In this document: piece by piece, positions 1 to 64,000 of the stretch | Numbering within the stretch: position 1 is the first letter of the stretch | Layout of the letters: each line of letters opens with the position of its first letter | Assembly: GCA_951406725.2 (NCBI GenBank) | Contig: OX597815.1 | Coordinates: 158,782,001 to 158,846,000, forward strand | DNA length: 64,000 nucleotides | Source: Octopus vulgaris | Taxonomy: Eukaryota | Direction of reading: 5' to 3' | Program-made: the position numbers and the translations under genes | Notes under the pieces: generated by a model | The model's database searches: none | The model's input: the letters and a program-made list of their open reading frames with translations, nothing else | Told to the model about the DNA's origin: nothing

Positions 1-431
1 CCTTCCCCTAATCAGCTTCGAAACGATTCATTATAACCAGTTGATTTGGGAAATTATGACTGATTTATCTGATACAAATCGAAAACTGCATGATCAATGT
101 TTGATTTCAATAGGTTTTCAAAGCCTTGTTAACACGAAGGATAACCTGGAGATCTTGTGTCAGTTTAAAGGTTGCTTTAACGTTTTTCATTGATGGATCT
201 CATTTTACAAAATGAAATCTGACAGTCATAAAAGTAAAGCTGAGCAAAATTGTGATTTTTGTGATAAAACTCAAGTATCGTCGTGGACTGTAGCCATGCT
301 TGGACACCGCCTCGGAAGGTTTAATCGAACGTGTTAAGCCTAGTATTTATTTTCTTTTAAAGTGTAGTACTTATTCTACCGTCTTTCTTGTGGACATTAC
401 ACCTAAATTAGAAACACACAAATATATTTAC

Positions 432-500
<69 letters not shown>

Positions 501-501
<1 letters not shown>

Positions 502-682
502 GTGACGTATATTTGCCATCTCAATATGGCTACCCCTAAGGGTGGATGCTACTGTAGTTTTTAGCCCCAGGAGGACACACTCCTCCAGCTGGCCATAGAC
601 ACACTTTCTGTGTCCTGTCAGTATTTGCAAAGGGAAGTCACCCTTAGGGGTAGCCATATTGAGATGGCAAATATACGTCACG
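501..682. mobile_element. Short MITE with perfect 44-bp terminal inverted repeats
   Basis: CGTGACGTATATTTGCCATCTCAATATGGCTACCCCTAAGGGTG at 501-544 and its exact reverse complement at 639-682; inserted at the end of a (TA)n run. Diverged relatives of the left/internal part lie at ~930-1015 and ~1270-1355. Confidence 0.8.
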
Positions 683-812
683 ATGTGTTACCGCTACTGT
701 ATATAACTCACTTTGATATTTATCATTGTTATATATATATATATATACATATATTTATACATATACATACATATTTATACATATATATATATATATATAT
801 ACATACATATTT

Positions 813-853
<41 letters not shown>

Positions 854-887
854 CATACATATACATATGTACATATACATACGCACT

Positions 888-923
<36 letters not shown>

Positions 924-1609
924 TATATATTTTTTGCCAACTAAATGTGTCGTTCCTATGGAAGACGGTTTTACTGTTGTTTTAGCCCCAGGAAGACATC
1001 TCCTCCAGCTGGACAACGTCACACAGTCCGCGTTCGATTATTATTCGCGAGGGAGATCATCGCTCCCATCGCAAGTGATACACATAGACTTAGGTTCCTG
1101 AATGGTTACCTGTCTTCTGTGTGTGTTAATCGCAGGCTAGTGGTGAAGAACTCGCAAATTATTATATGCTTTTTCCAGCGACACACCGTCGCTGATCTCG
1201 TAAAGAGAGAGAGATAATTTATACTAAATATCTGAGCGCGAGATAAACAGTAACGGTACGGAATCTTAAAATATATTTGCCAACTAAATGTGGCGGTCCT
1301 ATAGAGGAGAGTATTACTGTTGTCTTTGCTCCAAGAAGACATCTACAGCTGGCCAGCAGATATATATATATAAACGGCAAAATGTCTGTCTGTTTGTGTG
1401 TGTGTATCCTTTATACAAATCCACAATTTTTCAGTTAGAGAGCTCGCACTTTCTATGGTCATTCAAAACCGTTCAAGATGGTCGTGCACATCTTTACATT
1501 TCCCCATTAAAAATCAATAGAAGTGACTTTTTTGTGAATTTTCTATCCAAAATCCAATCAAAATGTCCGAAACTTGATATGCCAATTGAATGCCAGCTAG
1601 CTTATATAT

Positions 1610-1611
<2 letters not shown>

Positions 1612-1699
<88 letters not shown>

Positions 1700-1760
1700 G
1701 GATGGATGGATGGATGGATGGATGGATGGATGGATGGATGGATGGATGGATGGATGGATG

Positions 1761-1803
<43 letters not shown>
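1612..1803. repeat. Compound (GATA)n/(GATG)n microsatellite
   Basis: Directly visible tandem tetranucleotide repeats. Confidence 0.95.
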
Positions 1804-2444
1804 TTAGAACATCAAAGAACCCATTTCACGCCACAGCTTCACCCAGATTCATAGATCAATCACGTGAAACTGTGGTGGCTCACTCGTGATGCCTAACCGA
1901 ATATCGAACGGTTAGAGTTCGAATCACAACAGGAGGACTTGTAAAACCCATGGACCCGTATCGTTCGTTCAGACTAGGAAAAAAAGGGCAAAAAAAAAGC
2001 TCAGAAGTAACAAATACTGCAACAGGCAGATTAATACCTACAACCGGAGTAATACTGACATATCTAATGAAATTTAATATGCATTATTTAATTGAATTTG
2101 TTTAATGACATCATAATCACGTCCAACCACATAAGTAGTGTAAGCCACGACTAACAAAAAATTCTACATTGTTGATGTTATTGTTGATTATTATTAATAT
2201 TACTATTAAAGTGCGAGCTGGTAGAATCGTTAATGCTTCGAACAAAATATTTAGCGGCATTTCTTTCGGCTGCTTATATTTTAATTTTAAATTCCGCTGT
2301 GGTCCTCTTTGCTTTTCATCCTTTCGGGATCGATATATTGAGGTTCCAGCTCAGCACTGAAGTCGATGTAATCGTCTACCCACCTCCCGAAAATTTCATG
2401 CTTTGTGTCCACGTAGAAACAATTATTAGTATAAATATTTGTTG

Positions 2445-2805
2445 CTGTGTGGTAAGTAGCTTGCTTACGAACCACATGGTTCCGGGTTCAATTCCACTGC
2501 GTGGCACCTTGCGCAAGTGTCTTCTACTATAGCCTCGAGCCGACCAAAACCTTGTGAGTGGATTGGGTAGACGGAAACTGAAAGAAGCCCGTCGTATATA
2601 TATGTGTATATATATGTATGTGTGTGTATATGTTTGTGTGTGTGTTTGTTCCCCGTAACTTAGCGGTTCGGCAAAAGAGAACCGATAGAATAAGTACTAG
2701 ACTTACAAAGAATAAGTCCTGGGGTCGATTTGTTCGACTAAAGGCGGTACTCCAGCATGGCCACAGTCAAATGACTGGAACAAGTAAAAGAGTAAAAGAG
2801 TAAGA
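2445..2805 (+). mobile_element. SINE family A (tRNA-like head, CORE-like centre, LINE-like tail)
   Basis: Box-A/B-like head (TGTGTGGTAAG...GGTTCAATTCC), ACCTTG.GCAAG centre, internal (TA/TG)n, tail CCAGCATGGCC..AGTCAAATGACT..(GTAAAAGA)n. More than 10 related copies in the window. Confidence 0.8.
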
Positions 2806-3428
2806 GTAATTGTTAGAACGTAGGATAAAATGCCTTTGTGAAATTTCACCGGCGTTTTACGTTTCCAGTTCAAATCCTGCCGCGGTCGATTTTGCTTTTC
2901 AACCTTCCAGAATTAATTAAACAAAGTACTAAGCAAGAACTGGGGTCGATTATATCAACTGAATCCCTCCCTCAGATTTCGAACCTTGTGTCTATGTTAG
3001 AAATAGTTATTGCGTTGAATTAGAAGAATCGTTAGAGTATTGACTTAAATATCTTGTGGTATGTATTCCAGTTCTTTACGAATCGAGTTCAAATCCCACT
3101 GATATCAACTTTATCTTTTATCCTTCCAGATTTGATGAAGTACCAGTCACGACTAACTCCGCCTCTTACAACTTTCTGGCCTTTTATCTAAATCAGGAAC
3201 CGTCACAATTATAGCGATGAGAGTGGCAGAATCATGAGAGCGTCGGTATTTATTACGACTCTCTACCATCTGCGTTCAAATCCCTCCGAGGTTAACTTGC
3301 TTTCATTCTTTGGGGGTCGAAAAATTCAAGTAGCAGTCAAAATCTGGGTTCCATTTAGTCGATTGTCTGTTGATCTGTCCCTAAAAATCTAAGCATCTAT
3401 ATCGTCTCGCCAATTCTATTCGCCACTA

Positions 3429-3460
<32 letters not shown>

Positions 3461-5726
3461 AGTGATGGTCGTGGTGGTGGCAGTGGTGGTGAGGGCGTAT
3501 GGAAAGACTGCTGCTCACAGTCCCATTATGACTACTACTATCACTACAACTCCGTTGACCTGGAGAAGTTAGCTGTTTGCGCCTGGCTAGTTTTCTGAAA
3601 TCTTATCACCATCTGCTTGCCTTCAGGTGATGAAGCTGCATGATTTAATCTTGTCATCCAAGCGCCACCATCACCGCCACCACCACCACCACCACCACCA
3701 CCATCACCAACACCACCACCACAACCACTACCACTACCATTATCACTGCCATTATCACTATCATCATCAACACCAACACCAAGCCCTTTTTGCCCCTTCT
3801 GTATTCTTCCTGCTAATAGCTTCTTCTCGCTGATTTAATGTTTCTGACCCCTTCACAACCTTACAGTGTAAGAGTTTAAGCCATCTTATTAAATCTCGAC
3901 AGTCTTCAAATATTAACCTCATACTTCCTTTTTCCTAGATTTAGCTTCAAAATAAGAACCGTAAGGAAGATTTTTCAGTTAGATCTTCATCTATGTTCTT
4001 TTATTTTATTGTATTATTCTATTCCATTGTATGCTCTTTTTCCTTTTTCGCAAAACTTATTTTCTTTTACTATTTTCCTTTTTATTTGAATTTTTCTCCT
4101 TTTGTATTTTTTTTCTAGTTCCACCACACTCTCCAGGCTGTGTAATCGTATTTTGTTCTCGTTTTATTATTATTATTAATAATTTATATACTATTTCCGT
4201 TTTTCTTCCCTTAACCGGTATATATTTTTCTCACTGTCTTTTCCTCGTCTTTCTTCCTACTATTTTATCTGATTTAGTTTCACCCTTATATTTTTCGACC
4301 CTCCATTTTTTCTAAAGCATTATATTTTCATAGACTTTTGTTGAAATTTATATAATGTACTAGAATAGCCCCTTGTACTAACAATGGATTCTAGCTAATG
4401 GTGCAAGCTCCCACACATTTTAGGTCATTTAAATACATCAGTGGCATATATTTTACGACGTCACAGAGTGAAAAAAGCAAAGATGATCTCGGCTGGATTC
4501 GAACTCAAAACTTAAAGGAACGCAACTAAGTGCCGCATTATAGTTAGTCCGACGCCCTTTCTGATTCTGCCAATTATTTGTCAACTCACTGCAAAGTAGA
4601 ATATTGGCTTCAAATTTTGGCACAAGGCCAGCAATTTCGAGGGAGGGAATAACTCAATTACATCGACCCCCAGTGTCCAAGTGATACTTATTTTATCGAC
4701 CCGAAAAGATGAAAAGTAAAGTTCGACCACACCGGCATTTGAACTCAGAACGTAAAGAGGGACACAATGCCGCTAAGCATTTTACCTAGCGTGCTAACGA
4801 TTCTACCAGCTTGCCGATGTAGAATATTGGTAATGGTAGAGTCGCAAGAGCATCGGATAGAACTCCTTGCGAAATTCTTTCTGACTCTCTTCACTCCAAT
4901 TTCAAATTCTGTCGAGGTCAATTCTTTTTAACCCTTCATGGATTGGTAAAGAAAGTACCTGTCAGATATTTGGGTCGGTCATCTATCTATCTAGCTATCT
5001 ATCTATCTACTCCTCTCGCCGTCAAAGTATATACCATCCCTTTCTTCCACACATACCATCCCTTTCTTCAGGAGCGGAAAAAAATTGAGTGAAATGGTAG
5101 CAACCTCATCTCATAGAACGAGTAATATTCTTCTGAAACGACCTAAAGACAGACTGATGAGCAGCTCAGCTTGAAAAGGGAATACACAGTAGCGTGAGGT
5201 GTATCACCCAGAGTTGCCCCTGAGCTTGCTGTTCCGTCTTGGGCCCCCAAACTTATCAAGCCCCCAAGCTTACTGCAGCAGACCCAAAAGCACCACCCCT
5301 ATAAAAGCATTGCCCGGGCGGTACTTGTTCTATCGAATCTTTTCCTGAACCGCTACGTTACGAATACGTAAACGCACCAACACTGGTTGACAAGTAGGTG
5401 GGGGGACAAAGACAGACACAAACACACATCAACATACGCGCGCGCGAACACCCTCTCACACTGCTTCTTTCAGTTTCCGTCTACCATATTCACTCACAAG
5501 GCTTTGGTCAGCCCGAAGCTACAGTAGAGGACATAAAAATTTATATATATGCACGTATGATATACTCTTTTTCTTGTTTCAGTTTCCGTCAACCAAATCC
5601 ATTCTCAAGGTTTTGGTCTGCCTGAGGCTATAGTAGAAGACACGCTCCCAAGGTGCCACGCAGTGGGATTGAACCAGGAACCATGGGATTGGTAAACAAG
5701 CTACTTACCACATAGCCACTCCTGTT

Positions 5727-5843
<117 letters not shown>

Positions 5844-6683
5844 TTATACATACTCAAGGCTTCCACACAATTTCTGTCTATCACATTCACTCACGAGGCT
5901 TAGGTTGGCTCGGGGCTATAGTAGAATACAAGGTGCCGCACAGTAGGACTGAACCAGGAAACACGCGGAGGCTGCAAAGCGAGCTTCTTAATCACGCGGT
6001 CAAGCCTGTGTCAGATTGGGATAGAGAATATGAGTAACTGGTCGTTGCGTGACCCGTTTACGCGTTCTGCTTTAAAATATTGATTCATTGAAAGTAGCGC
6101 CAAGCTAAATCTCCACTATTTACAAACGAAGGAGTGTTTGGGTTAGGAAACCAACATCAGGTGGCTGCTGTTCAGAGAATATTTAAATTTAGCTTCTTGG
6201 TACATGAGTACGGCATGCGCGTGCACATACACACATGCACACACACACACACATACATGAATGTGTGTACGTGTGTGTGTGTACTAGTGGGGTGGTCGAG
6301 GAGAGAATAAACAAGCTGTTTTGCCCGACTGAAACTCACTTCCTCAGAGCAATAGCTTTTCTACCTCCTACTGAGAAGACGGTGGGCTGGTAAAATCAGT
6401 AGAGTGGTAGACAAAATGCCTTTTGATGTTACTTGACTCACTTTAAGTTCTATGTTCAAGTTTCACTGGAACTCAGTTTTTGCCTTTCAGTCTATCAGGG
6501 CCGAGAAAATAAACTTTCAATCAAACACTGTTTCATATACGTATATATAGGCAGAAGCGTGGCTATGTGGTAAGGAGCTCGCTTGACACCTTCGGCAAGT
6601 GTCTTCTACTATAACCTCGGGTCGACTAAAAGCCTTGTGAGTGGATTTGGTAGACAGAAATTGAAAGAAGCTCGTCGTATATA

Positions 6684-7930
6684 TACGAGGTCTGTCTGAA
6701 AAGGATTAGGTATGCAGTGTGAGCTATGAGCGAAAAAGTGATAAGCGGATTGTGTTATCATTTAACATGATATCTTGGGAATATATAACTGTAATATTAG
6801 CTTTCTGCAACCAATGCATATTTTTCTACATGTTCTTGTTGGTAATTTTTTGGTTATCTTACTCCTATTAAAAAATTGGGTTATCTCCCCCCAACTAAAA
6901 AAATTGTTTAACCCTCAATAAAAACAAAAAAGAATGATAAAATTATTAAACATGAAAAGCGAAAAGATTAAACATCTTAGTGAATTTGATAATATTTTTA
7001 TAATACACCATGCACAATTGAAAAAATTAATAAACATGAAAGCTGAAAAAATTAAACATCTCATTGAATCTAATTACATTTTTATATCAAATCATACCAT
7101 ATCTATTGAGGAGGCCAAAAGTCAACAATGTGCTGAAGTATTGAATCAAAAGGATGTTACCCTTTTAACTCAATCTCTCGTCGCCACATAAACTCAATGT
7201 TTTAGGGGGGAGATAACCCAATTTTTTAATGGCAATTTTTTAATGGGGGTGAGATAATCAAAAAGTACCGTTTTTGTTTACATACCTTTTACAAGTCGTT
7301 CAGCTATTAATACTGTGGAACGAACAATGAACACCGAGCAACTAATTGGTTCTGTTGGGGAAAACTCCGTCACAAGCACTTGATGTGCTTCAACAAGTGT
7401 TTGGAGATAACACCATGTAGCGCACACGTGTTTTTGAGTGACACAAAAGATTCAAAGAAGTGGAAAATGATTCGCGGAGCGGGAGGCCTTCAGCAAGCAG
7501 GACTGAGGTCAACGTCGAGCAGTCAATCAGCATATCTACAAAGAAATCCTGCGGTGTTTGCTTCGCTGTGCGTAAGAAGAGACGAGAGTTGTGACAGAAC
7601 AAATCGTGGCTACGTCACCACGACAATGCACCTACTCACAACCGAACATCCAGCAGTTTCTGGCCGAGAAGAATATCGCCGTACTGGACCTATCTCCCTA
7701 TTCACCCAATCTTGTTCCGTGTGACTTTCTTCTTTTCTCCAAGCTCAAGGGGATCATCAAGGGAACCTGTTTTGAAGGCGTAGAGGCCATCATAAAGGCC
7801 GTAGCGACGGAGCTGAGGGGCATCCCAGATGAATCCTTTCAGCAGTGCATAGAAGTGTGGGAGAGGAAAATGGAAAAGTGCATTAGACTCGAGAGAGATA
7901 AAATTTGAAGGGAAAACCATGTAGTTTGTT
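6684..7930 (+). mobile_element. Decayed, internally deleted mariner DNA transposon
   Basis: Starts TACGAGGTCTG (mariner-type end). N-terminal remnant LQQVFGDNTM*RTRVFE*HKRFKE (~7390-7460). C-terminal remnant SPYSPNLVPCDFLLFSKLK...W..KMEKCI (ORF 7591-7908) matches the YSPDLAPCDF motif. Stops and frameshifts are present. Confidence 0.85.
6841..7269. mobile_element. MITE nested in the mariner (GGTA...TACC termini, 9-bp TSD; Merlin- or Mutator-like)
   Basis: Imperfect inverted repeats (ATTAAAAAATTGGGTTATCTCCCCCC / GGGGGGAGATAACCCAATTTTTTAAT). Flanks GTTCTTGTT (6832-6840) and GTTTTTGTT (7270-7278). Confidence 0.7.
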
Positions 7931-8376
7931 GAAATTGAAATATATGTATGTTTGTCTATGTCTGTGTGTCTCTGTTTGTCGCCCCCACCATTGCTTGACA
8001 AGCGGTGTTGGTGTTTACGTCCCCGTAACTTAGCAGTTTGGCAAAAGAAAACCGATTGAATAAGTACTAGGTTTTAAAAATAAGTCCTGGGGTTGATTGG
8101 TTCGGTCAAACCCATTCGAGGCGGTGTTCTAGCAAAGCCGCAGTCAAATGACTGAAACGAGTAAAAGGTATTTTCTTATCTTGGTACAGGGCCAGAAATT
8201 TTGAGGGGTGCGGAAGTCGATTACATCGACCCCTGTGCACAACTAGAGCTTATTTTATCGACCCCCAAAAGATGAAAGGTGTAGTCAATCACAGCGTAAT
8301 TTTGAACTGTGAATGTAAAGACAGACAAAATGCTTAGCAGCAATTTGTCCAGCGTATTAACGATATTGCTGGCTCG

Positions 8377-8434
<58 letters not shown>

Positions 8435-9221
8435 TCATGTGAAAAAAAGAATCCGTGGCTCTTTGCGGTGCCTCCGATGTAGGTGGGTAGGTGGGAGGGA
8501 GGTATCCTCCAATCGAATGCGGGCAACAGTAGACTCCACTAAAGGCACCCAAGGTTGATACGTTGTCGTGGTAAAATGGGTGATGAATTAAGTAAACCGC
8601 CAAAGTAAGCCATGCCAAGATTTGAACTCAGATCATAAGGAGCCGGAAAAAATATTGCAATATATTTGACCCGATGTCCTAACAGTTCCGCTAATTCGCC
8701 GCCCTGGGTTATTTATTTATTTATTTTTGATCGATCCCGAAAGGCAAAAATTGACCTCACAGGAATTGGATCTCAGAATACTGCGAAGCACTTCTACTGC
8801 TTTAACAATTTTGCCAGTTTGCTGCCTAGATTTATGACCTGGATTTGCAGCCAAAACTTGTGGCCTTATACCTACAATAGAAATTACAATATACTTTTCA
8901 GCTGGTGGTGGCGAGTTGGCGGAATCGTTAGCGAATTAGACACGATACTTAGCGGCATTTCTCCTAGCTCTTTATAATCTGGGCTCAAATTCCACCGACG
9001 TCATTCCTTCGGGGGCCGATAAAATAATGTATAGGTTCAGTACTGGAGTCGGAGTAATGAAGTTGTGCCCTCTTCTAAAAACTGCTGATCTTGTACCAAA
9101 ATTTGAAACCATTACACATTTTCTTTTTGAGTTAGGTGAAAATCTGCGAAGTACAAACAGTATTGTACTGTATATTTATAATTTATAATTTGTATATATT
9201 TATTTTATCATAAATGCAAAA

Positions 9222-9294
9222 TACAGTGGAATCGACATAAGCTTAAATAATAAACGGCGATAGGTGAAGCGCGATATGACGAGGGATTACTGTA
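9222..9294. mobile_element. Possible tiny Tc1/pogo-type MITE remnant
   Basis: TACAGT...ACTGTA termini with weak internal inverted similarity. Confidence 0.3.
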
Positions 9295-9698
9295 TTTGTA
9301 ACATGGGTGAACAATTGGTTTACTCACCTTTTACTCTCCCTGCTTCTTCTACCAAAACTTTAGCGACCCCTGTTCTTTAAAACATATTGGATAATTGTAA
9401 GCATTCTCCAGCTTACCCACTCGTCCTACTGATCTCCTCTGCTCTCATATTTTTAATTGTATACGACGTCTAATAACTCCACACTAAAAAGCCGGTACTT
9501 TCCTATTTCGACACACAATTTTTTATTTACAAAAGTGTTAATAAATAACAATTACACTTATGAAACGAGGGTAATAGTTGATTGGCGATCTTTCGATATA
9601 GTTATCGGTTTTTAGAAAAGTACTAGTAAAAAGTACAAGAAAAGAGTGTGGAATTGCAGGGCAAAATATTAAAAAATGTAATGTTAACAGAGAATACC

Positions 9699-10108
9699 TA
9701 TTTCTTTACTGCCAACTTAGAGGAGATAAACAAGGACAGACAAAGGGATTAAGTCGATTATATCAAACCCAGTGCGTAACTGGTACTTAATTTATCGACC
9801 CCGAAAGAATGAAAGGCAAAGTCGATCTCGGCGGAATTTGAACTCAGAACGTAGTGGCAGACGAAATACCTATTTCTATTTCTTTATTACCCACAAGGGG
9901 CTAAACATAGAGGGGACAAACAAGGACAGGCATAGGTATTAAGTCGATTACATCGACCCCAGTGTGTAACTGGTACTTAATTTATCGACCCCGAAAGGAT
10001 GAAAGCAAAGTCGACCTCGGCGGAATTTGAACTCAGAACGTAGCGGCAGACGAAATACCGCTAAGCATTTCACCCGGCGTGCTAACGTTTCTGCCAGCTC
10101 GCCGCCTT
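9699..10108 (-). mobile_element. SINE family B tandem dimer with 15-bp TSD
   Basis: Full monomer plus a 5'-truncated monomer; flanked by TTAACAGAGAATACC at 9684-9698 and 10109-10123. Confidence 0.85.
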
Positions 10109-10284
10109 TTAACAGAGAATACCTTCACGGAAGAAAGCTATCACATAATTACTTTCCTTTTTCCTTCTCCACGAGGTAGTGATAGTTATTCTGAAAGTTC
10201 ACCGATCAACTATTATACCCATCTTATATGTGTAATAGTTTATTTATTAATTCTCTAGTACATAAATTGGCTGTCGATATTAAC

Positions 10285-10610
10285 TGGCACTCCGTCGGTT
10301 ACGACCACGAGTGTTCCAGTTGATACGGCCAATGGAACAGCCTGCACGTGTTTTTAACGTGTAAGTGTTTGAGCACTCCACAGACATGCGTACCCTTAAC
10401 ACGCGTGCCCTTAACGTAGTTCACGGGTATATTCTGCGTGACACAGAATGTGACAAGGCTGGCCCTGTGAAATACCAGTATTACTCATTTGTGCCAGCAG
10501 ATTGAACTGGTGCATCGTAAAGTAAAGTGTCTTTCTCAAGGATTCAACACGATGCTGGGTATCGAGCCTACGACCTTGTGATCATGAGCCGAATACCCTA
10601 ACCACTAATC
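10285..10610 (-). mobile_element. SINE family C (tRNA-like head)
   Basis: Minus strand begins TAGTGGTTAGGGTATTCGGCTCA...GGCTCGATACC, then CTTGAGAAAGACACTT. Second copy at ~24765-25075. Confidence 0.75.
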
Positions 10611-12364
10611 AACCTGTTTTTACTGCTGTCGATAATAGGAAAGTACTCCCAAACCTTTTCCGGTCTCTCTTTCTCCTTAGACTTGCCAACTTCTGAAATT
10701 CACTGTTTACTTGTTTGCTGCAAATATGACACCTGCATGTTAATATTCGCGTTGGGCATCAACTACCCCACTATAACTATGCCATGGATACTACCCATCC
10801 TCCACCTTAGATTAAACTCCTGAATCAAATTGTGAAAATCGTCCTTCTAACGCACATACACTGAAACTGTAACAGAAAATGCGCAATTGGACATTTTCAA
10901 CAATCAGTAAATTTTCTTTGAATTTAGTGAATGTTTACGCACATTTTGTTTGCTTCTACGTATCAGCGAAGTGTCTTCGGTCCTGCCTAAAGAAAGACGC
11001 CTCTTTACAACTTAGAAACCAGACATCTAATAACAGACGATTGGTCAATTGGGCATTGTTCATGCTTAAAGTCATCTCATTCGATCAAGGCTGACTCGGA
11101 ATTAAAAATATTAATTTTTTAAAAAATTTCTCCACCCTAAGTAATTTTGTAGTTTCTCACTTTTTGGATCGAATGTTTTCAAGTAGACTATTCCGTTGCA
11201 ACATATGCTGGCGAGACTCTCTTTTTGTCAAGAACTGAAGTCAATTCAATTGGCTGTCCTCATTTCTAAAATTTACTATTTTTGTCTAGATAAGAAATAC
11301 ATGTGTGTGTGTGTGTAAATGCATTTACTATATTAAGGATTATTACTAGAGAGTGCATTATGTGCACTGACTATGAAATCATATGTGATTTGCGGCTAAA
11401 TCTGTTTTTAAGAGGAGACTTCAAAATTATATTTCCCCGCTTTCGGTACCGTGTATATTTATTAAAGTAGCTTTGATTTTAAGAGTCCCTTACAGCGTGA
11501 GATATTTACGTGTAGTAATACTCTTTAATATAATGAAAGTAGTTATACTTAAAGGGAATAATTATATATTTTGTATAAATTTTCCTCTTAACTGATTTTT
11601 CACGCTGGCTACTTCATAAATTCTTATATAGATTTTATCCTTATATCTAATTTAAGACAGACAGACAGACAGACACATAGACAGACACATAGATAGATAG
11701 ACACGTTGTTTTTCATGCAGATGAAATTCCAGAGTTATTTAATCTTCAAACAATTATTCTTTCCTGCGCAAATAAATATACAATCATGACGTGAATATTA
11801 AATCTGTATTTCACAGATCACTGTTTCTGCTATGCTTTGCTGACGAGGTCAAAATAATACCAAAACGTGTTGGGAGTTGTCTCCCGTAGCTGCTATAAAA
11901 ATGAAACAAAACAAAAACAGAAAAAACAAGCAATATTAATCATTGGTAATATCAGATATTTTTATTCTCATCACTGCATATTTATTTCTAGTTAGTATTT
12001 TATTGGTACCTACATAAAATATATATATATTAACACCAATTTACAGATAGATACCACGTTTAAACATCACATGAGGCCTTGTTAATCATATATAAACTGT
12101 TGATTATAAACGACCACAGGATAAAACCAGCAGGACATACGATAGATTTATACTGCACGTATAAATACGATACTTCTTATCAACGCCGACCCATCCTGAT
12201 TAGCTTGCTGCCACCACACTCTGTGAAAATTAGAAACGATAATAAAGAAAACTTTACATCCGGAAATCTAGCTGCGACCATCTTCCTGTTGAAATTATGA
12301 TGAATAGTGAGAAGCCGGCATGTCGAGAGTTTCAAAAGTGTATCAGAAATGTATTTTTTTATTT

Positions 12365-12581
12365 TTTATCTTTTACTTCTTTAAGTCATTAGACTGCAGC
12401 CATGCTGGGGCATCGCATTGAAGAACTCTGTTATTCGAAGGTATCGACTCCAGTACTTATGTTTTGTAAAGCCTGGTACTTATTCTTTCTGTCTTTTTTG
12501 CTGAACCATTAAGTTACGGGAACGTAAATACACTAGCACCGGTTGCCAAGCGATGAAGGTGGGGGAGAACACAGACACAAA

Positions 12582-12628
<47 letters not shown>

Positions 12629-12790
12629 GAAGAGATCCCTTCAGTTTCCGTCTACCAAATCAATTCACAAAGGCTTTGGTTAGACCGAGACATTAGTATA
12701 GGAAACTTGCCCAAGGTGCTAAGCAGTCAGACTGAACCCAGAACCAGGCGGGTTGGAAGCAAGCCTCTTAGCACACAGCCAAGCCTGCGT
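12365..12790 (-). mobile_element. SINE family A copy
   Basis: Reverse-complement match to family A, including internal (CA)n. Confidence 0.75.
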
Positions 12791-13031
12791 ATATAAAACA
12801 CTATAATCTTTGATGGTAACACTGTTAGTTTTAAAGAGTTCTACGTAATTGAGATTTCTTTCGTAGCTGCAGGTCAAGTTTGTAAACAGGAACTGACCTG
12901 GCATCTCTGTGATTACATACAGGAATGAGTGGGGATTGTCATGGGTAAACTTCCTTTTAAAGAGGACGTTAGGTGTATTGGTACCCCTTTTGTAATAAAT
13001 TATGTTAATCTTCATTGTGCAGTCTGATTAT

Positions 13032-13095
13032 GTGCTTGTGCGTGGGTGGTGCTTGTGCGTGGGTGGTGCTTGTGCGTGGGTGGTGCTTGTGCGTG
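13032..13095. repeat. 17-bp minisatellite (GTGCTTGTGCGTGGGTG) x ~3.7
   Basis: Directly visible. Confidence 0.85.
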
Positions 13096-13148
13096 TATGA
13101 GCACGTGAGAGAGAAAGAGACAAAGTGTGTGTGTGTGCGTGCCTGTGC

Positions 13149-13183
<35 letters not shown>

Positions 13184-13359
13184 CTTCTCCTTTGGTGAAG
13201 GTAAAGTATGTTCAAAAAACGAGAGGTTCGCTTCGCATTTACGAAAATCCGGTTTCGATTCCACTGCAGGTCATCTTCAGTTATTGCCTTTGACTATAAC
13301 CTCAGATCGTCCAAAAACCTGTAAGAGAAATTGTGTCGGCTGAAATCGTGTAAAGCACG

Positions 13360-13732
13360 TCAGATGGTACTTTATTTTATCGACCCTGAAAGGATGAAAA
13401 ACAAGGCCAGCCACGGCGCAATTTGAATTAAGAACGTAAAGACGGATGAAATGACCCTATGCATTTTGTCCGGTGTGCTGACGATCCTTACAATTTGTTG
13501 CCTTTTTAATAACAATAATTCTTTCTACAAGCGGCACAAAGCTTGAAATTTTTACAGGCGAGGGCTAGTCGATTATATCGATCTCTGTACTCAACTGGTT
13601 CTCATTTAACTCACCCTGAAAGGACCAAAAACAAAGTCGACCTCGGCGGAATTTGAACTCAGAACGTAAAGACGGACGAAATGTTGCTGAGCATTTTGTC
13701 TAGCATGCTAATGATTCTACCAGCTCACCGTC
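13360..13732 (-). mobile_element. Two SINE family B copies
   Basis: TCGACCTCGGCGGAATTTGAACTCAGAACGTAAAGACGG-type core occurs twice; followed by (AAT)n at 13755-13830. Confidence 0.7.
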
Positions 13733-13754
13733 TTAAAGATGATGATGATGATAA

Positions 13755-13833
<79 letters not shown>

Positions 13834-14519
13834 GTAAAGAAGTAAAAATAAGGATAAATAAATAGGATATAGAATGGCGTTATTGCAAGAAGATAGCATT
13901 CCGTTGACAATGATACAACAGCAGTTCCTGTCTTGAACCGCTCCGCTTCTTTGCTTCTATTTTTACAGTGGAATCTATAAAAGAGGTTACATTCTTGTAA
14001 AGGTGTGGTCTTGACCCAACGTATCCGATTACCAAAAAGCCGGGTCTTTAAGTAAAGTAAAAGTGTAATTCTCTAGGTTTTCTAGTGCATTGGTGAAACC
14101 CAAGGGATGTCCCAATATCGTCTTGTATCTAAGTGCCAATATTTCTATGTGTTTATGGACACACGATATGTATACGTATAAATGTGTACCTATCTATCAA
14201 TACACACATACGTTAAACGCACATAAATATACATACAAAATTACATATACATACTTACAACTAAACATACATACGTACATACATACATACATACATACAT
14301 ACATACATACATACATACTTCATTGCATGACAATAACATATGAAGCTATGAACAACTATAAGTTAAGTGATTTGTACATCTAAAACAACTGTAAAGATTT
14401 ATCCATTACGTAATCCTTTGTATAACGCATGTCTATTTAGATATTTGGCTTAGTGCCAATAATATAGATATTTCAATGTACTATAAATGTTCTCTGCATG
14501 AGTGTGTGAAAACAGTATC

Positions 14520-15105
14520 TTTTACTTGTTTCGGTCATTTGACTGAAGCCATGCTGAGGCAACGTTTTGAAGTGTTTTCTAAAAAATCAATCTCCTTTTT
14601 TCTAAACCGTAGTACTTACTTTATCAATCTCTTTTGGCGAACCACTAATGTACAGGGACATAAACACAAACACCAGTTGAAAAGCTGTGTTTTGGGACAA
14701 ACGCACACACACACACATATACGACAGGCTTCTTTCAGTTTCCGTCTACCAAATCCACTTACAAAAGTTTTTGTTGGCCCGAGACTCTAGTAGAAGACAC
14801 TTGAACCAGCTACCACGCATGGAACTGAACTCAGATCCATGTGAGTGAGAAGAAGCAAGCTTCTTAACACACAGCTTGCGCCTATACACACACAATATAT
14901 ATATTGGCAGAAACGTTAGCACACCGGGCAAAATGCCAAGCCGTATTTCGTCTGCTGTTACGTTCTGAGTTCAAATTCCGCCGAGGTCGACTTTGCCTTT
15001 CATCCTTTCGGTACCAGTTACGCACTGGGGTCGATGTAATCGACTTAATCCCTTTGTCTGTCCTTGTTTGTCCTCTCTGTGTTTAGCCCCTTGTGGGTAG
15101 TAAAG

Positions 15106-15110
<5 letters not shown>
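14520..15110. mobile_element. Family A SINE (minus, 14520-14885) adjacent to family B SINE (plus, 14905-15110)
   Basis: Similarity to other copies; the B copy ends AGCCCCTTGTGGGTAGTAAAGAAATA. Confidence 0.75.
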
Positions 15111-15150
<40 letters not shown>

Positions 15151-15261
15151 TAAAAAAATACAAACTGGGACTAGAACGCAAAACATTTAGAAGACGATAC
15201 AAAAAACACGGACGGGACATTCGAAGCCTTCAATCTTCAGTCAAGAACCAGATCATCTTCG

Positions 15262-15307
<46 letters not shown>

Positions 15308-15422
15308 GCATGCATATATACATACATACATATATACACATACATATATACATACATATATATACATATATATATACATATACATATATACACACATATA
15401 TATACATACAAATATATATACA

Positions 15423-15454
<32 letters not shown>

Positions 15455-15611
15455 CATGTATATATACATATATATATACATGCATACATGCATATACATA
15501 CATAGACATACATACATATGTATACATATATATATTCATATATATACATATATGCATATATATATACACACACACATACATATATATATACATATACATA
15601 CACACACACAT

Positions 15612-15658
<47 letters not shown>

Positions 15659-15681
15659 CATATATTTATTATATATATATA

Positions 15682-15781
15682 NNNNNNNNNNNNNNNNNNN
15701 NNNNNNNNNNNNNNNNNNNNNNNNNNNNNNNNNNNNNNNNNNNNNNNNNNNNNNNNNNNNNNNNNNNNNNNNNNNNNNNNN
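15682..15781. other. Assembly gap (100 N)
   Basis: Run of N between a (TA)n array and the LINE. Confidence 1.
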
Positions 15782-17863
15782 AGGATTGCAAACCGCCTGA
15801 GCAAGCACACAAAAAGTGGTGAGAAGTCTCGGCTCGAAAGAATGCTAATGGAAACTGAGAAAAGTCTACATCAGTCCCATGAAAAGGAGAGAGCAGATAA
15901 AGAAGCTTGGGTAATAGAAAATATAAAATCAAACCCTAAAGCTTTCTTTAAGTTTGCCAAAGAGACAGCCACAGTGCACCAGAGAATAGGACCTCTCTTC
16001 CAAAAAGATGGCTCTCTCACAGGAAATCCCACGAGGATAAGTGAAATACTGAACGAACAGTTCCAAAGTGTGTTCACTACACCTCTAGGACACAGGCAAG
16101 TAAACAACCCAGAAGAATTCTTTGCCACTTTACCTGCGGCCAAAGAGACAAAAATTGAGTACATCAACATCGAAGATGATGATATCACACTAGCCATTGA
16201 TGAGATTGACACAAACTCAGCTGCTGGACCTGATGGATTCCCAGCGATCCTTCTCAAATCGTGCAAACGAGCCCTTGCAAAACCGCTACAGCTTCTTTTT
16301 CAGAGCTTTCTTGCAAGTGGTAAGCTCCCAGTCAAACTGAAAGAGGGGGTAATATGCCCTATCCATAAGGGAGGTAGCAGAGCAGATGCTAAAAATTATA
16401 GGCCTATCTCTCTGACCTCACACATCAGCAAAGTCATGGAACGAATAGTCCGTAAGAAACTAATCATGTTCCTTGAAGAAAATGACTTACTGTCTGACAC
16501 CCAGCATGGATTTCGACCAGGTAGAGGCTGCCTAACACAGCTCCTGCAACACTATGACTGGGTGTTGAAACAGCTACTAAATGGCTCAAATGTGGATGTA
16601 ATATATCTTGACTTTGCAAAAGCCTTTGATAAAGTCGACCATGGTATGATCTGTCACAAACTGCGTGGTCTCGGCATAGGCGGGAAACTTGGAGAGTGGC
16701 TGCACAACTTCCTAAAAGACAGAAAACAGGCAGTTGTGAGCAATGGAGCCACCTCCAGGGAAACGCAAATAACAAGCGGTGTCCCACAGGGCACTGTCTT
16801 GGGGCCACTGATGTTCATAGTGGCCCTTTCAGACATGCCTTCAGTTGCTACGATGACCACCCTTGCTAGCTATGCAGATGACACAAAAGTCTCCCACGCA
16901 ATACAAAACCCTGAAAATATTGCGCATCTGCAACATGAGCTGGACACAATATACAGGTGGGCTGAGGACAACAACATGCAGTTTAATGCAGGTAAGTTCC
17001 AGGCCCTGCGCTACTGGCACACAAAGGTAAATGACGTGAAGACTGGATACACTGGCCCAGGAAGAATTGCAATCCCTGAATCAAAATCAGTGCGTGACCT
17101 GGGCATTGACATGAGCAATGATGCATCTTTCCAAATGCATATTGCTAATCTGGTGATAAAATGCAGACGGCTAGCTGGATGGATTCTCCGAACTTTCAGA
17201 ACAAGAGAGAAGGAGACACTGATGGTCCTATGGAAAACATTTGTCCTCAGCCGCTTGGACTACTGCTCCCAACTTTGGTCACCACACAATATAAAACAAA
17301 CAGCAGAACTCGAAGCAACTCAGAGAAGCTACACAAAGAAAATCGTCTCAATGCAAAATGTCAGCTACTGGGAAAGACTGAAGGTATTAAACCTCTTCTC
17401 CCTGGAGCGGAGGCGGGAGAGATATGCAGTGATATACATCTGGAAAATCCTGGAGGGTCTTGTCCCAAACTTTGGCATTCAAAGTTACTCCAACCGCAGA
17501 ACGGGCGCCGCTGCGTGGTGCCAAGGATTCCAACATCACCATCAAAATACAGGTCCAGATACTGCAACAGCTTGGGTTTCAGAGGACCACAGCTCTTTAA
17601 CATCCTCCCTAAATGCCTGAGAGACTTACATGGTGTGGATGTGGGTTTCTTTAAAACTAAACTGGATCTCTTCTTGTTGGGAGTCCCAGATGAACCTACC
17701 TCACGACAGGAGACACGGATGCGGGCAGCAGCATCGAACTCCCTTGTTGATCAAGTGCCACGTATCAGAGGTGGATTCACAAACTAGTGTAGCTCATTCA
17801 GCGGTGGTGCCCCAGCATGGCCGCGGCCTTCGGGCTAAAACATTTTTAAGGATTTAAGGATTT
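15782..17863 (+). mobile_element. CR1/L2-group non-LTR retrotransposon, 3' part (5' part lost in the gap)
   Basis: Long RT ORF, a short 3' UTR with a hairpin, and a (TTTAAGGA)n tail before (TA)n. Confidence 0.9.
15842..17620 (+). CDS. LINE ORF2 reverse transcriptase (partial; frameshift near 17500, true C-terminus continues in the 17161-17787 frame)
   Basis: Motifs AAGPDG, NYRPISLTS, QHGFRPGRGC, YLDFAKAFDKVDH, GVPQGTVLGP, YADD, RDLGI, SRLDYCSQLWSP, LFSLERRR. Confidence 0.9.
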   Translation: MLMETEKSLHQSHEKERADKEAWVIENIKSNPKAFFKFAKETATVHQRIGPLFQKDGSLTGNPTRISEILNEQFQSVFTTPLGHRQVNNPEEFFATLPAAKETKIEYINIEDDDITLAIDEIDTNSAAGPDGFPAILLKSCKRALAKPLQLLFQSFLASGKLPVKLKEGVICPIHKGGSRADAKNYRPISLTSHISKVMERIVRKKLIMFLEENDLLSDTQHGFRPGRGCLTQLLQHYDWVLKQLLNGSNVDVIYLDFAKAFDKVDHGMICHKLRGLGIGGKLGEWLHNFLKDRKQAVVSNGATSRETQITSGVPQGTVLGPLMFIVALSDMPSVATMTTLASYADDTKVSHAIQNPENIAHLQHELDTIYRWAEDNNMQFNAGKFQALRYWHTKVNDVKTGYTGPGRIAIPESKSVRDLGIDMSNDASFQMHIANLVIKCRRLAGWILRTFRTREKETLMVLWKTFVLSRLDYCSQLWSPHNIKQTAELEATQRSYTKKIVSMQNVSYWERLKVLNLFSLERRRERYAVIYIWKILEGLVPNFGIQSYSNRRTGAAAWCQGFQHHHQNTGPDTATAWVSEDHSSLTSSLNA

Positions 17864-18142
17864 ATATATATATATATATTCATATATAGAAATATCATTA
17901 TTTCTAATTCTCTCTACAAGAGACTACGGCAGCGGTACAAGATATTAATAGTTATCACCAAGGTAACATGGCAGTTCAGAAATATAGGACGAATGCTGCC
18001 GTTGATTAGCTCTAAGAGGCCATTGCGTCTAGCTTGCTATGTGACACACAAACCTGTGTCCTTTATAACTTCGAACAGGGGAAGTCAGTAGCTTCCCCTT
18101 GCTGGGCTGGCATCGACAGACTAGTTTCGAGGTGGTGCCTCT

Positions 18143-18211
<69 letters not shown>

Positions 18212-18224
18212 TTTTAATTGTTAG

Positions 18225-18860
<636 letters not shown>

Positions 18861-19119
18861 TCCCAACATATATGTATTCATATGAGCGAGTGGAGAAGGA
18901 AAATATATATCCTACAGCACAGCAGATGTTGCTGCAGTTACATGCATTTAATAATTGACTGATGCAGCTCCATGTCGCTTAAGAATTTCGTGGGTGTAAG
19001 CTAGGTTGCATCATTTGATTTCTTCGAATATCTAATGATACGGACATAGCGTGCGCCTACAAGATATTACGTTATGTGGAGTTAAGTAAAATAATTGTTA
19101 TTAAAGATTTTACGCGCGT

Positions 19120-19700
<581 letters not shown>

Positions 19701-20111
19701 GTGTATGCCTGTATATTTGTTTATGCGCATTCGTAATAATAACTTATATGTGAATGTGTATATGTGTTTCGTGGACATTAGCTAAACTTCTGTATATATC
19801 ACACACACAAATGCACTCGTATGCGGTGACACACCTATGTTTTTCTTCTCATGACCCATCATTTGATATGCGTGAGCTTACATGTGTGGAAGTATATTTG
19901 ACTATTAATATGATATGACCAAAATATACCAAGTACCTTTAATCAGGAATCTTGACGCCCTGTTATCTAATAGCCGACCGGCAATGTGGTTCCACCAACT
20001 GTAACTACATACATCTGCATATATTAACATAATTTATGTTGATACATGGGTCAGTGTTACATTAAAGTGAAATTAAAGTCCCAATATATGCATATGCTTG
20101 TAGGCATTTGC

Positions 20112-20225
<114 letters not shown>

Positions 20226-20229
20226 GTAA

Positions 20230-20282
<53 letters not shown>

Positions 20283-20433
20283 TATGATAAAACGCAACTT
20301 ATTGTATCTATGAACATCTGGATTCATAGCCACGAGATGTCTATAAGTGTTTGTGCCAAAATGGTAGATAAAATCTTGATACAGTTCAACCCTCCTCTCC
20401 TCCTCCTTTTTCTTCTTCTTCTTCGTATTATTA

Positions 20434-20501
<68 letters not shown>

Positions 20502-21199
20502 TGTTCAGATAATTGATCTGCAGCCATGCTGTAGCACGAACCTCAACGATTTATGTATTCAATAATAATCAACCCCAGTACACACATGCGTCTGTTACTT
20601 ATTTTTCGGGGCGTAATCAGCAACTCTCATTTTAAGCAGTTTAAAGATATATCACAGACATGTCACACGCACACATATATGTTTGTATGTATTTATGTAT
20701 GTATAAATACACATGTGTATGAATGTATTTGTGTGTGTATGTATGTCTATCCATCCACACATCCGTAGAATATATAAGGCTGTAGATTGTAGATTTATCG
20801 AGAAAAATTTTCTAGAATTGATTGTGGTTTATATGGGAAAATTGCAACGGTTATACTAGTTATATTAAGGTAAAATTTATTCAAAGTATTTTACGTAATA
20901 GAACTCACGCTGTTTATTTTATTGACAAACGTTGAAACTAGATGATATCAGTTTCAGACCATACTACAAATCAAATGAGACATTTGTGTACATATATAGG
21001 CAATCGTATCATCCACTCTGTGCCACGTGAAACCTGATTGACATCATTAGTAGACGGGTATCCTCGATATCTTCTGAGGAAGATGGTTTTATGGGGACAA
21101 CATAATATTATAATGAAGCGTTAAGAAATAGTGGATCCTCAGATAAAATTAGAAACTAAAACAAAACTCTGGAAATGCAAAGTGTAAGAATATGAATTA

Positions 21200-21800
21200 A
21201 TGTACCTTATACGGTACAGCTCTGTATCTAAGTAAACAGTAATAACTAATATAGCTATGGAATTCCTTTATCTACTAAATTACCATTTTCTGTCAAGGTA
21301 TAATTATTATAAGATCCAAAACAGAAACTGTGTTGGGGTTAGTTATTCAGCTAGTAAGAATTTTGGTTGGTATATCAAAAGTTATAATGATACAAAACTG
21401 AATGAAAAAAATAAACAAAAAGCTGGCCAACAACCGTCATGCAACTACAAATTCGTGAGAATTGCCCAGTAGATGGGTACTGTTTGGCAAAGTCGATGTT
21501 ATACAGCGCTAAAGAGGAAACAAACAACAAACATCAACTTAAAAATTATTTGAGGTTAACTGAATTGAAATTCAAAAACTGATTTTATAAATAAGAAAAT
21601 TTGTCAGCACTGAAAAAAGTTCTCCACGACTTTGTCGAAATTTATATGGTTCTTATCTGCGACAAGTCTTCGAAAATTCAAAATTGTCTGGTTGATTATA
21701 AATAAGGCACAACCATATAGGGATGTTAATTTCAAATCACAAAGGTAATGTAACGTTTATTTGGGCAAAGCAGAATTAAAAAAAAACTCGTTTCAAACAA
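21200..21800 (+). pseudogene. Decayed Penelope-like element GIY-YIG endonuclease fragment
   Basis: Frameshifted remnants RENCPVDGYCLAKSMLYSA...YLRLTELKFK...STTLSKFIW match the PLE linker/GIY-YIG pattern CP..G.CL...VY...YIG.TE..FK...T.LS..IW. Confidence 0.65.
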
Positions 21801-21920
21801 AAGGACGGAGTTGTTACCACCCTATATGCACTGAACGAAATATCTTTTATGTAAGCACCAATGGTTTGGGGAATTAAAACGTTTGTCTCGAAGGGTTTGT
21901 ATGTGTGTACGAGTATGTGC

Positions 21921-21984
<64 letters not shown>

Positions 21985-22004
21985 ACACACACATGTATGT
22001 GTAT

Positions 22005-22113
22005 GGCAAGAAGCTTGCTTCCTAATCACATGGCAAGTGCCTTCTACTATAGCCTCGGGCCGACCAAAGCCGTGTGAGTGGATTTGGTAAACTGAAACTG
22101 AAAGAAGCCCATC

Positions 22114-22164
<51 letters not shown>

Positions 22165-22445
22165 TGTGTGTGTGTGTATGTATGTATGTATGTATGTATG
22201 TATGTATGTATGTATGTATATTTATATGTGTGTCTTTTGTCTGTGTTTGTCCCCACCATTGCTTGACAACCGATGGTGGTGTGTTTACGTCCCCGTAACT
22301 TAGCAGTTTGGCAAAAGAGACCGATAGAATAAGTACTAGGCTTACACAGAATAAGTCCCGTGGTTGGTTCATTTCTTCGACTAAAACCCTTTAAGGTGGT
22401 GCTCCGGCATGGCCGCAGTCAAATGACCGAAAACAAGTAAAAAAA
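22005..22445 (+). mobile_element. SINE family A copy
   Basis: Match to family A body and tail. Confidence 0.75.
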
Positions 22446-23590
22446 ATAATAAAAGAATTCACACAAAAAGTGCAAACAGACGTACATTGTAAAATGCTGC
22501 CGTTAAATATTACTTAAATAACAACGCAAATTCATAAGGTGAGTTATTAGAATGACGGCACCGAAATGAAGTTTAAGATGTTTGGAGTATTCCCACGACA
22601 GCCAAAAATGAAATGAAAAACATGAGCTTGAAACAACCCTTTCTGGCTGGTATTTTCTTCATAACTTACATATAATATTTCAGAATATATTCAAACAATA
22701 ATTCAAGAGAAAGCAAGCTCGGGTTACCAACTCAGTGATCGGAATGTGAAACTCGGTGAACTAGCATTAAGAGCCTTTCAATTATAAAATGTGTATACAC
22801 ACATACACACACACAATATAACATAATATACATAAACAGACATGCACACACATTATACGACGAGATTCTATATTGTTTTCGCCCACTAACTTTCATTCAC
22901 AATCGCCCAAAGTTCTACGCAATACGAACGAACGTGTTTACAAAGAGAATTTTTCAACCATGTCTGCGCCTACATAATTATATAAAAATGCACGATTATT
23001 TAAAATGCACTTGAGTGTCAACATAAAGACCACAGTCCATGGATTTTATCTAGGGTAAGTTTTTTAAAAAAATAACAAATACAAATGACATTTGTATTAT
23101 AAATGATGATCAGTATGATGGGACATTTTCATCGGGACAGTTATTATGGTTCCAAACTGGTAAGTTTCTTTTAAGTTTAGTAGGTCAGTGAGCATAAATG
23201 TAAAGGACGTAAGCGGGTGATGACACCCAATAATGTCAAAATTGTTGACAGCCTGCTGGTTTCACGACTTTTTGCATACTTAGTATCATGTGCTAATCTA
23301 CAATGTTTTCGAATATTTTTTTAGTGCATTGAATATTTGTTCATTTAATTTTAAGCACAAAACAAATAAATTACTGGTGTGAAATTTGTGCTTCATATAT
23401 GGTATGAATGTATAAACATATAGGTGCAGGCGTGGCTGTGTGCTAAGAATTTTAGTTCCCAATCATATGGTTTCAGATTCAGCTCCCTTGCATGATACCT
23501 AAGGTAAGTGTTTCTTTTTTCTATAGCCACGGGCTGACTAAAGCCTTATCGGAGGATTTAGTAAACGGAAAGAAGCTCGTAATATATGTA

Positions 23591-23624
<34 letters not shown>

Positions 23625-23627
<3 letters not shown>

Positions 23628-23835
23628 TTTGATCACTTTGACCGACCAGTCCGCCAGGCGTCCATTTGACACCGCTGGTCACAGTACGCTGTCCACTCCT
23701 CTCTGGATCGCGCCTTTCTCATCCACGTGATCCCAATCGTCCTCTTGAAATCGTAATTCCACCGTCGTGGAGGTCTTCCGGGTGGTCTTTTCCGCTCACG
23801 CGGGTACCACTCGACAACTGCGTGCGTCCACCGAT
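23625..23835 (-). mobile_element. RTE-clade LINE 3' fragment
   Basis: RWTHAVVEWYPRERKRPPGRPPRRW...W...ARSREEW is the characteristic RTE ORF C-terminus; short repeated tail. Confidence 0.8.
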
Positions 23836-23847
23836 TATATATATATA

Positions 23848-24023
23848 TCTTCCGTCGTCCCTTCTTTGGATCTTTCCTTTTCCTATGTTTCTGACGAAGA
23901 GCTCCGCTCGAAACGTTAACCCCCCCCCCTTCTTTCCTTCTTTCCTGAGCGACCAATAATACTATACTTGTTCCACGTCCTCGCGTTGTTGTGTTTTCTC
24001 TTTGTGTTTTCATGTTTGGATTA

Positions 24024-24030
<7 letters not shown>
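23848..24030 (+). mobile_element. Penelope-like terminal repeat fragment with hammerhead-like core
   Basis: CTGACGA-A-GAGC-TCC-GCTC-GAAAC-GTTAAC at 23891-23920; between (TA)n runs. The downstream part recurs at 32183-32280. Confidence 0.55.
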
Positions 24031-24107
<77 letters not shown>

Positions 24108-24338
24108 ATGTTTATACATGTGTGTGTGTGTGAGTTTGTTCCCTGTCGCTGCTTGACAACAGGTGTTAGTGTGTGAACATCCCGGTAACTTAGCGGTTCA
24201 GCAAAGAAACCGATAAAATAAGTACCAGTCTCAAAGAAATAAAAGAGTTTCAGGGTCGATTCGCCTCAAATTCCTCAAGGCAGCGCTCCAGTATGGCCGC
24301 AGTCTAATTAATGACTGAAACATAAAGGATTAATGACA

Positions 24339-24369
<31 letters not shown>

Positions 24370-24387
24370 CATAGACATACGCGTATA

Positions 24388-24428
<41 letters not shown>

Positions 24429-24764
24429 ATACACATTTAGCAACTAGGATTTTCAATCAATGCTCAGATTTCCAAGTTTACGTTTCTGATAAAAAAGAAA
24501 TGCAATTTTCCGAGATGAGTTTCAAAAAAAAATAATACAAAAGCGACAGCAGATAGTGTTGTTCAACCCGGGCAACCCAGATTGAGTAAACTTACGTTCA
24601 AGATATTCTGGTCATGATCATGTTGCCTTTCTTAGGAGTAAATAGGACTATCAAATGTATCTTTTCTTTTCATGTGACGGTTGTGTAGGATTTGCAGGAT
24701 ATTTAGCTTCTTTTTCTAATAAGTTGAGCGATCGGGAAGCAGTTTTGTTGTTGGCTCAGTTAAG

Positions 24765-25075
24765 TGGCACTGCGTTGGTTATGCTGACGAGTCTTCTACT
24801 TGATCCGATCAGCAGAACAGCCTGCTCGCGAAATTAACGTGCAAGTGACTGAGCACACCATAGACACGCATAACCTTTAAGTTAGTTTTCAGGGAGATTC
24901 AACGTGACACAGAATGTGAGAAGGCTGGCCCTTTGAATTACAGGTAGAACTAATTCTTGCCAGTCGAGTAGACAGGAACAACGGGAAATAAAGTGACTTG
25001 CTCAAGGATACAACGCGCCGCCGAGAATCAAATTCACGTTCTTACGATCGTGAGCCTAATACCTTAAACTCCAAG
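24765..25075 (-). mobile_element. SINE family C copy
   Basis: Colinear with 10285-10610. Confidence 0.7.
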
Positions 25076-25499
25076 TCCTTCACACGTTGGCTCAGTTTGG
25101 GTAGTAACCAGTAACATGCATTGGTAGAAGTAGGGAGTGGGTTACTTTCTGCCATTCAAGACAATAATGAGTGAGCGTTCAAATTTCTGATATAGTGTCG
25201 GATGAATTATATTAGCCGGCTTCTCTAAAGTTTCCCTCCGTTTCACAAATTTTATTTCATCGCCCTGTATAAGTATTGCCCCAGTGTGACCTGACATCGT
25301 CCATTTTGCGCGCCGAAAACATTTTTCTTTCGTTTCATATTTTTCTAATGTGTTTTGATAATGTTATGTTTATGTTCCCTGGGTTGCCGCCACAATGAGC
25401 TGTTGTTAATTTATTGATGTTAAGAGCATCAACACAAGCAGAGGACGCAATAACAAAACTAGTCGACAATAGATTATATTTGAATAAAAGCTGATATAG

Positions 25500-26580
25500 A
25501 GTAGCAGGTATGGCTGTGAGGTAAGAAGCTTGCTTCTCAATCACAAACTTGCGGGTTTAGTCTCACTACGTGGCACCTTGGTCAAGTGTCTTCAACTATA
25601 GCCTCGGGTGAACCAACGCTTTGTGAGTGGATTTGGTAGACGGAAACTGAAAGAAGCCCGTCGTATATATGTATGTGTGTGTTTGTGTTTGTACCCCTAG
25701 CATTGCTTGACAACCGATGCTGGTGTGTTTACGTCCCCGTCACTTAGCGGTTCGGCAAAAGAGACCGATAGAATAAATACTGTGCTTACAAAGAATAAGT
25801 CCCGGGGTCGATTTGATCGAAATTAAGTAAAGAGAGAGTAGCAGGTATGGTTGTGAGGTAAGAAGCTTGCTTCTCAATCACAAACTTTAGTCTCACTACG
25901 TGGCACCTTGGTCAAGTGTCTTCAACTATATAGCCTCGGGTGAACCAACGCTTTGTCAGTAGATTTGGTAGACATATATTCAAGTGTTTGTGTGAGTTTG
26001 TGTCTGTATTTGTCCCTCACCACCGCTTGACAACCGACGTTGCTGCATTTACGTCCCCTTAACTTAGCGGTTTGGCAATAGGAGTCGATAGAATAAGCAT
26101 CAGGTTAAGAAAGAAAATAAGTACTGATGTCGATTAGTTCAGCTAAAATTTTCAAGACGGTGCCCCAGCATGGTCTTTGTCTAAAGACTGAAACAATTAA
26201 AAGATAAAAGAAAAATATTCATAGGCGCAGGCGTGGCTGTGTGGTAAGAAGCATGCTTTCCAATCACATGGTTCCGGGTTCAGTCCCACTGCGTGGCACT
26301 TTAGGCAAGTATCTTCTGCTATAGCATCGGGCCGATCAAAGCCTTGTGAGTGGATTTGGTAAACAGAAACTGAAAGAAGCCCGTCGTGTGTGTATTTGTC
26401 CCCCACCATCGTTTGACAATCGATGTTGGTGTATTTACGTCCCCGTAACTTAGCGGGTCGGCAAAATAGATCGATAAAATAAGTACTAGACTTACAAAGA
26501 ATTCGATTTGTTCGACTAAAGGCAGTGCTTCATCATGACCGCAGTCAAATGACTGAAACAAGTAAAAGAGATAAAAAGAA
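25500..26580 (+). mobile_element. Three consecutive family A SINEs
   Basis: Heads at ~25503, ~25838 and ~26222. The first two share the same variant head (GAGTAGCAGGTATGG.TGTGAGGTAAG...CACAAACTT), suggesting a local duplication. Confidence 0.8.
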
Positions 26581-27062
26581 TGATTAGTATACCCTTGGTC
26601 ATACAACTGCTTAACAATGGCTAATCTAAGATAATACTCTTCTTCCTAGAAATAACAGTCAGTCTTCTTTAAAATTATACCTTGTTATCTTAAAAAATAC
26701 CGCATTTAGTCATATAGACCTAAATACACGTTGTACGATTAAGGGGCCGTGGTTACGGTTGCGGTGACTTTAATCGTAGCAAACTTAGAACAAATAACAA
26801 CTCATCAACAGTTTATTTTTTGAAAAGAACTTCCCGACTAATTTACCCTATTTCAGTTGGTTTTAACGTATTTAATTTAGGAAGGATTAAAAACAATCTA
26901 GGAAATATTTGTGGTGAAGGAGGGGAAAAAAGAGATATTAGCAACAGTAAAATATTATTCTGTCCTTCGGCAAGTACAAGCGACAACTCTAGGAATGTTT
27001 CAGTCTTATTGAACATCTTCAGCAGAGCATAAACTTTATCTTAAATGCCTAATTAAACATGA

Positions 27063-27492
27063 AGGCCGTGAGTTAGCAGAAACGTTAGCACGCCGGGCGA
27101 AATGCCTAGCGGAATTTCGTCTGCCGTTACGTTCTCAGTTCAAATTCCGTCTAGGTCGACTTTGCTTTCAACGTTTCGGGGTCAATAAATTAAGTGCCAG
27201 TTACGCTCTGGGGTCGATGTAATCGACTTAATCCCTTTGTCTGTTATTGTTTCTTTCCTCTATGTTTAGCCCCTTGTGGGCAATAAAGAAATAAGAAACG
27301 TTAGCACGCCGGGCGAAATGCTTAGCAGTATTTCGTCTGTCTTTACATTCAGAGTTCAAATTCCGTCGAAGTCGACTTTGCCTTTCATCGTTTCGGGGTC
27401 GATAAATTAAGTATCAGCTGTGTAATGGGGTCGATCTAATCGACTGGCCCCGCCCCCAAAATTTCGAGCCTTATGCCTAGAGTAGAAAAGAA
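27063..27492 (+). mobile_element. SINE family B tandem dimer
   Basis: A long-tail monomer ending CAATAAAGAAATA is joined to AGAAACGTTAGCACG of a short-tail monomer. Confidence 0.85.
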
Positions 27493-27829
27493 TTAATCAT
27501 GAGTGATTCACCTTTCTAATTGTACAATAACAAACATTCTTGGGCATAGAAAAATTAAAACACTAAAAGAATAATTTTCCCACGTACTGCATTGCATGAA
27601 AGAAAGCATTACTTTTAATACATTTAATGGAGAGTGCAATAAAAATCATACTGAGATAAAATATACGATGAAGGAAAAAAATGTCACTGACTTACGTTAT
27701 TTGGGGTCTTTCAGCACATACGAGTGCCATGTTTGGATATTTTCAGTTTACCGCCATCCTTTTTTGTCTTTTTTTTAATGTTGGTATGTTCCAAATAATG
27801 AAAGTACCAAAACTGGAATCATGATTATT

Positions 27830-28040
27830 CTTTTATTCTTTTATTCTTTTACTTGTTTCAGTCATTTGACTGCGGCCATGCTGGAGCACCGCCTTTAGTC
27901 GAACAAATCTACCCCAGGACTTATTCTTTGTAAGCCTAGTACTCATTCTATCGGTTCTCTTTTGCTGAACCGCTAAGTTACGGGGACGTAAACACACCAA
28001 AATTGGTTGTCAAGTGATGGTGGGGGACAAACACAGACAG

Positions 28041-28071
<31 letters not shown>

Positions 28072-28236
28072 CGACGGTCTTCTTTCAGCTTACATCTACC
28101 AAATCCATTCTCAAGGCTTTGGTTGGCTTGAGGGCTATAGTAAAAGACACTTGCCCAAGGTGCCGCGCAGTGGGACTGAACCCAGAACCATGTGGTTGGT
28201 AAGCAAGCTTCTTACCGCATAGCCACGCCAGCGCCT
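27830..28236 (-). mobile_element. Full-length family A SINE
   Basis: Complete head-to-tail reverse match with a (TTTTATTC)n tail. Confidence 0.85.
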
Positions 28237-28300
28237 ATATAGAAGGGAAAGAAATTTATAAAATATGCGCGTGCGAGGGGAGAGAGCGAGAGAGCGAGAG

Positions 28301-28358
<58 letters not shown>

Positions 28359-28639
28359 CAAAAAGAAAAAGAAAGGAGGAAAGAAAGGAAGAGAAAGAGA
28401 CAGACAGAAAGCAATACCTACCTACCTACCTACCTACATACATACATGCATGCATACATACATACATACATACATACATGCATACATACATACATACATA
28501 CATACATACATACATACATACATACATACATACATACATACATACATACATACATGCATGCACGCATGTTGCGTATTCGGCGTGGGAGACTTTCGAAAAT
28601 ACGATGAATACTTTCTCCAACTTTGGAGCCGCAACTACC

Positions 28640-30245
28640 ATTCCTGTTAAATAACTGATTAATCTTCAGATGAATTAACTTCAGATGAATTTTATTCATG
28701 ATCGTAGTGATTTCCGGCTGAAACTTGAATCGATCATGCAGAGAGTTACTACAATCAACATGGCTGGGCACAACATCAACAACGCAACCGAGGACCAAAA
28801 CGAAAACAACAGCTCAACAAGTAAACCGATTCTTTCTAGCTGTAGTTATAGAAGAAACCGTAATTACAAAACTCATTTCTCTCAGAGTGATGAATTGAAT
28901 ATTGAGCAGCATTCTTTGTCTGATAACCTTAAATACATGCTCAAAGAAGTCGCACGACTCTACTGCAACATAAAAAGACCCCCCTTCGGTCATGAATGAC
29001 CATGGGATTGCACCTAGAAAGTTACCCTCCTAGACACAAGTCCGGGCAAGGTTGTTTATGGAAGACCAGCAGTCGCCCATGCATACCAGCCTCCCTCTCC
29101 ACACCACCAGTGTTATCCAAGGGAAAGACAAAGGTCGATACAGCTTGGCACCAGCGACGTCGCAACTCATTTCTACAGCTGAGTGAACTGGAGCAACGTG
29201 AAATAAAGTGCCTTGCTCAAGAACACAACACGCAGCAACACTGCAACATATCATCAGATGAATGGATGAGCCTATATGAGCAGAAGTCTATGCATGTATA
29301 TGTTAGTAGAAAGCTCCGAGATGATAGTAACATTGATCATCAAAGCAGTCTATCATGGATCAACCACCGGATAACTACCTCCCACTTTGAAGGGTATGCG
29401 TTTGCAATCCAGGAACAGGAAATATCAATCAAATACCAGATATGCAAAAGGACAGAGACGCAGGAAAAGCAGTAAAATGAGATAACCGATGCAGACTTTG
29501 TGGAGTTAACACAGAAGATATCACCCACATCATAGACAGTTGTCCGAAAATGTCATCATGGTATTATCTACTGATGAAAAATGATGTAACCCTGAGGACA
29601 AAGAAATAAGAAGCCACAGTATGGTGGAAGCCAAAGCCACTCGTAATAAAAATGAGTACTGGTGGAATGTCCCAGTGAAAACTTTAAAAAAACGCATACA
29701 CAATAGACCTGATATAATGATTTGGGGTAGAGAAGAGAAATTGTTGTGGAAGAGTTGTGGAAATCAGCTGCCCAGCGGATATTAACATAAAGCTGAAGAT
29801 TAGTGAAAAAGAGAATACCTTCGCTGAACTATTGAGAAATCTGCAGTTACTGTATCCCGATTACAAGTTCAGGTTTATATCTTATTATTGGGGCACTAGG
29901 ATATGTAACAGAATACTTAAATACAAATCTTGAGAAATTAGGCTTCTCAAAACCAGAAAGGAGAAAGCTGATTCGAAGACTACAGATCCAAGCCGTCACT
30001 GGAACTGTAAATATCTGTAAAACTTTCCAGAAGTTTATCATTTAAATATGTATGAGCATGTCTAGATATGCAAGTATATGCACAAGAAGACATGCATAAA
30101 ACAAAACATACAAATCTGCACATATACATACATACAAATATACCCTGTTGTTGATGTTGAAATTCCAATGAAAGAGCTTTGGATCTAGGTTAGAAACCGG
30201 CTCTTTCTCTATAGGCATAAAATCTTGAAATAAAACTGAATAATG
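28640..30245 (+). mobile_element. Decayed RLE-type (R4/Dong/NeSL-like) non-LTR retrotransposon, internally deleted
   Basis: FAIQEQ; CRLCG...EDITHIIDSCP zinc motif; NRPDIMIW...EISCP restriction-like endonuclease; IIGALG. Flanked by (TACA)n. Confidence 0.75.
28973..29239 (-). mobile_element. 5'-truncated SINE (family C-related) inserted in the LINE, 11-bp TSD
   Basis: Shares CTGGAGCAACGTGAAATAAAGTG.CTTGCTCAAG with family C; ACTGCAACATA at 28962-28972 and 29240-29250. Confidence 0.7.
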
Positions 30246-30702
30246 ATATACATACATAAAGAGAGAAAGAGAGGGAGGTGGGAAAAGAGATGGAAAAAAG
30301 GGAGAGATTTAATGAGAGGCGCCTTTATATACCCAAATTCCATGAATATAAAGCTCATTAAAATCAACATTAGTTTAATTAATACCGACGCGTGTTATTA
30401 ATTTCAGCTTCCAGTATAATATTGCCATTCTTTAAATATTGAAATTGTAATATATATAACTTCATTTAGACTTATTTTTTAAATTTGATATTGAAAACTT
30501 AATGTTGAGAGCTTTAGGGAGCTTATGATCGAAACACCACACCCTCGAGTGCCTAGTGGGAGGGCGATGCAACACCAAGGTGTAGTGCATGAGGCTGAGG
30601 TGGTGACCGGCACTGGCGACAGTAGAGGCAGCGTTGGTAGCAACAGTAGCAACGGCACCACACTGCTCCCGCCAATAATGACAACAGAAACTATAAATGC
30701 AA

Positions 30703-30933
30703 GGCGGCGAGCTGGCAGAAACTTTAGCACGCCGGGCGAAATGCTTAGCAGTATTTCGTCTGTCTTTATGTTCTGAGTTCAAATTCCGTCGAGGTCGACT
30801 TTGCCTTTCATCCCTTCGGGGTCGATAAATTAAGTACCAGTTACGCACTGGGGTCGATGTAATTGACTTAATCTTTTTGTCTGTCCTTGTTTGTCCCCTC
30901 TCTGTATAGCCCCTTGTGGGCAATAAAGAAATA
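30703..30933 (+). mobile_element. Full-length family B SINE with 17-bp TSD
   Basis: GGCGGCGAGCTGGC...GAGTTCAAATTCC (box B-like)...CAATAAAGAAATA; AGAAACTATAAATGCAA at 30686-30702 and 30934-30950. Confidence 0.9.
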
Positions 30934-31269
30934 AGAAACTATAAATGCAACGGCGGCGGCGGTGGCAGTTCCACCAGCAGCGCATCAAGTAGCAGCGGCA
31001 GAAAAAACAACAGCAGCTCCAGCATCGCGTCCAGCAATAGAAGCAGCAACGGCAGGGATACATGGAGAAGCACTAAAAACGGGTCTGGCAGTGACAGCAG
31101 CTGCGGCAGTGATGACAGCAACAGCAGTTGTAGCACCACCAGCAGAAGGGCTGGAAATATGTCAGATCTACAGACATCCCTTAACAATCGTCTTAACAAT
31201 CATCGTCTTAACAATCATCTTCTTAACAATCAGAGATCCTCCTTTAGGTTACCAAAGGGGTGCAAAATC

Positions 31270-31575
31270 ACGCCTCTGGTCAGCTACGTATGGCGTTTAA
31301 AAGAGGATAATTTTCTCCCGTTGAGGTACGGCCCCGGTTGTTCTAGTGACCCCCATTACACCATGCATAATTAAATGGGGGTCACTAGAACAATCGGGGC
31401 CGTACCTCAATGGGAGAAAACCATGTAAACTTTGCTGGGACAAAAGAGCAAGACTCCTGAAAAGCTCACTTGGTCCAGGGACTTTTTTAAATTCCAAAAA
31501 AGAGATGTTTAGTCAGTGCCTTCATCGAACGAAATTCGTGTTCGAAACATTGAATTCCTTGTTTGCCGCCAAGTG
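31270..31575 (+). pseudogene. Penelope-like GIY-YIG C-terminal fragment
   Basis: LVSYVWRLKE...IKWGSLEQSGPYLNGRKPCKLCWDK...LNSKKEMFSQCLHRTKF fits the PLE endonuclease C-terminus (W..K...I.W...Y.....C.LC..EK...LN...E....C.H..K). Confidence 0.7.
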
Positions 31576-31847
31576 AAATGCTGCCTCCTTCAGCTATCTT
31601 CGGCAGGCGTGTCGTGGACATGACTGGAAGGGGTTAACTCCGCCTCGCCCAAGATTTTGCCAGTAGAGTTTCGTTCCGGAATATTTTGTTTGCAAAATTA
31701 ACTGACCGTGATGTTTTCCGCCCTCCAATTGTAGAAAGGTTATGTACCTCCGGCCAAATGTATCTAACGGGTAACTTGTTCAGCTAAGTGCTTTATGGGC
31801 GCGAAATGAATGGTCACTCTGATCGGCCATAACAAGCAACCTTCTAA

Positions 31848-31879
<32 letters not shown>

Positions 31880-31900
31880 AAACATATACATACGTATATA

Positions 31901-31939
<39 letters not shown>

Positions 31940-31941
31940 CC

Positions 31942-31982
<41 letters not shown>

Positions 31983-31983
31983 C

Positions 31984-32015
<32 letters not shown>

Positions 32016-32295
32016 GCATACATCCATATATATATATACGTATATATATATATGCATACATCCATATATATATATATACGTATATATATGTATATATATA
32101 CGTATGTATGTATATATATATATATATACATATATACATGCATACATCCATATATATACGTATGTATATATATGTATATACATTCCTTCTTCCCTTCTTT
32201 CCTGAGCGTCCAATAATACTTTATTTGTTCCACATCCTTGCGTTGTTGTCTTTTTGTTTTCTTGTTTGGATTAACTTTATATATATATATATATA

Positions 32296-35260
32296 AAATT
32301 TGTTTGCTTGTTATCAGTCGTAAGACACTGTTGTTTTCACCGTTAATGCTTCTGTATTTCATGTTTCTGTATTCCATTATTGTTTTTTTTTTTTTTTTTT
32401 TTTTTTTTTATATCTGTCCCTTTTGCTGTCCTGGTGTTCGTATGCATTCGATCCTTCTTCCAGGAAATCTACGCTTCCAGCTTAGTTTTTCTAATGCTCG
32501 TTGCTTGGTTTTTCTTGGAGGGCTGGCCGTGATCTAGTAATCTCAAGATTAATCAGCCGAAATTACTACGATGATCCGGTTCTTGACTGAAGACTGAGGG
32601 TTTCGAATGTCCTGTCCGTGTTTATTGTGTCGTCTTCTAAGAGTTATACGTTCTTGTCCATGTTGTATTTTTCTACATACCTTAACATATATTCCAGGCG
32701 CCCCGTACCCCCCTTAACATTTATGTGAGCACATATTCTTAATAATTGGTACGACTCTCTGTTTGTCTCTCTCTCTCTCTCATTTTTACTTGATCTGTCC
32801 CCCTCTCTCTCTTTTCTCTCTACTCATCCTCTTTTTCTCTTCTCTTTCCTCTGATTCTTTGGTCTAGTCTTCCACTACCCTCCTATTTCTTTGTCTCGCT
32901 CTGCACTCACAGGTCATTCTTCGACACCCATCCCTTCTCTCTGATTCCTTCTTTCTCTCTCTTCTCTCTCTTTGTTGCGTTTGTCCCTCCTCTCTCTCTC
33001 TCTCTCTCTCTCTCTTCCTTTGCTTCTCTTTCTTTTCTTTTCCCTCTTCTCTGTCACGTGACTGTTGGCCGAAATCTGCCTTTCAGTTCCTGACCCTCGT
33101 CTTGTTAACATCGCTGTTTTCGTCCGCCACTATAAAGGCTTTTTCCATTGCGCCAGAGAAAAAATTTGTTTGCTTGTTATCAGTCGTAAGACACTGTTGT
33201 TTTCACCGTTAATGCTTCTGTATTTCATGTTTCTGTATTCCATTATTGTTTTTTGTTTTTTTTTTTTATATCTGTCCCTTTTGCTGTCCTGGTGTTCGTA
33301 TGCATTCGATCCTTCTTCCAGGAAATCTACGCTTCCAGCTTAGTTTTTCTAATGCTCGTTGCTTGGTTTTTCTTGGAGGGCTGGCCGTGATCTAGTAATC
33401 TCAAGATTAATCAGCCGAAATTACTACGATGATCCGGTTCTTGACTGAAGACTGAGGGTTTCGAATGTCCTGTCCGTGTTTATTGTGTCGTCTTCTAAGA
33501 GTTATACGTTCTTGTCCATGTTGTATTTTTCTACATACCTTAACATATATTCCAGGCGCCCCGTACCCCCCTTAACATTTATGTGAGCACATATTCTTAA
33601 TAATTGGTACGACTCTCTGTTTGTCTCTCTCTCTCTCTCATTTTTACTTGATCTGTCCCCCTCTCTCTCTTTTCTCTCTACTCATCCTCTTTTTCTCTTC
33701 TCTTTCCTCTGATTCTTTGGTCTAGTCTTCCACTACCCTCCTATTTCTTTGTCTCGCTCTGCACTCACAGGTCATTCTTCGACACCCATCCCTTCTCTCT
33801 GATTCCTTCTTTCTCTCTCTTCTCTCTCTTTGTTGCGTTTGTCCCTCCTCTCTCTCTCTCCTCTCTCTCTCTCTTCCTTTGCTTCTCTTTCTTTTCTTTT
33901 CCCTCTTCTCTGTCACGTGACTGTTGGCCGAAATCTGCCTTTCAGTTCCTGACCCTCGTCTTGTTAACATCGCTGTTTTCGTCCGCCACTATAAAGGCTT
34001 TTTCCATTGCGCCAGAGAAAAAATTTGTTTGCTTGTTATCAGTCGTAAGACACTGTTGTTTTCACCGTTAATGCTTCTGTATTTCATGTTTCTGTATTCC
34101 ATTATTGTTTTTTGTTTTTTTTTTTTTTATATCTGTCCCTTTTGCTGTCCTGGTGTTCGTATGCATTCGATCCTTCTTCCAGGAAATCTACGCTTCCAGC
34201 TTAGTTTTTCTAATGCTCGTTGCTTGGTTTTTCTTGGAGGGCTGGCCGTGATCTAGTAATCTCAAGATTAATCAGCCGAAATTACTACGATGATCCGGTT
34301 CTTGACTGAAGACTGAGGGTTTCGAATGTCCTGTCCGTGTTTATTGTGTCGTCTTCTAAGAGTTATACGTTCTTGTCCATGTTGTATTTTTCTACATACC
34401 TTAACATATATTCCAGGCGCCCCGTACCCCCCTTAACATTTATGTGAGCACATATTCTTAATAATTGGTACGACTCTCTGTTTGTCTCTCTCTCTCTCTC
34501 ATTTTTACTTGATCTGTCCCCCTCTCTCTCTTTTCTCTCTACTCATCCTCTTTTTCTCTTCTCTTTCCTCTGATTCTTTGGTCTAGTCTTCCACTACCCT
34601 CCTATTTCTTTGTCTCGCTCTGCACTCACAGGTCATTCTTCGACACCCATCCCTTCTCTCTGATTCCTTCTTTCTCTCTCTTCTCTCTCTTTGTTGCGTT
34701 TGTCCCTCCTCTCTCTCTCTCCTCTCTCTCTCTCTTCCTTTGCTTCTCTTTCTTTTCTTTTCCCTCTTCTCTGTCACGTGACTGTTGGCCGAAATCTGCC
34801 TTTCAGTTCCTGACCCTCGTCTTGTTAACATCGCTGTTTTCGTCCGCCACTATAAAGGCTTTTTCCATTGCGCCAGAGAAAAAATTTGTTTGCTTGTTAT
34901 CAGTCGTAAGACACTGTTGTTTTCACCGTTAATGCTTCTGTATTTCATGTTTCTGTATTCCATTATTGTTTTTTTTTTTTTTTTTTTTATATCTGTCCCT
35001 TTTGCTGTCCTGGTGTTCGTATGCATTCGATCCTTCTTCCAGGAAATCTACGCTTCCAGCTTAGTTTTTCTAATGCTCGTTGCTTGGTTTTTCTTGGAGG
35101 GCTGGCCGTGATCTAGTAATCTCAAGATTAATCAGCCGAAATTACTACGATGATCCGGTTCTTGACTGAAGACTGAGGGTTTCGAATGTCCTGTCCGTGT
35201 TTATTGTGTCGTCTTCTAAGAGTTATACGTTCTTGTCCATGTTGTATTTTTCTACATACC

Positions 35261-35265
<5 letters not shown>
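32296..35265. repeat. ~860-bp tandem repeat, ~3.4 near-identical copies, pyrimidine-rich (possibly PLE terminal-repeat derived)
   Basis: Units start AAATTTGTTTGCTTG at ~32296, 33162, 34021 and 34883 and differ mainly in poly-T/CT runs. One segment has a dispersed inverted relative at 15155-15262. Confidence 0.9.
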
Positions 35266-35312
<47 letters not shown>

Positions 35313-36804
35313 TCAGAACTAGAGAAGTTTCAGTTGTGGAAGCAAGGACTAGAATCGAAGGGCCTTAGAGTCAACCAAGCTAAAACCAAAGTCTTAATAA
35401 GTAGGCAGGCAGACAAATCACAAATCCCTTCAGGTAGATGGCCATGCTGGATCTGTAGATAAGGCGTAGGTAGAAACTCTATAAGATGTACCCAGTGTAA
35501 GCTATGGACACATAAGTGGTGCAGCAATACCAAAGGAAAGCTAACTGGGAAGATAGTTATTGTATGTGGCAGATACCCAGGAGCAATAAACACTGAAAAT
35601 GTGCAGAGAACAACTTCTGCCACATTCCAGGGAGAAAAACTACAAGTAGTTGATAGCTTCCGTTACCTAGGTAACCAAGTCAGTTGCGTGGGTGGGTGCT
35701 CTGAAAGTGTAGCTGCTAGAATAAGAATAGCCTGGGCAAAGTTCAGAGAGCTCCTACCTCTGCTGGTGACAAATGGCCTCTCCCTCAGAGTAAAAGGTTG
35801 ACTGCATGATGCATGTGTACGAACAGCCATGCTATATGGCAGTGAAACATGAGCCTGCAAGGAATGAAGCCAGTATGTTCCGCTGGATGTATAATGTCAG
35901 TGTGCTTACACGACAGAGTGTTGGTGCCTTGAGAGAAAAGTTAGACCTAAGAAGCATCAGATGTGGTGTGCAAGAGAGATGACTGCGCTGGTATGGTTAT
36001 GTGGTGAAAACAGATGAGGGTAGCTGTGTGGAAAAGTGTCTCACCCTAGCGGTTGAGAGAACCTGTGAAAGCGGTAGACCCAGGAAGACCTGGGATGAAG
36101 TGGTGAAGCATGACCTTCAAATATTAGGCCTCACCGAGGCAATGACTCGTGACCGAGACCTTTAGAAAGAAGCTGTGTTTGAGAAGACCCAGCAAGCGCA
36201 AGTGAGACCATAACCCGTAACCTATGCCAGTGATGTAACCAGACCACTTATGCGTACCTTTCTTTCATTGGACACTAAACTCTCCTAGCGAAGACCTGTT
36301 GTGGCAAGTGAAATCGAAATTAAATTCGCTGACATGGCCGATGACAGCGCCGCCTCGCTGGTTCGTGCTAGTGGAAATCTAAGAGCACTATTCGAGCGTG
36401 ATCGGTGCCAGGGCCGCTGACTGGCTCCCGTGCCAGCGGCACGTAAAAAGCACCATTCGTGCGTGATCGTTATCATCGTCGCCTTACTGGCACGTAAAAA
36501 ACAACGTTCGAGCGAGGTCGTTGCCAGTGCCGCTGGACTGGCTCCTGTGCAGGTGGCACGTAAAAAACACCACTTGAGTGCGGCTGTTGCCAGTACTGCC
36601 TGACTGTCCCTCGTGCCGGTGGCACGTAAAAGTACATACTACACTCTCGGAGTGGTTGGCGTTAGGAAGCGCATCCAGCTGTAGAAACTCTGCCAGATCA
36701 GATTGGAGCCTGGTGCAGCCATCTGGCTCGCTAGTCCTCAGTCAAACCGTCCTACCCATGCTAGCATGGAAAGCGGACGTTAAACGATGAAAATGATGAT
36801 GATG

Positions 36805-36805
<1 letters not shown>
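35313..36805 (+). mobile_element. 5'-truncated decayed RTE-clade LINE with repeat-containing 3' region
   Basis: WKQGLESKGLRVNQAKTKV, Cys-rich insert PCWIC...IRCTQCKLWTHKWC, VVDSFRYLG, ARIRIAWAKF, GRPRKTW. Tandem GGCACGTAAAA units at 36430-36635; (GAT)n tail. Confidence 0.85.
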
Positions 36806-36842
<37 letters not shown>

Positions 36843-36869
36843 CATATATATATATACATACATACATAT

Positions 36870-36934
<65 letters not shown>

Positions 36935-37619
36935 CATACATATATAATATTAATTCGAGACAAAACCACTATTTTGCAAAACATACATATATATATACAT
37001 ATATACATATGTGAAAATGGTGCATTACGAGTGAATTGAATTTTCGTGGTAGTGGCTTTGATAAATTAACTGCAAAATAATGCAAAATATGATAATGCAT
37101 AGTAAAGGAGACACAATTCTCCTAATCAGGCACTTTACAAGATTCGCGATGTTGTTAGATATGAAACCTATCATGTATCCAAATTAGGAAACATTTTTAA
37201 CAATTTCGAACACACCACCAACAATTATGATTATATAATCGATATTTTAGAAGTATAACAAAACAAGAAAATATTTCTTATAAAGACTTCATTGAACACG
37301 AAGCTAATGTAACCAGAAATATCTTGTCCATTTTATATATATTCAACTGATTTTTATCTTATGTAATATATATTAAACAGATTTAATCTGTTGAGAGCCA
37401 GTGAACGTTTCCATAGAGCTAAAAGAGAGAAAATTGTTTGTTTTGTTTTGTTTCGATAGATGGAAATATATGGATCACCATAGGATTCTAGATGATTTAC
37501 GTCAAGAAAGTATGGTTTGTGTGCATATTATCATTTGCGCGGTCCTGAAAAAGAAATCGTGAAATTTTGATAAGGATTATAAAGTATCTCTTTCTTGAAA
37601 TAGAAGTATCAAAATAACC

Positions 37620-37664
<45 letters not shown>

Positions 37665-38149
37665 GCACACACACACACAAACACACACACACACACATGC
37701 GCGCACGCACATCAATTTTATCTAATACTACTTTCAGATTGAAACTACTGGCTTAAATATATGAGGCAATGTGATGCATAGCATTTATGTAAGATACTCT
37801 AGAGGAATGTTCTCTGTTAAATATCTTTTAAATTATAGATTCTTTCAAACGTAAATAGACATCCATAATTTAAAAGGAGAAAAATGTTTAAAATGTTTCC
37901 AAATCTGTTGCTGAAATCATAATTCTGACTTTATTTTTAAACAAAGATTAGTTTATAAAATATATCTTACAGAAACGTCAGTCTCAGCGTTAATAGTATA
38001 AAAGTATATATCAAATTTCTATCGAATCTCGAATTTTATTTGTTTTTCAGCGTTATATACTTCGTGGTTATCTCCATTGCCTGATTTAACATGGAATTTT
38101 ACTGAGATTAGGCTTAACACGTCTCCCATTTTGATACCATTATCTGATA

Positions 38150-39700
38150 ATTGAAAGTATTTAGTAGACACCTCACTGACGCAAACATTCGTGTGGTTTC
38201 TTGATTGCGACCGAACCTGGTCCTACGTAGAACAGAATCCCCATCAGTGAATAAAGTAATAAGTCACACGTATTTTGGTGTTGTCTTTTCCACAGTGCAG
38301 ATTTTGGAAACCTCTACCGGCTACAATTGACTTCCAGATGGGATATTTGGGGAAATCAACGCATTGATTAGTAGTAACCCACAAGTAACCCGCTCTTCCT
38401 TCACCAGAAAAAAATCCATAATAAAATTATAGAAACAGTTAAACTGCAATAGGGATCTATCCACGGGATATTTATTTTCCTTCTAATACCAACATCCACG
38501 GACACTGGCACCTAACTCCTACCTCCTATTAAAACTTAAACCACTCATTTTATTTTCTATCATCAACTCATCATTGCAGACCATAATCCACTACTTTCTG
38601 TATCATAACGTCTGTGCTAAGATAGCCTCAACTCTCTTCACTAACCTGGATATCGGTCTCGCTTCCTCGTACATCTAACTTTATTTGTTGTCCCCATTAT
38701 TTTCCCAGTTCCCAGCCACCTCAATTTACATCTCTATGAAGTCGCTGTATTCTGTGACTGCAATACACGCAACCGTTTTGACTCTCATACTCATTCAACA
38801 AATTACGTTATTGGTGCCAGGTTGAAACCGCTAAGTATTCTGGACTGTGTGCATTAGTTAATATCCACATCTTTCTCTGTCTCTATCGCACAAATTCACG
38901 AAATATCCTGAACTTGTATCCCATTTCCAAACTCAGCTATTGCACCTCCATATCTTTTTATCTACTCATCAGATGCTCTAACCACTCCTTAGTCAAGGTA
39001 ATATACTTAAAATCTTAATTCACATTACAAATCAACCCTTGAATACGTTAGTAGTTGAATTCATCAATCGGTCAAGGTTTCACAGCTCAGTGTGACTACT
39101 ACTAACAATACATGTGCTTTTCCCCGCTTCCTTTGTAACAGCACACCTACCTATCTAAACTATTCTCTTGGGTATGCCCCTCCATATCTCTGATACAAAG
39201 CTCATAACTCTAAGATTTCCAAACAGTTCGTTTATAACAGCAGTACACAGACTGCAACAAGTCCATTGCCAAGAGGGTGTCTTCCACCATTTCAGATTTC
39301 ATCAAGCAGTTACTGATTTTAAAAAAAAATCTGTTTTGCTTCCAACTTCTCGCTGCACAACACAATTTCTTCCCAAATTCATTTTTACTCACAACAACAC
39401 TTACTAAGTGTGGAATCTTTTTTATTTACTCCGATTCAACGAGGTGACTCACTGATTCTTTTCATCTATGGCCTCCCATCCTCACTTCCAACTTCTCAGA
39501 AAATGAAACATCGGTGAGAGCAAGATTTCTGGTTTTAATACCAACAAACCTTTCGTCTATATCCGGCATGAAAACATCAAAGCTAAATTTCCCTTCTATG
39601 GGTTCTCTCCTATTCTCATCTTTGGAGTCGAGAAATTCCTGTCACACAATTTCATTACGCATAATTCTGTCTTAGCTTGTGTTTATTATTATTATTATTA
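38150..39700 (-). mobile_element. Possible highly decayed LINE RT remnant
   Basis: Non-simple sequence with weak minus-strand remnants resembling ST.TN and VYLD in RT order; no intact motif. Confidence 0.3.
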
Positions 39701-40509
39701 TTTTTTTTTTTTTTGCGAGTAACTCACCAATAATCAAGCTGAATATCGACTGCATCAACTTCATTAAACTCGGAGAGACTTCAATCAAAGATCACGATCA
39801 CTTTCCCACTAACTAAAAGAAGAAAAAATAAAGAAAACGAAAACGATATTCTAATGAAAATAAATGAGGTATTTATATTCGTGAAAACCACAATCAGACA
39901 AAACAGTTGATTTTATTTGAATTATTTTATTTTCATTGTTGTTTGTTTATTTTATATCAACAGAATGGTTAGTTTACAGGATTTCAACGAGCCAATTACT
40001 GGTTCATTGCATTGCTTACAACGAAGGAGACCAAGGAATGCCTGTGACCGAACTTAATTCACAGAGAATACCAAAATCAGTTCAATAATTCTATTTCCAT
40101 GCTCATTAGCCCTTAGGGATTATTATATGTTCAGAAGAACCGGTTTCGAGTACAGGTGATATTTTCCGACCTCGACTCTGTTTTTATACCATCAGATCAA
40201 GTGACCCACAATCATTTAAATCTCGAATTAGATTGGAGCGCTGTCTCCTTGACTCCTAAATAGGGCTCCATCAAAGTACATATACATCAATGTAACCAGA
40301 ATCAGATAAAAAAAAATTTAATAATAATAACTTTTCCCTTTTTTCTTTTTTTTTCCGCATAACTTGACTTTGTAAATGAACAATCGGGTGTGCTTATTTT
40401 AATAGCCTATCAATGTATACAGTGAATTTCTTTGTTCTAGGTGTCGAGAAGACACTTGGCAAGAAATAGAAACAAAATTGAAAGAAAAGCTCATGATAAT
40501 AGTAATCCG

Positions 40510-40865
40510 TTCTACTATAGGCACAAGGCCTGGATTTTTTGGGAATGGGGATAGTCAATGACATCAACCCCAGTGCTCAACTGGTGCCTAACTTATCGAC
40601 CCCGAAAGACTGAAACGCAAAGCGAAATTTGAGCTCAGAACGTAGCGGCAGACGAAATACCTATTTCTTTACTACCCTCAAGGGGCTAAACGCAGAGAGG
40701 ACAAACAAGGACAGACAAACGGATTAAGTCGATTATATCGACCCCAGTGCGTAACTCGTACTTATTTAATCGACCCCGAAAGGATGAAAGGCAAAGTCTA
40801 CCTCGGCAGAATTTGAACTCAGAACGTAGCGGCAGACGAAATACCGCCAAGCATTTCACCCGGCA
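40510..40865 (-). mobile_element. SINE family B tandem dimer
   Basis: Same junction as at 9870 (GACGAAATACC|TATTTC). Confidence 0.8.
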
Positions 40866-40964
40866 TACTTATAATAATAATGATGATGATGGTGATGATG
40901 ATGGTAATGATGCTGATGCTGATGATGATGTTGAGGATGATGACGATGATGATGAAAGAAATGA

Positions 40965-42030
40965 GGGGAAACTGCTGATCTGCTATATATAGATAGTATG
41001 AGGTACGAGTAAGTAAAGGAGAATTTAGTTGTTGGATGGATAGATTACAGAAAGGCTACGACAATGTCCCACGCAGCAGGCTTTTAAAGTGTCTGAGGAC
41101 TCTCGGGGTCAGTGAGAAAAATAAACAACTTTTTTGGAAAAAGCAATGTGAGTATGAGACGAAGAACACACGTGCAGATGAACAACTTGCTAACGGAAAG
41201 AAACACAGGGGCATTTTCCAGAGGGACTCGTTTTCTCCGTTGCTCTTTGTTCACTCTGACAAGTATACTGAGAAACTCCTACCTATAAGTTTACCAAAAC
41301 GAAGATAGAAATAAATCACCTATTTTGTACGGATAATCTCATGATATATACACAAGTAAGAAAGACCTAGATTCTTTAATCCAAACAGTGAGAGTATTCA
41401 AGTATTCAGTGCTGGAATGCAGTTTGGGATAAATAAGTGTGTAGTGCTAATTATGAAGAGATGCTAGAAGATAAAGACTATAGGTGTAAAATTACTACAA
41501 GACAACATCATTAGATCACTGTGGAATGAAGAGGAATACAAATACCTAGGTGTGTTGCAAGACGATCGGATAACGGAAAGAGAAATGAGACAGAAAATCA
41601 TTAGAGAATACAAGAGGAGAATTAGGATGGTGCTCGAAACGAAATTAAATAAAGGGAGTATCATTAAAGATCTAAATACAGGGGTTATGCTAATATTGAG
41701 ATACTCTGCTCTCTTTCTGAAATGATGGGCAATGTCCAAGCTACAGAACTTCGAAAGAAGTATTAGAAAGCTCACTATACACGGGGCACTCCACTCTAAA
41801 AGTAGTACCGACAGACTCTACCTACGAAGAAAGGAACTTGGTAGAAGTTTACTAAACGCAGAAGACGCTGTTAATGCTACTATAATGGGTCTGAAAAATT
41901 GTTGTGTAGAGCAAAGAAAAATTACTATCGGCAACCAGAAACTCAAAAACGGTCTGAAACAGTAGGTGGATTCAACTCAAAGAAAAAGAAAAAAATAAAA
42001 GAACGAGAAAATGGAAAGAAATGGGATTGC
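40965..42030 (+). mobile_element. Decayed RLE-type LINE RT fragment
   Basis: W...KGYDNVP, RGIFQRDSFSPLLF, INHLFCTD, YKYLGV, HGALHSKSSTDRLYLRRKELGRSL. Confidence 0.75.
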
Positions 42031-42084
42031 ATAGTCAATTCTCACTCAACAACAACAGCAACAACAACAACAACAATAATAATA

Positions 42085-42169
<85 letters not shown>

Positions 42170-42171
<2 letters not shown>

Positions 42172-42720
42172 GTGTCGATTCTCTGGGACTTCCCCGTACA
42201 AACCGACAAAACTATAAAAGCTAATAAACCGGATATTATTACAAAAGATCAGACAAAAAAGGTGTGTTTATTAATTGACATGAGTATTCCTCGCGATCAC
42301 AATATAGCGGCGAAAGAATTTGACAAGATCAATAATTATAAAGACTTGCTAATAGAAATTGAAAAAATGTGGCATCTCAAGGCAACTACTGTACCAGTGA
42401 TTGTAGGGTCTCTAGGAATGATAAAAAAAAAAAGGTACTGAAACCTATTTGAAAATAATACCAGGCTTAACATCCCTACAGGAAGTGCAAAAAATCGTGT
42501 TAACTGGAACGACTCATGTATTCAGAAGAGCATTATCACTGTGAAAACAACATCCATTCATGAATTTATTTATTTATTAATTTTTTTAAATACATATTTT
42601 ACCTGTGAATTTGCGTGTGTAATCTAGGAATGCATACAATGAGCTTCTCTGCCCTAGGTGTACGGAAAACACCCGGCGAGAAATGGAAGAAAATTTGAAG
42701 AAAGAAGGAAAAATAAAATA
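42170..42720 (+). mobile_element. 5'-truncated RLE-type LINE 3' end abutting (AAT)n
   Basis: ILWDFPVQTDKTIKANKPDII...CLLIDMSIP...K...YKDLLIEIEKMW...VPVIVGSLG (PD-(D/E)xK endonuclease). A relative of its 3' UTR lies at ~40370-40490. Confidence 0.85.
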
Positions 42721-42799
42721 ATGAATATCATGCGCGAATAGCTGCGCAACTCAACACCTTGTTAAATGCCGACCAAGTAACACCACAGTGGTTTACATT

Positions 42800-43414
42800 G
42801 GGTAGGACAGTGCTGTGCCTGAAAAACATCGAAAACGGCAATACGGTAGACAATTACAGGCCGATATCCTGTTTGCCATTCATATGGAAGTAATTGACTG
42901 TAATACTCGCAGAGTTAATGTACAAACATCTGGGAAAAAGATGGAGTCCTGCCACATGAGTAGAAGGGTTGCAAGTGTAAATCCTGAGGTACCAAGGATC
43001 AACTCCTGATAGACAAAACTGTACTTAGAGACTGGAAGAGGAGGAAAAGTAACTCAGCCATGTCATGGATGGACTATCGTAAAGGTGTACGATATGATCC
43101 CACATTCTTGGATTATGGAGTGTATGAAACTATTTGGTATTGCATCGAATGTTGAGCGATTGCTTGGAAAAAGTATGGCGAATCGGAGGTATAATAATTG
43201 TCGGAGCCCTGGGAACAGTGAGCAAAAATCTCGAGAAGTACGTGGAACAAATAAAGACTGCAATAAGGGTGGAGCACTTGCAGAAAACAGCATTGCTTGG
43301 AACCGCTCGAATACCCCGGAAGGTGCTCTAAAAATAAGAGGTGTTATCTTAGTTCACCGGTAGTGAACAGCTGACACTGTAGTACATCTCCAGCGTTAGA
43401 AGCTGGGCAAAGGC
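42800..43414 (+). mobile_element. Internally deleted RLE-type LINE ending in (AAT)n
   Basis: [33 protein letters not shown], joined directly to IIVGALG...LQKTALLGTARI. Confidence 0.8.
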
Positions 43415-43466
<52 letters not shown>

Positions 43467-44701
43467 GGGATTTCTAAAATAAGCATTCGGGAGGGAGAGA
43501 GAGTATATTCGATCAATTCGATCTGAGTATTTGTCTGGTGCTTTATTTTAAGGAGCCCCCGTCCGCGTAATGATAGATGACAAACTTGACATCGGTGAGT
43601 CAAAATTGAACTCAGAACGTAAAGCAAGCCGTTTAGTGCGGAACGCTGCTGTCTCTGACACTCATTAACAACAACAACTACTACAAGTAGTAGTAGTACC
43701 AAAACGACCATGACTACCACCGCCGCTTCAACCACCAACATCACAAAAAACCACCACCACCACCACAACCATCACCGCCACGTCCACCCCACTACTACAA
43801 CCATCACTGCCACCACTACCACCACCCCTACTACTACCACCGCCGCCGCTGCTGCTGCTGCTACTACTACTACTACAGCAGTAACAACAAAAACAAGCAC
43901 CACAACACGCTTTTTAGGCTTCAGAAAGAGAGGGAGAGAGTGGGGCAGAGAGAGAGAGAGAGAAGAGGGGCAGAGAGAGAAGGAGGAAAGGAAGAGAGAG
44001 AGGGAAAGTGAGGGAGACAGAGAGGAGAGAGAGATGGGCAGGAGAGAGAAGGAGAGAGGAGGAAGAGAGTGATGGGCGGGGGGATTGAACCAACCCTTAA
44101 AACAAATAAAGGGTATCCAACTTGACAAAGGAAACCCTGTTTAGCTACATATGGTCAAACAGACGGTCAAAGCTACGACTAAAGTTTCGTTATGACTTAA
44201 CAGATGTCAATTCAGATATTCTAGAATAACAAAATTATTTGGCAGCGAATTTCAAAATTAGCTTTACAATAACATTTTTCAGTCTGGAAGTCGTCTTGTC
44301 GATAATAAGACATTTTTCAAGCTGAGTAATTCCAGCGGATGTTGGACCTAAAGCGAGTCTGACTGGCCGTTGTGACACTATATATTTACATCCGAAGCGG
44401 ATTAACCCAGAGATGAGTTGACCTTTGAAGTGGCTTATATAAACAAGAAACCAACAGGACACACTGACATATCGCTAGAACATATAACGATTACCAGATG
44501 TGCCCCTGTCCTTTCCCTAAATCTGAATGGATGTATGGATAAACGGATAATGTGCGTAGTCATTGAAGCGTGAGCTCAAAGTGTATATATTCAGTTTTAG
44601 AAAATTTTTGTTTCAGCAGGTTCAGTGTTTACGTTTCATCAGAGCATAACAAATGAAGAAACGTAGCAGCCTTAAGTAATGTGTACATATAGCATAGCAC
44701 A

Positions 44702-44741
<40 letters not shown>

Positions 44742-44803
44742 CGTCTGTTCTCTTTCTCCCTCCCTCTTTCCCCCTCTCTCCCTGTCCCTCCCTCTTTCTC
44801 TCT

Positions 44804-44839
<36 letters not shown>

Positions 44840-45099
44840 TAACCACATACATATATATGCATGTTTAATAAGTGTCTATGAATGAGACTCTCGGTCCGTG
44901 AGTCACTGTAACTTCTGTTGGTTAATAATTATATATATATATATATGTGTGTGTGTGTGCGTGTGTGTATGTATGTATATACATGCATGCATACATACAT
45001 ACATACACACAAACACACATATATATATTATATTCAGCAACGTCAGCGCCAAGAAGCGTTTAGGCATAAGGGAACTTTAGGTTAATTAAAATATGTTGT

Positions 45100-48000
45100 G
45101 AGCTTTATTTCGACGAAACAATATTTTATCGAAAAATTTCAGTGAAAGAAGTTCCCTGTTCAATACTCGCTGGCAGTGTTTAAATTAAGTTTTAAAAAAT
45201 GATGAAAATTTCGTCACCTTTGCCGGAGCGGTTCACAGAGAGTGTGAGAAACTCAAATTGAACATGTGTTTAATTTTTGTTCAAGGGTTTACTTCAAACA
45301 AAGATGCAGATATAAGATCCCGGATATTAACAAAATTAGAACAGGACCAACATTTTACTTTACAGGCAGTAGCAGAAGAAAGTCAGAGGATTATAAATCT
45401 ACGACATGACACAAATAAAATTGAAGAGAAAGATTGCTCTCATGTTCAACCGTGTCAACCGGTAACGGATAAGAAAAAATATCAAGACCAAATCCATGTT
45501 ACGAGTGCGGTGGTCTACATTTTAAAAATAACTGTTCCTTTAAAAATATGAAATGCTCAAATGTCGTAAAAAAATGGCCATAAAAAGTTGCATTGTGGGA
45601 TAGAACCTAAAAGAACGGTTCAACAGAAAAAATCACGTAAATGGGTTATCGGTGACAAGAATATGAACGAGTCTCAAAGGAAATTTGTGGATGTAAAAAT
45701 GAGTAACACAAATGTAAAGTTACAATTGGATACAGGCAGTGATATCTCAATAATAAACACAGATACATGGAGAAAAAAAATCGTGAGACCTAGATTGAAT
45801 GAAGCTCCGAAAATTACTCGTTGTGTTTAAGGAAAAACATTATATCTTAACGGTGAAATGATAAGTAACATTACATTTTGTTAAAAAAAAGCCTTAAAAG
45901 CTAAAGTTTTTGTGTTAAATAATACCGCAAATTTATTCGGTACTGACAAGATGGGATTATTTAAGTTATGAAACCTCCCCATAAATCTTTGTCAATGGTT
46001 TTTTCCTCCAATCGTCATTCGAATTGAAAATAAATTTTTTGATATTTTTCCTGGAGTTCTGTCTGATAAATTAAGTCTGTGTACCTAAATGGTGCGGTTT
46101 CAAATAAAAGAAAACGCCACACCAGTATTTAACCAAAAAACGAACTGCATCGTTCGCAGCATTAGAACAGATAAACTTAGAGTTACAGAGACTAGAAAAA
46201 ATTGGAATATAGTCAACGAGCATCATCAACTATGTTCGTTAAGGAAAAGAATACTGAAATCAGAATGTGTGCTAATTTTTCCACGGGTTTAAACGAATTC
46301 TTAAAACATGCCACCATCCGCTACCTACTCTAGAAGATATTTTTGTGAATTAAACGGGGACAAGATCTCTCGGATGCTTATTTACAAATTAGAGCAAACG
46401 ATGAATGCTCTAAATGCCTAATAATTAACACACATAAAGGACTGCATAAATACAGTAGGTTACCATTTGACTTAAAAGTTGCACTGGCGATTTTTCAATA
46501 GATTATGGATGCAATGGTAGCGGACTGTAAATTCGCAATTCTATATCTCGATGATATACTCATTAAAAGCGAAGCCAGGGAGCAACTCGCAGAGCACGTA
46601 AAATATGAGTTCGAAAAAAAATCAAGGATTATGGCTTAGTTTGAGTTAATAAAAGTGATTTTTTTCTTACCGAAAATAAGATATTTAGGACAAATAATTG
46701 ACAGGAATGGACGTCGACGGCAGACGCAATTAAAGATGTGCCCCCTCCGACAAATATAACGACCTGACAAGCATTTTAGGACTGGCAAATTATTACCAAA
46801 ATTATATTCCAAATATGCATAAAGTGAAGGTTCCACTGAGTAATCTACTGAAAAAAGATATATAATGTTATTGGCCGGAAAATTATCAAAAGGCCTTTGA
46901 CGAAATAAAAGAAATATTAACATCTGATTTGTCGTTAGCACACTTCGATCCTGCAGCGGAGACAGTTGTAGATTCAGACGCTTCTGAGTACGGTATAGGA
47001 GCAGTAATGCTACATAAGCATAAAGACGAAGACCGTGGTTCATGCCTCACGTTCTCTGATATCAGCAGAGAAAGATTATAGTCAAATCGAAAAAGAGGCT
47101 CTAGTGATTATTTTTGTCTTGAGAATTTTCACAGATTTTTACACGGTAGAAGTTTTCGTCTATAGATTGATCATCATCTATTATTATCAATATTTGGGTC
47201 AAAGAAAGAAATTCCTACCCATACTGCTAATAGGTTGCAACGCTGGGGTACGATATTATTAAAATATGATTTCAAGATGAAGCATATACCATCCAAGAGA
47301 TTAGGTCATGATGACTGTCTATCAAGACGATTTCGAAAAATGCAGAACCATTTGAAGATACCGTGATTGCTGCTTTGCGAGCAGAAAATGAAATTTAAAA
47401 TATTTTGTGTAACGTCATTCGTGAACTGCCAGTTACTTTACAAGGCACAAAATTAAAATCGGAAAGCTATAAATTTATTATAAAACTGAAAGAAATACTA
47501 GAGGCTAAAAGCGATAAAAATTTGCGCAAAACAACAGCGATCCATTTCTCACTGTCTGACAATGTGTTGAAGCATGCACAAAGAGTCGTAATGACAAAAG
47601 CGATTATTAAAGGAATTTCATATTAGTTACCCAGGTATTTCGAGAATGAAATCGTTAATGAGAAGTTATTTATACTCGCCAACAATGGACCGTGACATTG
47701 AAGAATCGGTGAAAACATGCAGAAGAAAACATGCCTTAGCTGCAAAAGCACCTACCACTAAATGACAACCGTAGCCAAAAACAAGTTCTATGGGCCAGAT
47801 TACGCAGGTCCACTTAAGGGTTCATATTACCTTGTTGTGGTGGATAGTTTTTCAAAGTGACCGGAAATGCATGAATGTAAAAAGCCAGCATCTGCGGTTA
47901 CACTAAATGTTTTACATGAATTGTTTACCAGGTATGGTTTTTACGGATCCCATTGTGTCTGATAACAGAGTACTCAATTTACGTCAGACGAGTTCATAAA

Positions 48001-48685
48001 ATTTCGTAAAATGTTCGTCATCGAATATGTCACTACCCCGCCCAATCATCCAAAGTCAAATGCACAAGCGGAGCGTTTTGTTGACACTTTCAAGAGGGCG
48101 TTGAAAAGGGCGAACAATAAAGTGATGGACAATTTTGCCCTTCAGTAATTTCTAAGAGTGTACCGAGTAACACCCAATCCGAATACACCGTCGGGAATGT
48201 CATCTGCAGAATTGATGTTTGCTAGAAATGTCAGATCCATCTTGGATAAACTGATATCTAGTGAAAAAAAAAAACGCGAACAACAAAAAGACTTCAAAAT
48301 TCTTCAAGTTAGGTAACAAGGTTGTTTTTTTTAAACCTAAAGATACGGTAAAGAAAGCTGGGAGGGCGGTGTAATTATTAAACAAATTGGAAGAATGATA
48401 TACTTGGTAAAAGGAAAAGTGTCGAATATAATAAAAGACATTAACAAACTTTAAAAAAGATTGACGGAAAAGACAGTCACGAGAAATTAATTCTCCTTGA
48501 AAGTATTGTACGACACGTTTGAAGTACCAACACTTAATTCGAAACTACACTTCTAGCAGCAGAAAACGGAAAAGAATGGAAACACTGGAATTGAACCTTA
48601 AGTGTAAGAGATATTAAAACTCTAGGCGGAGTTCAATTCTCAAAAAGGGAGAAGATAGGGGAGACTGATTCTAAAAAGGGGGAAA
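45100..48685 (+). mobile_element. Decayed Ty3/Gypsy LTR retrotransposon internal region (gag-PR-RT-RH-IN)
   Basis: Remnants in order: DIRSRILTKLEQD (gag), CYECGGLH knuckle, KLQLDTGSDISII (protease, 45720), YLDDILI (RT, 46545), DASEYGIGAV and YSQIEKEAL (RNase H), DYAGP...VVVDSFSK, VSDN, HPKSNAQAERFV (integrase). Many stops and frameshifts. Confidence 0.9.
48673..48685 (+). other. Polypurine tract of the Gypsy element
   Basis: AAAAAGGGGGAAA immediately before TGTTG, downstream of integrase. Confidence 0.7.
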
Positions 48686-48951
48686 TGTTGTAGAAGGATT
48701 CCGACCACCCACCAAGTGGCTAAATGTGAACTGACTCATTGTTATAAAACAAAGAACTGTGAGCGATTGGAAGTTTGAGTCGGTGAGCAGGATTGTTGTG
48801 TTATTTTTGCTCTCTGTGAAGTTCGGTAAAGGGAGGAGTGAATGGTTGTTGTTGTGAAGTTTTGAACATGGTTGATGCGGTTTCGCGTCTCACTGGTTCT
48901 GCGCGTTGCACTTTTTCGGTTCGGGAGGCCGTTTTTCGGTCTGAGGCGACT

Positions 48952-50280
48952 GTGAGCCGCCTCCATCAGGCGGAGGAGATGGAAGGGAGAATTTGCTCTG
49001 AGGTTTCGACGGAAGTATCGACATCTGAGGAGGGGTTGGTGGTGAGAGGGATGGAGGGCACCTGCGCAGGTGTAGCGAGGAGGACAGCGGAAGGAGGGAT
49101 GGACCTGGCTGGGTTGGCGGGCCTCCAGGGGTTTGTGAGGGAGGACGAGAGCGGTGAGGTTGAGCTGCTGCATCCGGTGGGGTGCGGAGACTGGTTCCAT
49201 CGTGGAACCATTAAGTGTGGAGTATTTATGAATGGAGGTGGAAGGATGGAAGTGATTGACATGGGAGCAATTGAGGAGGCTCTCAGGCGGACGGGAGAGG
49301 AAGTTGTGTGCATGACGGGGGGATTGCAGTGCGGAGCCGTGGCGGTGCAGTTTAGAAGTGAAGGGGCGGCCAGGAATGTGGCAGCCAGGGTGGTGAGTAC
49401 AGGGGGGATTTGCTTGTTACCCTCGTGTCTGAGTAGGCGGACAACCGGAATTGGGGTGGAGGGAGTGCCTCCACACCTAGAGGGCGAATTAATAACGGCT
49501 GCGGTTATAAAAGGAAATGAAGATAAAGTGGACATCCTCCACGCCATTATGAAGTATGAAGGCGTGAGAGGTGCCACACTAGTTATGAACATTCAAGCGG
49601 AGGCGGATGTTATAGAGAGGATTACGGACAGCATAAAAACTGGAAATATTATTATGAGAGTGTGGGTGGAGGGTAGGGCGCCCAGGTGCTACAAGTGTGG
49701 CCAAAGGGGTCACATAAGAGCCTACTGCACTCCCCCACCAAAGGAAAAAGAAAAGGAAAGCGTTGAGGAAGCCTCAAGAGAGGAAGAAAATAAACAGAAA
49801 CAAACAGAGAGGGAAACGACAGAAGAAGAGGAGATGCAACAAGAGTGGAAAGAAGGGGGAACAAAGAGAAAAAGAAAGAAAAAGAAAAACTGTGCGAAGC
49901 CCCAACCCACCCCGACACCACCCATACCCTTGGAGTCCCATCCTTCCCCTGCAAACAGTGATTCCACCCACTCCCCGCCTACAAGAAAAATAAAAACAGA
50001 CACACAGAGCAAAGAAAGTCCCAAGACCCATTTTTTATGTGTTATACATGGGAAAGACATACAAAACGTTAAAAAACTGGTGTTAACCAAGTGGTACGAA
50101 CACGAAGATTGGAGCTACACGGCTGTGGATAGTGATGATACGGGTATATTGGCGACAAGGTTTGAGGAAGAGGGTGTGTGTTGGAAGTCAGTGGAAATGA
50201 AAGATGAATGGATAGAGAGGGCTAAAAGAAAAACGAATGTTATGATAGATAAAACAGGAATACTAATTGGAAATGGGTGA
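48952..50280 (+). CDS. ORF1/Gag-like CCHC zinc-knuckle protein, copy 1 (A>G hypermutated 5' part; first ATG changed to GTG)
   Basis: Open frame 48838-50280; CYKCGQRGHIRAYC knuckle; many Y>C, K>R/G, I>V, T>A changes relative to copies 2-5. Confidence 0.7.
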   Translation: MSRLHQAEEMEGRICSEVSTEVSTSEEGLVVRGMEGTCAGVARRTAEGGMDLAGLAGLQGFVREDESGEVELLHPVGCGDWFHRGTIKCGVFMNGGGRMEVIDMGAIEEALRRTGEEVVCMTGGLQCGAVAVQFRSEGAARNVAARVVSTGGICLLPSCLSRRTTGIGVEGVPPHLEGELITAAVIKGNEDKVDILHAIMKYEGVRGATLVMNIQAEADVIERITDSIKTGNIIMRVWVEGRAPRCYKCGQRGHIRAYCTPPPKEKEKESVEEASREEENKQKQTERETTEEEEMQQEWKEGGTKRKRKKKKNCAKPQPTPTPPIPLESHPSPANSDSTHSPPTRKIKTDTQSKESPKTHFLCVIHGKDIQNVKKLVLTKWYEHEDWSYTAVDSDDTGILATRFEEEGVCWKSVEMKDEWIERAKRKTNVMIDKTGILIGNG

Positions 50281-50631
50281 AGAAGGACAGATAAGTGATG
50301 CTGGCGGATGGGGCCGTCGGTATCACTCTCATATATCATTTTCATATTCCATTTTGCTCATATATATGTAATTGTGATGTTCCATGTCCCCAATGTTTGT
50401 AACGTCCCCTCTATGTAGCCCCTAGTGGGTAATAAAGAAATCAGTTTGAGTCGGTAAGCAGGATTGTTGTGTTTTTTGCTCTCTGTGAAATTCGGTAAAA
50501 AGAAAAAAGAACAAAAAGTGAATGGTCGTTGTTGTAAAATTTTGAACATAGTTGATGCGGTTTCGCGTCTCACTGGTTCTGCGCGTTACACTTTTTCGGT
50601 TCGGGAGGCCGTTTTTCGGCCGGAGGCGACT

Positions 50632-51960
50632 ATGAGCCGCCTCCATCAAGCGGAGGAGATGGAAGGGAGAATTTACTCTGAAATTTCGACGGAAGTATCG
50701 ACATCTGAGGAGGAGTTGGTGGTGAAAAAGATGGAAGGCACCTACGCAGGTGTAACGAAGAAGTCAACGGAAAGAGAGATAGACCTGGCTAAGTTGGCGG
50801 GCCTCCAGGAGTTTGTGAAGGAGGACGAGAACGGTGAAGTTGAGCTGCTGCATCCAGTAGGGCGCGGAGACTGGTTCCATCGTAGAACCATTAAATATAA
50901 AGTATTTATGAATGGAGGTAGAAAGATGGAAGTAATTAACATGGAAGTAATTGAAGAGGCTCTCAAGCAGACAGGAGAGGAAATTGTGTACATGACAAAA
51001 GGATTACAATACGGAACCATAACGGTGCAATTTAAAAGTGAAAAAGCAGCCAGGAATGTAGCAGCCAAGGTGGTGAGTACAGAAAAGATTTACTTGTTAC
51101 CCTCGTATCTGAATAGGCGGACAACCAGAATTAGGGTGGAGGGAATACCTCCACACCTAGAGGGCGAATTAATAACGGCTGCGGTTATAAAAGGAAATGA
51201 AGATAAAGTGGACATCCTCCACGCCATTATGAAGTATGAAGGCGTGAGAGGTGCCACACTAGTTATGAACATTCAAACGGAGGCGGATGTTATAGAGAGG
51301 ATTACGGACAGCATAAAAACTGGAAATATTATTATGAGAGTGTGGGTGGAGGGTAGGGCGCCCAGGTGCTACAAGTGTGGCCAAAGGGGTCACATAAGAG
51401 CCTACTGCCCTCCCCCACCAAAGGAAAAAGAAAAGGAAAGCGTTGAGGAAGCCTCAGGAGAGGAAGAAAATAAACAGAAACAAACAGAGAAGGAAACGAC
51501 AGAAGAAGAGGAGATGCAACAAGAGTGGAAAGAAGGGGGAACAAAGAGAAAAAGAAGGAAAAAGAAAAACTGTGCGAAGCCCCAACCCACCCCGACACCA
51601 CCCATACCCTTGGAGTCCCATCCTTCCCCTGCAAACAGTGATTCCACCCACTCCCCGCCTACAAGAAAAATAAAAACAGACACACAGAGCAAAGAAAGTC
51701 CCAAGACCCATTTTTTATGTGTTATACATGGGAAAGACATACAAAACGTTAAAAAACTGGTGTTAACCAAGTGGTACGAACACGAAGATTGGAGCTACAC
51801 GGCTGTGGATAGTGATGATACGGGTATATTGGCGACAAGGTTTGAGGAAGAGGGTGTGTGTTGGAAGTCAGTGGAAATGAAAGATGAATGGATAGAGAGG
51901 GCTAAAAGAAAAACGAATGTTATGATAGATAAAACAGGAATACTAATTGGAAATGGGTGA
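50632..51960 (+). CDS. ORF1/Gag-like CCHC zinc-knuckle protein, copy 2 (442 aa from first ATG)
   Basis: TYAGV motif, RRM-like RIRVEGIPPHL segment, V.V.G.AP-CX2CX4HX4C, acidic tract, KRKRRKKK NLS-like stretch and Pro-rich linker; typical of Tx1/L1-type ORF1p. Frame is open from 50464. Confidence 0.85.
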   Translation: MSRLHQAEEMEGRIYSEISTEVSTSEEELVVKKMEGTYAGVTKKSTEREIDLAKLAGLQEFVKEDENGEVELLHPVGRGDWFHRRTIKYKVFMNGGRKMEVINMEVIEEALKQTGEEIVYMTKGLQYGTITVQFKSEKAARNVAAKVVSTEKIYLLPSYLNRRTTRIRVEGIPPHLEGELITAAVIKGNEDKVDILHAIMKYEGVRGATLVMNIQTEADVIERITDSIKTGNIIMRVWVEGRAPRCYKCGQRGHIRAYCPPPPKEKEKESVEEASGEEENKQKQTEKETTEEEEMQQEWKEGGTKRKRRKKKNCAKPQPTPTPPIPLESHPSPANSDSTHSPPTRKIKTDTQSKESPKTHFLCVIHGKDIQNVKKLVLTKWYEHEDWSYTAVDSDDTGILATRFEEEGVCWKSVEMKDEWIERAKRKTNVMIDKTGILIGNG

Positions 51961-52311
51961 AGAAGGACAGATAAGTGATGCTGGCGGATGGGGCCGTCGG
52001 TATCACTCTCATATATCATTTTCATATTCCATTTTGCTCATATATATGTAATTGTGATGTTCCATGTCCCCAATGTTTGTAACGTCCCCTCTATGTAGCC
52101 CCTAGTGGGTAATAAAGAAATCAGTTTGAGTCGGTAAGCAGGATTGTTGTGTTTTTTGCTCTCTGTGAAATTCGGTAAAAAGAAAAAAGAACAAAAAGTG
52201 AATGGTCGTTGTTGTAAAATTTTGAACATAGTTGATGCGGTTTCGCGTCTCACTGGTTCTGCGCGTTACACTTTTTCGGTTCGGGAGGCCGTTTTTCGGC
52301 CGGAGGCGACT

Positions 52312-53640
52312 ATGAGCCGCCTCCATCAAGCGGAGGAGATGGAAGGGAGAATTTACTCTGAAATTTCGACGGAAGTATCGACATCTGAGGAGGAGTTGGT
52401 GGTGAAAAAGATGGAAGGCACCTACGCAGGTGTAACGAAGAAGTCAACGGAAAGAGAGATAGACCTGGCTAAGTTGGCGGGCCTCCAGGAGTTTGTGAAG
52501 GAGGACGAGAACGGTGAAGTTGAGCTGCTGCATCCAGTAGGGCGCGGAGACTGGTTCCATCGTAGAACCATTAAATATAAAGTATTTATGAATGGAGGTA
52601 GAAAGATGGAAGTAATTAACATGGAAGTAATTGAAGAGGCTCTCAAGCAGACAGGAGAGGAAATTGTGTACATGACAAAAGGATTACAATACGGAACCAT
52701 AACGGTGCAATTTAAAAGTGAAAAAGCAGCCAGGAATGTAGCAGCCAAGGTGGTGAGTACAGAAAAGATTTACTTGTTACCCTCGTATCTGAATAGGCGG
52801 ACAACCAGAATTAGGGTGGAGGGAATACCTCCACACCTAGAGGGCGAATTAATAACGGCTGCGGTTATAAAAGGAAATGAAGATAAAGTGGACATCCTCC
52901 ACGCCATTATGAAGTATGAAGGCGTGAGAGGTGCCACACTAGTTATGAACATTCAAACGGAGGCGGATGTTATAGAGAGGATTACGGACAGCATAAAAAC
53001 TGGAAATATTATTATGAGAGTGTGGGTGGAGGGTAGGGCGCCCAGGTGCTACAAGTGTGGCCAAAGGGGTCACATAAGAGCCTACTGCCCTCCCCCACCA
53101 AAGGAAAAAGAAAAGGAAAGCGTTGAGGAAGCCTCAGGAGAGGAAGAAAATAAACAGAAACAAACAGAGAAGGAAACGACAGAAGAAGAGGAGATGCAAC
53201 AAGAGTGGAAAGAAGGGGGAACAAAGAGAAAAAGAAGGAAAAAGAAAAACTGTGCGAAGCCCCAACCCACCCCGACACCACCCATACCCTTGGAGTCCCA
53301 TCCTTCCCCTGCAAACAGTGATTCCACCCACTCCCCGCCTACAAGAAAAATAAAAACAGACACACAGAGCAAAGAAAGTCCCAAGACCCATTTTTTATGT
53401 GTTATACATGGGAAAGACATACAAAACGTTAAAAAACTGGTGTTAACCAAGTGGTACGAACACGAAGATTGGAGCTACACGGCTGTGGATAGTGATGATA
53501 CGGGTATATTGGCGACAAGGTTTGAGGAAGAGGGTGTGTGTTGGAAGTCAGTGGAAATGAAAGATGAATGGATAGAGAGGGCTAAAAGAAAAACGAATGT
53601 TATGATAGATAAAACAGGAATACTAATTGGAAATGGGTGA
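52312..53640 (+). CDS. ORF1/Gag-like CCHC zinc-knuckle protein, copy 3
   Basis: Translation identical to copy 2. Confidence 0.85.
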   Translation: MSRLHQAEEMEGRIYSEISTEVSTSEEELVVKKMEGTYAGVTKKSTEREIDLAKLAGLQEFVKEDENGEVELLHPVGRGDWFHRRTIKYKVFMNGGRKMEVINMEVIEEALKQTGEEIVYMTKGLQYGTITVQFKSEKAARNVAAKVVSTEKIYLLPSYLNRRTTRIRVEGIPPHLEGELITAAVIKGNEDKVDILHAIMKYEGVRGATLVMNIQTEADVIERITDSIKTGNIIMRVWVEGRAPRCYKCGQRGHIRAYCPPPPKEKEKESVEEASGEEENKQKQTEKETTEEEEMQQEWKEGGTKRKRRKKKNCAKPQPTPTPPIPLESHPSPANSDSTHSPPTRKIKTDTQSKESPKTHFLCVIHGKDIQNVKKLVLTKWYEHEDWSYTAVDSDDTGILATRFEEEGVCWKSVEMKDEWIERAKRKTNVMIDKTGILIGNG

Positions 53641-53993
53641 AGAAGGACAGATAAGTGATGCTGGCGGATGGGGCCGTCGGTATCACTCTCATATATCATT
53701 TTCATATTCCATTTTGCTCATATATATGTAATTGTGATGTTCCATGTCCCCAATGTTTGTAACGTCCCCTCTATGTAGCCCCTAGTGGGTAATAAAGAAA
53801 TCAGTTTGAGTCGGTAAGCAGGATTGTTGTGTTTTTTGCTCTCTGTAAGAAATTCGGTAAAAAGAAAAAAGAACAAAAAGTGAATGGTCGTTGTTGTAAA
53901 ATTTTGAACATAGTTGATGCGGTTTCGCGTCTCACTGGTTCTGCGCGTTACACTTTTTCGGTTCGGGAGGCCGTTTTTCGGCCGGAGGCGACT

Positions 53994-55322
53994 ATGAGCC
54001 GCCTCCATCAAGCGGAGGAGATGGAAGGGAGAATTTACTCTGAAATTTCGACGGAAGTATCGACATCTGAGGAGGAGTTGGTGGTGAAAAAGATGGAAGG
54101 CACCTACGCAGGTGTAACGAAGAAGTCAACGGAAAGAGAGATAGACCTGGCTAAGTTGGCGGGCCTCCAGGAGTTTGTGAAGGAGGACGAGAACGGTGAA
54201 GTTGAGCTGCTGCATCCAGTAGGGCGCGGAGACTGGTTCCATCGTAGAACCATTAAATATAAAGTATTTATGAATGGAGGTAGAAAGATGGAAGTAATTA
54301 ACATGGAAGTAATTGAAGAGGCTCTCAAGCAGACAGGAGAGGAAATTGTGTACATGACAAAAGGATTACAATACGGAACCATAACGGTGCAATTTAAAAG
54401 TGAAAAAGCAGCCAGGAATGTAGCAGCCAAGGTGGTGAGTACAGAAAAGATTTACTTGTTACCCTCGTATCTGAATAGGCGGACAACCAGAATTAGGGTG
54501 GAGGGAATACCTCCACACCTAGAGGGCGAATTAATAACGGCTGCGGTTATAAAAGGAAATGAAGATAAAGTGGACATCCTCCACGCCATTATGAAGTATG
54601 AAGGCGTGAGAGGTGCCACACTAGTTATGAACATTCAAACGGAGGCGGATGTTATAGAGAGGATTACGGACAGCATAAAAACTGGAAATATTATTATGAG
54701 AGTGTGGGTGGAGGGTAGGGCGCCCAGGTGCTACAAGTGTGGCCAAAGGGGTCACATAAGAGCCTACTGCCCTCCCCCACCAAAGGAAAAAGAAAAGGAA
54801 AGCGTTGAGGAAGCCTCAGGAGAGGAAGAAAATAAACAGAAACAAACAGAGAAGGAAACGACAGAAGAAGAGGAGATGCAACAAGAGTGGAAAGAAGGGG
54901 GAACAAAGAGAAAAAGAAGGAAAAAGAAAAACTGTGCGAAGCCCCAACCCACCCCGACACCACCCATACCCTTGGAGTCCCATCCTTCCCCTGCAAACAG
55001 TGATTCCACCCACTCCCCGCCTACAAGAAAAATAAAAACAGACACACAGAGCAAAGAAAGTCCCAAGACCCATTTTTTATGTGTTATACATGGGAAAGAC
55101 ATACAAAACGTTAAAAAACTGGTGTTAACCAAGTGGTACGAACACGAAGATTGGAGCTACACGGCTGTGGATAGTGATGATACGGGTATATTGGCGACAA
55201 GGTTTGAGGAAGAGGGTGTGTGTTGGAAGTCAGTGGAAATGAAAGAGGAATGGATAGAGAGGGCTAAAAGAAAAACGAATGTTGTGATAGATAAAACAGG
55301 AATATTAATTGGAAATGGGTGA
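53994..55322 (+). CDS. ORF1/Gag-like CCHC zinc-knuckle protein, copy 4
   Basis: As copy 2 with C-terminal D>E and M>V. Confidence 0.85.
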   Translation: MSRLHQAEEMEGRIYSEISTEVSTSEEELVVKKMEGTYAGVTKKSTEREIDLAKLAGLQEFVKEDENGEVELLHPVGRGDWFHRRTIKYKVFMNGGRKMEVINMEVIEEALKQTGEEIVYMTKGLQYGTITVQFKSEKAARNVAAKVVSTEKIYLLPSYLNRRTTRIRVEGIPPHLEGELITAAVIKGNEDKVDILHAIMKYEGVRGATLVMNIQTEADVIERITDSIKTGNIIMRVWVEGRAPRCYKCGQRGHIRAYCPPPPKEKEKESVEEASGEEENKQKQTEKETTEEEEMQQEWKEGGTKRKRRKKKNCAKPQPTPTPPIPLESHPSPANSDSTHSPPTRKIKTDTQSKESPKTHFLCVIHGKDIQNVKKLVLTKWYEHEDWSYTAVDSDDTGILATRFEEEGVCWKSVEMKEEWIERAKRKTNVVIDKTGILIGNG

Positions 55323-55673
55323 AGAAGGACAGATAAGTGATGCTGGCGGATGGGGCCGTCGGTATCACTCTCATATATCATTTTCATATTCCATTTTGCT
55401 CATATATATGTAATTGTGATGTTCCATGTCCCCAATGTTTGTAACGTCCCCTCTATGTAGCCCCTAGTGGGTAATAAAGAAATCAGTTTGAGTTGGTAAG
55501 CAGGATTGTTGTGTTTTTTGTTCTCTGTGAAATTCGGTAAAAAGAAAAAAGAACAAAAAGTGAATGGTTGTTGTTGTAAAATTTTGAACATAGTTGATGC
55601 GGTTTCGCGTCTCACTGGTTCTGCGCGTTACACTTTTTCGGTTCGGGAGGCCGTTTTTCGGCCGGAGGCGACT

Positions 55674-57002
55674 ATGAGCCGCCTCCATCAAGCGGAGGAG
55701 ATGGAAGGGAGAATTTACTCTGAAATTTCGACGGAAGTATCGACATCTGAGGAGGAGTTGGTGGTGAAAAAGATGGAAGGCACCTACGCAGGTGTAACGA
55801 AGAAGTCAACGGAAAGAGAGATAGACCTGGCTAAGTTGGCGGGCCTCCAGGAGTTTGTGAAGGAGGACGAGAACGGTGAAGTTGAGCTGCTGCATCCAGT
55901 AGGGCGCGGAGACTGGTTCCATCGTAGAACCATTAAATATAAAGTATTTATGAATGGAGGTAGAAAGATGGAAGTAATTAACATGGAAGCAATTGAAGAG
56001 GCTCTCAAGCAGACAGGAGAGGAAATTGTGTACATGACAAAAGGATTACAATACGGAACCATAACGGTGCAATTCAAAAGTGAAAAAGCAGCCAGGAATG
56101 TAGCAGCCAAGGTGGTGAGTACAGAAAAGATTTACTTGTTACCCTCGTATCTGAATAGGCGGACAACCAGAATTAGGGTGGAGGGAATACCTCCACACCT
56201 AGAGGGCGAATTAATAACGGCTGCGGTTATAAAAGGAAATGAAGATAAAGTGGACATCCTCCACGCCATTATGAAGTATGAAGGCGTGAGAGGTGCCACA
56301 CTAGTTATGAACATTCAAACGGAGGCGGATGTTATAGAGAGGATTACGGACAGCATAAAAACTGGAAATATTATTATGAGAGTGTGGGTGGAGGGTAGGG
56401 CGCCCAGGTGCTACAAGTGTGGCCAAAGGGGTCACATAAGAGCCTACTGCCCTCCCCCACCAAAGGAAAAAGAAAAGGAAAGCGTTGAGGAAGCCTCAGG
56501 AGAGGAAGAAAATAAACAGAAACAAACAGAGAAGGAAACGACAGAAGAAGAGGAGATGCAACAAGAGTGGAAAGAAGGGGGAACAAAGAGAAAAAGAAGG
56601 AAAAAGAAAAACTGTGCGAAGCCCCAACCCACCCCGACACCACCCATACCCTTGGAGTCCCATCCTTCCCCTGCAAACAGTGATTCCACCCACTCCCCGC
56701 CTACAAGAAAAATAAAAACAGACACACAGAGCAAAGAAAGTCCCAAGACCCATTTTTTATGTGTTATACATGGGAAAGACATACAAAACGTTAAAAAACT
56801 GGTGTTAACCAAGTGGTACGAACACGAAGATTGGAGCTACACGGCTGTGGATAGTGATGATATGGGTATATTGGCGACAAGGTTTGAGGAAGAGGGTGTG
56901 TGTTGGAAGTCAGTGGAAATGAAAGAGGAATGGATAGAGAGGGCTAAAAGAAAAACGAATGTTGTGATAGATAAAACAGGAATACTAATTGGAAATGGGT
57001 GA
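55674..57002 (+). CDS. ORF1/Gag-like CCHC zinc-knuckle protein, copy 5
   Basis: As copy 2 with V>A, T>M, D>E and M>V. Confidence 0.85.
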   Translation: MSRLHQAEEMEGRIYSEISTEVSTSEEELVVKKMEGTYAGVTKKSTEREIDLAKLAGLQEFVKEDENGEVELLHPVGRGDWFHRRTIKYKVFMNGGRKMEVINMEAIEEALKQTGEEIVYMTKGLQYGTITVQFKSEKAARNVAAKVVSTEKIYLLPSYLNRRTTRIRVEGIPPHLEGELITAAVIKGNEDKVDILHAIMKYEGVRGATLVMNIQTEADVIERITDSIKTGNIIMRVWVEGRAPRCYKCGQRGHIRAYCPPPPKEKEKESVEEASGEEENKQKQTEKETTEEEEMQQEWKEGGTKRKRRKKKNCAKPQPTPTPPIPLESHPSPANSDSTHSPPTRKIKTDTQSKESPKTHFLCVIHGKDIQNVKKLVLTKWYEHEDWSYTAVDSDDMGILATRFEEEGVCWKSVEMKEEWIERAKRKTNVVIDKTGILIGNG

Positions 57003-59512
57003 AGAAGGACAGATAAGTGATGCTGGCGGATGGGGCCGTCGGTATCACTCTCATATATCATTTTCATATTCCATTTTGCTCATATATATGTAATTGTGAT
57101 GTTCCATGTCCCCAATGTTTGTAACGTCCCCTCTATGTAGCCCCTAGTGGGTAATAAAGAAATCAGTTTGAGTTGGTAAGCAGTTTACTGTGAGCCGTGG
57201 TAGAGAGGGGGTGAGTCTCATGTAATAGTAATAGTAGTGCGTGGTGTAAACGCTTTCTTTTTCCCTGCTCCATTATATTATATGTCCAATACAAAGATAA
57301 AAAATATCGAGCAAATACTCCTGAGAACCACGATGAAAACTAATTCCTATTTAAGTTACGATGCTTCCATTTACTTTCAGTCTCTAAGTTGTGTCTTAAT
57401 TCAGATATAACATTCGAAATTCATAATAGGTATTCTTACAGTGTCATAAGGCCACCAAATTAAGAAGTGTGAGGCTGATTCTATCAAACGCTTCTGGTAT
57501 TTAATTTATTGTTTTTCAGGGAGGAAAGATAACGTTCATAATGGTGGATTTTAAAATGAAAACTTAAACGAACGTAACGAAAATACCTTTCCGAATTTTA
57601 TCAATTTTATCAAATTTTACTTACTGGAACGATTGTAGAGATGCCGTTTTATTCACACTGAACTGCTTTCCGGATATACCTTACATAAAATATCTACTTG
57701 AGAGTAGGATATGGCCTCCAAACTAACCCTCGGTTAAGTCTGGAGACATTACTTTGAAAAAAGCCGATGGGAAAGAAAAAGCATTACCTCTGTGTTTTCA
57801 GTCCTGTCTACAATATTACTGCATCTCTTCGACCCACCATCATTAATGGATGGATGGATGGAAGTATAACTACCATCTCGTCTGCCTATACTTTTTCTTC
57901 ACTGGGCATACTTACGCATTGATTCTCAGATCAATATAAACGCTCGCACATATATATGTTTAGAGATGATTATTGAAATGTTCATTAGTTACTAAAGCAA
58001 AAATAGATACGAAAAATATCGATATTGATCATGATTAAATACACGATCAAGAAAACTGCCATGTACCCCCGTGTTCTATCCTCACAAAAGAAAAAAAAAA
58101 CGTAATAGAGTGGTCTTCGAAATGGATTCTGCTGAAAACAGGATCCATCTACACATGATAACATCCATTGGTTTTCATTTCACAAGTAAACAACAAAGTC
58201 ATTGAAGGGAAGAAACACTGGTCTTAAACGTGTACATGGAAGCTGGTTTGTCATCTTCACAGACACGTCTAGATGGTTTCATTACCATACCTATACAGCT
58301 TATCCTAAACTAAGAGTGATCGTCAACGTTAGCGTAAGCCAAGTGTATTTTGCCAATTATTCTGAAAAATATTCAAGAAAAATATGCTCACACTATCCTC
58401 GTCAATCCCCGAAGGAACCTCTAGTATATCGTCACTTATGCTCTACGCTAACTTTCTATAAAATACAACCAACCATATTATTATCAAGATAGTAGTGGTA
58501 TTTAAATGTTTTACCAGAAACCAGATACCAAGTGCCCATTATTGATCTACAGCGGTTGAATCAATCAAATAAATCGTGATAAACAAACCAAATCTAGTAA
58601 AGAACAAGTAGACTTAATCACCTTCCAGAAATGTCTGGATTTTGTAACCCCATTACAGACTTTCTCATCATCAGCCTTGGTATTCTAAGGATCCCATGAA
58701 ATCAGTGTTACAGCAAATGAACTTTCTGACCAAACCTGTTCTTTTACGGCAACCAATGTGGCAGGTTTATAGATCTCGTTAGATATTTCATTGGGTAAGT
58801 GAGATATGGGGTCCAGAGAGTATCACATCACTAAATTAATGGAGAGGTTAATCATCTTAACGTGTCATTCCAGAAGCAACAACTTCATTTTAGTCCATTT
58901 CTAAGAATAATCATCCTGCACATCCCTTCGTCATCGTTCCTATCCATCTGGTGGAGTTTTAGCATGCAAGAGCAAAATGCTTAGCGGCATTTCGTCCGTC
59001 TTTACGTTCTAAATTCAAATGCCGCCAGGGTCGACTTTGCCTTTCATCTTTTCGAGAATGATCTAAGTACCAGTTGAGTACTGGGATCGATGTAATCGAC
59101 TTAGCCCCTCCCACGAAAGAAACCAATATTGTTTTAAAATATGAACAGTTTTACTAAGTCATCTGCCTGGCGACAAATAATGACCACCATGCACAAGGAC
59201 TTTCAATTATTTCAGAGTATCTTTTGATCGTGCCCGTCTTCAATAGTGAAACGACTTCTTGGCTCAAATAACTAAAGCTTCTGCAATATAAGTTCCAACC
59301 AAAGTACGAGTGAACAATTTTGGTATGTTTAAATGATAGGTTTTCTAGGGGGAAACGATCTTTCAGTCTTAGAGGTTTGCACTCCGTGTAATAGCTGATC
59401 AGTATATCAACTACATAGAGCGCCGCCGCAAATTTTTCACGCCATTTTCTTGAAAACCGTCGCTCTTCTATTAAACTGTACACGCCAACTTCTTCCTCTT
59501 GTTGGAGATTAA

Positions 59513-59732
59513 CCCTTTAGCATTCAGATTATTCTGTCAAATGTAAAGCCTGTTTAATCATATTGTTTAAAATTAATTGTACAGCATCTTGTAACTCTGA
59601 GATTTTGATGATGTCCCTGTTTATTTTTAGAATGACTTTGTAGGGTAGGTGTGAGAGGTCAGAGCTGGCTGGTTTGAGCATATAACAGGAAGACAATTTT
59701 GGCCTGGTATGGCCGGTTTAAATACTAAAGGG
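59513..59732. mobile_element. piggyBac-type MITE
   Basis: TTAA|CCCTTTAGCATT ... AATACTAAAGGG|TTAA: TTAA TSD and CCC/GGG termini with a 12-bp TIR (1 mismatch). Confidence 0.75.
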
Positions 59733-59939
59733 TTAAAGATAAGGTTTGTAGTTGAGAAAGGCGGGTTTTTTTTATTGCAGATTGTTACCTTCTCTTCACG
59801 GCTGATAGCTATGAAAGAATGGTCTGATCATTCTAACAATTGTAGTTGCTTTGAATCTGGTGAACGGTGCTTTCCGAAAATTCAGAGGCCGAATTCTGTG
59901 TGACCAGAGTACATATTTTGAATATTATTTTTCTTGGTA

Positions 59940-60607
59940 AGCTGGCAGAATCGTTAGCACACCGGATAAGATGCTTAACGGCATTTCGTCTATCTTTACG
60001 TTCTGCGTTCAAATTCCGCCGTGATCGACTTTGCATTTCATCTTTTGGAGGTCGATAAAATAAGTACCAGTCAAGCACAGGATCGATTTAATCAACTCGC
60101 CGCCTCCCTCAAATTTTCATGCCTTGTGCCGTTGATGTTACCATTTTTATGGCAATTGTTGGGATAGTTTGTCAATAAATAGCTGTTAACAAGATTACAA
60201 TTATATTTTCAGGCAGGAAGTGTAGGTTCAGTGCCCAATCACGGCCAGCTTTGTCTTTTATTCACCCGAGATCAATAACAAAAATAATAGTATTATTGTA
60301 TAGTAAAGTGAATCACTCAATTCCTATCCAAGAAGAAAAGAAATATCTAGGTTGCTAGTCAAAAATAATATTTATACAAATATAAAGGCGGCGAGCTGGC
60401 AAAATCGTTAGCATGCCGGGCAAAATGCTTAGCGGCATTTCGCCCGTCTTTACGTTCTGAGTTCAAATTCTGCCAAGGTCGACTTTGCCTTTCATCCTTT
60501 CGATAAATTAATGGTCGATAAATTAAGTACCACTGAAACATTGGGATCAATGTAATCGATTTGTCCCCTCTCCCAAAATTTCAGGCCTTGTGCCTATAGT
60601 AGAAAAG

Positions 60608-60666
<59 letters not shown>

Positions 60667-60880
60667 GGCAGTCAGCTGGCAGAATCGTTATCGAGGCTGG
60701 CACAATGTTTAGCGGCATTTCGTCCGTCTTTACGTCCTGAGTTCAAATTCCGCCGAAGTCCATTTTGCCTTCCATCCTTTCGGGATCGATAAAATAAATA
60801 CCACTTGAGCACTGGGATAGATTTAACTGACTTACCCACTCCACCGAAATTGCTGGCCTTCTGTCAAAAATTTGAAATTA
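59940..60880 (+). mobile_element. Cluster of three family B SINEs (59940-60130, 60387-60608, 60667-60880)
   Basis: Family B head and core with the short tail; (ATT)n follows the second copy. Confidence 0.8.
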
Positions 60881-61766
60881 GTTGAGATGCGATCCTTTTT
60901 CTCTCAATCTCTGAAGATCTAAATTTGAAAAGCATATCGTGAAATCAACGTGAATAATATTCGAGTCCTTTTACGTTGGTCAATGAACACTTATTCATTG
61001 TACTCTTTACATTACTTATGCAGCCAAAGATAGTCAGACTTAATGTTGGTAATAGCTCTAATACATTGCATACGAATACGAGTTGGAAAGAAATAAACAC
61101 GACTTTGCACTCTCAGTAAATTAGCTTAAATCTTACATTGGTATTTACGAATTATTTCGATAAAACTGTAAATTAAACAAAAAGAAGTCTAGCTTTTAAT
61201 TCTTTCAATTCGATATTTGCATTTCTATTTTCTGCTGAGTTAGTTACTCCATAAACTTCTTTTTTCACTAAGGATATGTCGTCAAATAATTTCCTTAATA
61301 GATTATATAAAAGTTTCTATTTCTTTTTTTCTACTTTGTTTTAGAGAAGCTTTAAGTGCGAATATTTACGTCACTAATTTCGTATGAAAAGTGATGGAAA
61401 AAGTCTAAAGAATTTAACTGATTTTTCAATGACTTTTAATCATGTTATTTCAGAAACTTTTCTCCTTTCTCAAAACAAACTACGACCCAAAGTAAATAAA
61501 ATAAAGAAATAGAAGTGCAGTAAAATACTAAGTAAAAAGAAGATAGAAAAACAAAATAACTAAAGACATTCATACTTTTAAAAGTAAAAGTAAATATGTC
61601 TAGATTTGTAAAATAAATAAATAACGAAGAATAAAGTCTCTGAGAAAGCAATTTGTGACTACATTCAATTAGATATGTTCAGAAAGTATTCATATATCTA
61701 CGCACATCATATGTAACTACTCTTTTAAAGAATAATGCATAAACGCAAGCACACGCATACTCACAA

Positions 61767-62323
61767 ACGTATCTACAATATACACGTAAATGCTAAAATA
61801 ATTTTATAAAGAACATTTCAGTACCGGTTTCAGTCATTTTGAGACCTTTTCAACTGTAACGATTATATAATTAAATTTAGAAAAATTAAAAGAAAAGTCT
61901 TTTTAAAAGAATATTTGTATAGTGTTCAAGTATAAGTAGCATTTTCCTTGTTTCTGCCTTTCTCTGTCTCTCTTGTTTACACTTGTTGGTTCCAGGTGGT
62001 TGTGAATTCTTCGTAGGGAAGAAGAAGAAGAAGAAGGATGAGGAGAAAGGGGTGGGGGTAGAATTTGGGAGTGCCTTGATTGTCGTATTTTGAGTGGTCA
62101 GTGGCGGCTAGCAGTTGCAGTTCAATTCATGAGAATATTTCTATTGAAAGGTTTGTTTATAGAATTTGCGTAGGTGTTATACTAAAAAGCATTAGTGATA
62201 AAGTTAGGAAGTAGAAGGGGGAGAAGAAGAAGAAGAAGAAGAAGAAGAAGAAGAAGAAGAAGAAGATGAAGAAGAAGAAGAAGAAGATGATGATGATGAT
62301 AGCGATAATGATGAGGATGACGA

Positions 62324-62365
<42 letters not shown>

Positions 62366-62550
62366 GTATATATATATATATATATTGGTAAATATATATA
62401 TATATTGGTAAATATATGTGTGTGCATATATATGCACACGCATAAACATACATATATACATATATGTATGTATGTACGTGTATATGTATGAGTATATATA
62501 TATATAAGATTTATATAGTTTATGCTTACGTATCTACAATATACACGTAA
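61767..62550 (-). mobile_element. Penelope-like fragment bounded by a 23-bp direct repeat
   Basis: ACGTATCTACAATATACACGTAA at 61767-61789 and 62528-62550; hammerhead-like fold on the minus strand at 61819-61856. Confidence 0.5.
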
Positions 62551-62853
62551 GCATGTGTGTACGTGTGCGTGTAATTAACGCACATCGTTTCGTTATGCGT
62601 CTGGTTAAAAAGCTTGTTGGAAATATGTTAACCAATTTCATGCTGAGCCGTTTGAATTTAATTGCGGGTACCACTTATTAGTTTAAGAAGAGTATGTATG
62701 CATAGAAAATGAGTCAGAAAAATGACATTTGCGACATTAGTAAAACGTCATACAATACAAACTGCAAAGTCGCTCTAATCAGTTCTCTACTTTAAGGAGA
62801 CTTATGCGCAATATTTCCTCAGCGAACATTCAGCTTGTGAGTTAAATGCAATA

Positions 62854-62902
<49 letters not shown>

Positions 62903-62957
62903 TTGAGCCCTACGCTGTTGTTTTTTGAAAGAGTTCAGCTACATAATTTTTCATTAC

Positions 62958-62993
<36 letters not shown>

Positions 62994-63395
62994 GCTGAAT
63001 GAATTATCTTATTATGGATAATTCGGTTAACCGATACCTGGGTAGCAAATTCACGTCAGAAAAACATGGTTGAAGCTACATGCCTAGGGCAGAGATCACG
63101 TGCTTTCGTGTGGAAATTTGTGTGTTTTTTAAATACAAATAAATGAAAAAATGGAGTTGAACGACGAATTAACAAAATTCCTTTATTATCGCTATGGGCT
63201 CTGTGTGGGCAGTCATCTAAAAGTTTTTGTGCATCTTGATGCTGACATAAGTTCCTTTTTTTCCCGATGAGATGGCGGCATAATGCACCCCTTATTCCTT
63301 CGAAATTATATATATATATATATATATTTTATTTAATGTAGGATAAAATTTTATCAATGGCCAGCATATTAACAAATACCTTTAAAGATTAAAAT

Positions 63396-63841
63396 TATAA
63401 ACAACTTATAAATAAGGGCAAACGAAAAAATTTCTAATGCCAAATATGCTGAAAATTGGACATATTGTCCATTACCATATAATTTATCACAATACGCACA
63501 CTACTCGAAAAAAACCGACAGAAATTTCTAAAAGATTCCATTATTACCATATCGGACCGATTTCAGGGTTAGTTCGTAAGAACCCTCCCTTCGTCAGTGA
63601 TAAATGTGGTAAAGAAATAAATATTTATTTCATTTATTTCTTTACCACATTTGTCACTTACGAACTAACCCTGAAATCGGTCCGATATGGTAATAATGGA
63701 ATTTTTAGAAATTTCTGTCGGCTTTTTTTCCAGTAGCGTGCGTATTGTGATAAATTATATGGTAATGGACAATATGTCCAATTTTCGGCACATTTGGCAT
63801 TAGAAATTTTTTCGTTTGCCCTTATTTATAAGTTGTTTATA
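63396..63841. mobile_element. Foldback (almost fully palindromic) MITE-like element
   Basis: 63396-63580 is the near-perfect reverse complement of ~63657-63841; the centre is a second hairpin (63595-63658); TA-rich flanks. Confidence 0.85.
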
Positions 63842-63875
63842 TATATATTTATATTTTTATGTGCGTGTGTGTGTG

Positions 63876-64000
63876 CAGGTGTGGCTTTGTGGTAAGAAGC
63901 TTGCTTTTCAACCACATGGTTTCACATTCGGTCCCACTGCGCGGCACTTTGGGCTATTGCCTTTTACTATAGCTTCGGGCCGACCAAAGCTTTGTGAGTG
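63876..64000 (+). mobile_element. Family A SINE head, cut by the window end
   Basis: GTGTGGCTTTGTGGTAAGAAGCTTGC...CACTTTGGGC...GGGCCGACCAAAGC. Confidence 0.8.

What the first reader, a model, noticed from the sequence alone, without database searches (positions are those of the whole stretch)
48781..49467. Copy 1 looks like an ADAR hyper-edited RNA written back into the genome
Seen (hand alignment, offset 1680 to copy 2): about 76 A>G differences in 48850-49467, about 6 other substitutions and no G>A; only about 5 differences in the remaining ~970 bp. Runs such as ACAAAAGG>ACGGGGGG and AGAAAAGA>AGGGGGGA occur. Only about 5 changed As follow a G; in GAA the first A is usually spared (GAAG>GAGG). 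Established: clustered A>G with 5'-G avoidance is the ADAR hyper-editing signature, RT reads inosine as G, and coleoids edit extensively. The direction is supported by loss of the first ATG (48952) and the TYAGV motif in copy 1, and by many Gs followed by C/T, which does not fit APOBEC3-type GG/GA contexts. Inference: the 5' ~700 nt was double-stranded, edited, retrotransposed and inherited. That is RNA editing becoming germline DNA, and it is evidence that the unit moves through RNA.
Basis: partly seen in the sequence, partly recalled or inferred. Interest (0 to 1): 0.95.

Follow-up and report, generated by a model that had tools for sequence, protein, structure and literature searches.

The report
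ADAR-scarred retrotransposon copies in octopus DNA
One copy of an octopus jumping gene, and about a dozen relatives elsewhere in the genome, carry dense one-directional A-to-G changes with the fingerprint of the RNA-editing enzyme ADAR, which most likely means edited RNA was copied back into inherited DNA.

Summary
Confirmed and extended. Copy 1 of a five-unit array of an ORF1-only, L1/Tx1-type retroelement differs from copy 2 by 84 A>G changes: 76 of 197 As in the first ~700 nt, 2 of 355 after. Rates follow the 5' neighbour T 0.71, A 0.60, C 0.23, G 0.08 (p=2e-11), the ADAR pattern. A is ancestral (dispersed copies, three sister subfamilies). The G alleles are real DNA: contigs from 3 samples in 2 studies match 30-site stretches exactly; in two runs depth equals the flank's. 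It recurs: 11 of 141 polarised family units carry 20 or more private A>G (maxima for G>A 19, C>T 15, T>C 7), and all 15 clustered tracts lie on the element's sense strand. The host flank is untouched. Best reading (0.85): sense RNA paired with antisense RNA, was hyper-edited, then reverse-transcribed into the germline. No duplex partner was found and no RNA was examined. Copy 1 descends from another haplotype, not from copy 2. I found no paper reporting this in non-LTR elements; the scan noted one similar L1 copy in another genome (unchecked).

The parts
48686..48771 (+). Left part of the host LTR (LTR retrotransposon; family not tested) into which the array inserted; no A>G excess
48743..48749 (+). 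TATA-like box of the host LTR, 29 nt before the insertion point
   Evidence: function inferred
48772..48790 (+). Target-site copy T1 (19 bp of host LTR); carries a G at 48785 where T2-T6 and the empty-site relatives have A (one site, origin undecided)
48791..50442 (+). Unit 1: ORF1-only non-LTR element, the hyper-mutated copy
48821..49467 (+). A>G tract, about 39% of As changed, ADAR-type neighbour preference
48952..50280 (+). ORF1 of unit 1: frame open, first ATG now GTG, 53 of 442 codons differ in residue from unit 2, no stop gained
49684..49731 (+). CCHC zinc knuckle (outside the edited tract; Pfam zf-CCHC E 0.0015, just below the curated cut-off)
50431..50436 (+). AATAAA signal at the 3' end of unit 1 (same in every unit)
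50443..52122 (+). T2 plus unit 2 (unedited; ORF1 50632-51960, 442 aa)
52123..53802 (+). T3 plus unit 3 (identical to unit 2; ORF1 52312-53640)
53803..55484 (+). T4 plus unit 4 (unedited; ORF1 53994-55322)
55485..57164 (+). T5 plus unit 5 (unedited; ORF1 55674-57002)
57165..57183 (+). Terminal target-site copy T6
57184..57304 (+). Right part of the host LTR, continuing directly from the target site as in empty-site relatives

Best explanation
The 1.66-kb unit is a non-autonomous, ORF1-only (HAL1-like) non-LTR retroelement of the L1/Tx1 type, moved in trans by a neighbouring endonuclease plus reverse transcriptase element. Some of its sense transcripts pair over hundreds of bases with antisense RNA of the same family (inferred; source not found). 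ADAR, probably ADAR2 (inferred), deaminates 15-45% of the As in the paired stretch. The transcript is still accepted for target-primed reverse transcription because the needed proteins come from another copy; RT reads inosine as G and the edited molecule is fixed as a germline insertion. Copy 1 is one such molecule, added at the front of an array in a host LTR; copies 2-4 were multiplied locally afterwards. Shown: the pattern, its direction, its strand, its presence in DNA, its recurrence, target-site duplication. Inferred: the enzyme, the duplex partner, the order edit-then-insert.
For: Context: 5' T 0.71, A 0.60, C 0.23, G 0.08 in copy 1; pooled over the 8 strongest units T 0.57, A 0.44, C 0.21, G 0.07 and 3' G highest (0.42, p=8e-11); upstream-G depletion is the shared ADAR motif across animals (PMC5625713, passages). 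Purity: 565 A>G, 3 A>T, 0 A>C among 1853 As in those tracts. Direction: 9 of 9 unedited comparison copies carry mostly A at the 84 sites; three subfamilies 64-67% identical have A at 50-59% and G at 24-26% of the changed sites, like unchanged As and unlike unchanged Gs (about 70% G). Strand: a scan of 262,906 polarised of 676,045 bases found 17 clusters in 15 units, all A>G on the element's sense strand whichever way the element lies, and no G>A or C>T cluster (p=6e-5). Boundary: left host flank has 12 A>G, 8 T>C, 20 G>A, 12 C>T in 989 sites. Independence: all seven presence patterns occur among three edited copies on different haplotypes and copy 1 is closer to an unedited unit than to the next edited one. 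Real DNA. RNA intermediate: 19-bp target duplication, a 14-bp one at a single copy, EN+RT partner next to units. Enzyme present. Inverted family copies that could give antisense RNA exist at C1:74.68 Mb and C5:38.9 Mb.
Against: No RNA data were examined, so editing of these As in transcripts is not shown. No inverted repeat near copy 1 (one 15-nt pair in 47000-52200) and the unit's own fold has no helix over 14 bp, with edited As no more often paired than unedited ones (28 of 82 vs 51 of 132). The 3' G preference (40% of edited sites; 29% of As here are followed by G) differs from the bulk octopus hyper-editing motif, where G is 20-25% and A is favoured (PMC5625713). Three of the 11 strongest units have only borderline 5'-G depletion (p 0.06-0.08). 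In the 81 other subfamily-A units distinct A>G variants are not in significant excess over T>C (0.108 vs 0.086, p=0.36), though they avoid 5' G (p=0.001). Copy 1 and the C10:73.27 Mb copy share 57 sites against 46 expected from the 5' neighbour alone, so some shared history is not fully excluded. Human L1 RNA was found not to be edited by ADAR1 (PMC5224506, passages). No contig joins the edited tract to this locus's flank.
Confidence: 0.85

Rival explanations
1. ADAR deaminated the DNA itself: the sense DNA strand (second strand during insertion, or the finished copy) was paired with antisense RNA and its dA became dI.
For: Same enzyme, so same context. ADARs edit DNA in DNA:RNA hybrids in vitro (cited in PMC12925331, passage). 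The G at 48785 lies in the left target-site copy, which should be host DNA.
Against: The hybrid formed during reverse transcription has antisense cDNA, whose editing would give sense T>C; none is seen (maximum 7 per unit). After insertion, sense transcription should expose the antisense strand at least as often, yet 15 of 15 tracts are sense A>G. Neighbouring identical units and host flank are untouched. The reviewed in vitro activity was at A-C mismatches or with hyperactive mutants. The other array with an edited first unit and a target duplication (C10:73.27 Mb) has no change in its target copy.
Confidence: 0.07
2. An error-prone polymerase made the changes during second-strand synthesis (polymerase eta favours A>G after A or T; recalled) or the element's RT mis-paired under skewed nucleotide pools.
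For: The preferred 5' neighbours T and A match the recalled WA motif of polymerase eta, and sense-strand synthesis would give the observed strand.
Against: 565 A>G against 3 A>T and 0 A>C, up to 42% of As over 240-1670 nt, with no rise in other errors; polymerase eta makes many A>T and A>C changes and errs at a few per cent (recalled). A threefold gap between 5' C and 5' G and a 3' G preference fit ADAR. No cluster in about 19.6 kb of close ORF2 copies made by the same RT, though about one would be expected at most.
Confidence: 0.05
3. Copy 1 is the ancestral G-rich state and the other copies are G>A mutated (APOBEC-like).
For: None beyond formal symmetry of a pairwise alignment.
Against: Dozens of dispersed copies and three diverged subfamilies carry A; each G-rich copy has its own set of sites; the changed Gs have no GG/GA restriction (25 of 76 are followed by C or T).
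Confidence: 0.01
4. Assembly or polishing artefact (for example edited RNA reads entering the consensus).
For: One of the matching runs may be the assembly's own source; run types are guessed.
Against: Runs X1 (study P1) and X2 (study P2) each hold a 174-nt contig matching 49225-49398 (30 changed sites) with no other letter, X4 a 151-nt contig over 49282-49432 (30 sites); listed exact contigs cover 59 of the 84 sites; depths 66 and 16 are close to the unique flank (56 and 14) and far below the family level (about 1,000-10,000).
Confidence: 0.01

Closest known systems
APOBEC DNA-edited LTR retrotransposons in vertebrate genomes (Knisbacher and Levanon, PMC4866542; passages read)
   Same: A host deaminase leaves a clustered, strand-specific scar on a retroelement that still integrates and is inherited.
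   Different: There G>A from cDNA cytidine deamination, LTR elements only, and 19 invertebrate genomes served as negative control; here A>G from RNA adenosine deamination in a non-LTR element of an invertebrate.
ADAR-type A>G hypermutation of avian retroviruses (Rous-associated virus, avian leukosis virus; as reviewed in PMC12925331, passages read)
   Same: Edited RNA reverse-transcribed so that up to about half of the As read G in DNA.
   Different: Exogenous retroviruses with short tracts in U3 or an inverted repeat; here an endogenous non-LTR family, tracts of 0.1-1.7 kb, many independent copies, held by several samples.
Hyper-edited repeat RNA in animal transcriptomes (PMC5625713; passages read)
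   Same: Dense A>G clusters with upstream-G depletion; octopus has one of the two highest rates.
   Different: Those are transient RNA changes; these are in DNA. The 3' neighbour is G-favoured here, A-favoured in the bulk octopus set.
HAL1 (half-L1) elements (PMC5753468; passage read)
   Same: Non-autonomous L1-type derivative encoding only ORF1.
   Different: Described from mammals; this one is an octopus family forming head-to-tail mixed arrays at a preferred target. Common origin not tested and unlikely.
Endogenous MMTV Mtv61 with A>G excess (PMC12548423; passage read)
   Same: Germline retroelement copy with more A>G than expected; ADAR considered.
   Different: The authors found the context did not fit ADAR; here it does, strongly.

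Membership tests
ADAR hyper-editing signature | Dense clusters of A>G only | tested here: met
   76 of 197 As, 5 other substitutions; pooled 565 A>G vs 3 A>T, 0 A>C
ADAR hyper-editing signature | Depletion of G at the 5' neighbour | tested here: met
   5 of 66 vs 71 of 131, p=2e-11
ADAR hyper-editing signature | 3' neighbour as reported for octopus hyper-edited RNA (A favoured, G 20-25%) | tested here: not met
   G favoured, 40% of sites; fits the serine-type (ADAR2-like) preference described in PMC5625713 instead
ADAR hyper-editing signature | Change lies on the transcribed (sense) strand | tested here: met
   15 of 15 tracts
ADAR hyper-editing signature | A long double-stranded RNA substrate | tested here: inconclusive
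   No local inverted repeat or long hairpin; inverted family copies exist at two other loci
ADAR hyper-editing signature | Same As edited in RNA | not tested
ADAR hyper-editing signature | Host encodes an ADAR | tested here: met
   A_deamin matches at four loci; one aligns to human ADAR2 at E 2e-102 and is identical to an Octopus vulgaris ADAR2-type protein; activity not tested
APOBEC DNA-edited retroelement | Sense-strand G>A in GG/GA or other cytidine context | tested here: not met
   Direction is A>G; no G>A cluster in 262,906 polarised bases
L1/Tx1-type non-LTR retroelement (HAL1-like) | ORF1 with RNA-binding and CCHC knuckle, no RT in the unit | tested here: met
   zf-CCHC E 0.0012, below cut-off; Atlas leads to CCHC and ZCCHC3-type RNA-binding clusters at 0.90-0.93; one long sense ORF per unit
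L1/Tx1-type non-LTR retroelement (HAL1-like) | Target-site duplication | tested here: met
   19 bp of host LTR on both sides; 14 bp at C5:97.63 Mb
L1/Tx1-type non-LTR retroelement (HAL1-like) | Autonomous partner with APE endonuclease and RT | tested here: met
   Exo_endo_phos E 1.5e-12 and RVT_1 E 4e-26 directly behind units at C10:43.61 Mb; relatives are EN+RT+zf-RVT proteins of 1060-1510 aa. That it mobilises the unit is inferred
Tx1 clade proper | RT phylogeny places the partner in Tx1 rather than L1 | not tested
   No named reference RTs were returned; no tree built

The most novel reading that the evidence does not exclude
In octopus, ADAR acts as a recurrent heritable mutagen of non-LTR retroelements: roughly 1 in 14 units of this family was hyper-edited as RNA before insertion. 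This would be an invertebrate, RNA-level counterpart of APOBEC3 scarring, and each scarred copy would be a permanent single-molecule record of ADAR specificity and duplex extent in the germline.
Probability: 0.6. Interest if true: 0.9.

Novelty: new variant of a known kind. Interest (0 to 1): 0.82.

Why it matters
Whether ADAR editing feeds back into retroelement evolution has been assumed but not shown: a 2016 review says roles in Alu evolution and in suppression by mutation had 'not yet been determined' (PMC4982230), and human L1 RNA was found unedited (PMC5224506). Invertebrate genomes were the negative control for deaminase scars on retroelements (PMC4866542). Here is a young, 97-99% identical family in which the question can be tested copy by copy. 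It implies ADAR activity in germline or early embryo cells of an animal known for neural editing, gives a route from RNA editing to inherited DNA, and warns that such copies will look like RNA editing sites when reads are mapped across the family.

Tried and rejected
Local duplex partner: none. Intramolecular fold: z -3.2 for the first 758 nt, with the 5' end pairing to unit positions 717-740, but longest helix 10 bp there and 14 bp in the whole unit: too short for 39% editing. Copy 1 as a daughter of copy 2: rejected, nearest relative is elsewhere. 'Only first units are edited': rejected; 5 of the 11 strongest are first in their array, 6 are not. In-place re-insertion from the locus's own transcript, suggested by the G in the left target copy: left open, one site only and the haplotype of copy 1 is foreign. 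Family-wide background A>G excess: not significant. Editing of the autonomous partner: 0 of 20 matches to a degenerate 31-nt ORF2 motif carry a G (the motif caught a minority of copies) and no cluster in about 19.6 kb of close ORF2 copies: too little to conclude. Daughter copies of edited units: none among the best 40 matches to copy 1 (next best 92%) or to the C10:73.27 Mb copy (next best 90%). No RNA holder listed. Run X5 has no cover of the tract, at very low depth. ORF1 homologue search: nothing at E 0.001 among 4932 candidates. Earlier scan notes on this genome or on this sequence: none.

Full report
Anatomy. Window 48772-57183 is an array T-U-T-U-T-U-T-U-T-U-T: five units of about 1.66 kb, each preceded by a 19-bp sequence T that also closes the array. 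T is host sequence: in relatives of the flanking LTR the left flank, one T and the right flank run on without a break, so T is a target-site duplication. Each unit has one long sense ORF (442 aa from the first ATG) with a CCHC knuckle just under Pfam's cut-off and ends near an AATAAA. The family is dispersed, mostly in head-to-tail arrays that mix haplotypes and subfamilies; at C10:43.61 Mb the units sit directly before an element with APE endonuclease and RT, whose relatives are EN+RT+zf-RVT proteins. The unit therefore works like an ORF1-only, HAL1-type non-autonomous element of the L1/Tx1 kind; Tx1 membership was not tested. The host is an octopus: an ADAR2-type exon of this genome is identical to a protein annotated as Octopus vulgaris.

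The observation. Copy 1 differs from copy 2 by 84 A>G and 9 other substitutions. 76 of 197 As are changed in the first ~700 nt and 2 of 355 after. The rate depends on the 5' neighbour (T 24/34, A 40/67, C 7/30, G 5/66; p=2e-11), with a mild 3' G preference (p=0.04). Codon positions are hit evenly, the frame stays open, the first ATG becomes GTG and 53 of 442 codons change residue.

Direction. At the 84 sites nine unedited copies from other arrays carry A almost throughout; four sites (unit positions 94, 531, 555, 835) are common family variants rather than private changes. Three subfamilies 64-67% identical have A at 50-59% and G at 24-26% of the changed sites, the same as at unchanged As and unlike unchanged Gs. 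A is ancestral.

Is it real DNA? Of four runs laid, X1 (sample S1, study P1) and X2 (S2, P2) each hold a 174-nt contig over 49225-49398 with no other letter, and X4 (S3, P1) a 151-nt one over 49282-49432; each stretch has 30 changed sites, and the listed exact contigs cover 59 of 84. Depth is that of the unique flank in X1 and X2, not of the family. X5 had no cover, at very low depth. Run types are guessed as DNA, one may be the assembly's source, and no contig joins the tract to the flank. An identical 30-site haplotype in two studies is not expected from stochastic RNA editing, so the alleles are genomic; inheritance is inferred from their presence in several samples at flank depth.

It recurs. 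From 34 regions I cut 169 units; 24 lacked relatives at two other loci and 4 had under 600 polarised sites, leaving 141 units in 26 regions. Private A>G counts run 141, 117, 80 (copy 1), 63, 61, 55, 39, 32, 23, 23, 20, with a median of 6; the maxima for G>A, C>T and T>C are 19, 15 and 7. A further unit at C15:12.7 Mb (139 A>G vs 41 G>A against a single relative) was left out. The window is the index case and C8:64.98 Mb came up only with the edited query; without these two regions 9 of 133 units remain, about 7%. This sample is of regions found by similarity to one subfamily and contains local duplicates, so it is no genome-wide rate. A separate cluster scan over all 45 sequences assembled for it (262,906 of 676,045 bases polarised) gave 17 clusters in 15 units of 13 regions: A>G where the element lies on the plus strand, T>C where it lies on the minus strand, and no G>A or C>T cluster. 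Tracts cover the 5' part, the 3' half or the whole unit. In the eight strongest, 565 of 1853 As are G, with 3 A>T and no A>C. Edited copies overlap more than the 5' neighbour alone predicts (57 vs 46 for the closest pair), but all presence patterns occur, the copies sit on different haplotypes, and copy 1 is nearer to an unedited unit: independent events at shared hot spots is the simplest reading.

Mechanism. A change confined to the element, to its sense strand and to A>G with upstream-G avoidance is what results if sense RNA is deaminated and then copied by RT. Editing of cDNA in the RT hybrid would give the opposite strand. The duplex is not local; variable tract ends suggest antisense RNA of varying extent, for which inverted family copies exist. 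Because the unit is moved in trans, a damaged ORF1 need not stop its insertion (inference). The 3' G preference departs from the bulk octopus motif and fits an ADAR with serine at the 3'-contact position (PMC5625713); the ADAR2 exon here matches human ADAR2 across that loop (the residue numbering is recalled). Within the window, copy 1's body is a foreign haplotype while its 3' end shares a private base with copies 2 and 3, and copies 2-4 share private bases, so the array was built by at least two insertions followed by local duplication or conversion. How T came to lie between units is not resolved; repeated insertion at the same nick with homology-guided 5' joining fits. The single G in the left T may be chance or an edit.

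Known and new. Deaminase scars in inherited retroelements are known as APOBEC G>A in vertebrate LTR elements, with invertebrates as negative control (PMC4866542, passages; PMC2873906, passages). ADAR-type A>G after reverse transcription is known from avian retroviruses (PMC12925331, passages). One endogenous MMTV shows A>G excess without ADAR context (PMC12548423, passage). For non-LTR elements a review calls the role undetermined (PMC4982230, passage) and human L1 RNA was found unedited (PMC5224506, passages). Seven full-text searches (listings read, the named papers by passage) showed no report of ADAR-scarred genomic copies of a non-LTR family; the library lacks most subscription papers and I opened no supplements, so an earlier mention may exist. 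The scan holds one unchecked note of a similar L1 copy in another genome.

Verdict. Observation confirmed, interpretation supported at about 0.85, scope larger than first seen. New variant of a known kind; interest 0.82.

Noticed in passing
window 48743-48772; G000 C10:73.2667 Mb; shared flank at C8:64.98, C8:9.60, C10:47.67, C10:43.62, C6:90.08, C20:32.44, C31:1.35 Mb: Insertion points lie about 29-32 nt behind a TATA-like box in the window, at C10:73.27 Mb and in the shared target, as if the family inserts at polymerase II start sites and borrows the promoter.
   Followed up: partly
G000 C8:64.98, C8:9.60, C10:47.67, C10:43.62, C6:90.08, C20:32.44, C31:1.35 Mb: Many arrays share the same upstream flank (about 500 bp where measured) and several the same downstream flank: a preferred target, with mixed arrays of several ORF1-only subfamilies, some ending in an ORF1+ORF2 element. 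Recalls HeT-A/TART arrays in layout (recalled).
   Followed up: partly
G000 C1:74.680-74.683 Mb (L138-L139): A unit with its 3' 950 bp present inverted and then direct, giving a near-perfect 1.9-kb palindrome inside an array; a candidate source of double-stranded or antisense RNA.
   Followed up: partly
G000 C5:100.95-100.98 Mb (L073-L076): An 18-unit array with a four-unit higher-order repeat; a short 8-site A>G tract has been multiplied three times by local duplication; a 290-bp stretch is duplicated on both sides of the array.
   Followed up: partly
G000 C6:90.081-90.083 Mb (L113): A single unit edited end to end (141 A>G over 1671 nt), the cleanest example of the family.
   Followed up: yes
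window 32295-35271: A second tandem array, period about 860 bp, 3.5 copies, 99% identical, no ORF of 90 aa on the minus strand, not similar to the unit.
   Followed up: partly
window 51185-51192 (unit 2 positions 743-750): A TTATAA that reads TATA-like on both strands lies about 30 nt past the end of copy 1's tract; a weak lead for an antisense start, but other copies end elsewhere.
   Followed up: no

Follow-up and report, generated by a model that had tools for sequence, protein, structure and literature searches.

The 64,000-nt stretch of Octopus vulgaris DNA analysed here (the window) contains five tandem copies of a ~1.68-kb unit with one open reading frame, encoding one protein per unit, together with copies of a short repeat, SINE B, and the question that this locus raises is which enzyme copies two such sequences that finish in the same 3' tail. 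The initial annotation proposed a three-part system of an unseen autonomous LINE, an ORF1-only element and a very abundant SINE, all using one reverse transcriptase (RT). The features from which this proposal can be assessed are as follows.

9714-9870: partial second SINE B unit after the copy at 9878..10108
9878..10108, minus strand: SINE B copy with tRNA-like head, core and shared tail
14905..15109, plus strand: SINE B copy, 5'-shortened and with an internal deletion
27062..27292, plus strand: SINE B copy
30701..30932, plus strand: SINE B copy
40663..40864, minus strand: SINE B copy, 5'-shortened, missing from the initial annotation
48791..50442, plus strand: ORF1-only unit 1, with ORF 48820-50280 open
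50400..50442, plus strand: shared 3' tail of unit 1, top stem GCCC 50418-50421 / GGGT 50427-50430
50462..52122, plus strand: ORF1-only unit 2, with ORF 50458-51960 (protein of 442 aa starting at the ATG at 50632, with two RRM-like domains and a CCHC knuckle)
52142..53802, plus strand: ORF1-only unit 3
53822..55484, plus strand: ORF1-only unit 4
55504..57164, plus strand: ORF1-only unit 5, with the most private differences among units 2-5

Within the window, the tail of unit 1 (50404-50441) matches that of the SINE B copy at 9917-9878 on the minus strand with 92.5% identity over 40 columns (E 3e-9, for a search of the window), and those of the copies at 15070-15109, 27257-27295 and 30893-30935 with 85-87%; the fifth SINE B tail lies at 40688-40663. 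All five tandem units end with this sequence, at 50442, 52122, 53802, 55484 and 57164, so that the common tail first proposed is borne out by 5 of 5 units and five SINE copies, and the small GCCC/GGGT stem before AATAAA is likewise present, at 50418-50430. A 24-nt degenerate pattern of the tail finds 99,865 exact matches across the 2.8-Gb genome, against none for the reversed control, and the sharing is therefore not due to chance. When the matches are taken in contig order, SINE B accounts for 29 of the first 30, the remaining one being a tail only, in agreement with the great abundance claimed for it.

SINE B is a short (~231 nt), non-coding, high-copy repeat with target-site duplications (TSDs) and a LINE-derived tail; A- and B-box-like motifs can be recognised by eye in its head, and neither ARAGORN nor Rfam gave a match for the SINE or for four 3' UTR loci. 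A TSD of 8-18 nt directly follows the tail at 12 of 30 loci examined and follows a second unit at six, while seven have no TSD and five show probable chance matches. The repeat often runs into a second unit that starts ~50 nt into the head, forming tandems of 184-nt period, and since the TSD at those six loci is found only after the last unit, such multimers seem to move as one piece. Most of the TSDs start with GGT, i.e. the bases after the tail, which suggests priming by 3-5 nt of microhomology. Sister SINEs at 4540-4820, 13460-13740, 27294-27560, 59935-60200 and 60380-60660 of the window have the SINE B head and core in common and a tail of another kind, which implies that tails have been exchanged and that there is another partner LINE.

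The protein of the ORF1-only unit carries a CCHC knuckle that scores slightly below the Pfam cut-off, and the AlphaFold model obtained from an alignment of 10 rows with 18 invariant columns (pLDDT 77) resembles tandem-RRM proteins. Links in the ESM Atlas, at 0.90-0.93, to RNA-binding clusters of CCHC and ZCCHC3 type are taken as a lead only. A search of protein databases with the window ORF1, covering proteins of near length, gave no match, and L1 ORF1p was not among the sequence matches of ORF1 to solved structures. The family is dispersed, with 40 of 40 scored DNA hits and 150 of 150 scored protein hits being full matches and lying on many contigs, and a 3' UTR pattern for two of its subfamilies (cl0/cl1) has 446 exact matches genome-wide (control 0). 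Between knuckle and tail, 114 of 130 ORF1 cores have no ORF2 match, the others being 13 LINEs and three unresolved cases. At least four such ORF1-only families exist, with 30-60% mutual identity, and every copy and family examined ends in the tail; we refer to them as half elements.

A tree of 23 dereplicated ORF1 cores (two rows unlabelled, unrooted, and with long branches that meet) places 14 half-element rows on one side of a branch (support 92/90) and seven LINE rows on the other. Values of dN/dS are 0.10, 0.15, 0.28, 0.16 and 0.12 in five half-element pairs and 0.50 in a sixth measurable pair, which involves the edited unit 1 described below; three further pairs are saturated. Because they occupy a separate branch and have low dN/dS, the half elements are old, separate ORF1 lineages under purifying selection, and not fresh deletions. 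Selection on ORF1 at the level of the copy would be most easily explained by an ORF1p that acts on the RNA encoding it, and the earlier suggestion that the ORF1-only element supplies ORF1p in trans becomes the less likely option, given a dN/dS of 0.10-0.28 in five of six measurable pairs. The unit is covered by contigs of four sequencing runs (run type guessed), which is not evidence of transcription. Runs under three organism labels contain 20-60% of the unit's sampled words, so that related half elements may not be confined to one species.

The autonomous LINE that the initial annotation had predicted does exist. We searched the genome with the L1-type C-terminal zinc domain (zf-RVT) and fetched the best 30 of 150 scored matches, of which 19 have the hairpin tail ~250 nt past the ORF2 stop; in a FastTree phylogeny of 28 rows (two loci being too short) the tail-bearing ORF2s form one side of a branch with support 85. 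One full-length family, LINE-A, encodes an ORF1 of 445 aa and an ORF2 of 1128 aa with APE, RT and zf-RVT domains, all above the Pfam cut-offs (PF03372, PF00078, PF13966). The tail is found in at least three LINE families (A, B and D), the ORF2 of LINE-B being ~72% identical to that of LINE-A, and a 3' UTR pattern for LINE-A and LINE-B has 297 matches. The solved structure nearest to LINE-A ORF2 is human L1 ORF2p (E 4e-66, compared with 4e-26 for R2), the nearest named relative comes from Argonauta, and neither cluster look-up nor the ESM Atlas returned a named Tx1 reference. By sequence, then, the putative partner is an autonomous LINE of the L1/Tx1 group whose closest solved relative is L1. 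The ORF1 of LINE-A is homologous to the window protein (35% identity over 221 aa, E 5e-40), and on C1 one LINE-A immediately precedes a copy of the window's element. Two further observations concern other LINEs: an intact LINE-C, which lacks the hairpin tail, is arranged at C2:73044000-73068500 in a tandem array of its own, the 5.4-kb units being spaced by a short duplicated motif; and an unrelated LINE with an open RT-coding frame (Pfam RVT_1, E 4e-30; ~25% identity to LINE-A ORF2) lies at 15785-17617 of the window, interrupted on its 5' side by an N gap.

The tail of SINE B agrees best with different LINE families along its length. Its last 26 nt have 23-25 matches to LINE-A, 20-22 to LINE-B and 23-24 to the window unit, whereas the 32 nt upstream agree with a fourth family, LINE-E, at 28-30 positions as against 18-23 for LINE-A, B and D. 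A narrow pattern search for LINE-type ends with the upstream part of SINE B gave 16 matches, none of them a LINE with the GCCC hairpin. Since the upstream part fits LINE-E and no LINE with both parts was found in that search, the SINE B tail looks to be a mosaic, or to derive from an unsampled or extinct family. The claim that all elements use one RT is consequently not supported as worded, the tail being present in LINE-A, B and D and the upstream part of the SINE being closest to LINE-E, and it is here softened to one RT group.

For the arrangement of the units, the following features are needed.

48686..57293, plus strand: host LTR-like repeat split by the five-unit array, ~215 nt without the insertion
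48772..48790, plus strand: 19-nt TSD, repeated at 50443, 52123, 53803, 55485 and 57165

The five ~1.68-kb units stand head to tail in 48772-57183, with the 19-nt motif between units and flanking the array; relatives of the flanking LTR-like repeat (19 other loci printed) carry this motif once, which identifies it as a TSD. Upstream of the split LTR, at 45189-48685, lies a decayed Ty3/Gypsy-like internal region with protease, RT and integrase-like motifs by eye. Relative to unit 2, unit 1 carries 92 substitutions, of which 83 are A>G and nearly all fall in the 5' 860 nt, one A>G change lying inside the 5' TSD copy. Outgroups have A at these sites, and the combination of A>G excess with a depleted 5' G (p 4e-10) and an enriched 3' G (p 0.03) is an ADAR-like pattern, so that unit 1 is hyper-edited. 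A dimer at C10:73.27 Mb is laid out in the same way, a 16-nt TSD being sandwiched between its units and the 5' unit having 116 A>G changes. An edited unit is also found inside the C5 array (L016), and editing is therefore not always a mark of the 5'-most unit; further hyper-edited half-element copies (L015, L016) have the edited stretch placed differently in each. Unit 5 is likely to be the original insertion, because it has the most private differences among units 2-5, and our reading of the array is one of RNA-templated growth, or conversion, at its 5' end. The TSD-plus-start tag of the window recurs at one other place only, inside an array on C3, which indicates that the window locus or a daughter acted as a source. 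An element with a related style of tail in the L112:1500 region sits at nearly the same position of the window array's LTR family, hinting at a weak preference for this LTR site.

The target of the window array differs from that used by most of the half elements surveyed. We chose 20 dispersed loci from the 150 matches, all of one subfamily (91-94%), and extended 15 of them; 18 of the 20 lie at one site of a ~1.1-kb repeat that we take to be Helitron-like from its end motifs, one lies elsewhere and one is unresolved. Conversely, the 30 best copies of the repeat's right half comprise 19 empty sites, one rearranged and 10 filled, of which seven have LINE-B tails at their end, three half-element tails and none SINE B (four of these 10 loci were already in the sample). 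The share for half elements, 18 of 20 loci of one subfamily, exceeds the 20% of flanks in one repeat that serves elsewhere as a criterion of target preference (PMC4494074), a measure counted here on half-element loci and on LINE-B at 7 of 10 filled sites. The absence of SINE B from all 10 filled sites, although it supplies 29 of 30 sampled tails, is a further point against a single RT. As the host halves are 1.8-5.5% from their nearest relatives and most inserted units are 0.1-1% apart across contigs, the insertions are independent and took place after dispersal of the host. Chains comprise up to ~20 units with families mixed; at this site the half elements have no TSD and a target loss of up to ~12 nt, and leader-derived tags reappear at internal junctions, features that would fit transcription from the flank followed by 5' joining through homology. 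A second recurrent junction motif, behind LINE-B2, cl4 and LINE-A tails (L093, L155), may mark another target repeat. Two proposals about the arrays were rejected: the gaps of 5.1 kb that interrupt the arrays on C5 and C8 do not hide a LINE, being further half units, and the sequence after many trains is not another element family, being the right half of the Helitron-like target. TSDs, where they could be compared as the initial annotation had recommended, have overlapping lengths, i.e. 16-20 nt for LINEs (6 of 20 loci by script and one by eye, the remainder lying in chains or unresolved), 16-19 nt for the two half-element arrays above and 8-18 nt for SINE B.

Such chains might also arise if half elements were 5' passengers of a LINE, carried along by template jumping or in read-through composite transcripts, with the arrays then growing by unequal exchange at the DNA level. 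Many junctions do leave only 0-3 nt between a tail and the unit that follows, 5' tags of other loci occur at internal junctions (including the C3 copy with the window's TSD), and the 6.8-kb higher-order period of the C5 array points to DNA-level duplication in some arrays. Against this, five half-element trains have no LINE at the target (C6a, C12a, C2x, C1x, C8x), a local TSD stands between the units of the window and C10:73.27 Mb arrays, and at C17x and C3z the distance to the nearest relative is 0.1-0.5% for the half element as compared with 1.6-2.0% for the LINE behind it. Pure template jumping is weakened by the LINE-free trains and the sandwiched TSDs, and we consider the passenger account as a whole unlikely.

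At the 3' ends of the half elements, two predicted structures are of interest in addition to the tail.

50294..50327, plus strand: upstream 3' UTR hairpin with 14-bp stem and GGGG loop at 50308-50313, in half elements and LINEs and not in SINE B
50388..50392, plus strand: CCCCA run complementary to the GGGG loop, predicted to pair with it at long range

Structure prediction makes the GCCC/GGGT stem the upper part of a longer, interrupted hairpin with AATAAAGA as its 3' arm, which folds from the last 34 nt of the window unit, SINE B, LINE-A, LINE-D, cl1 and two of three LINE-E ends. Among 234 tails, collected without requiring the 3' arm, this arm reads GGGT in 222 and GGGC in eight, with a variable loop. 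The top stem of LINE-E is different, two double-sided changes preserving its pairing, while the 4-bp top stem of the group of LINE-A, LINE-B, half elements and SINE has one-sided changes only. Farther upstream, a G4 run at -130 to -210 is accompanied by a C4 run at ~-52 to -85 in 23 of 27 non-SINE 3'-end clusters, the long-range pairing being absent from the other four; among 16 chosen representatives the G run is predicted to lie unpaired within a hairpin loop in 10, to be mostly unpaired in two and to be locally paired in four. Of the 15 stem positions of the upstream hairpin, 12 pair in all of seven half-element variants and the other three show double-sided changes. The bases flanking the G and C runs covary by family, cognate helices having a mean of 6.1 Watson-Crick pairs and cross-group combinations 5.1, a difference reached in 17 of 10,000 permutations of rows that are not independent. 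In LINE-A and LINE-B the C run falls within the loop of its own hairpin, a predicted kissing-loop layout, and LINE lineages that lack the hairpin have an altered yet complementary pair by eye (GGGTTC with GAACTC), their G run not being predicted in a loop. The GGGG-loop/CCCC module is absent from SINE B.

The tail could nevertheless be a mere 3'-processing or polyadenylation signal, ORF2 being relaxed like mammalian L1 and the likeness of the tails a relic of common origin. This would account for the terminal AATAAA, it agrees with the nearest solved relative being the relaxed human L1, and the SINE copies that continue beyond the tail, with the TSD only after a second unit (6 of 30), indicate that priming need not begin at the tail end. 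However, nearly all copies examined are without a poly(A) tail, a Pol II signal would be useless to a Pol III-type SINE and yet ~100,000 tails retain it, AGTAAA is frequent among the genome-wide matches listed, and compensatory change preserves the hairpin in LINE-E and LINE-D, so that we hold this explanation to be quite improbable. That the unit's tail is a 5'-truncated SINE B inserted behind the ORF, as its 37/42 identity to a very abundant repeat might suggest, has next to no likelihood and is refuted by the presence of the tail in all half-element copies and families examined and in the LINEs, which end at one point, family-specific variants (e.g. cl4 has that of LINE-B) and TSDs enclosing unit plus tail also speaking against such a later insertion.

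Taken together, the shared tail, the TSDs and the shared target argue for use of the LINE enzyme in trans, and we regard it as likely that the half-LINE and SINE B are reverse-transcribed by ORF2p of the LINE group through recognition of the terminal hairpin, with ORF1p acting in cis and chains forming at preferred targets. The 1.68-kb unit is a non-autonomous half-LINE encoding ORF1p alone. The LINE-group ORF2p, probably a set of related proteins and not a single enzyme, would reverse-transcribe the RNAs of the half element and of SINE B in trans, choosing templates by the terminal hairpin in a stringent type of recognition with no poly(A) tail; both the trans-mobilisation and the dependence on the hairpin are deduced here from sequence comparison. 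The half element's ORF1p would package its own RNA in cis and carry it into LINE particles, which could be why its ORF1 stays intact. LINEs and half elements, and not the SINE, would fold the second signal, in which the GGGG loop meets the CCCC run, and would have a preference for certain target sites, at which successive insertions build up head-to-tail chains; the window array probably grew by RNA-templated re-insertion at its own 5' TSD, the edited unit 1 being the latest step. A bolder extension is a two-part 3' code, in which the hairpin calls the RT and GGGG/CCCC kissing between half-LINE and LINE RNAs hands over new ORF2p. This is possible but doubtful; if true, such an RNA handshake would explain why half elements and LINEs, and not the SINE, pile up in chains.

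HeT-A forms head-to-tail arrays, as the octopus half elements do, and animal L1-clade elements are textbook relaxed retrotransposons. HeT-A, HAL1 and Ag-Sponge are described, in the available portions of two papers, as non-autonomous LINEs in which ORF1 is present (PMC5786205, PMC5753468), and the octopus half element resembles them as there portrayed in being LINE-derived, in encoding ORF1p only and in needing ORF2p in trans. It differs in that its ORF1 consists of two RRM-like domains and a CCHC knuckle, as opposed to the mammalian L1 type, in the hairpin tail without poly(A) that is common to LINEs and SINE, in comprising at least four families at 30-60% ORF1 identity, and in having interstitial, not telomeric, arrays. 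It is not a HAL1 in the strict, mammalian L1-derived sense, its ORF1 relatives being the octopus genome's own LINEs.

Closer in targeting are the crocodilian Tx1-Mar LINEs with SINEU and the Xenopus Tx1 in Tx1D, for which the accessible text of PMC4494074 describes a preferred site within a DNA-transposon repeat, passengers at the same site, tandems that sandwich a TSD and proposed transcription from the flank, all of which have counterparts in octopus. The crocodilian link, according to that text, consists of shared targets and heads, with SINEU carrying poly(A), whereas the octopus link is a shared hairpin tail. In octopus the site belongs to a Helitron-like repeat, the passengers there are half elements that code for a protein, and the sampled loci show avoidance of the site by the SINE. 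An octopus repeat annotation of 2026 gives 13 L1-Tx1 families as recently active (PMC13282606), and half elements and tail pairing are absent from the available parts of its text and from its supplement text; the octopus CORE-SINEs OR1/OR2 are named in the available parts of PMC4824008 and PMC4758252. A literature search, with Repbase and subscription papers outside its range, found no description of the three-tier system or of the long-range pairing. What is new is that LINE and half-element 3' UTRs keep the predicted complementarity of GGGG-loop hairpin and CCCC run with family-specific covariation, a specific candidate signal that is directly mutable.

A single genome thus combines intact LINEs, old half-LINEs of several families and a SINE of 100,000 copies under one short hairpin tail, and these are natural variants for testing template choice by L1-type RTs and ORF1 retention in HAL1/HeT-A-like elements, and the set also bears on how non-autonomous RNAs overcome cis preference. 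The nearest parallels in template recognition are the stringent L1-clade pairs of maize (ZmSINE2/3 with LINE1-1_ZM) and Chlamydomonas (SINEX-3_CR with L1-1_CR), in which, from the available portions of PMC3472496 and PMC3747384, an L1-clade LINE and a SINE have a conserved 3' stem-loop in common, as in octopus. Those portions list only three SINEs with L1-clade tails, all plant or algal; the octopus case, in contrast, is animal, comprises ~100,000 tails and has the additional tier of half-LINEs.
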